The notes beneath the pieces are model-generated. The model had not been told where the DNA came from. It made no database searches and worked only from the letters and a program-made list of their open reading frames with translations. Source: Fonticula-like sp. SCN 57-25 (lineage: Eukaryota). Taken from it: DNA of 62,173 nt. The translations under genes were made by a program, and so were the position numbers. The DNA lies in contig MEDX01000008.1 of the NCBI GenBank assembly GCA_001724245.1, positions 1 through 62,173 of the forward strand, read 5' to 3'. The stretch's first letter is position 1. The number at the start of each line of letters is the position of its first letter. Below, in pieces: positions 1 to 62,173 of the stretch.

Positions 1-250
1 ATTGATATTCCAGGTACAGCGGGAACTGTGTACATAGGGAAAGAAAAGTGCACAAAAAGAATTCCAAGGGAGACAGAGAGGTTTCTTACCAAGCGAATTT
101 GGTGCTTGAAAAGAGAAGAAAAGGATAAATTGGGCCCCCGTTGAGAGGTAAATTACGACGACGAATTGCTCGCCGAAATATCGCGCTCTTCACAACAAGC
201 CCAATAGTGTCTAGAAGGAAACAAAAGCGAGCAAGAAATATGGCCGCTTT

Positions 251-582
251 TCAGTGGTGAATTCGGTTCCAGCCCGTCCGGGTCGGCTGGATTAGCGGGT
301 TGGCCTGGGCCATGTAGGTGATCGCCCACCTATAAAACAAACAGGTCAATGGCAAGGAAGGCGAGTAAAGATGGCACGCACAGTGCGTATAGGCAGACTG
401 CTGTAGTGATGATAATGGTGTGGAGAAGCCTAGAAAATGGAGCATGAATTAGAGGAGCCGTTTCGAGTGAAAGAGCCGGCTACGCACTCCTTTTCGGGAT
501 TGCGCATCACAAGAAGGCAAAGGCCCGCAGTGATGACAGCGACGACAATGAGCACCCAGACAACAGCAATAGCGCTCGCCAT
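251..582 (-). CDS. VMA9: V-type ATPase V0 subunit e (3 exons)
   Basis: Manual splicing gives MASAIAVVWVLIVVAVITAGLCLLVMRNPEK-LLHTIIITTAVCLYAL-WAITYMAQANPLIQP: two TM helices plus the WAITY.AQ..PLI.P motif of subunit e. Confidence 0.88.
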
Positions 583-720
583 GGTTTCAATACGTTATGC
601 AGAGCACAAACTGTGTAAAGCAGGTCAGCAACGGCGTCGATCAGCACGAGGCGACTCGAACGCAGATCACGCACCTTGGCTAGCACAAGCGGAAGGCAAA
701 GACCAGAACCAGTTACGGTT

Positions 721-740
721 GTGACGTCACCGATGACGTT
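721..740. promoter_or_regulatory. CRE/ATF-like palindrome GTGACGTCAC plus adjacent half-site in the VMA9/NDUFB8 divergent promoter
   Basis: Perfect palindrome at 721-730 and GATGACGT just downstream, between divergent ATGs at 582 and 828. Confidence 0.5.
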
Positions 741-827
741 GCGACCGATCGCGATTCTTACCAGCTCAATCCTTTTCCGGCATCCTCACGTTTGATCTGT
801 TCGGTTCACAACGAGGGCTGAGGAAAA

Positions 828-1365
828 ATGCAGCGGTCGTTGATGCGCGCCGGTGGCCTTCTCCGCTCGTCGGCCCGGGCTAACAATACCGTGCGCCGTA
901 ACTTGAACGCCGGTGACCGCCAGATTGGCGATTATCCGAACCTTCCGTGGGAGTCGGCGCAGAAGCGCGACCCTTTCAAGTACACGGACAAGCAGGACCG
1001 CCGCAACTACAACCAGACGGTACGCGCGAGCCTCGCTGCCGTCGTCTAGGATTGACCAACACTTTCTTTTCTTTTAGCTTCACGAGCAGGACGAAGTGCT
1101 TGGTGTTTGGGTGTACGACTATGACAACTACATCACGAAAGAGCGTGCCCTCGCCCTCTTGACAGGGATGTTTGCCGGCCTCGCTGGTCTCGGCTACCTG
1201 GCCAAGCAGTTCAACTCGCCCGCTCGCAACCCCGCCGTGCGCTCGTTTAATTTTTTTTATTGCGTATACTTACAGGCGTTGCTCGATTTACAGGGCCCCC
1301 GCGAATTCCCTTTCAATAATCTCGAGGAGGCTCGTGGCGGTTACCCTCTGCCCACGAAGGAGTAA
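828..1365 (+). CDS. NDUFB8: Complex I subunit NDUFB8 (ASHI), 3 exons
   Basis: Arg-rich presequence, GDYPNLP..SAQKRDP..YTDKQDRRNYNQT-LHEQDEVLG, one TM helix, C-terminal PREFPFNNLEEARGG. Confidence 0.85.
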
Positions 1366-1493
1366 TCGTTTTCGCCCTTTTTTCTTTCATTAAACTTTCC
1401 CCGCTATGCCGGTTCTTATGTGTATTGAACGAATGAATTTTCACTGTAAACGCAGTAGCTTTTCTTTTTCCTTCTTTGTTATATGTGACATAT

Positions 1494-4400
1494 TTACATG
1501 TTCATTGAGGCCGAGCGCGACAACCCGGCGCTTGGAAGCCCGCTTGTACTAGGGATCGTCCAGTTGTGCGCCCGACCGTACTCGTAGATTTCCTCCAGCT
1601 TGCTCTGGAAGGTCCCCTGCTCGATGAGCTCCTGGTACCGCCGGTACACCGCGAGTGCCGTGCGGGAATCCTCGATACTGTCGTGCGTCTCTGCTTGGAT
1701 GTCCTCGCGGAGCAGATACCAAGCGAGGAAGCGCAGGCCAATTTTCCTGTATGCCCACACGTTAGCAAACACACCCAAAGCGCGCATGCCGCTACGCACC
1801 TGTGGCGGGACATGCGGAACAGATCCACCGTGTCGATAACTTGCCTCCTCGGCACGCGGATATCTGCACACGTTATCAGCAAAGAGGCCCATGCCGCGCG
1901 ACCGTGTCGTACTGATAATGCGAAAGTCCTGCTGCAAGCCGTGTCCGATAAACACGCAGCCCGCATCCACGAGGGCACGAAGCTTGTAGTAGCCGAGCTT
2001 GAGGTTGGTGACGTGGTGGCGCGACACGGCCGGGTCGAGGTCGCCCGGCTCGATGCCCGAAAACTTGGTCAAGTAGTCGAGCACGGGCTCGGTGTTGGCG
2101 ATGTAGTCGTCGATGAAGGCGAGGCCCTCCTTGGGCCCGTTGCCGCGCACCACCGAGACGCGCGCCAGGCACGAGCGGCTCGGCTTGATAAGCGACCGCG
2201 TGCCGTCTGACCGGATCTCCGACTCCTCCTCGCGAACAGACACAAACTCGGCGTCCAGCGCGCAGAGGTAGTTCTTGCCGAGAGGCAGCTCGGACGGGTC
2301 CAAAAAGTCGGCGTGCTTGTGGCACTTGTTGGCGGGGACGAGCGTCTTGTCGCGGAGCAGGAACCGCTCGTCCACGATGAAGGGAAGCTTGGAGTAGTCC
2401 ACAAGCGTGTCGAGGTCCTCGCGGACATACGTGGCGACAGCGGGTACCTTCCAGCTGGCGGCAGAGTACACCTTCTGCTCCTGAACGGGCGTCACCAAAA
2501 AGTCGTTAAACAGGTACCACTGGTTGCGGTCCGCCTCCGCCGTCCCGCAGCGCAGGTGGTACTCGAGGGGAACTAACACAGATACGCGTCAGCAGCGCTA
2601 CAATGTGAACGGGGGGCGCACCGTGGATGTGGGCAATCAAATGGTGGTTGTCGCGGTTGTTGGCGACCTGGAACACGTTGGACTGCAAGCACGCCGGGTC
2701 AGTGAAACAGCGAGCAGGCAAAAGGCGGGAGGCGCACGGCAAGGCTAAACTTGATCGGCGGAGAAGTGCAATTCTCAGGGGGTGAGGCAGGGTTGACAAT
2801 CTGCGCCCCGTCCACCTCGTAAATCGTGAGCCTGGCGAGCCACATCACGTTAGCATCTCTCAGAGGCATAAAGAGAGAAAGTGCGTACGAATCAGGCAGG
2901 AACGGCTGCGCCTTTTCGTTCTGCTCCTGCTCGTAGGCCGCGTTCTCGCGGATGTTGCCGCAGTTCACGACCATCACCTTGGGGAGCGAGAGCGCGCTCC
3001 TCGTCTGCACCGTGTGCTGGTAGTGATTGCACTTTGAGCACCACGCCTTGGTCAGCGTCGTCCGGTTGAGGCCGAGCTCGAGAAGCCCGGTGAACGAGCG
3101 GCGAGGGCTGGACGAGGTCGTCGTGTCCGTGTTTGTCGGCAGGTCAACAACGAGAGGGCTGGTCTCGCGGCGCGACTCGGTGCCGCACACCTGGCACTTG
3201 TCCGTCACCGACACGGACGTTGCAAAGAGCTCTGAAAAGGGCTTCGACGGCAGCGGCTGCGGGAAGAGGAAGGAGCCGGCCGACTCGCTCTCATCGTCGG
3301 TCGAGCCCTGCGTCTCGAGGTGCAGCTCGTCCAAAAGAAATCTCAAAAAGGACTGGATAAGCATGTTGTAGTTGTACGTGGCCTGCGGCGACACGTCATC
3401 CGATTCGAGCAACCCCAGCGCCCCGGCTTGTGGAAACTGCGAGAACGCGCGCAAAAAGTTGCTGGCGTGGCAGTTGTGTCCGCTCGAATCGTCGAGCATG
3501 CGGAAGAGGAAGCCGAGCTCGCACGCCAGACAGTACTCGCGCGTATGGACAATCGACATGTGCGCAATAAGGATGCGTCGCACAGGCGGCAGGTAGTACA
3601 GCATCTGAAGAATGGAATTGCAATACGCGTTGGTAATGTGCGTCTCCAGACCGCCCAGCTGCGTTTGGTTGTAGAACCTATGCCAGCGTAAGTTCCCCGT
3701 TCACACACGCGCAGTGCACATACCCGAAATCAAAGTCCTCCACGCCCAGCTTGCTGTACATAATCTCGACGCGGCGGTAGTGCTTGGGGACGGTCTGCTT
3801 TGCCGGGGTCGCCGTGAGGGCCGACTCTTGCAGCTCGGACGACGGCTCCGAGGTGCCGTCGCGCTCCTGCTGCGAGCGGAACTTTGGACGCTCGGCATCG
3901 GCCGCGGCGGACGCCTTCTTGGTCACCTGGTTGGGCTTGAGCTTTAGAATGTTTGGCGCGTAGCCAACAAAGTCCATCTTCTTGGCCGCCTGAAGGATCT
4001 CGGGCTCCACCTGGACGGGCTTTTCGCCCACCGCAAACACCATGTTCTGCGGCCACGCCGAAAGCAGCAGCTCGGTGTAGTGTGGGGTACCGATGATGTT
4101 GAGCGGCGTCGAGTCGTCCATCGGGATCGCGGGCATGAGCGGAGGCGAGGGGAGCGGCGGCGGGTCGTCGCCATACTGCGTGGCGCGCGCCTCGTCATTG
4201 TTGGTCCACTGGTGTACATAGCCGTGCGCATCGGTGAAAAGCATCATTTCGCCCGACGGCGACACGTCCATCGACGTGATGAACCCGCCCTGCGACTCGA
4301 CCTGGTAGAGGGTGAGCGGCGGCACAGACTTCGTCACATCAAAGAGCTGCATGGTGCCCATCTGGGAGGCGACGACGAGCGTAGAGGTAAAGCGCGGGTG

Positions 4401-5151
4401 GAACTTTAGGAGGAAAGGCCCGGCGGGGAACTGCGCGGGGGCGAGCGGGCGGAACATGCGCATGTCGTACATCTTGACATAGGGGTCGGGGATGTACGCA
4501 TTGCCGCGCTGCGAGTAGCCGCACGTAGCAAGGTAGTAGCCCGTCACGTCAATGTCGGAAAGGCCCGCTGTGTGGGCCGTCAAGCGGTGCTCGATATCAA
4601 AGGAGCGCGGGTCACGGAACAGGACCTCGCCCGACGGCGCTCCGCAGACGACCAGCCGCGAGCGGCGCAGGACAGCAGTGTGCGATTCCGTTTCAATCTC
4701 CTTGATGACCTTTCCGCGCTCCGTATCGACAATGAGCATCTTATTCTGCAGACCGGCAAGAAGGTACTTGTTCTGGCCAGAGTCGATCGCGCACTGCAGC
4801 TGCTCCATGGCGGGCGTCGTCAGGCGCAGCCGCGGAACGCCGTTGCGCGTCGTGAGGCCGACGCCTCCTTCGGCGACGGTAAACACGCCCGCGGGATCTG
4901 GAACAATTTGGCGAATAGACGTCATGTGGGCTCTGAAAGACGTGTATCGCGAGCACGATGCGGCCGTATAGGAAGTCACATTACCCTAGACCGGCACGTT
5001 AGCGGTGACGAGCTCAATCTGTACGCTAATCAAGCCATACCTGCTCATTTCCGGTCCAGAACACTTCTGTCCGCAAGTCGAACGATGAAGCTGTCATTGG
5101 AAATGCATTGTCTAGGTCGCTGACCGCAGCCCACTCCATCCAGTCATCCAT
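1494..5151 (-). CDS. PAN2: PAN2 poly(A) deadenylase catalytic subunit (WD40 + pseudo-UCH + DEDDh exonuclease), multi-exon
   Basis: WD40 region (AHTAGLSDIDV, DPYVKMYDMR), YSKLGVEDFDF, CLACELGFLFRML, ALDAEFVS, IGHGLQQDFRII, THDSIEDSRTAL. Confidence 0.96.
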
Positions 5152-5481
5152 GACGGCGGCTCAACGACGCAGGACCACTGCACCGAACGTAACTGACACA
5201 CAATGCAAACTGGAGCTCAGTTTGCAATCCATCGATGCAAACTGCCAACATCGCTTAGGAAGTGGCGCTGCGCCTTTGTTGTGTGGGATTACTTTTCCCA
5301 ATATATTTCAGCAGTCAACTTTCGGAACATGCTACATTGCCTGGCTAGGATACAACAACAACAATGGCTACAATGCTTTGGTACTAGCCTGTACGCAAAT
5401 CAAAATATTTCGCACACACATATCGAAGCATCATAGTACTATGATAAAAATGAATTATGTATGCGTCTAGCGGTAGTATTT

Positions 5482-6413
5482 TCACCGACGGGGCGGCGGC
5501 GCTTGACCAGCGGTCACTTCCGATGCGAGCCGAATCGGAGGCGGCGGCGATGAAATCAGCGGCAGCACGTACTACGACAGCAAAAGTGAGAGCCCATACT
5601 GTGAGCCACGAAACGCACCTTGGCGGCCGGGGCAGACAAGAACGCGGGAAAGCGCCACCTTTGTAGTGACCCCACGGAGCGGTAGATGAGCCCTGCGGCG
5701 ATGCCCGACATGGCGGGCACGACGGCGAGGAAGCCGTCTTTTCCTGCCAGCACACACTGCAAGGCAAACAAGTAAAGTACGCTTTTGTACGAAACGCGCA
5801 GGCCAAACATGTTGAGCGTGGACGTGATAGGAACGTCCTGTGCATACTGCAGCAGCATGGCAAACACAAGCCCGTACCTATTCACATAAAGTTAGCGCCG
5901 ACAAATCATGGGGTGATCAGCGTACGGGCCGGGCGACAGGCGCATCGTGGGATTCCACAGCGCAAGGACACCAAATTGAATGAGAGTAGAAAGGGAAAAT
6001 GTAATAAATACATACGCCTACCCGACGCGCGCAATGTTAGACCTCAATCTGTCACAGGGACACGGGCGCACCGCAAACTTTCCGGTTCCAAACCTCCGCT
6101 CAATTAGGCGAAGCTGGTAAAGAAGAATTGCACCGAAAAACGCCTCTGCTGACGTCTGAAAGTAAAAGTGGTGCGTAATTAGCCGCCATATCTGGCCTTC
6201 AGGGATAATCTGCGGCTGCAGCACTAGGTGGAATAGGTGGCCTCGCTCGAGGAGGTGAACGACAAGGGACGAGAGTGCAACTCCAAAGAAGATGCCTCGC
6301 AAAATGGGCGCCTTATCTACAATAACAAAGTCAGATAACTGCACGCCATACACCCACGCGAGCAAAGCGCTCTAGCCACTCTGCGTACAGAAGCCCGTCG
6401 GTCCGGCCTCCAT
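5482..6413 (-). CDS. Rhomboid-like pseudoprotease of the UBAC2/Dsc2 family
   Basis: GFYKAPI, QIWRLITHHFYF, LLYQLRLIERRFGT.KFA, GPYGLVFAML; several TM helices; no UBA domain found. Confidence 0.8.
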
Positions 6414-6477
6414 CTTGGCCCGGCAACAACACACGTAGCAATCGGTGATCGGTCAGCCGCAATGCGCAGTCAGCATT

Positions 6478-6785
6478 ATGTCGACCGCGACATCATGGCT
6501 TAGCAGCAAGCGGCTTGTGCCGCTGGCGGCCGTAATTGTTCCCGTGGGTTTCTTTGCCGGCTTAATGGGGCGAATTGTACGGGACGCCTATAGAGAGGAC
6601 GAGCTGCATTACGAGAAGGAGGCGGCGCGAGAGAAGATGTGGACGTGCGTAAATTCTCTTTCGCTTAGGCGCATGCTAACGATGGCTGCAGTGTGGACGC
6701 CGACCAGAGCGACGAAAGCAAGGGCGGGCTGCAGGACAGTTTGGGCGGTTCTGAGCTGCTCACAAAATCATCGGGATCGCATTGA
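6478..6785 (+). CDS. Small single-pass membrane protein of unknown function (2 exons)
   Basis: MSTATSWLSSKRLVPLAAVIVPVGFFAGLMGR then charged helix; GTGCGT...GCTAAC...CAG intron restores a frame to TGA at 6783-6785. Confidence 0.55.
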
Positions 6786-6867
6786 TTCTTGTCTCACTAA
6801 AGTGTATATTGGTTCATTTCGCGACAGAATGTAAAGTACATGAAATAGACTACGTCATACTCGTTCC

Positions 6868-7669
6868 TCACAATTTGGCATTTGCCGAAGTGTTCGCGCG
6901 CGCCTTGCGCATGTTATCCACCGCCGTGTTGTACTCGCCAAACACGCGCTTCCAGTCCGGATCCCTCATCTGGCGCTCGTACATGGCGGCCAACTTTGGG
7001 CTGATGCAAAAGAGGTGAATAGACGAAACGCTACAGAAGGAAGCGGCGTACCGGTTAGCAAGCAGGTCGAGCGAGTGGCGCGCGCGCAGAGGCTCCAGTC
7101 CGGTCATGAGCGACACGACGAGCGCAATGTCTAGAGAAAGACACGGTTGAGAGGATCGATCGAATTGTAAGGGCTCGCACCTGCCAAGGACTGGTCGTTG
7201 CCCGCCGTGAACGGACCAACAAAGCCAGCCTCAATGGCGTCCAGCACACGGTTAACGCCGTTCAGCAGAGGGGAGCCTTGCAGAGCACCGACCTTTGCGC
7301 GGATGAGGTCGTATAGCTGCATCTGAAGGTAAAGGTCGTTCATGCGGACCACCGAGCGGGCGTGCGCGCGGCGGAACGGGTCGGCCGGTAGCAAGCGCCG
7401 CATGACAGGCGACGTAAAGGCGTCCTGGAAAAATTCGTTGATCGCCTCGCTTTCATTGATGACGCTGGTACACTGTGTGAGCGCTATTGTGATGTTGACT
7501 GGCGGGGGACGCACTAGTCCTCAACGTGGAGAGCAGGCACCTTGGACATTGGCGAGAGCGCCTTAAAGTCGCGCGGGGGCGCCTCAATGGTGACGGGAAG
7601 AGCCCGCGAGTAGATGACGTAGCGCACACGCGCGCAGAAAGGCGACAGATCGTTGTTGTAGAGCTTCAT
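6868..7669 (-). CDS. Glutathione S-transferase family protein with C-terminal AKL (3 exons)
   Basis: MKLYNNDLSPFCARVR, SPMSKVPAL, INESEAINEF, LLPADPFRRAHAR, QSLA-D capping motif; ends SANAKL*. Confidence 0.85.
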
Positions 7670-7951
7670 GGCGATGAAGGATGATCGCGCAAGTCGCGTC
7701 AGCAGGAACAAACAACCGACCAAACGTGGCTGGCTGGCCGGTTTTGGGCGCTCCGCTTCAAATTTTTGTTACCAAAAACATTGAATGGTAACCAGGCAAA
7801 AGACGGGCAAGGCAAGCCGACAGGCTGTGAGGGCGGTAAGGGGTTCGATGCTCTTTCGCATGCTGTGTATTATGAAGCGCATACAAAGATGAGGTGAAAC
7901 AAGAAAGACGCATTTTTCAATAGGAAAGCAATAATACAACCGGTATTGTGT

Positions 7952-8451
7952 TTATGACCGGCTCTCAGCGGCCATAATGAGTGTGATGTTCTCACCGCGC
8001 AGCATGATGCGGCCTAGCACCGAAAGGTAAGATCAGGCAACGACAAGGTGATGATGCATACCAATAGAATTCCGCTGCTCCTTCTTTGTGTAAATCTCCA
8101 CCGCCTCGTCAAGAACAACGTTCATGTACTCGTCAAAGCCCTGATATGAAGGCGATTAGAACGATGCGCATAATAGATAAGGGTGAGCGTACCATGATGA
8201 TGCCCTCGATGCGCATATCAAGCTGCTCGAAAAGCCAAATCTGCACGCGCGTTTTCTATAGAAACGTTAGTAAGAGACTATTACGTACAGTCCCATGCGA
8301 GCTTGAAGGTGTACCTGTTGGAAAAGGCGGAAAATAAAGTTCTGCAGGGCAAAACGAGTGTCAGCAGTGGTTCGTCGGGATCGCTAACTGGGGAGCAAAG
8401 ATGGGGACGTACGATCGGCTGGATCATCTGCTTTGACACTCTGCTCGACAT
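7952..8451 (-). CDS. SNRPE: Small nuclear ribonucleoprotein E (SmE), 5 exons
   Basis: [60 protein letters not shown] (Sm1/Sm2 motifs). Confidence 0.95.
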
Positions 8452-8616
8452 TCTCAATAAATTCCTATCGCTTTAGCGATTTCTTCAGACGGGAAGAGGG
8501 AGAGGAACACTGCAAGCGTTTCGTGGGTCAGACTACACCGAGGAAAAGTCGCGCGCTGCCGCACCTCGAGGAAAACGTATCAATCGAGAAAAGAAAATTT
8601 GTAAATCTGGTATTAT

Positions 8617-8652
8617 CCAATCAGGGCGCATCTGGAATGGTGACTGGCCAAT
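8617..8652 (+). promoter_or_regulatory. Pair of CCAAT boxes 31 bp apart in the SmE/JMJD4 divergent promoter
   Basis: CCAAT at 8617-8621 and 8648-8652. Confidence 0.5.
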
Positions 8653-8849
8653 GGGCGAACAGGCGTCGCTGTGGATGTGATCTGCGCCCTGAAGCAACGG
8701 AACGCGAGAAGGTCATATTACGGCAGATCACTGTCTCTCAGCGTATTGCCATTAGCACAACGATAGTGAAAGTGATCGCTCTGCGGTTCCCGTCACCACC
8801 AATACTGATTGCCGTCGACACTTGTTCACTCATATCCACGTGGACACGA

Positions 8850-10137
8850 ATGGCGGAGAGGGTCAGCGGCGCCGGCCTCGCCGAGGATGGCTTGGCGTGG
8901 GCGCTGTGGGGAAACATACCCGTCGTAATAGACGCTGCATGTACAGAGACGTGGCCGAGTAGGATGGAATGGGTAGACGCCGACGGAAAACCGCGGCTTG
9001 ACGTTCTGGACGAGCTGTTCGGTGACGCCAGCGTCGATGTGGCCGTGTGCACGGAGCGGGCCTACTCTGACCAGCCACGAATCCCAATGAAGATGAGAGA
9101 GTATACGCAATATCTACGCAAAGCTATTATATATGGGACGGATGAATTGTTATATCTCAAGGTACGCCTGTGAACATTCCGTCAGCGTAGCTCAGCAAAG
9201 TAGGATTGGCACTTTGCGCGGGACTATCCTAACTATACGGCCTACTCGGTTCCGCCGCCATTTCGAAACGATTGGCTCAATTCATACTGGGACACGGAGG
9301 AAGGTGGCCGAGATGACTATCGATTTTGCTACATTGGCGCAGATGGTACTGGGCGATGACTTGTCGCACGATCAACTGATTTGCGTCTGTAGGGACATGG
9401 ACCCCCCTGCACGCCGACGTATTCTGGTTCGTCGCATCTCTAGACCCGCTTTTCACTAATACCTTGACAGCTCGTATAGCTGGTCTGCCAATATATGCGG
9501 TGTGAAGGAGTGGACGCTCTTTCCGCCGAGTGAGGCTGGCAAGTTATTTGATGCGCACGGCAACCTCCCCTTTGACATTCGCTCTGTGGACGACAAACAA
9601 TTCCCGCTCTTTCAGTCGGCACAGCGCGTGGTGCTTATACAGCATCCGGGCGAGTGTGTTTTCGTCCCCAGCGGTTGGTTCCATCAGGTTCACAACAAGG
9701 TGCGCCGGGGAATTGCTTAGTCGTTCACTAAAGTATCAAAGGGCTGCGTGATCTCTATCAACCACAACTGGGGCAATGAGGCCAACGTGTATGCCATGTG
9801 GCGTCGGCTACACGACGACTTTCGGCGGGTGCAGCACGAGCTCGACGACTGCAAAGGGCTGGACGACTGGCCCGCGCAGTGCCAGATGCTGCTCCGGGCG
9901 CACAGCGGCATGAATTTTGAAGATTTTCGCAAGTATTTGAAGCATGGCTGCGACCGCCGTGGGATATCATTATCTAGGGAAGGCCAAGGTACACCGCGAG
10001 AGGACCTCGTCGCGGCGATCTCGGACGCGGCTTCGGCGTCCGAGAGGGCGCACGCCTGCAACAACGCCGCGCAGGAGCAAATTTCGCTCGTCCTCGGCGA
10101 GCTCATGGATTGTGAAAGCGAAGCTTATAAACCATGA
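8850..10137 (+). CDS. JMJD4: JmjC 2-oxoglutarate/Fe oxygenase JMJD4
   Basis: LYLKDWHF, DWLN, DDYRFCYIG, WTPLHADV, SYSWSANICGVKEW, FVPSGWFHQVHN, ISINHNW. Confidence 0.93.
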
Positions 10138-10423
10138 ATGTACCACTATTAGAGCAAATAAAGAAGCACTTGAGCCAGCTGTACGTATGTTTTTACGCGG
10201 TATACTAGTAAGTAGCCTTTGCAAGATATCGAGTCTAGGCTCCAAGATTCATATGATGACGTAATCATGTGGTCGGTTGCGCCCATGTGATCGGGGTTAT
10301 TCTGGGGATATTGGCAAGGCCGCGACCCCTGCTGCCGTGCAAGCCGTCCCAACTGACTTGAATTTCACGCTTACCCAACGTGCTTGCACTCTCGCGTTGC
10401 CCGCTGTCGATCGAGCAGAAGCC

Positions 10424-12920
10424 ATGATCGACATCAACGAAACAACGCTCGGCCTGCTCGTCGTTGCTGTGGTGATCACCTTCCTGTCAAGCAGGCGGTC
10501 CACCCCCGACCTCCCTCCATCCCGCCAAACGTCGCAGGCCATCGTCTCGCCCACGCGCAAGGAGGGCGAGACGGCGGTATACCGCTCAAAGTATGCGGCC
10601 AACGCTCTTACGGCTTCGGCGTACCCCGATGTTGCGACTCAGTATGACGCGTTCAAGCGGGGCCTCGGAATCTCCCGTGATGACCCCTGCATGGGCCAGC
10701 GCATCAACGATGGGCCCTTTGTGTGGGAGGTACGTATACGGAATAGCTATACCGCCGCAAGCTAAATGTGAATGCATAGACCTATGCGCAGGTGAGCGAA
10801 AAGTTCCACAAGTTGGGAGCCGCGTTTGTTCACCTCGGCGCTGATCCCGGGCAGGAAACCTTTGTTGGCCTCTACTCCATCAACCGTCCCGAGTGGGTCA
10901 TCGCGGAATATGTGCGTCATGCGCCAACGCGCACGTGTCGTGGCTAACGTTGTGTGGTAGGCATGCTACTCGCAGAACATGGTGACTGTGCCTCTGTACG
11001 ACACGCTCGGCCCGAACGCCGCTCGCTACATTGTGCAAAAGACCGAGATGCGTTTTGTGGTCGCCAGCGAGCAGCAGCTCGCCAGCTTGTTCAAGCTCAA
11101 GCCCGAGTGCCCCTCGCTCGAGGTTTGCATCAAGATGAGCGCTGTTACTAATGCCGAGCGCGAGGAGGCGCAGCGTTTGGGTCTTCGCGTGCTCTCGATC
11201 GACGAGGCCTACAAGCTCGGCGAGGAGCACCCCGCCGACCCTGTCCTCCCCAAGTCGACCGACCTTGGTGCGTTCAGCCGGGCTTTCACCCGTTTTCTAA
11301 CGCGTATTTGTGCATATAGCAACCATCAGCTTTACCAGCGGCACCACGGGCGACCCCAAGGGCGTCATGCTTACCCACGGAAACCTGATCGCAAACAGCT
11401 CCGCCGTCACGTCCGCGTGGCCCACCGAGGTGCTCCCCACCAAGGATGACAGCTACCTCTCGTACTTGACGCTGGCGCACATGCTCGAGCGCTTGGTCCA
11501 TACCTTTATCTACTCGACTGGCGCGCGCGTCGGCTTTTACCGCGGCGAAATCAGCAAGCTGTTTGACGACGTCTGTACGCCTCTGCTGCTTATTTGTGCT
11601 GCGCTGCTAACTCGCGCGCCATAGTGGAGCTTCGCCCGACCTACTTTGTCTCTGTTCCTCGCCTCTGGAACCGCCTGTATGAGCGCGTTATGAGCACCGT
11701 CGAGCAGTCCAGCTGGCTCAAGCGCACGCTCTTCAATTACGCGCTCGCTTCCAAGAAGGCCGATCTGCGCCGGGGGATCCTCCGCAACGACACCATGTGG
11801 GACAGGATTGTTTTCAAGTCTATTCGCTCGCGCCTCGGCGGTCGCGTCAAGGGTACGCACCGGCCTTTTTAAACGGACTGCCTCTAACTCGTGCATAGCC
11901 ATGGTGACGGGCGCCGCCCCCATTTCCGACGAAGTGATGGACTTTTTGCGCGTCGCCTTTGGTTGCCAGGTCTTTGAGGGGTACGGCCAGACCGAGGCCT
12001 GCGCCGCCATTGCCGTTACACTTAGCTATGACTACACGACCCAGCACGTTGGCCCGCCGCTTCCCTGGTACGACACACAGCTCGCGCCCTGCCATGGTTT
12101 CCTCATTCAGTGCGAAATAGCGTCGAGGTGAAGCTTGTTGACGTGCCCGAGATGGAGTACCACGCCACCGACATTAACCCGCGCGGCGAAGTCTGCGTTC
12201 GCGGCAACTCGGTCACCAAGGGATACTTTAAGGTGCGCTGGTTATGCTTGTTTTTACATCATCTAATCTTGTCGTTAGGATCCCGAGCGCACCAAGGAGG
12301 CCATCGATGAGGACGGCTGGCTCCATACAGGCGACATCGCTATGATCAACCCGAACGGGACCCTCAGGTGCGTTCCTATTTTCTATGGCGAGGCGATATC
12401 TTACCATTGGTGTACTAGGCTCATTGACCGCAAGAAGAATATTTTCAAGCTTTCTAATGGCGAGTACTGCGCCCCCGAAAAGATCGAAGACGCTATCGAG
12501 AAGAGCACGCTCGTCGCCCAGGCCTTTGTGCACGGCGAATCGACCGAGCCCTTCCTGGTCGCGATCATTGTCCCCGAGGAGAGCGTCGCAGTTGAATGGG
12601 CCAAGAGCAACGGCGTGTCTGAATCGATCCCGGAGCTGTACCAGGACCCCTCGTTCAAGAAGGCGGTTCTGGCCAGCTTGACTGCCGTCTGCAAGGAGCG
12701 GTGCGCTGCGCGTTCCTTTTCATTTACATGTACTAATATGTTTGTGCTCAGCAAACTTATCTCGTACGAGATTCCCAAGGCGATTCACCTCGAGCATGAG
12801 CAGTTCACGGTCGAGAACGACCTCCTCACTCAATCCTTCAAGCTCCGTCGCTTCCAAGCCCGCAAGGCTTACCGCGAGCAGCTCGCCGCTCTCTATGCAG
12901 AGTTGGGCAAGCAGCCGTAA
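10424..12920 (+). CDS. Long-chain fatty acyl-CoA synthetase (ACSL1/5/6-like) with N-terminal TM anchor
   Basis: [54 protein letters not shown]. Confidence 0.95.
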
Positions 12921-13098
12921 ATGTTCATATTGAATTGATATACATGTATTGTGCGTTCAAGTGCATGCCAGCAAATGGCCAAAGTAATGAATAAAAGATT
13001 TCGATTCATCAGCGATTCATGCCTTATCACATTTGATGACCATCAACTATTTTCATGGTCATCAGCGGTTGGGTCATTGCTGTCTTGCCCAATCCATC

Positions 13099-13520
13099 AT
13101 GTCGGCGGCGTGGAGGAATCTGCTCGGTAAGAACGTGCACGAGCTTCGCTTGGTCTTTGACCAGGCGTCGCCTGCCAGCGCTGGTCTTCGGTACGAATCA
13201 CTTTTTCATTTTTGATAGGTATCCCGGCAGTCAAGCTGACTCTTTTTTCGTAGTGGTTTCATCAAGACCAACTTTGTCCAGCTCAAGGCGCAGCACCCCA
13301 ACCTGCCGATCCTTGTGCGCGAGGGCACCAAGGTCCCGTCGAGCGTGTATGCTCGCTTTGGTGCGCGCCGCATTTTGCCTGCATTCCATTATGTACTTAT
13401 ACCGCATCTCTCTGAATCCGCATAGATTTTGGCCGCGAGGATCACGTAGATGTGAGCAACATGACCGAGGCGCAGGTGACGAGTGCGGTGGAGAAGCTTG
13501 TTACGGCGAAGTCGTCGTAA
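13099..13520 (+). CDS. NDUFA2: Complex I subunit NDUFA2 (B8), 3 exons
   Basis: ELRLVFDQASPASAGLR-GFI..NF..LKAQHPNLPILVRE......YARFDFGRE. Confidence 0.93.
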
Positions 13521-13787
13521 ATATTTCTTCTTTCGTTTATGCCTTACATAATTAAACATGAATTGAATAACCCGCCGTAGCTTCTTTCCTTTCTTTTCTT
13601 TGGCCCATTGGCGAGCCAATGTTGCGTTTCAAACCACCCTTATCCAGGTGATCCATTGTTGCGCAACACGCAGCGCACCGGCCCATCGATCCGTGTCCAC
13701 TTTCACTTTTTAAAACAAGCATTGTTCTCTCCGCATAGTTACATTCCATCGTGCGCGCATCCCGCACTTTGTGGTGACTGCGCGTCG

Positions 13788-16504
13788 ATGTCAGCGCGGC
13801 AAAGGAAAAAACGGTCAGCCGATGTCGCAGCGGACACGCCGGCTGCCCAAGTAGCAACGCCGGTGCCCGCTCGTCCCGAGCAGACCAATGAAGTACCCCC
13901 AGATAATGCAGTACCAAAGCCCACTGAGGCCGAGCCCGCGGGGATGCAGTCGCTCGCCATCTGGAAGGCTCCCCTGGCTGCCATCGCGTTGTGGATCGTT
14001 GCCCTCGCAGTGCGCTGCTACCGCCTCGATGCCCCTACGTCAGTAGTGTACGTTCACACACTTGTCTGCACTACTTTGTGGCTAAGAGGTCGTAGCTTTG
14101 ACGAGGTGCATTTCGGGGGCTTTGCCTCAAAGTACCTCCAGGGTCGCTACTATTTTGACGTGCATCCACCCCTGGGCAAGCTGCTGATCGCCTGGGCGGG
14201 GCAGTTGTTTGGCTACGAAGGCCATTTCAGCTTTAATGACATTGGGCTCGAGTATCCGGAGAATGTCCCCTACGTCGAGATGCGGTACGTTCGGGTGCCT
14301 GACACTGCCCAGCCTTGTTCACAGCTCTAATAGCGCGCTGTCGGCCATTTGCGGTTCCCTCCTCTCCCCGCTCGCATTCATGACTCTGTACAACCTGGGA
14401 GGCTTTGCCGTCGGCGCGGCACTTGCCGCGCTGCTGCTTGTTGTTGATCTCGCCCTGGCGATCCAGTCGCACTTTATTTTGCTCGACGCTATGCTCGTCT
14501 ACTTTATCGCGCTCACCATTTGCTTCTATTCGGCATTCGCCACGCTCCCCGCAAAGTACGGCGGCTCATTTGGCGCACAGGATGAGCTAAGCGGAGCGTG
14601 TACATAGGTCTACCTTTGGGCTCAAGTGGCATGCATATTTGCTCCTCTGCGGGCTCGCTCTTGGCGCGACCATGAGGTGCGCCTAGACTCTTCACGATAC
14701 ATTGCTCACCCTCCACACCTCAGCATCAAGATGGTCGGCCTCTTTACGGTGGCATGGGTCGGCCTTCATACGGTGTCGTCCTTGTGGTTGCTCCTGTGCG
14801 ACAGGACCGTGCCGCTGCTGTCGTTTGCCTACCACTTTTTCTGGCGGGCCGTGTCGCTCATCGCGATCCCTCTTGTCGTCTACCTCGCCTGCTTCTACGC
14901 ACACTTTGCGCTGCTTCCTCTGTCAGGCCCCGGCGACAACCACATGAGCCTCGAGTTCCAGCTTACGCTCGACAACAACCCGTACTCGAACATGTTTGCC
15001 GGTGCGATTAACGTCTTTCCTTGTCCACTTTGCTCATCGTTGTTGAGTAGATGTGCACTATGGCGCCAAGGTTTATCTCCAGTCCAGGGAGGGCGACCGG
15101 AACCAGCTGCTGCACTCGCACAAGGACGTGTACCCCGACGGCCACAAGGACCAGCAGGTGACCGGCACGCCCATGCGCGACATCAACAGCGGATGGATAT
15201 TTACGCCGTTTTCGTCTACCGTCGGGAGCGACGTGCCCATCCGCGGCCAGCAGACGCTCCGCCTGAAGCACGAAAGCACGGGCGCATTTTTGCGCGTCGC
15301 CGCCAATGTCGACGCGCCGGCCAGCCATAACTGCTCGCTCGTGTTCAGTTCGGCGGAGCAGCGCGCACCGCACGACGACCTCTGGCAAGTTCGCCTCGCG
15401 GATGTGTCGAGCTCTGCGCCGGGTACGCGTCGACGGTATTGGTTTATTGCTGACAAATTGCAGATGAGGCGCTCAACATTCACAGCATCACGAGCACGAT
15501 CTACTTTGTCAGCAAAAAGTACGGCTGCTTCCTATCAATCACGCCGAATACCCTCCCCGCCTGGGGGTTCAACCAGCGCGAGATTGCATGCACGCCATTC
15601 ATCAACAAGGGCTCGCTGTGGCGCATCACACGTAACCAGGATCCATCCCGTACGCCTCATATGATGTGGCTATCTAAAGCGATTTCTCACAACGCACAGG
15701 GAGCCAATCGGACAAGCGCGTCGGTGTGCAGCCCATGCCGTTCTTTTCAAAAGTACTCGAGCTGCAGCGCCTCATGTGGACGGTGAACGAGCAGTTGACG
15801 TCTTCCCACCCCTACCAGTCGCAGCCGTCTGGATGGCCGCTTTTTGAGCGAGGTGCGCGGCCCTTTCTCTATTAAACTTGCCTGACCTTTCCACCGCAGG
15901 CGTCACGTACTGGTTCAAGGACGGGTACCAAGTCCACCTACTCCCCAATGCACTTGTGTGGTGGCCCGCTGCTGCCTCAATCCCGTGCTTTTTGCTCCTG
16001 GCCGCGCTCCTGTCGCTCTTTGCAAAGCGGTATCCAGAGGTGGCGCTTCCCGGTACGCACCGCCACGTTGGCGCTCTGTTCTTACTTTTTCTCTCTAGAA
16101 CGCCTTGTAAAGTACATGGATTGCTGCTGGCTGCTTCTATCGGCGTGGGCGCTTCACTATCTGCCGTTCTTCTTGATGGGCCGCCAGCTCTTTATTCATC
16201 ACTACTTTCCCGCCTTGTACGTGAGCGTGCTCATCCTTGGCGCGACTTTTGACCTCTTTACGGCGCGGCTTTCTACTCGCGTGCGCCTGGCATTCGCCGC
16301 CGTCTTCCTGGCAGCAGCGGCACACGTGTTTGTCAGCACATAGTACGCTGCCCCGCCTTTGCTCCCTTTTGCTAATCGCCCACTAGCCCTCTCGTGGTGG
16401 CGGACGCGTGGACGGCCGCGGGATGCGAGCGGATGCGGTGGAGGTCGTCCTGGGACATTACCTGCACCGACCCCCGCACACCCGCTGCGGGCACTGCAGC
16501 CTAG
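13788..16504 (+). CDS. Dolichyl-phosphate-mannose:protein O-mannosyltransferase (PMT1-like) with MIR domains
   Basis: [29 protein letters not shown]...QQVTG MIR repeats, [24 protein letters not shown], terminal W.SSWD. Confidence 0.94.
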
Positions 16505-16645
16505 GCGCCACATCGGCGTTCATCATGATAAAGTGTACATAACATTTTTATAAAGTCATTACATGAGGAGGGTATCCACGGAGGAGAGGAGGGTATTTAC
16601 CCGATATGCCTGTGCAGTTATAAATCATACAAAAGGTCATTGCCT

Positions 16646-19228
16646 TTACGTGTTTTGCGCGGCCGCCGGCTCGAAGCGGATGAACGCGCTAAACCTCTCG
16701 TGGCCAACCATCTTGGCGATCGTGGGATCCTTGATATACGCCGCCTTGACCGTGTCGCACGAGAAGGGCGTGTTGAGGTTTGTGTGGAGCGCGCGCCCCG
16801 CTCCGAGAAGGAACAGCAGATCAACGTCCTCTGCGACGCGAGCGAGATCCTTGTCCACGCGGAAGAGGTTGATGCAGACAGAATTCGTGCCGGTGGCGAC
16901 GCACGACAGCCGCCTGATGAGCATGAGTATCAACGAAAAAAGGACGAAATAGGAGGCGCACCCGCTGCACTTTGCGGCGGCAATAGTATGGTCGAGCGCA
17001 CTGGCACGATTTAGTATATCTTCCAGCTCGATGCACGTAATGTCGTCAGATGCCGGGTACGTGTTGGCAGCGAGGACAACGGCCGCGCCCCTGCCAATAA
17101 CGAGTTAGGGCCATAAAAAACATCGACATGGAACGTACAGCTTGATGAGGAATCGCGCGAGCGGCAGCGTGCACAGCACCACATCGAAACCCGCATTGTT
17201 GACAAAAATCATTACTTTTTTATACCGCGGCTCGGCCAGGAGACGCTCTGCGACGGCCACGACGGCGGCACCATGCACCGCGTCATCCTTCATGTTGGCA
17301 AGCAGCAGCGGCACGGGCGACTCCTGCTCGTAATACCGCGAGTTCCACTCGAACCGGTCGCCCAGCAGTAGATTGCTGACAGCCGCGCGGGCCTCGACGG
17401 TGCGGTCGCTGATCTTGTCATAGGCAGACAGAACGAGCGGCAGCACCTCAAGCGCGCGATCATTTAGGCGTGTCTTGAGCTCAACGACGGCGTCGTGGCT
17501 GATAAACTCTTGCATACATTGCTCCTGGAGGCGGAGAAGCAGTGGGACCGACAGCGTGCCGTACGCGCCGGGCTGAAGGCGGATGCGCCCCAAAATATCG
17601 CCGTACACGCTAGCAAGGTCGTATGTGAGGCGGCAAATAAGTGGGGTATATAGAAACGCACGTGCTAAACGCCTTTAGCTTGGAGTCAATGTTGGGGAGC
17701 GACTGCATGCAAGACCGAACGGCCTAGCGCGGAAGAGGGTGAGCAAGGGAACAGCAGCGGTTAAAGGAGACGCACCGAGGTGACCTGCGTGATCGTCTCT
17801 GTGAAAATATCCAACCACTGCTCGCGCAGCTCGGGGCTCTCCAGCGACACCGTGCTCGACACGTACTCGCTCGGCTTGGAAAGCAGCGGGAACGGGACCA
17901 GCAGCTCTGGCATGCTAGATCGCGACAGGCGCGTGAGCAACTCAAACAACAAAGCAGCATGTTCGCACCTGTCCAAGACGCCAAAGTAGTGCACGGGCTG
18001 CGCAGAAACGGACCTTGACCGCGAAAAGTTTTCCATAAATGAGCCGTACTGCTTTGAGCTGACTGTGTCCTCGCCCGCCAGCAGCGCGCCGAGGCAGCCG
18101 AGGAACCCGTCGTGCCGCAGGAACAGAGCTAAATAGAGTGTAAGTAACAGCAATGCCACACACATCGTGGGCGTACCTTTCATCTCGCCCTTGGACCAGA
18201 AATCCACACCATAGCTGATCGTCCGCATCGTGTCGGCGTGCCCGCGGATGAACGACCCGCCAAAGTAGATTGTGTTAATGTTGTAGTAGCGCGCATTCAG
18301 GTACGCAATCTGGCCAATGTTGTTGGACACCATGAGTAGCGCGCTCTTGCAAATGTCCTCTTGGTTTGCCGCTGGCCGCTTGTTCGAGTCGTTCTTTTGC
18401 CACACCTTTCCAAAACTACTGGCGATGGTCGACGCCTTCAGGCCAATGGACGGGTAGTCCGACCCGTAAATGTCCCCGACAAGCATATCCACATTCCGGT
18501 TGTCGCCGCGGCTCGACATCTCGAGCATCTGGTCAAAGTCCTTGCAGTCCGTGAGCAGGGAGAGCAAGCCCCATAATGTGCCGCCGCCAAGACTGGTACC
18601 GCTGACACGCTCAAACGACGTCTCGCTCGTGACCTACACCCGCTCCGTCAGCAAACCGATACAGTAAACAACTGCGAAAACCTACCTTTAGTATGCTCAC
18701 GCCCGAGCCAATGTTGACGAGCATGTAGGGAAACATGGTTCGTGGATCGCGCACTTCGCAAAAGTTTTGCGACAGGGTGCCCGAGTTGGCATCGCACGAA
18801 AAGACCTCGCTCGACACCTCGCGCAAAAGAAAGTTGAGCCCGCTGATCAGGCACATCATCTCGTCCTCCGGCTCTAGCCTGATGCCAAGCTCATCCTCAA
18901 ATAGTTTGCCGTACTTGTGAGCGCCGCCTCCAGTGGCCTTGACGACGGGCGACACACCCTTGCTAAGACCCTCCTCGACGAGCGGCCTCAAAAAGTCTAT
19001 CAACTCACCGATCGAGTGTGTCTGAAAGTGCTCAAAGTGCATCCGCCGCCCGGCATTGTTATGCTCGCCCTCGCGGCGCTGCAGGAGTACAACCTTTGAG
19101 AGTGAGCCGCCAAGGTCGATCGCAAAGCCAAACCCCGCCGCATGATCACCCTGATTCGGCAGGTAGATGTCCCTCGTCCCGGACGCGCTGTTCTCCAGCG
19201 GAGAAATGACGGCGCCTGAGAGGTTCAT
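16646..19228 (-). CDS. Type II pantothenate kinase fused to C-terminal DUF89/ARMT1-like domain (PANK4/plant PANK2 architecture)
   Basis: IDLGGSLSK, ATGGGAHKY, EDEMMCLISGLNFL, VNIGSGVSI, RVSGTSLGGGTLWG, DMLVGDIYG, FLRHDGFLG; tail IFVNNAGFDVVL, GRALHTN. Confidence 0.92.
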
Positions 19229-19528
19229 CGCTCACCGGGAATGGCAGGGCGCCGTGGTCCTGGGGTCCTGGCAGTGCGTCACCGTTCAGAGCTGGCAAGC
19301 GAGTATCGCCTGATACGAATTTGCCCTGATTCCGCCCCAGATTCGACTATGCCGAGCCTGGATTGCAATCAGAGCACGTGGGCAGGACAGGAGAGCACGT
19401 AAAAGCGCGGAAGCCGAGGTGGCAGCGCCAAAGGTTACAGCGATAAAGTTTATTATTAAAGCAGGGAATTGAAATGCGTCAGAGAGTACAGCGACCGGCG
19501 AAAGAGGTGCGGGCGAGGCGCTTTTCAC

Positions 19529-21107
19529 CTACGATACGCTTGCAAGGGCCCAGATACGCACAGAGTTGTCCACGCTACAAACGGCCTGTTAGTTTGGCGA
19601 CGCATATACAACTGCAAGGCGCACCTTCCGGACGCAAAAACGTTTCGAGTGGGGCACGCCGCAATCGCCTTGACTGGCCTGTCGTGGCCCTGGCACCGCC
19701 CGAGCTGTGCCGAAGCCCTCGTGTCCCAGATAGAAATGGCGCTCGTCGCGTCGTCGCCGGCCAAAATATAGTCTTCCGCGTTGCTGAACACGGCCGGGGC
19801 GCGGACCTGACTATGCGCGCCGTCATAGCGCCTGACCAGTTTCCCGTTGCCGCAATCCCAGAGCTTGACCGCGTCGTCCTTGCCGCGGGAGAGAATATAG
19901 CGGGACGACCGGCTCAGCGCGACTGAGAAGACCTCCGAGCCGCTGTGCGCCGCCGCAATCGTCATGATGCACTGATTTGTGACGGCGTCCCAGAGCTTGA
20001 TGCTCCCATCTCGGCTGCAGCTGGTGTAGAGGAGGCCGCTCGTGTCGAACGCGACCTTGTTGATGGGGCCGCGGTGGTTGTCGCTCGACGCGCCCGGTAT
20101 GTAGCACGTCGACGACTGAAGGTCGTAAAGGCGGATAATTTCATGGTCCGTGCCGGCAAGCAAGTAGTCGCCCGACGGATGGTAGCTAATGCTGCGCACG
20201 TTGACGGCGTCGCGGAACGTGCGGGATGCCTGGCGCGTCTGCGGCCGGGTCAGGTCAAAGCAGCGAATGGCGCCGTCCTTTGAGGCCGTCGCAACGAGGC
20301 CGGCCGACGGGGAGAACGCAACATCGTTAATAGGCTAAGAGCATGTTTTTAGCCAAAGGAGAAGCGTGCAGCGTGGCGCGCACCATGGCGTGGTCATGGT
20401 AAATTCGGACAACTACTTTTTCATCTGCTCCTTCAGCTCTATGCAAGGCGCGATTCGCATCAATCACCTTTACAGACAAGTCTTCCGACGCAGTAGCAAT
20501 ATAACTCCCTTTGGTATTGTTTCCATGTTAGCAGAATATGAAAATGGCCACAGGCAGCGCACCATCAGGGCTGAACGCGACTGACCTGCAAGCGGCTTTA
20601 TGAGATGTACGAAAGCGGGACTCGTAGTGGGGCGCCGGCATTGGAAGCATCCCTAGTGCATGCACCGCGTCAGATTAATGAAGCACATGAGCAGAGGGAA
20701 GAGCGCACCTGGCTGCAAGTAGAAATCTTGTTCAAGCTGCCCGCCAGGCACCTCCACAACTGTAACGTCTGTCGACATCTGCTCGCTCTCCTTGTCGGCA
20801 TCGTTCGCCTGACCACCCGCCCCTTAAACCAGCCATTAGTACAAGCTAGAGTAGTCATACTGACTATGAGCGCACCGGTCTCCTCGCGCAATCCCAGCTG
20901 CGCAAGCCGCGCAAGTCGCGGTGATGGCTCGAAGGCGGCCAGCACGCCTGCCGCCTCGGCCACCATCGACGCAACCGACTCGAGGTTGTAACTTTGCAGT
21001 TGCCTAGAATACCGTAAGCGTCTGGCAGGAGTGGGCAGCAAAAGAGCAGCGCCGCACCTCACGATTAGCAGGCAAAGCTCTGCTTTGCTCATTTCTGCTG
21101 CCGCCAT
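19529..21107 (-). CDS. CSTF1: Cleavage stimulation factor 50 kDa subunit (N-terminal dimerisation domain + WD40)
   Basis: LCLLIVRQLQSYNLESVA dimerisation segment; VRSISYHPSGDYLLAGTDH..IRLYD, SCSRDGSIKLWDAVTNQC, AHSGSEVFS, YILSRGKD. Confidence 0.9.
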
Positions 21108-21414
21108 TGTGCCTCCAAGCCAAAGGCTGATACTTTCACCATGCAAACTGCAATTTGCGATGGGCTAAAGAGCAAGCGACAGGATAAGTGTCGCCGTTGT
21201 GGATAGCGTCTCAGCCACGTCTGTGGGTCCCAGGCAAAGGCTAGGCCTGGGTGGGGGCAACAGAGTGGGTACACGGAATGTTTTGTTGGCCGCAATTGAA
21301 CGGCTACAAGAGCTTTTCCAGCCAGAAAACATGGGAATTTTCAAAAAAGAATATGCGTCAAAGAATTGTATTACTTGGTATGGTATGCCCAAAGGGCTGC
21401 ACAAAAGCAAACGC

Positions 21415-22009
21415 TTATTCAATGACGTGCGAGCCAGAGCCAGGGCCGGAACGCGCGCGAATAATCGCCTCGGTGAACTCGTTGCGGCCGAGGGCCTCGA
21501 GCTGGCCGTGGTTGGGCTGGAGGACCGAGTGGACCTGTGGCGAGCGTTGTCAGTTTGACGGCAAAAAGAACATAGAACAAAGTCAAAAATTGCGCACCTC
21601 GCCGTGGTGGGTGCGCTTCTTGGCGGCCTTGATCTTGCCGACGCCCGGGCCGAACCAGCTGATGAGCACGTCACGCGTCACCGGGTTTCCTATTTCACGA
21701 CATCAGCAGGCCATAGGCAAAAGCTCTCCTGAACGAACCGTCCTTGACGTCGCCAATGCGAATAAGCGCATACTGCACCTCGTTGTCCTTGAGCACCGAG
21801 AGCAGGGCAGGGACGCCTCCACCTACACCACAACCGTTCGCGTCAACACGCGACCGACACCACCAAAAAAGCGCACCCTTCGTGTTGTGCTGAAGCATCA
21901 GCGTGTTGTCGTCCCGGTAGCCAAACACAATGAAAGCGCCGGGCCCATTCTTGGGGTTCAGGAAGTCGGACACCTCCCGCTGCGCCGCGCTCTTGTCAAC
22001 CCACGACAT
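21415..22009 (-). CDS. ADF-H domain actin-binding protein (coactosin-like), 4 exons
   Basis: FIVFGY.D, G.GGV..L...LKDNEVQYALIR, VLISWFGPGVGKIKAAK. Confidence 0.78.
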
Positions 22010-22608
22010 CTTGTTCCTTCTTCGGCTGCAAACAACGTCAAAAGTCAGATCTGATTGGATGACGACGCATACCAGAGACAACAACCTGGCGGAAATGCTG
22101 ATGACAAGGCTGCGGGTTTGAGGCTCACTTGCGCGGCTTGCGGCAACCTTGGGTAAAGACTCGGCGCCACTTGACGCGCGGCTTATTTTACCCCAGCCGG
22201 AAAGTCCATTACGTATTCAGCCAAACTTTACGCGCGCTCAAAAGGTCAAGGCGCAAGCGATCCCCTGGACGCGCGCAGACGAGCTGCCAGCTGCTTCGCT
22301 GCTCGTTGTTGTATTTGCCTGCTGTGGCTCGCAGCGCATCGCGCGTTCAGTGTGCAGTCCTGACAATATTGCATTTGGCTGTGTTGCCCTAGTTACGGCA
22401 GGGTGGCTCTTTGGTGGTAGATAGACCTGTACTTTTAAGCCATGCTGCACCATCGGATCTACACATAATTTGTATCATATAAAGTATAGCATTGTCGAAA
22501 TCTCAAACATAATGTAGTTATCTAATCGCATATGGGTCCTACCCTATTGCTACTCGACAGCGCTTGACGTTCTTGTTCGGACGAATCATGATCGCGGGAC
22601 AAAAGTTT

Positions 22609-24260
22609 CTAAGCTGTTGAAGAACAGACAAGCCGCCCAGACGAACTTGTTCGGGGAGCTGGGCCCAAAGATGAGGCCGTGTGGGTAGTGTCACAGTCGG
22701 GCGTCAAAGGAGTCGCAGGGTCGACGGAATGCAGAGGGGTCGGAACGTCCGACATGGACGGTGCCATTGCCTGCAGCGCCTCAAAGAGCATGCTCTGGAG
22801 GCGACGAGGCCCGCCGCGGACAGCGCCTTCAAACGACAGCGCCGCTTCGTTCAGCTGCAACGTTTTCGTTAGCATGACAGACAAGCGAGAAATATATCGT
22901 ACAGGAAGGATGTGGACCAAATCAGTGACAGCCTGCGTCAGAGAGTACTCGGGAACTCGCCTGAGCATGTGTCAGCCACAAAAATGCCAAACAAACCAAT
23001 GTTCGTACGTTGATGATACCGCAACGTTCTCGAGCTCGCGCTCAAGCGCCGCAAATCTATCTTCCAACACGGAATACCCGGTATCCACTACATCCTGAGC
23101 ATCGTCTGCCGCTACAAAGATCATTGCCAGGCCGCGGACGCCAAAGGCATGAACAGCAAAGCTCTCTCCATCGGCGTTCAATTTTGCGCGCCATGCGCCA
23201 CCGGCGGCCGCCCTATGGTAATCTAATACTGCACGTAGTTTGAGTTGGCCGCCCAAGGAAAGTGCCATTAGCGCACCATTCGACGACGCGGCGCCGACGA
23301 GCCTTAGGAGCGCCGGTGCGTCTTTCCTCCACGTACCGAGCAAGACGTGCGCGACAAATTGGAATTTGCTCCCATTGGAATTCGAGAGTAATGCGCAGAG
23401 CGGGACGCCTTGCCGCATTTTGGAAGAGATGGTGAGAGCGGCGAGCCACTCGCCCATTTCAGACTCGACAGAAAACTGAAGCGTCGTTGGTGGGCACGTG
23501 GGGTCGGCATTTTGGTGAAAAATGTCCAAATAGAACCGCTGCGTGTTGTATATGGTCTCGACGCGCTCAAAAAAAGCCGCATTCGAAAGAGGAAGGCGCT
23601 CGTCCAAGCTACTCAAAACGAGCTGGCGGCTGTAGCAGAGGACATCGCCGTCCAGCGCAAAGAGGCGCCACTTGAACACGCCGCTGTCAGACGAGCGCTT
23701 TCTTATCAAACCAACCTTGTTGTACAACATTCTGCTTTCACGTTAGGCACCCGGCAACTAAAGAAAAGCGCGCACGAGTCGGCGTCGCCCGTCGCGGCAT
23801 TCAGCTCATTGTTGCGCCACACCAGCTCGGCCGCCTCAAGGGCCTCCAGCCACTCTGCGCGCTCGTCCTTGGACTTGCAGCAAAAACGGTACGTATGAAA
23901 GTCGTCTGTTGCTTGTCCTAACCTGCGCAGCGGGAACTGGATCTGGAACCCGTATGGCTACCCGAGATCGGAACCGTTAGACGCAACCGAGCGCGCGACC
24001 CACCCGCGTACCGCCGACTCGTCCGTCGCAGTGGAATCGGTTATCGAGCACCTCAGGCCGTCGAGATCCACGGTTCCCTTTGGCGGGCGCCCCTCCTTGG
24101 TGTCCGCCTGGTCAGTGTAGTACTGCAGGCCGTCTGTTGTTACCACGAGGAATCGCGGTTGCCACGATTTGAGCAGGAACCCGCTCGACTTCAAGACAAG
24201 CCCCTCTTTGAGCACAGAGTACATCGCAGCAGCCGTCGCAGCTGCACGCAGTGACGACAT
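22609..24260 (-). CDS. Tandem PH-domain protein, possibly with a degenerate C-terminal RhoGAP-like region
   Basis: PH1 KEGLVLKSSGFLLKSWQPRFLVV...LQYY...EWLEAL; PH2 KVGLIRKRS..FKWRLFAL..LCY...EWLAAL. Confidence 0.75.
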
Positions 24261-24799
24261 GCTTCCAAGATGCTTCCCGAGCGAGACCGTCGCCTCGCTC
24301 CTTCCGCCGGCTCCGGCGGCCGCTATGGTTTGCCCGGCCACTTCAGTCACGCGGCTCGACCAATCAGCAGGTGGAATTCGACGCGCGTTGCCCATAACGG
24401 GCTGAGATTCGATCTAGGCGCTTCGTGGGATGTGTCACATGCGCGGCCTCCCTATTATGGAGGCCCAGCCTATTTCTTCGTCGGACTGGACAAAAAGAAC
24501 GAGAGATATAAAGAGAAACTTTGTTTACAAGCCAAAATGATGGGTTGCATGTGTTATATTTGAGCGACATTCTTTGAAGCTTGCTGTCTTGTCTTTTAAA
24601 GCTGTAACGGCCATGAACTGTCGACTTTCTCCAGGCGCGGCATTAAAGACCTGCTTAACGAACGCTCGGTTATAGCCCGAATTTCTCTCGAGACAGCGGG
24701 CACAGTCACCACGCAGCTTGCACAATATAATACTACGCTATCCAGCAAAGCCGCGGCCAATATGTCCTCCCCGGATAGAACCAATCATATCAGATTGCG

Positions 24800-26291
24800 A
24801 TGAACCGTTCCCGCCAAATCTTGAGGCGGCCATGGGCCATCTACATCCATTGGTACGCGATCGCCCCGCGCTTGCGTGCCTCGCTGACGCTGCTTTTAGG
24901 CCATATTGTGCACGGTGTGGTATCATATGTTTATATTGCGAATCTAATGCGACGGTCTTAGAATCTGCCCATTTTGTAGCTTCAACAAGTTCAAGGCGTC
25001 GACCGCGCTGGACCAAAGCGTGCTAACCGACGCCTACGTCTCGTCCCTTGAGAGGCAAGTCTCTCGCGTTGCGGCCCAAGCAGACAGCGCACCCATTAGC
25101 TTATACTTTGGGGGCGGCACGCCGTCCCTTGCCCCGCCTTCTTTCGTCCAGACGATCATCTCGTGGGTTCAGAACCGATTCCCCACGGCCGACATGGAGG
25201 TCACCCTAGAGGCGAACCCGACGGTGCTAGCCACGCCTCAGTAAAACCAAAGCTGACCTTCACAACAGGAAAAGGATCTATTTAGCGAATTTAAGGCCGT
25301 CGGCGTGAACCGGCTTAGCCTCGGTGTGCAGAGCTTGCGGGATCCTGCCCTGCGGTCGCTCGGTCGCGAGCATTCGTCGTCGCAGGCCCGGGCCGCGGTG
25401 CAAGAAGCATCCCGTGTGTTTGGCGAAAGGTTTACATTTGACCTTATTTATGGTCGCCCGGGCCCCTTTTCGTTATCAGACTGGGTAGCCGAGCTGAAGG
25501 TGCGAAGCAAGTCCCGCGCTTGCTATATTGACGGGTGCCGCCCATAGGAGGGCCTCGCCATGGCGTCCGGCCACATTTCCATGTACGAGCTCACAATCGA
25601 GAACGGCACCCCATTTGCAAAACTCAAGCAATCGTCGCCGGAGCTATTCTGCACCGACGACCAATTGGCTGACTTGCATTTGGCGGCGGAAAGCGAGGCT
25701 GCATCGGCCGGCTTTGAGCACTACCAGATCTCAAACTACGCCAAGCCGAATCACCGCGCGATCCACAACTCCGGATACTGGCTTGGCTACGACTACATTG
25801 GCGTCGGCCCCGGCGCGCACGGGCGCTACTTGGACATTAGCGGCGAGCGCGTGCGCACCGTCCAGCACCCCGAGCCCAAGCGATGGGTTGCGAGTACGGC
25901 TTGGACGCGCATTTATCTTTATGCTCACCGCAACATATAGGCGTCCGCGAGAATGGCACGGGACACGCCTTGGAAAGCTCTATTGCGCCCGATGATTGGC
26001 ACCGAGAATTGGTGCTCGTTGGCATGCAGCTCGTCGAGGGCATCTCGGCCGAACGGTTCCACCTGCTTCGGCATGGGAACGAGGCGGACCTGGCCGATGT
26101 ATGTTCTTCTAGTGACTCATGTCTCGCTTGGTGTACTAATTTTGCTACTGTACACGTAGGTCCTTGATGAGGCGCGCATTGATGATTTAGTGGAGCAGGG
26201 CCTCGTTGCGTACGACCGCGGGCGTGTCTTGCGCCCAACCAAGAAAGGGATGCGCTTTCTGGACTTTATTTCGAGCCGAGTATTAAAGTGA
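24800..26291 (+). CDS. RSAD1: Radical SAM heme chaperone HemW/RSAD1
   Basis: Spliced IYIHWPYCARICPFCSFNK (CxxxCxxC), LYFGGGTPSL, VTLEANP, NRLSLGVQSL, DLIYGRPG, YQISNYA, YIGVGPGAHG. Confidence 0.93.
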
Positions 26292-26370
26292 TAATTTTAA
26301 AGTGAGAATGAGTATTAATTGAACGCATGTATCATACAAAAATGTAGCGATTATGACCGTGTGATACTTT

Positions 26371-28584
26371 TCATCGTCTCTCCTGCTCGCCGTCCGACCC
26401 GACCATCCGCCGGATTTCGCCCCAGAGCGCATGCCGCCCCACGTGGAGGCAGCGCAGCCGCAGCGTGTTCATATGCTTTGGGCTCGGGTAGACGCCGCGC
26501 GCGCAGCAGTACGCCACAAAGTCCGCCGCCTCGTCCAGGTGGTCGCACCGCGCCAGCCCGCGGATCACCGTCTGGGCAAAGTCCGCCTCCAGCGGCAGCT
26601 CCAGCGCCTGGTGGTCGCGCACAAAGCGGTCAATCAGCTCGTACTTGCGCTTGTCGGACGCGAGCGTGATCATGCTCTTGACCGTCCGCGACGACTTTGG
26701 CACACCGAGCGACGTGTACCGGTCGTAAAGCTGTCAGGGAAAGGCGCGGCATGGTAAGTAAATGAGAAATGGTTCCGGTGAAAGAGACGCACCTCGAGCG
26801 CGGCAAACTCAAACCCGTGACGAGCGTACACCTGCAGAATGCTGTCCATGACGGGCCCCGTCAAGAGATGCGGGCTGCTCTCAACAATGCCCTGCACGTG
26901 CCTATTCGCGCCGCCCCGCGTTAGCACCAAGCCATTCAGAAAATAGTATTCATACTTTAAAATCGATAGCGGGCGCATCGACACCATGAGAGCTTGCTCG
27001 CCTTCACTCAAATGAGAAATCGGCTGCGTCTCGTCAGCACAAACACTAGCCTCATATGCAAAAGCGTACCAGTTTCTGGTACGAAACGGCGGCCGGCGTC
27101 GCGCAGGCATACATGAGCGACGTCGCGACCCAGCGGGTGAGCGTCCTCGGCGTCGTCACATCCCTGCAGCACGATGTCTGTGAGCACGGACTCCCAAAAC
27201 CCCGCATGCGTACGGTCCGAGCTCCTCCAGGTACGTCGCGGCGGCCATCTCGAACTGGTTCTGCCGCCCGCACGCCTCAAAGAGGTTTCCGAGCCCACGA
27301 TTCGAAAGCTTGATGCCTCGCGAGTTCATATCGGTCAGCAGTTTTTGAATCATTTTCATGGCGTCTACGCGGGTCAGCAAGCGCGGCGCACGTCAGCGGA
27401 TCGTACCTGGCATCTGCGACACGGCACCAATCGCCCCCGCATAGTGCGCGCCGTCCAGCGGCACGCCATTTTTGGCGGCCTCGTTGATGAGCTGCATCGC
27501 CCACGTGCCGTTCTTTGACTGCTCGCAGCACAGCAGCAGCTTGTCCAGCAGCGTGCTGTTGGGCACAAACTTGTTCTTGTGGAGGACGTCGTACACACGC
27601 GACGCCATGTGACCCTGCTTGGTCGCCACGAGGCCGCCAATCAGCGTTGAAATCATAATCTCATTGACGTGCGGCGAGCGCTTGGCGAGGTCGAGCGCGT
27701 CCTCGATGCGGCCTGCCCGCACGTACGCCTTTACAAGCGACCCCTGCGAATACGCATCCGTCTTTGAAAAGGCCTTCTCTATCAGGCGGTACACGCGCTC
27801 GCTCCCGGGAACATCGCCGACATTCGCGTACGCGTTCAGGAGCGCATTCAGATGCTCCACGCGAACAGAAGTCCCCGTTGTCTAATGAAGTAGAGGGTTA
27901 GGGCGCGACGCCAGAGAGGAAGACGAGGTCTTCGCACCATATAATAATCAAACGCTTCCTGCGCCGCCCGAGGGTCGCGGCAGACCGTCTAAAGAAAAGG
28001 ACCAGAGTGAGCCGACGCATGATAATAACCGCGGCCGTACGGCATAGTGAAGCAACGTCGCGAGAGCGTCCGGCAGCTCATCCTGCTGAAGCTCGGGCAA
28101 CGACGCGCGCAAATAATTAAACATTTCGCGTGTACGAGCGACGGTCTGTGGAAAAACGGATGAGACACACATGCGCGGATCGCGGCGTCCTCGCACCTCG
28201 GCCTTCGTCGTTTGACCAGCCTCTCCGCCATCCTCAGCTTCAGCTGAGCCGTCATCGTCGTGGTCCTCTTCGCCCTGGTATGGCGCAGCAGGTGTCCTCA
28301 GCGGAGCCTCTGTCAAAATGCGGCGGAGAACTTCGGGGCGAAGTTCCTGCGTGATCTTGGACTGCGGCAACCGCTCAAACGACGGCATCGAATGGGCGCT
28401 GCAAGACAAAACATGAGCAAGGTAAAGGTAGACTTCAAACAACGTACGTCTTTGTGCGCTTGCGCTTCTGTGCATCGTATACATGCGAAGGGAGGCCGCG
28501 CGTTGGCGGCGGCGGTGCGCTCAGCGCCATCGCGCGGAGCAGCATCGCCACCGACGCCCGCCTCGTGGTGGCCGCTACCAACAT
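26371..28584 (-). CDS. Mitochondrial pentatricopeptide repeat (PPR) protein (start may be the Met at 28545)
   Basis: PPR-like units HLNALLNAYANVGDVPGSERVY, SQGSLVKAYVRAGRIEDALDL, ISTLIGGLVATKQ, LFEACGRQNQFEMA; presequence-like N-terminus. Confidence 0.85.
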
Positions 28585-28585
28585 G

Positions 28586-28618
28586 GTCACGTGATATCTT
28601 ATTTGATTGTCACGTGAC
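28586..28618. promoter_or_regulatory. Two GTCACGTGA(C) E-boxes in the PPR/CYB561 divergent promoter
   Basis: GTCACGTGA at 28586-28594 and GTCACGTGAC at 28609-28618. Confidence 0.6.
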
Positions 28619-28670
28619 ATTTGCTGACAAGACCTTGCTTACCAACGGACGCGGACCAACAACGACAACG

Positions 28671-29392
28671 ATGGCGGAGAGCAAGCCGGTCGAGTATGCG
28701 CGCCTTAGCGCGATCCTGCAGGTCTCGCGGCTCCTGACCGCTTCTGCTGGCGCGCTTATTTTGCTTGTCAGCGTATTTGGTGCAGAGCTCAAATTCTTCA
28801 CGCTCCACCCTGTTTGCGCGGTAGTGTGGTTTGTTGCCGTGAGCGAGGCCATCATTCAGGGCCAGCTCGCGCGCAGATCCAAGGGCGCCAAGGCGCGCGA
28901 GCTCTCGCTCGGTAGCCACTGGCAGGTAGCGACGATCGCCGTCCTTGGGCTGTTGACTGCGTTCTCTGTGGCGTACATCAACAAGGATCTGCACAACAAG
29001 AATCACTTTATCAGCTGGCACGCCTACGCTGGTCTTACAACGGTCACCGTCGCCGGCATCCAGCTCGCCATCGGGTACTGGGCGCACTATGCTGCCGAGG
29101 AGGCGGGAAAGCGCATTGGCCGGTACGTTATTTTGAAATTGATTCCGTTTTTTTGTCTTACTAATCATTCAACCGCAGCCCCCTGTGGTGGATCCGCGTG
29201 CACCGCCTCTTTGGCCACGTCACCCTGGCGTGCTCGTCCCTGACTGTCTTCCTGTCCCTCTACTCCAACTATGTCGCGCGGATGGATATTTACGATCCCC
29301 TGTGGACGCTTACGGTCGTGCTGCTCATTGCGGGCCACGTCTTGTTCGCGTCTCAGTCGGACATCCTGACCCTCATCCGCGCCCTCTTTTAG
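28671..29392 (+). CDS. Cytochrome b561 domain protein (CYB561D-like), 2 exons
   Basis: FTLHPV, HWQV, NKDLHNKNHFISWHAYAG, HRLFG: four heme-ligand His in a multi-TM frame. Confidence 0.88.
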
Positions 29393-29568
29393 CGGCTACC
29401 GCGGTGCTGCGAGTTGACTGTACTGTATTGGATTTAATAGAGAACGTTGAGAAGTATGATTATTTGTGCATACTCTTTCAAGGATTATGAGGTCCAAAAG
29501 TTTATTTGATGACGTATTTACTTGTGCCTTTATACGATGTAGAGAGATACAATGTTGAATGTGTTGCA

Positions 29569-32500
29569 TTAAGGGATGTGCTGCCAGACGCGGTCGTCCC
29601 ACAGCTCAATCTTGCCGTTCGCCTTTAGAATCCGAATATTCGACGCGACGTTGACCGTCTTCTTTTCATTGTCGAGCATGCCGACCGAGTGGCCATTCCT
29701 GCACAGCACGTCCTGCCGCATGCCGATGAACGACAGCCCGGGCACGTCCGTGATGCGGAAGACGGGCGCGAGCTTGCGGGACTCGGGGTTGGCCACGCGG
29801 CGCAGCTCGCCAAAGGGAGTGATCACAGCCTGGCAAACGCGGCAGATCACCTTGTCGCCTTGCAGCCTGTCGAAACTGATAAGCAAGGACGAAAAAGGAA
29901 AAGGCCCCTCATCCGTACGTGCTAATGTATTCGTCCGCCAGGCGATCGTGCAGCGTTGCGACCTTGTCGGGGATCAGCGCCTTGTTCAGCGCCGCTGCAC
30001 AGAAATGAGTAACAACAACAGGGAAAAGGGCACGTACGGGGCTCCACAAAGCCCTCCGAGTCAGTGAGGCCGAGGGCGCGCAGCTTCGGGAAGAGGCTGT
30101 CCACCTCGTCGGGGACCGCCGGGGCGAGCGCCGCCGCCGGGGCCGGAGCAGGCGCCTCGTCCCAGTTGTCCGACGACCACTTGGCCAGGTAGTCCTTCTC
30201 GGCTATCGTGTGCGCGGCGCGCGGCTTGGTGATGAGGTCCAGGAGCCTTTGAACACGTCAGGAAACAGACTATGGCAGCTCAGGATGCGTACCATCTCTT
30301 CAGCTCGAGCGACTGGGCCATCATACCCTCCTGCGAAAACAGCTTGTGCATCACCATCTCCTCGAGGCGGTCGCGGATGCGATTGATGAGGTCGACGTCG
30401 CTGTCGCCAAAGTGCGCGTCAAAGATAAACTCGAGGTCGCGGCCGACTGCAGAGAAAAGACAAGTTAAACGTTGAAAATCAAGAAAAGGGACGCACGTCT
30501 CACGCCCGCGTATTTTGAATTGGTCGTGTCGGCAAAAAGCTCCATGCGTCCGTGTGAAAAGAGCATGCTGATAATGGTATGTGAGTATGCGACGCAAAAG
30601 ACGCAACATGGGCGCACCAAATGAGCGCCGGCAGCAGAGGGCGGCCTTCAATGACGGTGGTCTGCGACGCCATCAGGTTGTCGCCCGCCGCGGTGATGAA
30701 CGGCGTGATCAAAACATTGCAGTTGGCCGTCGACGGGTCGCGCGCAAGAGAGACAAAGTTGACCGACTCGGATTGAATCTGCAAAAGATGAGCCAAGGAA
30801 ACACAATGCAAACGGAAAACGTACCCGAACCGTCGCGCTCGCTTCCACACGTCGGAAGCGCAGCATGAAAGGGTACTCTAGCTCGTGGCCACCGATAAAC
30901 TCGCGCGGGTCTCGCATCGAAAAGCCCCTTTTCAAACCGTGAGTACGATAAAGGCATGACGGTACAACGCACCGCTCGTCGCGAGGGCCGAGGCGCATGG
31001 CGCGAAAGCGACGCCGCTCGGCAGACCACGCCCGGATCCCGAGGTAGACGGAGAGAGGGATCTCTGGCGCGAGAACCTTGCCGAGCGCAGTCTTTTTGTA
31101 CGTCCAGCGCTGGTTGTCCTCCTCGTTGGGCCCGCGCGGGTCAAACTCAATGTAGCAGCGGCTTCCCTGCGAGAAAACCTGCTTGACGCGGCCGGCGCGC
31201 TCAAAGAACCGGCCAATGTGACGCTCGACCTGCTGCGGGAATTGCTGGTTGCTACATGGCCGTTAGCAGCGAAAAACTATGCAAATGTACGGAACCTTTT
31301 AAGCACAATGGTGAAGAAGGGCTCGTAGTTGAGCTTGCGCGAGATGCCGGCGTGCATGGCGTATTCCATTCCTCTGGCGTCCTCCGCCTCGCTGACCAGG
31401 TAATTCGGAGTAAAGGCCGCGGCGATCATGAGCTTGAGCAGCAGCACGTCCGTGTCGGAGCGCTCAAAGAGGCGCTCGTAGTCAAGGGCCCACGTCGCGC
31501 CTGCCTTTGTCGTCTTTACCACGTGGTGCGCATCCAGATCAATCTACATAAAAGTCGCTGAGCACCAAAGAAAGCGCGGGCCTCCAAGCGTACCTTGCGT
31601 TCCGGGACGGGGATACCAAGCCCCTCGAGGCGGCGCCGAAGGTCCTTGAGCGTGTCCTGTACCTCGTTGAGCCTACGCAGCGGTTGGATTAGACGCGGCC
31701 TACGGCAGGCATCACTCTAAAACGTACTTTTGAGGGTTGAGGAACTCGCGACGGATCCATTCGCGCTCGCTCCGGCCGTCGAGCTGCTTCACCGCGCGGA
31801 GATGCTGCCACGTCTCAAAGGCGCGCATGGCTGCGATGACATCGCTCGACGAGTCGGACGCCCAGCGCAGCTTGCGCTGAAAGTGCTCAAAGTCCTTTTG
31901 GAATGGGCGCGCAAACACGCCCGTGCCGCTGGCTGAAAGGCACGCCGCCATGATGAGGGCCTCGTAGGACATGCCAAACGCAAAGCCAAACACAATCAGG
32001 CGGGCGATGCGAATGTCCACGGGGAGGGCCGCAAAGATGCGACCGAGCGGCGTGATCCTGCCCGTCGGGTCATACGTGACCTCGCGGCGGAACGTGACAA
32101 CCTCGCCGGTGGGATCCTGTGACAGCGCGCCTAGAAACGAGTGTGTGAGTTTACAAGGAAACAATAAACCAGCGCCCTGCACCTGCTTCCGTCAGGCGGA
32201 CGAGACTGCCGTCAATCGTGTGGATATTGGGCGCCTGCAGGGCGAGCTGCAGCACGTTGCGCGGGTCGCCGACGTCGAGCACCTTGACCTGCAGGACGAC
32301 GTGGTCGAGGGAGATGCGCTGGATCTCGGGCACGACCTGCTCGTTGATCTCGTGCTCCCAAAAGTGGGCGGGGACCATGCGGAAGCAGTGGCCGTCCTGG
32401 ACGCGGCCAGCACGACCCGCTCGCTGGCGCCCGGACGCGCGGCTAGACCACTGCAGGCGCAGGCCCTCGAGGTTGGTCTGCTGGTCGCAGTAGAGCTCCT

Positions 32501-35500
32501 TGACGAGGCCGAGGTCGATGACGTAGCGCACGTCGGGCACCGTGATGGAGGACTCGGCAATGTTGGTCGAAATGATCACCTTGCGCGTCCCGAGCGGCGT
32601 GCGGCGGAAGACGCGCTGCTGCTCCTCGCTGGTGAGGGTCGAGTGAAGCGGCAGGATCCACATGGACGACGTGTCCAGCTTCTCCTCGATGACATCAAAG
32701 AGCTCTTGGATCTCGCCGAGGCCGGGCAAAAAGACCAGGATGGCGCCAAGGTTCCGCGTGTTGCGCTCGTACTCGTTCGACCACTCGCCGCGATGGATCC
32801 GCTCGATGAGCTCAGTCAGAGCCTCAAACATCTCGGGCTTCACCTCGGGCGTCGAAATCAGCTGGCCGGGCAGCGCGCAGGGCGGGAGGGCGTAGAGGTA
32901 GCGGCCATTGTCCATCTTGTCGAGGTGGTGCACGGCAATGTGATAGAGGCGGCCCTCGACGTTGATGATCGGCACCTCGCCGGCCGTGCGGAACCGCTCA
33001 ACGGGGAGGCTGTTGTAGTAGGCCGCAAACAGGTCGCAATCGATCGTGGCAGACATCAGGATGACGCGTACTGTCGGGTTGATCATCAAAAGCTCGCGTA
33101 AAATGAGCAACACAAAGTCGGTATCGGAATCGCGCTCGTGAACTACGCACAAAAAAGACCGGTTAGACAGCTCGGTAGATAGCCAGGAAGGGCGCACCTT
33201 CGTCGATAATGATATGCGTGTAGGGGCGGAGGTTCCGCTGGTTGACGAGGCGCTGAAGCAGGACACCGGTGGTAACATACATGAGGCGCGTGACCCCGCT
33301 TGTGGATTGCTTGTCCATGGACACCTGGTATCCAACCAACCCTCCAACGGAAATACCGCGCTCATCGCACACGCTAGGAGCACGAGAGTGAATAAAAAAA
33401 CCAAAAAAGCGTCTGCGTACCGCTTTGCCACACTGATCGCGGCAATACGACGCGGCTGTGTGCAGATGATGTTGCACTTTACGTTGTTGGCAATGCAGTC
33501 GTCCAGAATATACTGCGGCACCTGGGTCGTCTTCCCGCTACCCGTACTTCCACTCACAATGGTAACCTGGTTGTTGGCAACGATCTGAAGGATGCGCTGG
33601 CGGTGCGCGACCACCGGCAGCATCTCCTCGTCAACATTGAGGTCGCTGCCCATCGCGGCATCACCAACGTCGGCGCCCTCTGGCAGCTCGCCAAAGAGGC
33701 GCGGCCCCTGGCGGCGTCGACGCGGGCGCCGACTCGCTTGCGACTCCTCCTCGGCCGGCGGCTCTTCGTCGGCAAAACCTTCTACGTCATCCTCGGGGAT
33801 ATAGTCCTGGAGCGGCATGGACTCTGGGTCGCGATTTGCAACGAAATCGCGGATTGCGTTGCTCATCGTCAGTCCGAGCGGGGCGCTGGTGTTCTGGGGG
33901 TCCAGGCTCACGCGACCGCGGCGCACGTTGAGCTCCTCCTTCTCGGACTCGTCCAGGACGGCGGGCCGCAACTCGCTGGCGTCCACGGTCTGCGTGATGC
34001 CTTCGTACGACTCGAACGTGACGGTGACGAGGCGGCCGTTTCCGCCCACCGCCTCCACGCGCGCACGCTCGTAGTGCTTGGCGCGGCCGGGGCGCGATTC
34101 GACGAGTTGGCCAACCTTGAAGCGGGCCTTTGGCGCCGCGTTGCTGGGGGCGGACGCCGCAAATTTGCGCAGGGCAGAGGCTGGGACCGTGTCGCTGTTG
34201 CCGTACTCGGGGAACGTGACGGTGACGAGGCCTGCCGCGGCGTCGACCGCGGTGACCGTGGCCGCGTACCACTCGCCGTCCCCGCCAAGCCACTGCGCTT
34301 CGCCTGACTCGCCGACGCTGGGCAGAGCCGGCGCGGCCTTGCGCCTAAGGTGGGCCATCGGCTCGACGCTCTCGTTCCCATACTCTGAAAAATGGACGCG
34401 GTAGCTCTGCCTATCGGGCATAACTTCCACAATTACGGCCGTGTACCACGTGCTATCTTCGCTCCAGCACGCCTCGCACTCGTCGCCAACCTTCCACACG
34501 GGCGCGTGGGCGGCGGGGCGCTGCTCAACTAGCGGACGAAGATCTGTCCACGACAAGCCGACCTGCTTGCCCGAGCCGTAAAACGTCGCGTAAAACAGGT
34601 TCATCTTGCCATCGATGCGCTCAATCTTTGCCTTGTACCACCGCTGGTCGGCAGGGTACCTGGCCTCGCAGTCATCCCCAACGCGCCACGTCACAGAGCC
34701 CCCAGGCGCTTCGAGCACGCTCGAAGAGGCCGCGGCGGGCTGGGGTGCCGGCTTCATCTTGGAAGCGTCTACAATGTCCGAGTTGCCGTACTCTGTAAAG
34801 TGAACAACGTAGCTAGACCCGTCGGGGGCTGCGGTCTGCACCATGGCGGGGTACCACTGGCCGTCCTCGCTCCACTGGGCGACGCAGGCATCGCCAACCT
34901 TCCACGTGGGCCGCGAGAGGCCGTCGGCGCTTTCGGCCTTGTCGGCGACGCGCAGCGAGGTGATGTCCACAACGTCCTCGTTGCCGTACTTGGGGAAGCG
35001 CACATGCGCCTGCCTGCCGTCTGGTGAAAGAGTGAGAAGAACAGCGGAATACCACGCGCTGTCCTCGCTCCACTGCGCCTCGCAAAGGTCGCCTTCGCGC
35101 CACGGCTGGTGAAGCTGCGACAAGGGAACAGGCTCGCGCAAGCCATACGCAGGAAACTTTACGATCGCCGCGTCGCCCTCAAACCGGTCGATGAGGCCGG
35201 GGTACCACAGGCCGTCGCCGCGCTTGGCAATACAGGGAGAGCCAACAGAGTAGCCCATCATGCTCGTGGGTGCCGCGGCAGCGCGCATGTCCTGGATGCC
35301 GACAATGTCGCGGTTGCCGTACTCGGTGAAGAGCACGAAAAACTGGTTCCCCTCCGGGGAAATGTTTTCAATTGTGGCTGCGTACCACACCCCATCGCTC
35401 CATTTGGCCTCGCACTGGTCGCCGACCTTCCACGCCGCACTGGCGGTCGGCAGGGAAGCAGCCATGGGGGCGGCCCCAGGAGCAGTCCCAGAAGGCGCCA

Positions 35501-37880
35501 GGGCATCAATTGTAACAGTGTCGCGGTTTCCATATTCGGTGAATAGAACCTGATACTGCGATCCCACTACCGACTCGATCACCGCGTCGTACCAAACGCC
35601 GTCCTCGGACCAGCGCGCCTGGCACTTGTCGCCAACGGACCAGCGAGGCGGCGCTACTGAGGAAGAGCTCGTGGGGAGAGCGGGAGCGGGGCTACCCTCG
35701 AGCGGGCGAAGGCCATCGACCGTTACAGTGTCGCGGTTGCCGTACTCGGTAAACAAAACGGAATACTGCGATCCCGATACCGACTCGATCACTGCGCCAT
35801 ACCAAACGCCGTCTTCCGACCAGCAAGCTTGGCACTTGTCGCCGACGGACCAGCGAGGCACCACCACGGAAGCGGCGGGGGCAGGGACAGATATAGATCC
35901 TCCCTCAAGTGGGCGAAGGCCATCAGCCGATACAGTGTCGCGGTTGCCGTACTCGGTAAACAAAACTGAATACTGCGATCCCGATACCGACTCGATCACT
36001 GCGTCATACCAAATGCCATCTTCCGACCAGCGTGCGCTACACGCATCTCCGACAGCCCAACGCGCCGGCTTGGAAGCGGCTGCCTGCGCGACCGGTTTGG
36101 CTGGCGCCGGAGGCTCCTTGACGGGAGGCAGCTCGGGGGTTAAAGACTGCACATGCCGTTGTCTTTCCGAATCCGTTGTTCCCCTCGGCAGCAGGGCGGA
36201 AGCCGGCAGCGTATCACGGTTGCCGTACTCGGTGAAAAGCACGGTAAATTTATCTCCGTCCACACTCTCAATAACGGCGTCATACCACACGCCATCCTCT
36301 GACCAGCAGGCAGAGCAGAGATCGCCGGCGGCCCAGTAGCCCTTCTTATCCGAGATGCCGGCGGACAAGGCGCGCATGCGGTCGGCGCCGACAACCTCAC
36401 GATTACCATAGTCAATGAACAGAACATGGTACTGGTCGCCCTCCACCTTTTCTACAACCGCCGTGTACCAGACGTCATCGACGGTGTAACGGGCCATGCA
36501 CTTGTCGCCCACGTTCCACAGGGAGCCGGAGAGCGACTGGCGGTTCTCGAGCGGCTGGATGCTCGTTACATCCACAGTATCCTCATTGCCATACTCGGGG
36601 AACACAACCCGGAACGACTTGCCTTCCTCGACAACCTCTTCAATCGTTGCGTCGTACCAAACGTCGTCCTGCGTCCAGCGAGCGAGGCACTTGTCGCCCA
36701 CTTTCCACGGAAGGCCCCGAATAGATTGCATCCCCACGACGCTGGAATTGCCATACTCTGTGAACAGCACGTCATAAAGCTTCTTGTTTGGCGAGACAGA
36801 GGTGACAATCGCCCTGTACCACACGCCGTCCTCGAGCCACTTGGCAACGACATGGTCACCTTGCCGCCAGGACGGTGGCTCCTTTGCAACCGCCTCGTCC
36901 ACTTTAACAGTGGCGGACGGTATGGCCAGCGCAGTGACCATGGAGAGAACACGGACTGCGTCGCCTCCAACCTCGTCTTCATTGCCATAGTCTGTGAAGC
37001 GGACTCTGAAGCGGTTGGAATCCGAGATGGCAATGATTTCCGCCTTGTACCAAATGCCATCTTCCGACCACCGCGCTTCGCAAATATCGCCCACAACCCA
37101 CTCGGGGGAAGCACGAACGGCGTCCGCCTTTACAATGTCAATATTACCATACTCCGAAAATGTCACAAGGTAGCGCCGGAGGGAAAGAATGCTGGTGATG
37201 GTCGCTTTGTACCAGACATTGTCTGTCCACCGCGCCTCGACCTTGTCATTGACCCTGAATTCGCCAAAAGGCTCCAGTGAAGCAAATCCGCCTCGCGGGC
37301 GCACCAACGAAAGGGGAACATAGTCTACCTGCTTTGCCTCCCAAAAAACCACGAGCCCTGACGTCTGATCCTTGGAGATCGATTCGAATCGCGCTGGATA
37401 CCAGCAGCCATCTGCCAGCCACAGCGCCTCTACCAGCTCGCCTACCTTGACAACTGAAACAATATTGTATTAGCAAACCAGGCAAAAGAAAAAGCACTGG
37501 GTACCCGTGCGTGACGGCCTTGCTGGGCGAATCTGGCTCGGTGGCACAACCGGCTTGCCTGCGTTGAGCAGGTTCACCGTCCAAATCGAGCGATCAGACG
37601 AGATCGCCGCGACAGTAGCCAGGTGCCACATCTCATTTCTAAATATCTGACACGCGCTGCCGACCTCTAGGCGACTCAGGTCCGCAGGTAGCGGTGCTGC
37701 GGTGCGCCGCTCTGGCTTGGCCCATGATCGAGGCGGCGTCGAAGACACGCCTCCATGCGGCGACGCAGGGGAAGGTGACGCTTTCGACTGCGACGGCGCT
37801 TCCGTCCGCTGAAGCCGAGCACGTTCCAGATCCCCTGGAGTGACAGGCTTGGGTGCGCGAGCTCGCCGCAAATCCGCCAT
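29569..37880 (-). CDS. Giant multi-Tudor DExH RNA helicase: 19 Tudor domains + TDRD9/Spindle-E-type helicase + candidate C-terminal Zn-binding domain
   Basis: Repeated WxVGDxCxAxWSEDxxWYxAxI...VxFxEYGN; helicase motifs GSTGSGKTTQVPQYILD, TQPRRIAAISVA, spliced DEVHER, MSAT, LVFLPG, STNIAESSITVPDV, QRAGRAGRV; HA2 GRITPLGRIFAALP; AAFTPNY. Confidence 0.9.
35514..36060. repeat. Three near-identical coding tandem repeats (~207-210 nt period) encoding Tudor domains 9-11
   Basis: TCGCGGTT(G/T)CC(G/A)TA(C/T)TCGGT at 35521, 35731 and 35938, each followed by TACTGCGATCCC...CCGACTCGATCAC. Confidence 0.85.
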
Positions 37881-37976
37881 TCGGCTACGGTGCGGCGCGC
37901 TCACTGACCTTTTGATGTGAAATGCGAAGTCACGATCGACTTTGATGACACACGACAGCTGCTGCGACGGTCGACG

Positions 37977-40534
37977 ATGCTTCCTCGCCTCGCGCGTCGA
38001 TCGCTCGTGGAGCTGCCGTGGTTTGGCAAGAGAGTTGCCAATGCAGGGCAGACCGAGGTAGGCGACCGTCTACTTGGTATGGACCTGCGCTATTTGCTTG
38101 CTCACTCTCTAATGCGTGTGGCCTAGTCGGACGCAAGGTGTCAGCCAAAGGATGGCACGTAACTATCCGAAACATCTCCAAGGAGACGCTTTTTGTTAGG
38201 CTTAACTACGGGAACGACGTGAATGCTGGCATTCAGTCGTTTAAACTTGGTGGGACCAAGGACGCTGAGAAGCTTCAGGCATTGTCGGCCATCCACGCGG
38301 CACGCGAGTTTGGGGTGTACACCGTCTCGGCGCCACCCAGCCTGCGCGATACAGCGAGCAACACCGAGGCGAGGCTCTTCTTTTCGGCGGACCCAGATCA
38401 TTTGAAAGGAACCTGGGAAGAGCTTGAGCAGCGGCCGACGGTTCATTCCATCGCTGTTGAGCGCAATGATGAAGTTTCGCTTCACCCGACGCACCCTCCG
38501 TCCAAGACATACCTGGTGGAGCGCGCCCACCGTGCCCGCAAAACTCTCGAGACCGCCCCTTCCCCTGCAGAGCAGCAATCCAAGACGCCGGCGTCTTTGT
38601 TTTCAATCTCAAGTGCGGCTGACTTGAAGGAGCTGCCGACCAAGGCCACTGCCTTGCTGAAGCAGATATCGCAGGGAGTGCAGTTACCTCTGACAATGCG
38701 TACGCTGATGCCGCTTGTTGCATGGATATTTGAATACTGACCTCGAGCAGCCTCATTGGACAACATGAAGTCGATGGTTTCTTCGACGCTGCAGCGCAAC
38801 CTCGTGCTGTGGCCTTTCATGGAAGACGCGCGAGCGTTTGTCAAGGATGAAAAGCGCAACCCGGAAATCTCGCAACCTGCCTCTGTCCGGGTTGGTTCTT
38901 CTCTTGGTTTCCAGGAGCGATACTTTAGGGAAGCGCGCCAGAAGGCGACGGCGGCGGCATTTGAGCGCTTCCTCGGGCTCTCGACGGGCTCGGTGAACCC
39001 GCGCGATGTGCCGACCATCGGGTTCGGAGGCAGCGGCGGCGGCCATCGCGCCATGCTTGGCTCTCTTGGAGCACTGATGGCCATGGAGGACGAAGGACTG
39101 CTCGACGCGACAATGTACCTGGCCGGAGTGGTTCGTTTGCGAAACGAGTATAATTGGCCTCTTTTCTAACGCGCCGCTTGCAGTCCGGGACGACGTGGCT
39201 ATTGGCGCAAATGTACCAGCACAACGCAGTGGTTCCGTCGCTGGCATATCTTAGGCAACAAATGATTCCTCGCGTGAGGAACGTGCAGCGCCTGTTCGAG
39301 TCGGTAGAGCAGGCAAAATCCATCGCGTACCAAATCGCTGCCAAGGTGACCGCCGACTATGACGTGGGCATCGTCGACATGTACGGCATGATGCTCGCCA
39401 TCCACCTTTTGCCAGAGGCGGCAAAGAACCAGTACGTGGTGCCTAAATAAGTGGGCATCGTGCTAATCACAATCACATAACAGTTACTACTTGAAAATGT
39501 CATCGTGGGCGCCGAGGTTATTGACCGGGTCAGCTCCCCTTCCTATCTTTTCGTGTGTCGGCCTGAATGACGACTTGAGGGCGTGGTTCGAGTACACGCC
39601 TTTTGAAGTCGGTATGTATATTTGCTCTGTGTGCTCGTGACTAAGCTTTCGGCCACGCAGGGAGCCACGAGCTTGGCGCCTTTGTCCCCACGTGGTCATT
39701 TGGGCGGCCCTTTGAGAAGGGGTACTCGGCCTCTGGCGCCCCCGAGCTGAGCTTGGTGCGTATAATGTCTGGTTATCCTTGTTCTTATGTTTTTGCGCGT
39801 AGGGTAATGTCATGGGCGTGGCGGGCTCGGCGTTCTGCTTCACCGTGGGAAACGCGATGCAGGAACTCAAGCGGTTCATGAAGCCCGATGTCTATGCCGC
39901 CGTCAACGCGATTGTCCTGACGGAATTGGCAAAGTACAAGAACAAGTCTGTCACTCCTCCAGCGTCGTTTAACAATTTTGTTTCTGGTCTGCCGGGCATC
40001 AACGCGGACTGGTCCAAAAATGAGAATCTCCTGCTCGCCGACGCAGCCCTTCACGTGCGATTTGATGCTGGCAATACCGCTTTCTTACGTGTACTTTAGT
40101 GTAATCTCCCGTTTGAGCCGCTTATGCGTCCGGAGCGCGAGGTCGACCTCATCCTGATGCTGGACGCGTCGGCTGGCCTCCAGGGCGCCCCGCAGCTCGT
40201 GCAGGCACGCGGGCACGCCGAAGCCAAAAAGGCGCCGTTTGTGGACATTTCTGCGCCGCAGGTGAACCAGATTCCTTTTAGACTCCTTAGCGGCATTGGG
40301 ACCCCCAAGGTGGCGTACTACCCGCTGGTGAAGAACGAGGGCCACTCGTCCTTTGACCCGTCTGCGGGGCATTCGTTCATGCGCACGTCCAACTTTGAGT
40401 ACACCCCCGAGCAGGCCATGCTCGTTTCGGAGCTGGCTAGATTCAATGTGGCGAGCTCCATGCCTGCGCTGCGCAAGGAGCTGTACAACATATACTTGAT
40501 GAAGCGGTCCAAGCGGCGCAAGACCCCGTGGTGA
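37977..40534 (+). CDS. Cytosolic phospholipase A2/lysophospholipase catalytic-domain protein
   Basis: GSGGGHRAM oxyanion motif, YLAGVSGTTW nucleophile, LADAALHCNLPFEPLMRPEREVDLI Asp motif; Arg-rich N-terminus. Confidence 0.87.
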
Positions 40535-40696
40535 GCGGAGCCCGCATCGGAATTTAGCACCCTTATGCAATATGAACTATCCTTCTTGTATTGGTTATAT
40601 GTGAATTTTTGTAGTCGAGCATGTCTTAATGAACTCTCCCTTTCCCGAGCGTCTTCGAGGCGGCGCTCGAGTAGCGCAACACTCCAAAGAAACTAG

Positions 40697-40808
40697 CCAA
40701 TTGTCAACCTGTCATTCCCTAAACGAACCAATCAGCGATCGGCATATTTGGCGCGAACTCGAAACGCACCATCCTCTGTCCCGCAGGTATCGCCCGCGCA
40801 CATTTGAA
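40697..40808 (+). promoter_or_regulatory. CDC7 promoter: 2x CCAAT, E2F site, CDE/CHR-like element
   Basis: CCAAT 40697 and 40728; TTTGGCGCGAA 40747-40757; CCCGCG-caca-TTTGAA 40793-40808. Confidence 0.6.
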
Positions 40809-40893
40809 TCTTGCCGATATTCGCCGCCACTGGCGCTCGAGGCTGCGCTAGTGTGGAATAAGGAATACCTTTATTGAGAGTTGAATTTTCAAC

Positions 40894-42447
40894 ATGGGGG
40901 AGAGCGACGACCTTAGCTGGGTGGTACGCAAAGAGGACCTCCAACCGACGCCGGCTAACTAGCGCCCTTAGCCCGAATTCGCCGAGTCCGAGATCAACGC
41001 GGTCTACGACGACTTTCCGGGGCTTCGCAACCGATACAAGCTAATTTCGCGAATTGGCGATGGTACGCCCGGCAGCTTTGGCTGGCTTTCCTTGGACTAT
41101 CCTTGCTGACGAGCGCGCGCAGGCACGTTCAGCGCCGTCTACAAGGCGTGCCTCTTGGACGACCCGACAAAGCTCTTTGCCTTGAAAAGGATTTACGTGG
41201 TGAGTTCTCCGAGCCGTATTGTCTCTGAAGTGTCCTTTTTGCGGGATTTGGGGTGCGCATTCCACACGCCTTTCGTCATCCACCTCACACCTGCCCTAGG
41301 GGCCGACATAATGTGGTCGGCATTGTGGAAGGGATCCGCGAGCGCGACCAGATAATCATCGTCCTCGCTTATTTTGAGCATACTGATTTCAAGAAAATTA
41401 TTCAAGACCCGAGTGTTGACCTTATCCGAACGTACATGGGCGAGCTCTTTGAGGCGCTGGCTTACGTCCACTCGCGCGGCGTCGTTCACCGCGATGTGAA
41501 ACCGGCCAACTTTCTGTTCAACTTGGACACCCGAAAGGCCATGTTGGTAGACTTTGGCCTTGCCCAGTCTCTCGTACGCTGTTCTTCCTTGTTCCTTTGT
41601 GTCATTTTAACGTGAGAGCCTTAGTCTGAGCTCCGCCCTGACGGCCCGCCGTCATCAAAGCGGATGCACCTCGAGTCGCAGCAGCCTGCGCGAGCGCCGT
41701 CTATCTCAAACCTCGTCAAGCTCAAGCCTACCTCCACATATAACGCCGACGACCCACGGTTCGCATAAAACTGCTCCTTTCTCGATATGCTCACGAGCTC
41801 CAAAGGTCACGGTTGAAAGCGCCGCGCGCCGGCACGCGAGGCTTCCGCCCGCCAGAGGTGCTCCTTCGCTCCCCGCGCCAGTCCGGAGGTACGTGCCGCC
41901 CATCGTGGTTTGCTTTTGTTCACACCTATCTGCGAAGCCCTGGACGTGTGGGCCGCCGGCGTTATCCTGCTGTCCCTTATCACGGGCCGCTATCCGTTCT
42001 TCCTCTCCAAGGACGATAACTATGGTCTGTGGGAGTTTCACCTCATCTTTGGCCCCGGCAAGCTGCAGGAAGCGGCCGCCCTCTGTGGTACGTTTTATGC
42101 GCTCTTGCGCACCTGCATGTGTGCTTACTCGTGCGTGCGTTTCCATAGACCGGCGCATCTCTTTGGCCGAGCCGCCAGCGCCTTCTCATATTAACGCAAA
42201 CCACACGGTCGACTGGCGCGCGCTGTGCGAGCGCCTCCGCCCTGCCATCGCCGGGCGGTACCCCGACAGCCTCTACGAGCTGCTGGATAAGTGTCTCGAT
42301 CCCGTCGGGGCACGCCGCCTGCGCGCCATGGACGCTTTCTCGGAGCGCTTCTTCCTCGAGTCAAGCGAGGCGCCCCCAGCCTTCACGAGCGTCGGCGCAC
42401 CTGCGACTCCCGACACCTCGCGGGACCCCATCGCGGGCCACTCGTAA
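40894..42447 (+). CDS. CDC7: Cell division control protein 7 kinase
   Basis: IGDGTFSAVYKA, ALKRIYVVSSPSRI.SE, HRDVKPANFL, LVDFGLAQ, APRAGTRGFRPPEVL, DVWAAGVILL..ITGRYPFF. Confidence 0.93.
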
Positions 42448-42586
42448 TACCAATGCGAATGTATCTACATCACTCAAATTCACCTGTGAATATATTTTTA
42501 TGATACTTTTTTGTGGTTATTGCTGGGTCGATAAAGCGCAGAGGAACTCTAGATTTCCCGCGCAATTCACGTGACGTCGTCGAAGG

Positions 42587-43713
42587 ATGGCGGGCATCAG
42601 GCTGCCGCCTCGCGGCGCGACAATTGAAGAGATTGAAGACTCCCAAGAGCCGGAAACTGTAGAGGACGTTGATATCCCCGCCGACATTGCCAACGACCCA
42701 AAATTCCATCAGCTTTTGACGCGGTTTGGCCGCGCGGTGCAGGATCGTGATCTCGAGCGTCAGCTTCCTGGCAAGGCACCGATCAAGGAGGAGGACGTGC
42801 TACCGGGGTTCTGCTACTATGTAGCATTGGAAAAGAGCGTGAATGGGGCCTCTTTTATATACGTCAATGTAACACACTCCGGCGGTATCCCGGACGCGCA
42901 GCTGCCGTCCTCGGATGAGCTTGTCACTTTGCTCGAGGATCCTGCTGCCTCCATGAAGTTGCCCATCCTGGTCGGCGACGTTCGCCAGGACACCGAGAGT
43001 ACGCTTTGCTCTTTCGTTACCTTACTTGAGGCTAAGTGCAATGAAAGATGGAAAACCCTGTGGCATCATCGACGTGTGCGTGGCTACCAAAGTGGTTGAG
43101 CGCGCGTCACGCGATCCCGTCTACCGCCACGCCATTGCCCTGCTGGCGCTCGACTGGGTGGAGGACCGCGCCCCAGAACTTGACTTTGACCGCGGTGCGT
43201 AGCGTGTGCGGCTATGAGCCTTGACTCACGCTCCTGTCGACCACTAGGCACCATCCGCGTTGTCCCTGTTCCCTTCAAGGGAAAGCTGAGCAAGCATTTC
43301 CGGCGCCACGCGCTCGTCAGCGATATGCCGGCGCCGGCCCCGAGCGCCGCGCCCGCCGCTAAACCACTAAGCGCAGCTAAGGAGAATAGCAAGCCGACCT
43401 CACTGTCGCCCCCGACCTTGACCATTGCGAACCGCCCTGGGCCGGACGGCACGCCGCACATTGTCCTGGAGGTCCACCTTGTCCGCTTGGTACGACTCGA
43501 ACTACACGCCGCCTCGAGTGCTAACGGCTTCGGCAGGCTTCAGCAGATAACCTTATTGTCGAGTTGGATGAGGAGCGGCTGTACGTTGACGCTGGGAGAG
43601 AGTACCATTGGAGCTGTCGGCTACCGAGCGACTTTGACGGCGCGCAAGCGGCGGCCAAGTTTGTTAAGAGCAAGCGCTTGCTGCGCGTGTCGGCGCCGGC
43701 AAAGCGCGCATAA
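42587..43713 (+). CDS. PIH1 domain-containing protein (R2TP co-chaperone, PIH1D1/Nop17-like)
   Basis: PGFC, IYVNVTHS..IP, KLPILVGDVR, C.IIDV, FKG, and a C-terminal CS-like domain (AKFVKSKRLLRV). Confidence 0.8.
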
Positions 43714-43845
43714 GGAGCGGCGGAAAGTGATGTGTATTATATAATAGTATATTGCCATATTCAATATTCAATAACATGATTATCGTCGTTTGTCGCATGA
43801 AAAAAATGAGCAAGGCGAGCGAGTGATAGGAAAGGGAAAGAGCGG

Positions 43846-46800
43846 CTACATGTTGTAGCAAACCTTGCAATACGGCTGCTTATCCCGCGAGTAGAAGCTC
43901 TCGTCCAAAAGGTTCTTCTTGCAGTTGTAGCAGTTGAAGTGGTGCGGGTGGTAGCGCTTTCCGAGCGCATACATGATCTGGGACGTCAGCCCCTCGTTGC
44001 AGACGCAGCACTTGAAGTGGGTGTTGCAGTAGAGCTGGCCCTCGAAGGTGAGGTACTGCCGGCCGGCGAGGCTGCGGCCACAGTCCTTGCACGAGAAGCA
44101 GCGCGTGTGCAGCTTCTGGTTGTTGTACGTGACGCTCTCGCCTTCGATGGGGCCGCCGCACTTGCCGCACCGGTTGCCCGCGCGCGACAAAAAGTGCTCG
44201 CGGCAGTACGGGCGCTTGGCCTCGTCGGTCATGAAGGAGCTGCTCAGCTCGCAGTTGCACTCGGTGCACGTGAAGCAGTTCTTGTGCCACTTGCGGCCGA
44301 GCGCCTCCACGACGCTCTCGTTAATCGTCTGGTTGCACTTTGCGCACGAGTACGTCGCGTGGTAGTCCTTTTCGCAGAAGAGCTCGCGGTCGTGGAAGAA
44401 GAACTTTTGGCCCTCGAGCGACGATGAGCATACGGAGCTGGCAAAGGGTTAGCTAAAAGCGGTCAAAAACCGATACTGCGTACCAGTTGAAATGCTCGGC
44501 GTGCCACTGGAAGCCGGCCCACGAGTGGAAGAGCGAGGTGCCAAGGTCATCACCGCAGCCGTAGCAGAGGTTCGCCTCCTCCTCGTCAAGAAGCTTGTTG
44601 ACGGATGCTGTGATGGCCTGGCAAAAGGGTAAGCAACAAGAGCGGAGCTGTGCATGTAAAGCGCACCTCGACATTGGACACGGCGTCCGGGATCTCCAGG
44701 GCGGTGAGATTCGTGAGATTGGCGCGACCGGCGCTCTGGGCCTGGGCAATGAGGTCGTCCACGCTGCTCTCCTGGACCGAGATCGTCGGCGTCGCGGCGA
44801 TCGGCGCGAGCGCCGGTGAGTCGCTCCCATCGGGAATCGAACCGACAATCGCGTTCGCGGCGTTCACAGCCTCGTCCAAGTCGGCGAGCATAGCCTCGAG
44901 CTTGCTCAGGTTCTTGCGCGCAATGGTCGGCTCGGCCGCCGACGAGGCAGCGGCGGCGGTCGCAGGTGTGCGCTTGAGCGTCGCCTGCTTCTGGTACTCG
45001 GGAAAGTCCGCCACCGGGATGGAGCCGTCGAGGGTTGCCTTCATCGGTAGGCCCACAATGGGCGTGTCGGGCTCGACGGGCGCCACGCCGCGGATAATCG
45101 AAAAGGTCGTCGCGGTCTTGTCGCGCGACGTCGGACGCTGCATGGTGGGGGACGACTGCAGCGTCTGGCGCTTGATGGACGACATGGCCGCGGGCGGCGG
45201 GCCGACTGCCCTGATGACCGGGCGGCTGGGAGCCGTAGCGGGCGCAGGGGTCGGCGCAACGTTGTCCGACATGACACGGCGGTGAGCGTTGGCCGCGAGG
45301 GGGGACTCGGGACCGCGGCCAGATTGCGGGGTGTACGGGCTCCGCGAACGGGCAATGTCGGCAGCCTGGACGTGGCGGTCGCGCAGCGTGTTCAGCATGA
45401 GCGCCAGACGGTCGTAGATGGGCCGGTTCTCCGTGTCGGTCTCGTCGATCACCTTGGCGCGGGCCATCTCAAAGTGCTGGAAGAGGCGGAAGCACTCGCG
45501 CGCATAGTCGGGCTTGCGCGAGGAGCCGCTGCCAGGCGGCGCAATGTCCCAGGGCAGCACGCTACGCTTCAGCTGAGCCACATGGCCGAGCTTGGGAATG
45601 GAAACCGCGTCAATGAAGACCTTGACGCGGTCCAAGTTGGCAAGGATCAGCGGGTTCATGTTGCGCATGTACTCCTCCTTGTAGCCGAACTCGACAAGAT
45701 TGGCGAGGTTCTGCAGGACCTTGGCGATCAGCGTGAGCGTGCGGGCTTGGGCGCGCGTCATGGGGTTGCTCCACAGGCTGAAGAGCTTCGGGCCCAGCAC
45801 GGCAGGGCAGAAGAAGCGGAGGAAAATGAAGCCCGAAACAGACACATACTTGGCCTGCTCGTTCTCGGGGTACTTGCTCGTCACCTTCTCGCGAATGTGG
45901 TAGAAGACGTCGCAGAAGGACCTAAAGGGCCGTGTCAGCGCTAAAAGCAAAGAACGGAGACGCTAAAAAGCAAACGCACTGGGGGCACTTGCTTGCCGAC
46001 GCGAGCACGATGTCAATCGTGGACGTGACGTAAGCCTCGAGGTTCTTCCAGTTCTTCTCCAGATCGTCGCCCTTGTTCAGGCGCATCGGGTCCACCTCGC
46101 ACGGATTGTTCTCCGTCAGGATGTTCTTAATGTGCGCGCTAAGCGTCTCCTGCAGGTAGGGGAAGCCAACCAGCTTCATGTAGACATCGATACCCTTTGA
46201 CGCCATCGAGTTGCCACGGAAGAGGGTGTTGACGTCGACTAGGGTGGGGGTGAGCACGAGCAGGAAAAGAACCATGAAAGTGCGCACTGGTAGACTCGAC
46301 TTCCTGGGAAACCATGTCGCAGAGAAAGTCCAGCGCCTCCTTGCTCTCGTCGTACACGTAGAGGAGCGTGCGCGCCGCCTCGTCGCGCTGGTTCGACCAG
46401 CGCCCAAGCTGGGTGGCCAGCAGGTAGTGGTTCTCCTTGGACAGGCCAATGAGATCTCTGTAGACGTCGCGGTTGAGAATAATCTCCTCCGAGTAGAGCA
46501 GACGCATGCGAACAGAGCCGCGAGACTGGTCACCGCGAATAGGGGAGGTGTCGGCCGGTGTCATCTGGAGGCGGCGGACAAACTGCCTAGCGATATTAAG
46601 GTCGGGCTTGAATTCGCGGCGCGTTTCCTTCTTGGCGTGCTTCTTCAGAATATTCTTGGCGGCCTTGAGACCGTCGTCCTTGCCCTTTTGCGTCGCAGGC
46701 GCGGGCTGGAGAATGTACCACTCGCTAACCGTGCACGCGTCCGGCAACTCGGCCACGTGGACGGTAAAATGGCCCATAAAGTCGTCGCTGCCAAAGCGGT

Positions 46801-47593
46801 CCCAGTCCCAGCAGCTGACGTGGAGCAGGCGGTTCGCAATGTCACCCTGGAACTGGCTATAGAGAGCGCGCGACAGAGTGAGCACACACGGCGGCCTACA
46901 GCAGCATATGCGTACAAGGTGAAGGTCTCGTGGTACTTGGGGTTCAGAGACTTGAGCACCACCTTGGTGTGCTGGGTCGACGCAACCTCCATGTCAGGGA
47001 AGACGTGGAGAACCATGTAGGGATCCGAAAAGCCGTTCGTGTCCTTGCTCACGAGGCCGCGCGCCGAAAGCACGCTGACCGTGAGCTTGTGGAGGCCGTC
47101 GGGCGTCTTTGGCGGATCGTAGGTGAGCTCGACGTTGACTTCACCCGAAACGGAGCCCTCGGTCTTGGCGGAAGACAAAGGAAACCACTGCTCGAACGCT
47201 GCCGAGCCGCGCCCGGCCAGGTACTCGCGCGAAAAGCTCACCTTACCGACGGGGGCGTCCTTGGTTGCGGCACCGTTCGAGTTCCACACAATGACGTCCA
47301 TGTTCTTGAAATCGGGGTTGAGCTGAATTTCGGTCGAGTCATCCCAGTTCGGCTCGCGCGAGTTCTCAACGGTCTTGGTCCTAAACTCTTCGCGGTGGTT
47401 GATCTGCACAACGGCGTACGGATCGCACGTCCCGGTCGCTGCAAAACGGAGGAAGCAAAACAAACGACGGTCAATACCCATCCTCGCCGATCGAGGTAAT
47501 CAAACGCGTACAAAGACCTTCGGGCTGCAGCTCCTTGCCCTCGATAATGCTGACGGCGAGCGTCAGCTCGCGCCGAGCCTCATCCTCGAGCAT
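43846..47593 (-). CDS. C2-C2-RasGAP with C-terminal LD-like motifs and four LIM domains
   Basis: C2A CDPYAVV..RTKTV....PNW; C2B SDPYMV, WDWDRFGSDDFMG; GAP LFRGNS, FLRFFCPAV.GP, KVLQNLAN; four LIM double Zn fingers. Confidence 0.9.
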
Positions 47594-48094
47594 GTTGTTT
47601 TTCCCAGGCTCTCCGCGGAGATCCCAGGTGGAAACGAGCGTGCAGTTGACGCAAAAAGAATCGACGGCGGGGTTGACTGATCAAATGAACCAATCACGAC
47701 CGTGGACCCTCCTAAATTCCATTGCCCGATAAGTAAGGAACCACTCCGTGGTACAAAACACACAACTCGGCCCAGTATTACAACGCAGAACGATCGCCGC
47801 CTAATCACCTTTTCTTGCTACAAGGCGTGGGCAGCCGGGTGGCGAGTGTAGGCGTCAACAGCGCAAGCGACACCAGCGACCAGTAGGTATAGAACCCGCT
47901 ATTCTTTACTGCAACAGAGCAATCCCACCTGGCTCGGAAGAAGCAAAACAACAATATGATAGTCAAAGGCTGATAGTCAAAAGTACCCAAATGGTATATT
48001 AAAACCCAACAATTATATCTATGGGTTTGTACAGAAAAGGGACTGCGCAAAGCGATACAATATAAACTTGAACTTGGAAAGGCTGCTGAGCGCG

Positions 48095-49410
48095 TTACTT
48101 GTCAGACGAGCCAAAGAGCGACCAACGTCCACGCGGCTTGGTGGTGGTCGCAGCGGGCGACGCCGGCTCCTCGCCCTCGGAATCCGACAGGGCGGGGCCG
48201 AGTTCCCAGCCGCGCTCGCGCGCAGCGACCACGCGGTCGGTGGCAATCTGGCGGGCCGTGGCGACCGCGGTCGTGAGAAGGCCGGCCCAGTGGTCGGCCT
48301 CGGCGGCGGTCTCGGTGGTGAACTGGTAGGTGCGCTTGTGCGTCACAAGCTCGAAGGAGACCTCGGCGGGCTTGCCGCTCACCTTTCCGCGAACAACGTC
48401 CGCCACGCTCAGAAGCTCGACCGAGTCGAGCGGCTCGGCAAGCTGCAACACGGCGGTGAGTATGGCAATGGAAGAGAGAAAAGAGTAAACGAACCGAGTC
48501 ATCCTTGTAGTACACAAGCTTGGACCCGCGCAGAACGAACCAGCGCTTCTTCCACGTCTAGAACATGCGAGTTAGGAATACTCGATATATAATGCTTTAC
48601 CCGAGGAAGCAGTACCTTGATGGTGCCGCCGCTCTTGTGGAGGAAGCCCTCCATCTCGACCTTGATCGGGTGGTCCTTTTCAAACTGCGACTGCTCAAGA
48701 ACCGGAATGGTCTCCTCGAACGCGCGGAACCACTCCTCGCAGTCGCTATCCGAGGGCGCCTGCAGGAAGTACGTGCGGCCGCTCACGTCGAGGTCGATTC
48801 GGTCGGCGCGGGTCTTCCACGCGCGCGCGCCCAAAAGCGACACGACGCTAAGCGGCGCCATTCCCTTCACGTTGACGTCCTCGTAGTAGCGGAGACGCGG
48901 AGTCTCGGTGCCGCCCTTCTGGAGCGTGAACCAACGACGCTTGATCGACTTGACGCTGCCACCCTGCTTGGTCAGGTAGCCCTGCTTCACAATAGTCTAT
49001 CCAGGCAACCATGTAAGTAAACGACCCAATTAAATAACAAGAAGGCGGCGCACCATCTCCGTCGTCGCGGCAGGGGCATCGGCCTTCTCGGCCGCCGCCT
49101 CGCCCGTTACGGGCTGCTCCGCCGGCGCGGCATCCTCAGACTTTGCCTCCGACGCAGCGTTCTCAGCCGGCGTCTCCGAAGCAACAGTCACAGCGGGCGC
49201 GGGGGCAGCAGCCTCTGCCTGGACCGGCTCGGAAACCTCTGCCGCAACAGGCGCCTCGGGGAAAGGCTCGGACGAGACCGCCTCAGTCGCCGCCTTTTCG
49301 CCCGCATCAGCGGCCGGAGCAACATCAACCTGAGCAGTCTCGGCAACAACAGTCTCGGCAACAGGGGCTGCCGCCGCCTCGCCGGTCACGACTTGCTCCT
49401 CGGGATTCAT
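48095..49410 (-). CDS. Tandem PH-domain protein with Ala/Glu/Pro-rich disordered N-terminus
   Basis: KQGYLTKQGGSVKSIKRRWF...LRYY...RTYFL...EEWFRAF; MEGFLHKSGGTIK-TWKKRWF...RTYQF...DHWAG. Confidence 0.85.
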
Positions 49411-49504
49411 TCTTCTCGCTTGTTGGGGAGCTCTTACGCCTTCAAGGGACAACAGAGCGGCCACCAATTGGGGTTACCAAACTAGGCAATTCCCGATATA
49501 TAAG

Positions 49505-49547
49505 CCAATCAGAACGCGTCTCATGTCACGTGTTTCTTGATCACGTG
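49505..49547. promoter_or_regulatory. CCAAT box, ACGCGT and two CACGTG E-boxes in a divergent promoter
   Basis: CCAATCA 49505, ACGCGT 49514, GTCACGTG 49525, TCACGTG 49541. Confidence 0.5.
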
Positions 49548-49559
49548 CCTCGCGGTGAC

Positions 49560-49994
49560 ATGGACATGCAGGCAGGAGGCGAGCAGAGGCTTATGTGGGG
49601 CGACCTGCTCAAGGACGTGCGAAAGTTTGAAAACGACGGGGAGATGGGTATGTTTGGCGTGTGTCTTGGCGTAGGAGGACCCTTTTAGAGCTGCGCCGTT
49701 GCTGACATGTCTATTTCAGGCCGCCAGACCGATCAGTCGTCGACGTCCAAGAAGGCGGGCGCTGCGTACGAAGTACGCGACATTCCTCGCACGCACGCGT
49801 GCTGCGACGTGCTCTTTGAGTTTGCTAACGTATATTTGTGTTTTCGTTCTTTGTTGTAGCATGTCGGCGCTGTTCTTGCCATGACGGACAGCATGGATGC
49901 CGTCCTGCAGAATCTAGAGGTCATCACACCAACGTTGACGACAATGAAGGCGACGCTTGAAAAGGCCGAGCGCGAACTATGTGGAACGGTGTAG
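49560..49994 (+). CDS. Small helical/coiled-coil protein of unknown function (3 exons, ~90 aa)
   Basis: Two GT-AG introns with CTGAC/CTAAC branch points join MDMQAGGEQRLMWGDLLKDVRKFENDGEMG-RQTD...AAYE-HVGAVLAMTDSMDAVLQNLE...AERELCGTV* in frame. Confidence 0.6.
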
Positions 49995-50304
49995 TAGCGT
50001 GCTCTATTTCATTTCTGTGCGTTAACTAGTATTACGGTGAAGTGTATGTATTATGACATTGTATAATTGTACTTTTTTGTATTGATCTGATATTCAATCA
50101 ACGGAACCCTCTGTATGCCGAATTAATGGGTTCATTCGGGCAACTATACATCACCCAGACCAATACGTAGCCTGCTGTACTACCAATAGAGCGCCACTGC
50201 CTTTCCCTGTGAGCACGAAAACCCGCAGACACCCTCACAAACAGGATCCGATTACTTGAGGGGCACTCATCATCGATTGACCACGCAACACCTGACGAGC
50301 TGCC

Positions 50305-52739
50305 ATGGCGTCCGAGGTGCGCCGCCGAATCGCCTCTTTCGCCTACTTTTCATTTCTCGTCGGTCTGACATTGCTACTTGCGTTGCTCCATTATCTTTTT
50401 TTAGACTTCGGTGAAAAAGTTTAGCCGTGCTAACCTGGAGGAGCTCCTCGCTCGCCGGTTCTTCTACCGCCCGTCGTTTGACATCTATGGCTCGGTCGCG
50501 GGCTTTTACGATCTCGGCCCGCCCGGCTGCGCCATCCAGGCCAACATCCTGAACCTGTGGCGTCAGTTCTTTGTCCTCGAGGAGCAGATGCTCGAGGTGG
50601 ACTGCACCCTCATGACCAAGGACGAGGTCTTCATGTGCGGCATCCTTTTTTTGCTTGATTTTTTAGAGGCTGACAATCGCGTAGCACCTCTGGCCACGTT
50701 GACCGCTTCACCGACCCCATGGTGCGCGACACGAAGACGCAGGAGTGGCTCCGTGCGGATCATCTCCTGAAGGAGGGTCTCAAGAAGATCGCCGAGGATG
50801 CCAAGACTACCCCGGCTCTCAAGTCCGAGGTCGAGCTTCTTGCCGAAGCGATCGACGACCTTGACTTTAAGATGATCGGCGATGCGCTTGTCAAGTACAA
50901 GATCAAGTCGCCCCTCGGCAACGACGTTGGCGAGCCCGTCCTCTTCAACCTTATGTTCAACTCGCAGATCGGCCCGACCGGCAGCCTGCAGGGGTACGCC
51001 GTGCGCTCTGCTCCTACCACGTGCTCACCTGGCAAACGCTAGCTACCTCCGCCCCGAGACCGCGCAGGGCATGTTCATCAACTTCAAGTACCTCCTCGAG
51101 TACAACAACGGCAAGGTTCCGTTCGCCGCTGCCCAGATCGGCCGCGCCTTCCGTAACGAGATCTCGCCCCGCGCGGGTCTCCTCCGTGTTCGGTGCGATC
51201 GCGCTTGCTGCGCAGCGCACTGGCCTTACTGACGCGTGGCGGTGCAGCGAGTTCACGATGGCCGAGATCGAGCACTTTGTCAACCCCGACAACAAGGACC
51301 ACCCCAAGTTCAAGACGGTGGCTCACCTCAATGTGCAGCTCTACCCCGCCCCGCCGCGCGACGAGTACGTTTTGCTTTTGTGCCTTTGCGCCATTTTTGC
51401 TTATTTTTCGTTTGCCGAATAGCCTCCAGCGCCCGCGCGAGATGATCCGCATGACGCTCGGCGAGGCCGTTTCCAAGAAGATCATTGACAACGAGACGCT
51501 CGGCTACTTTGTTGGCCGCATCTACCAGTTCATGCTCCTCATCGGCATGACCGAGGAGCGCCTCCGCTTCCGCCAGCACGGCGCCAACGAGATGGCGCAC
51601 TATGCCGTTGACTGCTGGGACTGCGAGATTGAGAGCTCTTACGTACGACCTGCGATGAAAGGCGGGCCAAACTAACGCGCCGCGTCGGATGTAGGGCTGG
51701 GTTGAGTGTGTTGGCTGCGCCGACCGCGCCTGCTACGACCTCAACGCCCACGAGAACGCCACCAAGAAGGGCCTCAAGGCGTCCGTGCGCCTCGACGTCC
51801 CGGTACGCTCCCTTCCCGCGCGCCCGCTCGCTGCTCACGGCGTGCTCGACAGGAAACGGTAGAAGAGTGGGCCTTTGAGCTTAGCATGGGCGAGATTGGC
51901 AAGATGTTCCGCAAGAAGGCCAACGATATCAAGGAGCACCTCGGCGCCTTTAGCACAGAGGAGATCAAGAAGGCCGCCGACCAGCTGGCCGCCGATCAGT
52001 ACGACCACTTCCACTGGCGATGATGAATGCTCACATGTACCCGCCAGCCAAATCGTCGTCAACGTCAAGGGCGAGGAATTCACCCTTCCCGAGAAGCTCA
52101 TCAAGGTGCGCAAGCAGACCAAGCAGCGCGAGGGTACGCCTTTGGCCACGTAAAGACCCTTTGTAGTATGGTTTTCTGACTTTTTGTCTAGTCCGCGAGT
52201 TCTTCCCCGGCGTGATTGAGCCGTCGTTTGGCATTGGCCGCATTCTGTACTCGCTCTTTGAGCACAGCTACTGGGTCCGCGAGGACGACGAGCAGAAGAG
52301 CGTACGCGCCGCGCGTCGCCTTTTTCCTTGTCTCACACTTTTCCGCACACAGGTTCTCTCGTTCAAGCCCAACATTGCCCCCATCAAGTGCCTCGTTGCG
52401 CCGCTTTCGAGCCGGCCCGAGACCGACGCTCTCGTTGAAAAGATTGGCGGCGAGCTCCGCAAGAGCGGCATCGCGTACAAGGTGGACGACTCTGGCATTT
52501 CTATCGGCCGCCGCTACGCCCGCGCCGACGAGCTCGGCATTCCGTTCGACATCACCGTCGACTTCCAGTCGGTTAAGGACGAGACTGTGACGATCCGCTT
52601 CCGCGACCTCCCGCGCCAGCAGGTCCGCCTCCCCATCGCCGAGGTCGCCGCGCTCGTCTCTGCGCTCGTCGCGGGCCCCATGACCTGGGACGACGCCACG
52701 GCCAAGTACCCCCTCCACACGGCCCAGGATTTGGCCTAA
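50305..52739 (+). CDS. GARS1: Glycyl-tRNA synthetase (eukaryotic homodimeric type)
   Basis: [89 protein letters not shown]. Confidence 0.97.
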
Positions 52740-52876
52740 ACGGTGTGACGGCTGGTGCCGCAGCAATGCTAAATAAAATTATATGTTGGTGGACACGGTT
52801 TTCAGATATCTACAGGTTTATTGCTACACACGCTCAAAGAAAGTGCTCATGTTTTTGTTTATATGCGCGACCCACT

Positions 52877-55800
52877 TTAGAAAACATAGTCCAACTCGTG
52901 GCGCTGATAGTTGCAGTGGACGTCGTCGGCGATGCGCGGGTACGACGGCACCATGGCATCCTACAAACGAGAGTGAGCTATGCATATCGCCATGTAAAGA
53001 CAACGCACCTGCGACGCAATGTACATGCTGTTGTAAATCTTCCAGTAGATCTCGCGCACCTTGCGCGCGGGGTGGAAGAGCCCCTGCAGCGTGTAGCACA
53101 TGATGCGCGGGGTTCCAATGCACACGCGCAGCGCCTCGATGGCGTCCGTCATCGAGTTGATAACGTGCGGCGACGTCTCAAAGATATTCGGCCACACGTA
53201 GTTGAGCAGGTGCTGCATTGCGTCCTCGCGACCCAGGCCCACAACGCCGAGCGCCATGTCTAGCAACACACACGAACGATTAGCAAACATGCGAAAAGCA
53301 AAGCACATGAAAAGACGCACGCTTGACGACGGCGGCGGCGGTCTGACGGTGGACGGCATCTCTGTCGATCAGGGCGTCCTCGAGCAGGGGCGTGACGGCG
53401 TACACATAGTCCTTGCCCATCTCGCTAATGTACTCAAACATAAAGGAGAGCGACTTTAACACGCCGTTCTGGACGTTCATCTCCGGGACGCGGTACTCGT
53501 TCATGACCGCCGGGAGGACCGTGTAGGGCCCGCACGTCTCGGCCACGATGGCGATGGCGACCGTCGTGCACACGCGGTTGGTGCGCTCCTGGACCTTGAG
53601 GTTGTTGAGCAGCGCGGCGAGCACGTCCTGCGGGCCGATAGCCTTGGCGATGTAGCCAAAGGTGTTGACGGTCGCGCGGCGGATACCCTTCTTGTGCGCG
53701 TTGAGCAGCTCGAGCAGCTCAAAGCAGATGCGCATCCACTCGCGCGCGGGCACGAATTCAGCGCCGCGATCCGCAATACGGCCGACAAGGTCAATGCAGT
53801 TCTCCTGCACCTTTTCGTGACGGTTGCGGAGGATGGGCGTGAGCGCGGGGAGCAGCTCCTTGATCGAGGGCGTCATGCGCGTCATGCCGATGACGTTGAC
53901 GACCGCCTTGAGCGCGCCGAGAATCGAGCCCAGTACGTCGGGGTACTCCTCGCCAAGGTACTCGTAGAGGACTTGCCCGAGATTGGTCAGCAGCTTCTCC
54001 TCCTCACAATTGCGCATCACAACAGCAATGCGGGTGATGAGGTCGGCAGCCTGCTGGCGCACACTGGAAACAAAACGGCCGTCAGAACCAGAAAAAATGT
54101 CGCAAAAAAGGGCAGCGTACCGAGCCGACTTGTTGCGGAAGTGCCACAGGATCGTACTGCAGATAGAAAGGAGGTACGGCTTGGCGCGCAGGCCAATGGC
54201 GTTGATGACGACACCAAAGCCGTTGAGGATCACCTGCGAGTCCTCCGCCGACTGCTCCTGGAAGGCGTACAGCATGCCGTCCATCAGGCGCTCCTCGAGG
54301 CGCTGGTCAATGTCCGCCGTGCCGTTTGCCGTAACGACCTTTTCGATGGCCTCCATCACCATGCGGCGGTAAAGTTCGTTCTCGTCCTTGAGGTCGTCCA
54401 CGATGCGATTGATGATCTCAAAGCCGCCGACCTTGTGCGAGAGCTCAACCGTCGTCTCCACCAGCTGCTTTGAATTGCGCTTGTCCAGCGCCATTCTCCG
54501 CACCCAGAACGCCTTGAAAAAGTCATTGAGGATATGCGAGCGAATGTACTCGGCCTTGACGCCGTCAGTCGCGGCGCACTGCTTGATCACCTTTAGCACA
54601 ATCTTCTTCATCTCCTCGTCCTGCGAGTGGAACTCGCGAATCAAGATCGGCACGACCTCGTTCGTGTAGTACTCGGCGTACTCGGCATCCATAAGGGGGA
54701 TAATATAACCAATCGCCTTCAAAAAGGCGGCCAGGCCCTTGCCGCGGTGCTGGCGGATACCCTTCCAGAGCGGCTTGAGGACAACGTCAAACGACTCGAT
54801 ACCGTAGGGAGCCGCGGCCTCGGCGAGCGCGGCCACGCAGAGCGCCGTGATCGTGCGGACCTTTTGCTGCTCGTCCACGAGGCCATGCTGCACGATATCG
54901 ACGAGGTTCTTGAGATGCGGGAGGATGGCCGGGCCCATCAAGACGGCGATTTGCTGCACAATCTTGACACCAGTGTGGCGCGCCATCCACGACTTTTTGC
55001 TGATGCACACCGCCTTGAGGAAGGGGAGGAGGGCGGGGATACCCAAAGCCGATGCGACGACGGCAAAGGCGCGCGCGGTTGTGTTGCGGACATACTCGTC
55101 CGAGTGGTCAATATCCGGGCGCATGTTGGCAATCATGGTGGCGAGACCCGCGGCCTTGGCGAGGTTGGAGATAATCTCGCGACCTTCGACGCGCGCGTAA
55201 TAGTCTTCGTCGATGAGGAGGGGCTCGATCACGACGAGGATGTTGTGCACAAACGGGCGGACCATGTCATCGAGCTTGTAGAGCACGCGGTCGATAACCT
55301 TGACCATGAGATGGCGCTCCTGATCCTCGAGCTGCGGCGTCATGAGGATGGGCAGAATCTGATTGAAAAGCGGGCCGGGGCCAAACTCGCGCGCCATCTG
55401 CGTGATATGACGCAGGGCGACCTTGCGGATCGGCGGGCTGCCGTTCTTGATGCGCATAAGAAGCTTGTAAATGCGCAGGTCCTTGAGCTCCTCGGGCGAC
55501 AGGTCCTCCTCGCGCTTGTTCTTGAGCAGCTTGCCGTACTGCACGCGATCCTCGTCCTTGAGAGGGGTGCCGTCGGCCGCAGAGGATTCAATGGGGAGGT
55601 CAAAGTTGGGGACGCGCGCCTCCTCGTCCTGGAAGGCGAAACCCTGCATGCCAAGGGGCGTCGGCGTAGCAGCGAGCTTGCGCGACGGGGTGAGCAGCGG
55701 GACATAGTTGGACGGCGGCGTGAGGATCGTGTATCCGGTCGACGGCAGCAGCGCATCCAAGTCAGCATCGCTCATGGCCATGTTGCGGCGGTCAATATCC

Positions 55801-56805
55801 TGCTCCCAGCGGAGCGAATTCATCTGCTCCTGCGAAAGGTTTGTGACCATAGGGGTGGCAAGACCGGCCTGGATCAGCGGCGTCGCGCCTCCCTGACCCG
55901 ACATGACGGGCGTCTGGTCCCAGCGCGAGCGACGCTTTGAAGGGGTCTCGGACCCGTCAAAGCCTCCGCTCGCAACCTTGGGGGTCTCTCCCCAGCCGGG
56001 CGCGGCATCGGCGCCGCCCGACGTCGTCACCGGCGTCTCGTCCCAGCGATTGCGCTTGCGCGCAGGGGGCGCGGCAGCGTCATTGGCACTCGCAGAGGTG
56101 GGCGCCGACGCAGAAATAGAATCAGCGTGGATCGACGCGGCGAGCGGGCGGCTACTCCCGCCAGCCTTCTCCTCGGCCTCGCGCTTCTTCATTTGAATTT
56201 TCCTCATAATGTCGGCCTGTTCGCGCTCCAACTCGCGCTCCTGCATCACCTCCGCGTACGACCGGCTGTTGGCGTCGCCGTCGGCCTTTGCCGCAAAGGG
56301 ATCGGCGCGCGCGGGCGAAATGACCAAATTGCGACGGCGGGCGTGATAGTCATCCTCGCGCTCCGCGATCGTTTTGCGACGATAATCAGCAAAAACGTCC
56401 ACATCGCCGCCTCCCGTGCGGGCCTCATCAAAGACCTCCTTGGGCGCGGTGTACTGCCTCATGCGCGACTGCAGGGCATCCTCTGCATCTTCGCCCTGCC
56501 CGGCATCAATCGAAGTGGCATAATTGGACCGGTCCGACGAGCCATAAAGGTCCTTGTCAAACGTTCCAGCGGCGCCAAGCTGTATGAAAAGCAACATTGG
56601 AGAAGGGGAAAAAAGAAAAGGGCGACGTCAGCGAAATCGGCCATTGCGCAACGAACGAACGCACCTTGGTGGCCGTGGAGCCGTCCGCGAGGCGGCGCTC
56701 AGTCTCCTGTTCGCGTTGCTTTTGCAACTCGCGAATTTGTTCGTCGATATCTAACAGTGCGCGTTAGATTCTGTCTACCAGAGCTCGAGGGGACGCACTG
56801 CTCAT
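52877..56805 (-). CDS. SF3B1: Splicing factor 3B subunit 1
   Basis: RWDETP/RWDQTP ULMs, [61 protein letters not shown]. Confidence 0.98.
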
Positions 56806-56963
56806 CGTGCTGGGTGCCGCAGAGCAAGATGGCGACGGAAACTGAACTGAAAGAGGGTGCGATACGCATGCGATTTTTGTGGTCAGCTATTGAGCAATAC
56901 CCGCTTCTGATTGGTCGAGCGTGGACACCAACCGCCTGCTTGTGGACGGCGGATCGACCGGGG

Positions 56964-58989
56964 ATGAACTCGATTGATGCGGTGGACGAGCTCGTTCGCG
57001 AGTACTTGTCGTTTCGCGGCTTTCATGCGACGATCAAGCAGCTGGAACTTGATATCAAGAATGACGGCTCGCGCGGGTTCCAAGTAGATCGTCTAGTGGA
57101 GCACCTCATCGGACTGCTGCAGGCATACGACCTGCAGGGGCTGCTCGACTTTTGGTACTACCTTGATGCGCGGTTCTTTTCGAGGCTCGAGCAGAGCTTT
57201 CTCAAGACAGTAAAGAAGCTGGAGACGGACTTGCTTCGGTACTATTTGGTGAATGCGCTGCAGCACGCGAGGCGTGACAAGGTCGTGGAGTTTTTTGAGC
57301 TGTACTCGACGGACCTGGCAAATTCGCCCGACTGGGCCGGGTGGTTTGGTGCGATTTTGTGCTAGCTTGCTAGGAATACTCATTGGCCTTAGCTCTTCCG
57401 TTCACACGCCGCCCGGAGACCGAGCCGCTCTTTGAGACATACTTTTCAAAGGCATGGCTGGATACGTTCCTCCTGTCGGTGCACAACTTTGTGACTACCG
57501 TGTTTCAGAGCCTCCGTGCGCCGCCCTCCGCCTTTGTGGGCCATTGACTCACATTTTTTTCAGCCCTCCCCACGCTGCTTTCGTTCAATGTTGACAGACT
57601 TCGGCGCAAGGCGCTCGAGGCCGAAGTGAGCGGCCTCCGTGTGATGGTGGACGCCCTCAAAGGCGAGCTCAATGCCCTCGAGTCGTCCGATGCGCGCGCG
57701 CCTCAGCTTCGCCCGACGCCGTCGTCGGTTCAGAGCACAACGATGCCGGAGCCGTGGACGCTGATCAAGGAAGGTGGCGACGACTCGAAGAATGCCGAGA
57801 TTGAGCCGTCGGCGGTCTACGCAGAAGACGAGTCGATCTCTATTTTCTCGCAGGAAACGTACACCGGGCATGAAAGCGCGGTCAATTTCTGCAAATTTTC
57901 TTCAGAGAACACTTTGGTGGGGAGCGTCGACAGCGACAACATCCTTCGGTTCGCGAGCAAATTTTTTCCTCGTAAAAGGTGGCTAACTCGCCCATAGTGT
58001 CTGGTCGCCCTCCGCGCTCTCGATGCCCAGCGCCGCCACCATTGCTCGCCTGCCGACCAATATGCAGGTAACTGCGCTTGAGTGGGAGGCCAAGTCCGAC
58101 CGCCTCGTACGCCCTGCGTAGTTCAATTGCAATGCTAACGAGCGAGCGCTGTAGCTGCTCCTGGGAGGCGAGGATCAGGTGGCGCGCGTCTTTAGTGCAG
58201 AGACCAAGTCGTTCCTTGGCGACATTAAAGTGGAGACTGAGTATTCGCGGATAGCGCAGCTGGCCTGCAACCCGGTCGACCCCATTTTCATGGCGTCGGT
58301 GCGGCCGACGAACCCCAAGGCTCGCGACGGCTGCCTCGTTCTCCTCAACGTCCGCACGATGAAGCAGCAGTATGTCCTTCGGCTGGAACCGGAAAAGGTG
58401 GCGATGAATGCCCTGCGCTTTAATCACAATGGGCAGCTGCTCGTGGCGGGCGACGTGAACGGCGTTGTGCGAGTGATGGGTACATGCATCCTATTTGCTT
58501 GCTTTCATGGTTCTAACGAGACGCAGATGTCCAAACGTTCAACTCGATCATGGAATGGCAGGCGCATGATTGCGAGGTGCTCTCGGTCCAGTTCAGCTTT
58601 GACGAGACGTCGGTGTACAGCCTTGGCGCGGATGGAAAGCTGGCGCAGTGGAGCGTCCACCGGATAGGGACCAAGCTCAGCGAGGTGCAGATTGAAGGGT
58701 TCGACTCGTCCACGACGGCTCGTGGGATTGCGCTGGACACAGAAAGCGCCCTCCTTCTCTCAACAACCGCGCGCAATTCCCCGATCATAAATGAGGTACG
58801 AGATGACGCGCCCCTAGCTGCGTGCGCTAATTAACCCATCTCATTTAGACGGCCACTGGCGTCGCTGCCCGTACGCTATCTGGTCACCAAGGGCCCATCA
58901 CATCGGTTGACTTTTCGCCGGTGACCTTCTCGGCCCTGACCGGGAGCTCCGATCGGACTGTCCGCATTTGGCGCCTCGGCAGGGCATAG
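56964..58989 (+). CDS. WDR91: WD repeat-containing protein 91
   Basis: VDELVREYLSFRGF..T.K, FQVDRLVE, W.YLDARFFSRLE, LLRYYLVNA, VEFF, coiled coil, then C-terminal WD40 repeats. Confidence 0.92.
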
Positions 58990-59408
58990 GTGGTGGTACC
59001 GCATGCAAGTCGTAATTTGTTTTGAGATGAATCTTTGTGCTCCGTATTGCATACGCAATTTGCACGTCTGTCTATAATTACACCTCATATTGTTGGTATC
59101 AATGAAGTCATCTGTTGGACAATTGCCACCTAAACTCCACCCCAAATAATCGCTGCCCTTCCTTTTTGGGCTGCACAACTTGCCATATCCGGAAATCACG
59201 GCGATTTTCGACGTGCGCGCAACTTTATGATTTCACAGCTACCTGGTCTGGGGGGCTAGTTTGGGAGGGAGAAGACGGCGAGTGAGTGGCCGGGAGGGAA
59301 ACACAGGCGGAGGAGCAGTGCGTGCGCAAAAGAGGCTTCTTGTAAGGAGCGCTTGCGCAGTGCCAAAAATTTTCGTTTTGTATTGTTTGTGAAGAGTTTT
59401 GCGGCGTG

Positions 59409-60558
59409 ATGCACTCGGTGAGCAACCTTACGGGGTTAACGGGGGTCCCTTCTGCCCCGCCAGCATCGTTAGCCGGTACGTGGCTTGGCCCGCGAGCCTG
59501 TTTGCCGGGGCGCTCACTCGTTTTGGGACGTAGCTTTTGCGACGCAGTACTTATTAGCTGATTCCGCGGAGAGTGATGAGGTTAAGAATGCCTGCACCTG
59601 GCAGCTCGCTGCCGTCCTCAAAGCCGCCAACGCTTCTCTAGCGGTGGTGCTGCATGCAATGTGGTTTGTCGAGCAGTTTTATCACAGGACGGGTCGCGTA
59701 TGGATTCCTAGAGAACAGAGCTCTGCTTCGCTACTTCATGCCATGATGGGCACGGGACCGGGGAGCGACATGCCGATGAACGACAGCGTCGCGTGCCTCT
59801 ACCGCCTCATGGTCGCGGCCGTTGTGGTTGCAAACAAGTTTTGTGAGGACCAGACCTACACGAATAAGGCGTGGACGTCGGTCGCATCTATTCCCCTCGA
59901 AGATCTGAATCTCCTCGAGATTCGCCTCGTGTCTGTGTTGCAGTTTGACCTCCACATCCCCGAGTTCACGTACACGGCCTGGCTCAAGCACCTTCTCCTC
60001 TTCATGAGAGGCTCCACGTTGCCGCTGGGTGACGGCGTACCGCAGTCCCTCGCCGCCGTGTACGCGGCGACGAACGGGTCCCCCGTGTGCTCGCCATACC
60101 AGCCGCGGCGGGGGCCGTACACCGCGATCCCCGTCGGGCAGGCCTCGCCGGCCAGTATGTCGCCTCTGTCCTCGCCAGTGGTACAGCGGCGCCGCCTGTC
60201 GCCGCATAATTTGGTTCCTTTTTCGCCCGTTTCGATTGTGCGGAACGAAACTGCACAGAGCATGGCGCATCCCAGCTACGATACGCAGGCGCCTGCGTCG
60301 GCCTCGCACCTCCGGAACGATGTTTACTCGCAGGCTGCGTCACCGGCCACGTCGGTAATGTACTCGCCGGCCGTGCCTATGCCTGTAGTTCTACCACCGT
60401 TGGACACCTTTTTCCACCCTCTTTCTTCTGCCAATCCCGCCATGTGGCCCTCAATTTTGCCGCCACCGGTCATGGACGAGACGTCTCTTTCCGCAGACGC
60501 ACTGGCGTATGACGCCGCTATAAAGCTGATGCATTCGAGACTTTTATCTGCAGCTTAG
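59409..60558 (+). CDS. Pho80/Pcl-family cyclin-like protein with S/P-rich tail (2 exons)
   Basis: YRLMVAAVVVANKFCEDQTYTNKAW..VASI...DLNLLE..LV..LQFDLHI cyclin box. Confidence 0.85.
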
Positions 60559-61031
60559 CTGCTAAAGTGTATTATTTGTCATTCGTGGTGTCGCTAGGGC
60601 GCTACTGAAACCACCCGTCCAACAGTTTAGTGTGTGTGTTTGCATTCTAGCATAACATGTGTGTTATCTATTTCCCAGCATTAATTTCATCTGCGAATTA
60701 TTGGCCGTGCTGTATGGCTGGCCACCTGTCAAGTCCCTTTCTTGTGTCATTTCTACCATTCCATAATTATATTCCATACTTTCGGTCCTGTGTAATTCAC
60801 TCAATATTAGACGTACTTTCCACTTTCTTAGTTGATTGAACGATTGCCACTGGATTGCCAGTTTGCAACTTTGCAGATTGCATCTCAGTTTGCAACCGTT
60901 ACATGAATTATTTTCCAAAATCACCAAAAATCACACACGATTTTTGTCGTGTCAGCACGGGCTCTACGGTGCTGCGCGTCAGGCCGTGATTCGATCGCTC
61001 ACTCGCCTGTCTCGCTAGTACACTAGCCACC

Positions 61032-61328
61032 ATGTCAACGTCGTCGACGCAACAGCGCAAGCCCATTGTGGAATCGCTCCCCTCCAAGGTTGTTTCCACA
61101 TTGGTCGCCACATCGGCGTCGAAAGAAGCAAAGGAAGATGCAGACATTGCGCGTCTGCGCGAGTTTGATCTGGACACAAAATTCGGGCCGTGCATTGGAA
61201 TTTCCCGCATGCAGCGCTGGGAGCGCGCTGAGCGGAACGGTTTGGAACCGCCGGCTGACGTCAAGGATCTCATCGAGAGATACCCCAAGGAGCAAGGCAG
61301 TCTCTGGAGCGAAGTCAAGGCGCTCTGA
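61032..61328 (+). CDS. POLD4: DNA polymerase delta subunit 4 (p12/Cdm1)
   Basis: LREFDLDTKFGPCIGISRMQRWERA...GLEPP..VK.LI. Confidence 0.92.
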   Translation: MSTSSTQQRKPIVESLPSKVVSTLVATSASKEAKEDADIARLREFDLDTKFGPCIGISRMQRWERAERNGLEPPADVKDLIERYPKEQGSLWSEVKAL

Positions 61329-61567
61329 GACGCATCGCGAATCGCCGTCGTTGTCTTATTTTCTTGGTAGTTTAGAGTAGCCTGCTTTGAGTAGGTGCTG
61401 GGGTACGCGCTGTTTTCGGTTAATGTTTTTAGGGAAATGGTCAAGTTGTTTCTGGATTCCTCCGATGCCGCTGGCTGTCTGGTATGGTTGTTACAGTAGT
61501 ATTAATAATGATAAACACAAAACAGTCTGAAAAATTACTCTTAAAATTGCCCATTGCGGTCAGCATG

Positions 61568-62173
61568 CTAATGAAGCTTGTCCTCTTTGATGCGCTCGTC
61601 GAGGATCTTGCATAGCGGCTCGTCAAAGTATGTCGCGAAATCGTTGAGAAGATCCGGGCCGCTTTTCGCAAACGCCACCTTGGCCTGCGTCTCTGGCGCC
61701 AGCAGCATCTTCACCTGAGCCCACCGATAAATGTCAGCAACGTCGACTAAATATTGATAGCACGAGACGCACCGCTTTCCACACGGGCTGGAAGATGTAC
61801 GGCGAATCGACCAGCAGGATGCGCCGCAATCTTTCGGGGTAGTGGTCACTCAGAATCTTTACGACGTGGCTCGCGAGGCGCGGGTCCATATCGGCGAGCC
61901 CAAAGCCCTCGAAATTTACAATAAAAGTCAAAAGTGTAGCGTTGAGGCCCATTGCCTCGACAACCTTGAAACCCTTCTCGATCATCACTGCAATGGGCGT
62001 GGTTAGAGAGAGGAAAAGAGACGCTATACTCGTACACAAAATGTGCTCTGTCCCAGCTGGATGTCCCCGTGATGTGGCATGCTGTGAACGAGCATAGTCA
62101 GTACGCAGCGTGACGCGACGCCAAAGCGCACCTTGAAATCAGTGTACAAAACAGGACCGTTTGCTTTGCACAC
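61568..62173 (-). CDS. CRAL-TRIO (Sec14-like) lipid-binding protein, 5' end outside the window
   Basis: IVNFEGFG..D, ILSDHYPERLRRILLVDSPYIFQPVWKA-VK.LL.PET.AKV.F. Confidence 0.88.

Follow-up and report, generated by a model that had tools for sequence, protein, structure and literature searches.

The window analysed here is a stretch of 62,173 nt (contig MEDX01000008.1, Fonticula-like sp. SCN 57-25), and the gene described below occupies positions 47593 to 43846 of its minus strand. The predicted gene model comprises seven exons and six GT-AG introns in an open frame without internal stop; the spliced coding sequence has a length of 3408 nt, corresponding to 1135 codons and a stop codon (43846-43848). 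The predicted start codon, ATG 47593-47591, is the first ATG past an in-frame upstream stop at 47681-47683. Domain calls were made with Pfam on the in-frame exon translations, and LIM boundaries were set by a regular expression on the spliced protein. The predicted domain order is C2A, C2B and RasGAP, then a low-complexity linker of about 300 residues that bears an LD-like motif, and finally four LIM domains in tandem. Each of the elements listed in the original prediction (two C2 domains, RasGAP, a P/S/T-rich linker, amphipathic motifs and four LIM domains) was found in place on the minus strand.

Exon 1 (47518..47593; 25 aa) carries the start of C2A, and exon 2 (46916..47438) the remainder of C2A and the first half of C2B (C2 E-value 1.8e-24, two stretches). 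The second half of C2B (C2 E-value 5e-07 on the exon translation), a basic spacer and the N-terminal part of the RasGAP region are encoded by exon 3 (46288..46856), on which the Paraphysoderma homologue aligns from residue 314. The RasGAP finger loop lies in exon 4 (45980..46238; RasGAP E-value 3.1e-11), followed in exon 5 (44667..45921; 418 codons) by the C-terminal half of RasGAP (E-value 1.4e-17), the P/S/T/A-rich low-complexity linker and both LD-like motifs. Exon 6 (44484..44617; 44 aa) contains the end of the linker and the N-terminal half of LIM1, and exon 7 (43846..44437) the C-terminal half of LIM1, LIM2, LIM3, LIM4 and the stop codon (LIM E-value 2.9e-44, four stretches). Exons 1 and 6 yielded no Pfam match on their own. 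Introns 1 to 6 measure 79, 59, 49, 58, 49 and 46 nt, respectively, all are bounded by GT..AG, and the donor is GTGCG or GTACG in five of the six. Because amoebozoan relatives begin with PH, a minus-strand tandem-PH gene (48098-48996) was considered as a source of extra 5' exons and rejected: a stop at about 48095-48097 terminates it, the single splice tried was out of frame, and the variant strain X4 carries indels of 10 and 7+1 nt between the two genes, 5' of the ATG. As the 10-nt insertion of X4 lies at 47666, the stretch upstream of exon 1 is regarded as non-coding.

C2A (47170..47572; residues about 8-115) spans intron 1 and is without a DxD loop. C2B (46709..47091; residues about 142-249) spans intron 2 and holds, in its loops, the acidic residues of KD..SDPY and DWD..SDD, which it shares with a sponge RASAL1 and which we take to be calcium ligands. 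The arginine finger is R397 (codon 46216-46218, CGT); the surrounding motif TLFRGNS aligns with the finger loop of neurofibromin, bearing out an earlier call of an intact finger, and the FLR motif (R511) and the QNLANLVEFG block align with p120GAP. By these alignments the predicted catalytic residues are intact, namely R397, R511 of the FLR motif and the QNLAN block. The C2-C2-RasGAP part is colinear with animal GAP1/RASA3/RASAL1 proteins, with 28-31% identity over about 580-680 residues (residues 5-583 of the window protein covered). In common with the animal GAP1 proteins (RASA2, RASA3, RASA4/CAPRI, RASAL1), the window protein has two C2 domains in tandem, C2A and C2B, ahead of a RasGAP domain that bears the arginine finger and the FLR motif. 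It differs in what follows: where the animal matches carry PF00169 and PF00779 (PH-BTK), the window protein has a disordered linker of about 300 residues, an LD-like motif and four LIM domains, and neither PH nor BTK gave a Pfam match on any exon of the window gene. The Pfam assignments of the animal matches agree with the earlier statement that animal GAP1/RASA proteins end in PH-BTK rather than LIM, and the GAP1-type label given to the N-terminal part is supported by the colinearity and, moderately, by the tree position reported below.

Two amphipathic stretches of the linker, KLEAMLADL (residues 816-824) and VDDLIAQA (residues 863-870), had been noted at the outset, and of the two the first comes closer to an LD motif. 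Its core LEAMLADL (44877..44900, minus strand; residues 817-824) is the sole match to L[DE]x[LM]LxxL in the protein and lies inside a helix predicted at low confidence; VDDLIAQA (44739..44762, minus strand) does not fit the pattern and falls within a predicted helix (863-883) of the same low-confidence model. (Note that the AF2 model of exon 5, computed with no alignment, has a mean pLDDT of 42 and was used for helix positions only.) The pattern was chosen after the motif had been seen, is relaxed in the window protein (E for D, M for L) and arises in 0.7% of 5000 shuffles of that protein (0.7-1.4% for Fonticula). Fonticula has a strict LDxLLxxL at 1263 in its pre-LIM linker, 67 residues before LIM1 versus 95 in the window protein. 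Among 20 RasGAP-LIM proteins the pattern was confined to these two and absent from the other 18; it was also absent from a chytrid paxillin-like control, scanned as the 21st protein.

The LIM cassette (43858..44566, minus strand; residues 912-1132) consists of complete LIM domains at 912-963, 970-1020, 1029-1080 and 1082-1132, separated by linkers of 6, 8 and 2 residues, with LIM1 being whole only once intron 6 is removed. The 6/8/2 spacing is common to the window protein and Fonticula P0249, and LIM-by-LIM scores against the Fonticula and Thoreauomyces RasGAP-LIM proteins fall on the diagonal, i.e., show positional orthology. The description of the tail as paxillin-like is partly supported, holding for layout only, that is, for an LD-like motif plus four C-terminal LIM domains. 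The paxillin class (paxillin, Hic-5, leupaxin, fungal Pxl1) likewise has an LD-type motif N-terminal to four tandem C-terminal LIM domains, but the window protein differs from it in having no Pfam Paxillin region, a single, pattern-level LD motif, linkers that are not uniform, and a tail joined to an enzyme. The nearest solved structure of the tail is paxillin, though narrowly (E-value 1.7e-15 versus 5e-15 for Lhx4), and in the PDB search single LIM domains match ALP, PINCH or FHL as well as paxillin; the nearest Atlas clusters (paxillin, Hic-5, FHL) are a lead only. A word-index search with the LIM exon gave no assignment to a LIM class: of 135 candidates, only seven matched, led by a Rhizophlyctis LIM protein at 28%. 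Compared with the Rhizophlyctis paxillin-like protein, LIM1-4 showed no diagonal, a weak result given that the matrix was without animal paxillin. Because this LIM-by-LIM match to a chytrid paxillin-like protein is missing, a derivation of the tail from paxillin is left unsupported.

The union of both halves in one polypeptide depends on intron 5 (44666-44618; 49 nt, GTGCGC donor, CAG acceptor), which corresponds to the intron originally placed at about 44610-44665, and whose removal, by which the linker would be joined to the LIM-coding exons, is inferred from homology. The gene model could be an artefact, with the RasGAP gene ending in or before intron 5 and the LIM exons belonging to an alternative transcript or to a small LIM-only gene of their own, immediately downstream in the same orientation. 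According to the reading frames, retention of intron 5 would run the exon-5 frame into a stop at about 44586 and yield a LIM-less protein, and the exon-6 frame has upstream Met codons within exon 5. Such an artefact is nonetheless very improbable: RasGAP and LIM stand in one chain in 24 library proteins from independent annotations and two transcriptomes, Fonticula shares the position of the LD motif as well as the LIM spacing, intron 5 matches the other introns in donor, acceptor and length, and the gap of only 49 nt between exons 5 and 6 leaves no room for a promoter. As two of the carriers come from arcellinid transcriptomes, fused RasGAP-LIM messages exist in nature.

At the DNA level, introns 5 and 6 are both spanned, with zero differences, by a 603-nt contig (44121-44723) from runs X2/X3. 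Continuity was judged from the X1 contig, possibly the window's own source, and from this one contig of the same study; the X2 and X3 pieces are identical and are apparently a single data set deposited in duplicate, and the DNA contigs of X2, X3 and X4 cover parts of the stretch only. Record 19 of X4 was not counted as bridging intron 5, because only 17 letters lie on its exon-6 side. Regarding the exon differences from strain X4, 24 of the 27 listed are synonymous and 23 lie at codon position 3; in exon 5, 16 of the 18 listed are synonymous. All five differences listed for codons 819-835, the region of the LD-like motif, are synonymous in the exon-5 frame, which again speaks against an artefact. 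Eight substitutions and two indels are crowded into the 49 nt of intron 3. The comparison indicates that exons 3-5, LD motif included, are under purifying selection.

Of the 150 library relatives that best match the RasGAP exon, 24 combine RasGAP with C-terminal LIM, as do 22 of the 71 with a length of at least 700 aa. The named carriers are Fonticula alba (closest), Paraphysoderma, Amoeboaphelidium, 13 chytrids including Batrachochytrium, and two arcellinid amoebae. In the architecture search the fusion, with its domains in unchanged order, recurred in Fonticula and in aphelids, blastoclads and chytrids, and at least 16 holomycotan species in public proteomes carry it; members include Fonticula alba H696_03440, Paraphysoderma BKA69DRAFT_384241 and B. 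dendrobatidis BATDEDRAFT_92146. The window protein is 41% identical to the Fonticula protein over 598 columns and colinear with Paraphysoderma P0001, at identities of 38% for RasGAP, 34% for LIM and 27% for C2. The holomycotan C2-C2-(C1)-RasGAP-LIM proteins share domain order and positional LIM orthology with it. At the E-value threshold applied, 11 of 22 scanned proteins with LIM domains also have a C1 domain ahead of RasGAP; as Pfam found none in the window protein or in Fonticula, C1 is a trait of a subgroup and does not define the family. The LIM count varies from one to four, partly because some gene models are incomplete. Within the top-match lists examined, no RasGAP-LIM protein from Dikarya or Mucoromycota was found, and all members seen belong to lineages that pass through a naked stage, amoeboid or zoospore.

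All RasGAP-LIM relatives are labelled as hypothetical, as uncharacterized or only as Ras-GAP-domain proteins. The original prediction had declared the architecture unrecognised and had named prior knowledge of the fusion as a possible objection. The literature search returned no published function or description of a RasGAP + LIM architecture, and the literature on Fonticula adhesion proteins contained nothing bearing on this gene. Since the family is uncharacterised, with no paper found, yet conserved, 'unrecognised' was a fair description of the architecture; 'unique' would not be.

In a RasGAP tree of 36 rows (quick search, midpoint root; starred supports given as 99*), the window and Fonticula proteins form a pair (99*), as the fungal LIM proteins form a clade (99*); the pair joins this clade and one LIM-less Logan protein with an SH-aLRT of 88. 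In the RasGAP-LIM gene tree the window organism is closest to Fonticula. The holomycotan LIM forms adjoin animal GAP1 (RASA3/RASAL1) with an SH-aLRT of 87, not starred, which gives moderate support to their being neighbours. By domain order and tree position, the window protein is assigned to an undescribed holomycotan C2-C2-RasGAP-LIM family. A single clade of all LIM-bearing GAPs was rejected (p-AU 0.012), and the arcellinid RasGAP-LIM proteins group separately with amoebozoan C2-GAPs, their fusions thus appearing to be independent; those of Pyxidicula and Arcella also unite C2, RasGAP and C-terminal LIM in one transcript but have one or two LIM domains and, in some cases, an N-terminal PH. 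A comparison of SF3B1 yielded no close relative among the 120 matches listed (Fonticula not among them), the best match being fungal (65%) and animals reaching 59-62%.

We consider it probable, at about 60%, that a single gene of an uncultured, deep-branching holomycotan encodes its lineage's version of the GAP1-type RasGAP, in which PH-BTK is replaced by an LD-like helix and four LIM domains, and which would work as follows. The RasGAP domain, judging from family knowledge, would switch off Ras-family GTPases; Rap is possibly also a substrate, because animal GAP1 members are dual Ras/Rap GAPs. The C2 pair would place the enzyme on the inner membrane leaflet, maybe upon a calcium trigger, because C2B holds the full acidic set. 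The LIM cassette and the LD helix would tether it to adhesions or contractile structures rich in actin. The local loss of Ras/Rap-GTP at sites of grip or pull would tune adhesion lifetime and keep protrusion elsewhere. Targeting to adhesions or tensed actin is inferred from family knowledge, and the host cell is presumed to be amoeboid or filopodial.

Phosphotyrosine-paxillin binds p120RasGAP (PMC2173105), and in Dictyostelium the RasGAP IqgC depends on paxillin B for its retention in ventral adhesion foci (PMC12871552). The same coupling is made in animals and Dictyostelium by separate, mutually binding proteins, whereas in the window protein it would be covalent. A main substrate of Rap rather than Ras is also conceivable, although we rate it well below even odds; the protein would then serve adhesion disassembly, after the model of RASA3 or RapGAP, rather than the termination of Ras signalling. 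The grouping of the window protein beside animal GAP1 points that way, as do two reports, in which RASA3 is a dual Ras/RapGAP whose loss enlarges focal adhesions via Rap1 (PMC12871552) and Capsaspora Co_06505T0 is a paxillin-like four-LIM protein with a Rap-GAP domain (PMC3305314). On the other side, the catalytic motifs of the window protein are of the canonical RasGAP type, and specificity is beyond the reach of sequence alone.

The fusion may also be real without the tail serving as an anchor at adhesions or tensed actin: it could target polarity sites or the cytokinetic ring like fungal LIM-RhoGAPs and Pxl1, or fold back as an autoinhibitory or partner-binding module. We regard this as unlikely. 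A small-GTPase GAP and LIM domains are joined in one chain in Capsaspora Co_06505T0 and in fission yeast Rga1, Rga3 and Rga4 as well, but with other GAP folds and substrates, RapGAP in the former and RhoGAP, together with only two, N-terminal, LIM domains, in the latter. Most family members come from walled chytrids, in which the zoospore is the only crawling stage, where one exists. Counted from the second CxxC, Phe stands ninth in LIM1 and LIM4 and eighth in LIM2, and Tyr ninth in LIM3; this aromatic position is presumably the critical one for strained-actin binding. Fission yeast LIM proteins include Rga1, Rga3 and Rga4, with Pxl1 on the constricting ring, and strained-actin-binding LIM proteins have inter-LIM linkers of 7-8 aa (bioRxiv 10.1101/2020.03.06.980649); the window linkers of 6 and 2 aa depart from this range when the count runs from the final zinc ligand of one LIM domain to the first Cys of the following one, a count that may differ from that of the paper. 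The fission yeast LIM proteins, these linker lengths, the walled hosts and the missing paxillin orthology (LIM-by-LIM matrix without animal paxillin) favour a tail with another role. Against it stand the restriction of the family, among the top-match lists, to naked amoeboid or zoospore lineages, the LD-like motif in both the window protein and Fonticula, and the nearest LIM classes, paxillin and FHL, both reported to be mechanoresponders (bioRxiv 10.1101/2020.03.06.979245).

Returning to the covalent anchor as the preferred reading, a wider history may be sketched, tentatively and with the odds against it as it stands. An ancestral opisthokont C2-C2-RasGAP would have taken PH-BTK in animals and LD plus four LIM domains in Holomycota, giving a one-polypeptide, force- or adhesion-gated off-switch for Ras/Rap. 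This would have been kept only by naked cells that still crawl or swim (Fonticula-like amoebae, aphelids, blastoclads, chytrid zoospores), lost with walled non-motile life, and would have re-arisen in arcellinids and, with RapGAP, in Capsaspora.

The correctly placed off-switching of Ras and Rap in crawling cells is usually put down to transient binding between adaptors and GAPs, such as paxillin with p120RasGAP, paxillin B with IqgC, or RASA3 at focal adhesions. That a GAP1-type RasGAP is naturally fused to paxillin-style LIM domains, and that the fusion is conserved, speaks for an ancient coupling maintained by selection. With enzyme and anchor carried by one gene, the fusion offers a simple handle, and the family includes cultured or genetically tractable relatives (Spizellomycetales, Fonticula). 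In addition, the RasGAP-LIM fusion can serve to mark where amoeboid machinery was lost along the fungal stem, and it makes the 'hypothetical' proteins of some twenty genomes one coherent, as yet unnamed family.

The RasGAP-LIM gene is coded at 43846-47593 on the minus strand. A seven-exon model was derived from a minus-strand reading and stop-to-stop frames, and the exons were joined and translated by script. The exons, all on the minus strand, are located at 47593-47518 (exon 1), 47438-46916 (exon 2), 46856-46288 (exon 3), 46238-45980 (exon 4), 45921-44667 (exon 5), 44617-44484 (exon 6) and 44437-43846 (exon 7). The predicted CDS of 3408 nt (1135 codons plus stop) contains no internal stops. 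Each of the six predicted introns (79, 59, 49, 58, 49 and 46 nt) begins with GT and ends with AG, with GTGCG or GTACG donors in five of them and CAG or TAG acceptors throughout. The intron suspected in the original prediction at about 44610-44665 corresponds to intron 5 (44666-44618). Translation is predicted to start at 47593, with the first ATG that follows an in-frame stop (47681-47683).

The gene product is rated as a GAP1-type RasGAP (the animal RASA3/RASAL1 type) with a LIM tail. Pfam, run on in-frame translations of single exons, placed two C2 stretches in exon 2 (E 1.8e-24) and the second half of C2B in exon 3 (E 5e-07), followed by RasGAP in exons 4 (E 3.1e-11) and 5 (E 1.4e-17), which bears out the two C2 domains and the RasGAP domain first read from the sequence. 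Four LIM stretches were found in exon 7 (E 2.9e-44). Run alone, the shortest exons, of 25 and 44 aa, had no Pfam match. The TLFRGNS loop (R397), predicted to hold an intact arginine finger, does align with the neurofibromin finger loop, and p120GAP has aligned counterparts of both the FLR motif (R511) and the block QNLANLVEFG. Because these three elements align, the enzyme looks competent. Acidic loop residues, which we take to be calcium ligands, are present in C2B, as in a sponge RASAL1, and absent from C2A.

In the spliced protein the four expected LIM domains are complete at 912-963, 970-1020, 1029-1080 and 1082-1132, LIM1 only when intron 6 is spliced out. They are preceded by a low-complexity linker of about 300 residues, in which two amphipathic motifs had been noted. 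The first, LEAMLADL (817-824), fits the relaxed LD pattern L[DE]x[LM]LxxL, which was defined post hoc and is matched by 0.7% of 5000 protein shuffles; the second, VDDLIAQA (863-870), falls outside it. Among 20 tested members of the RasGAP-LIM family, the pattern occurs in two, those of the window and of Fonticula. A single-sequence AF2 model of exon 5 was poor (mean pLDDT 42); it places helices at 806-836 and 863-883, covering both motifs, and leaves the linker elsewhere unstructured.

The layout of an LD-type motif followed by four C-terminal LIM domains is that of paxillin, but the Pfam Paxillin region is absent. The best solved-structure match of the tail was paxillin LIM2-3 (7qb0, E 1.7e-15), followed by Lhx4 (5e-15); taken singly, the LIM domains match ALP, FHL2 or PINCH about equally well. 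The Atlas results, which serve as leads only, were 'Putative paxillin' (0.95) and, by structure, paxillin-like, Hic-5 and FHL clusters. LIM-by-LIM scores against a four-LIM paxillin-like protein of Rhizophlyctis gave no LIM1-4 diagonal. The tail is thus paxillin-like by layout, as proposed, and only loosely so by sequence.

We infer that the RasGAP and LIM exons are spliced into one message; a fused gene is supported by homologues, by oddities shared with Fonticula and by population variation. As to the first, a word-index search with exon 5 gave as its best longer relative a hypothetical protein of Paraphysoderma sedebokerense (1158 aa), in which a separate scan confirmed C2, RasGAP and LIM. 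It is colinear with the model: identity is 38% for RasGAP (331 aa), 34% for the LIM domains (176 aa) and 27% for the C2 domains (264 aa). Searched exhaustively with phmmer against 1.84 billion representatives, exon 5 matched 3233 proteins (E up to 0.001). An HMM built here called LIM in 24 of the best 150, and in 22 of the 71 among these that have at least 700 aa. Pfam found RasGAP plus LIM in 22 of the 23 scanned, the exception being P0250, without LIM; the 24th, P0360, has its LIM call from our HMM alone. P0250 and P0399 (JGI metagenome, 2020 and 3614 aa) rank third among the matches to the RasGAP exon, behind a fragment of the window itself and the Fonticula protein, and represent an adhesion-repeat plus RasGAP architecture, combining RasGAP (3 stretches), SibA-like Ig and bacterial-type cadherin-like repeats.

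The Fonticula alba protein H696_03440, closest among the relatives found, shares the inter-LIM spacing of 6/8/2 residues. The LIM-by-LIM diagonal scores 140, 189, 99 and 112, although window LIM3 scores 109 against Fonticula LIM2. A strict LDxLLxxL is present in the same pre-LIM region, 67 residues before LIM1 versus 95 in the window protein.

Regarding population variation, comparison with a variant strain (sequencing run X4) shows purifying selection on exons 3-5 of the RasGAP-LIM gene. Among the 40 differences listed out of 61, 27 lie in model exons; 24 of these 27 are synonymous and 23 are at codon position 3, the three replacements being S>T, V>I and A>G. Near the LD motif (codons 819-835), each of the five listed differences is synonymous. 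The 49-nt intron 3 carries eight listed substitutions and two one-base indels, and indels of 10 and 7+1 nt lie 5' of the ATG. In DNA, introns 5 and 6 are bridged by a 27.6-kb contig of run X1, possibly the window's own source, and, without differences, by a 603-nt contig (44121-44723) of runs X2 and X3. (Note that X2 and X1 belong to one study, and that X2 and X3 are apparently one data set.) Other long X1 contigs are 90-95% alike at the most conserved RasGAP motifs (45524-45740 and 46172-46234) and diverge beyond; they probably represent RasGAP paralogues or other organisms in the sample.

The relatives found show that the fusion is not a one-off of this contig. It is present in Fonticula alba, the blastoclad Paraphysoderma sedebokerense, the aphelid Amoeboaphelidium occidentale, the chytrids Thoreauomyces, Phlyctochytrium, Fimicolochytrium, Blyttiomyces, Synchytrium, Entophlyctis, Boothiomyces, Globomyces, Polychytrium, Polyrhizophydium, Rhizophlyctis, Batrachochytrium dendrobatidis and B. 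salamandrivorans, and, from transcriptomes, the arcellinids Pyxidicula (with an N-terminal PH) and Arcella. A LIM-bearing RasGAP from Dikarya or Mucoromycota was not found among the top matches listed, which are not proteome censuses. Half of the LIM-bearing proteins scanned (11 of 22) carry a C1 domain ahead of RasGAP; C1 is absent from those of the window and of Fonticula.

A quick maximum-likelihood tree was computed from 36 RasGAP proteins and 735 columns, only one of which lies past RasGAP in the window protein; the topology is therefore not shaped by the LIMs. The window and Fonticula proteins pair (SH-aLRT 99), and the other holomycotan LIM proteins form one clade (SH-aLRT 99). These two groups, joined by a single LIM-less Logan protein, adjoin animal RASA3/RASAL1 (87-88, not starred). 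LIM proteins from arcellinids cluster with amoebozoan C2-GAPs (support 100). Forcing all LIM-bearing GAPs, a group chosen post hoc, into a single clade cost 25 log-likelihood units (p-AU 0.012). Given this result and the arcellinid placement, the fusion probably arose at least twice.

The window is a contig assembled from a metagenome, and the best matching samples for its DNA were bioreactor, wastewater and aquatic metagenomes. SF3B1 (53283-56627, minus strand, a single 1115-aa frame) reaches at best 65% identity (fungi) among the matches listed, the window's own record aside, with most animals at 59-62%. This divergence, unusual for SF3B1, suggests a lineage without sequenced close relatives, and, together with the Fonticula pairing of the RasGAP, points to a deep holomycotan host of that kind, which may plausibly be an amoeba like Fonticula or the nucleariids.

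The RasGAP-LIM gene has a tandem PH-domain gene as its immediate upstream neighbour (48098-48996, minus strand). Some amoebozoan relatives carry PH-C2-RasGAP(-LIM) on one chain; a single gene is argued against here by the intervening stop codon and indel variation, and the two are regarded as separate. PAN2 (WD40 plus UCH_1; 2702-4985, minus), a protein O-mannosyltransferase (PMT) with several exons (13581-16340, plus) and pantothenate kinase (Fumble; 17764-19231, minus) are ordinary eukaryotic housekeeping genes with similarly short introns. An uninterrupted frame of 1772 aa (32154-37469, minus), which contains numerous Tudor/SMN-Tudor repeats (Tudor E 5e-100) and matches Helicase_C at its C terminus, looks like a large multi-Tudor helicase protein, recalling animal germline or small-RNA-pathway Tudor proteins, here in a holomycotan-like genome.

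The component domains and the idea of a GAP-LIM fusion are already known. The C2-C2-RasGAP-LIM architecture is unannotated in about twenty public proteomes, where the relatives are labelled 'hypothetical', 'uncharacterized' or 'Ras-GAP domain-containing'. It had not been recognized at first reading either, and a search of 8.4 million full texts outside subscription journals and supplements found no paper describing a RasGAP plus LIM architecture.

In published work, p120RasGAP is bound by phosphorylated paxillin (PMC2173105), and a Rap-GAP domain sits on a paxillin-like four-LIM protein of Capsaspora (PMC3305314). The Dictyostelium RasGAP IqgC is described as arriving in ventral adhesion foci seconds after paxillin B, as missing from them in paxB-null cells and as stabilizing them, and RASA3 depletion as enlarging focal adhesions via Rap1 (PMC12871552). 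Tensed actin is reported to be bound by tandem LIM domains of paxillin, zyxin and FHL type, provided that there are three or more of them, with a conserved Phe and linkers of 7-8 residues (bioRxiv 10.1101/2020.03.06.979245, 10.1101/2020.03.06.980649). The window protein has enough LIMs, two of its three linkers fall outside that length, and the place of the Phe within its LIMs is a presumed one, so that the tensed-actin reading is weaker than a general actin-or-adhesion reading. Most likely, the architecture would place a RasGAP at the membrane and at actin or adhesion sites: the C2 pair would provide membrane recruitment, the LIM cassette together with the LD helix would hold the enzyme at adhesion or contractile sites rich in actin, and Ras, possibly Rap, would be switched off locally.
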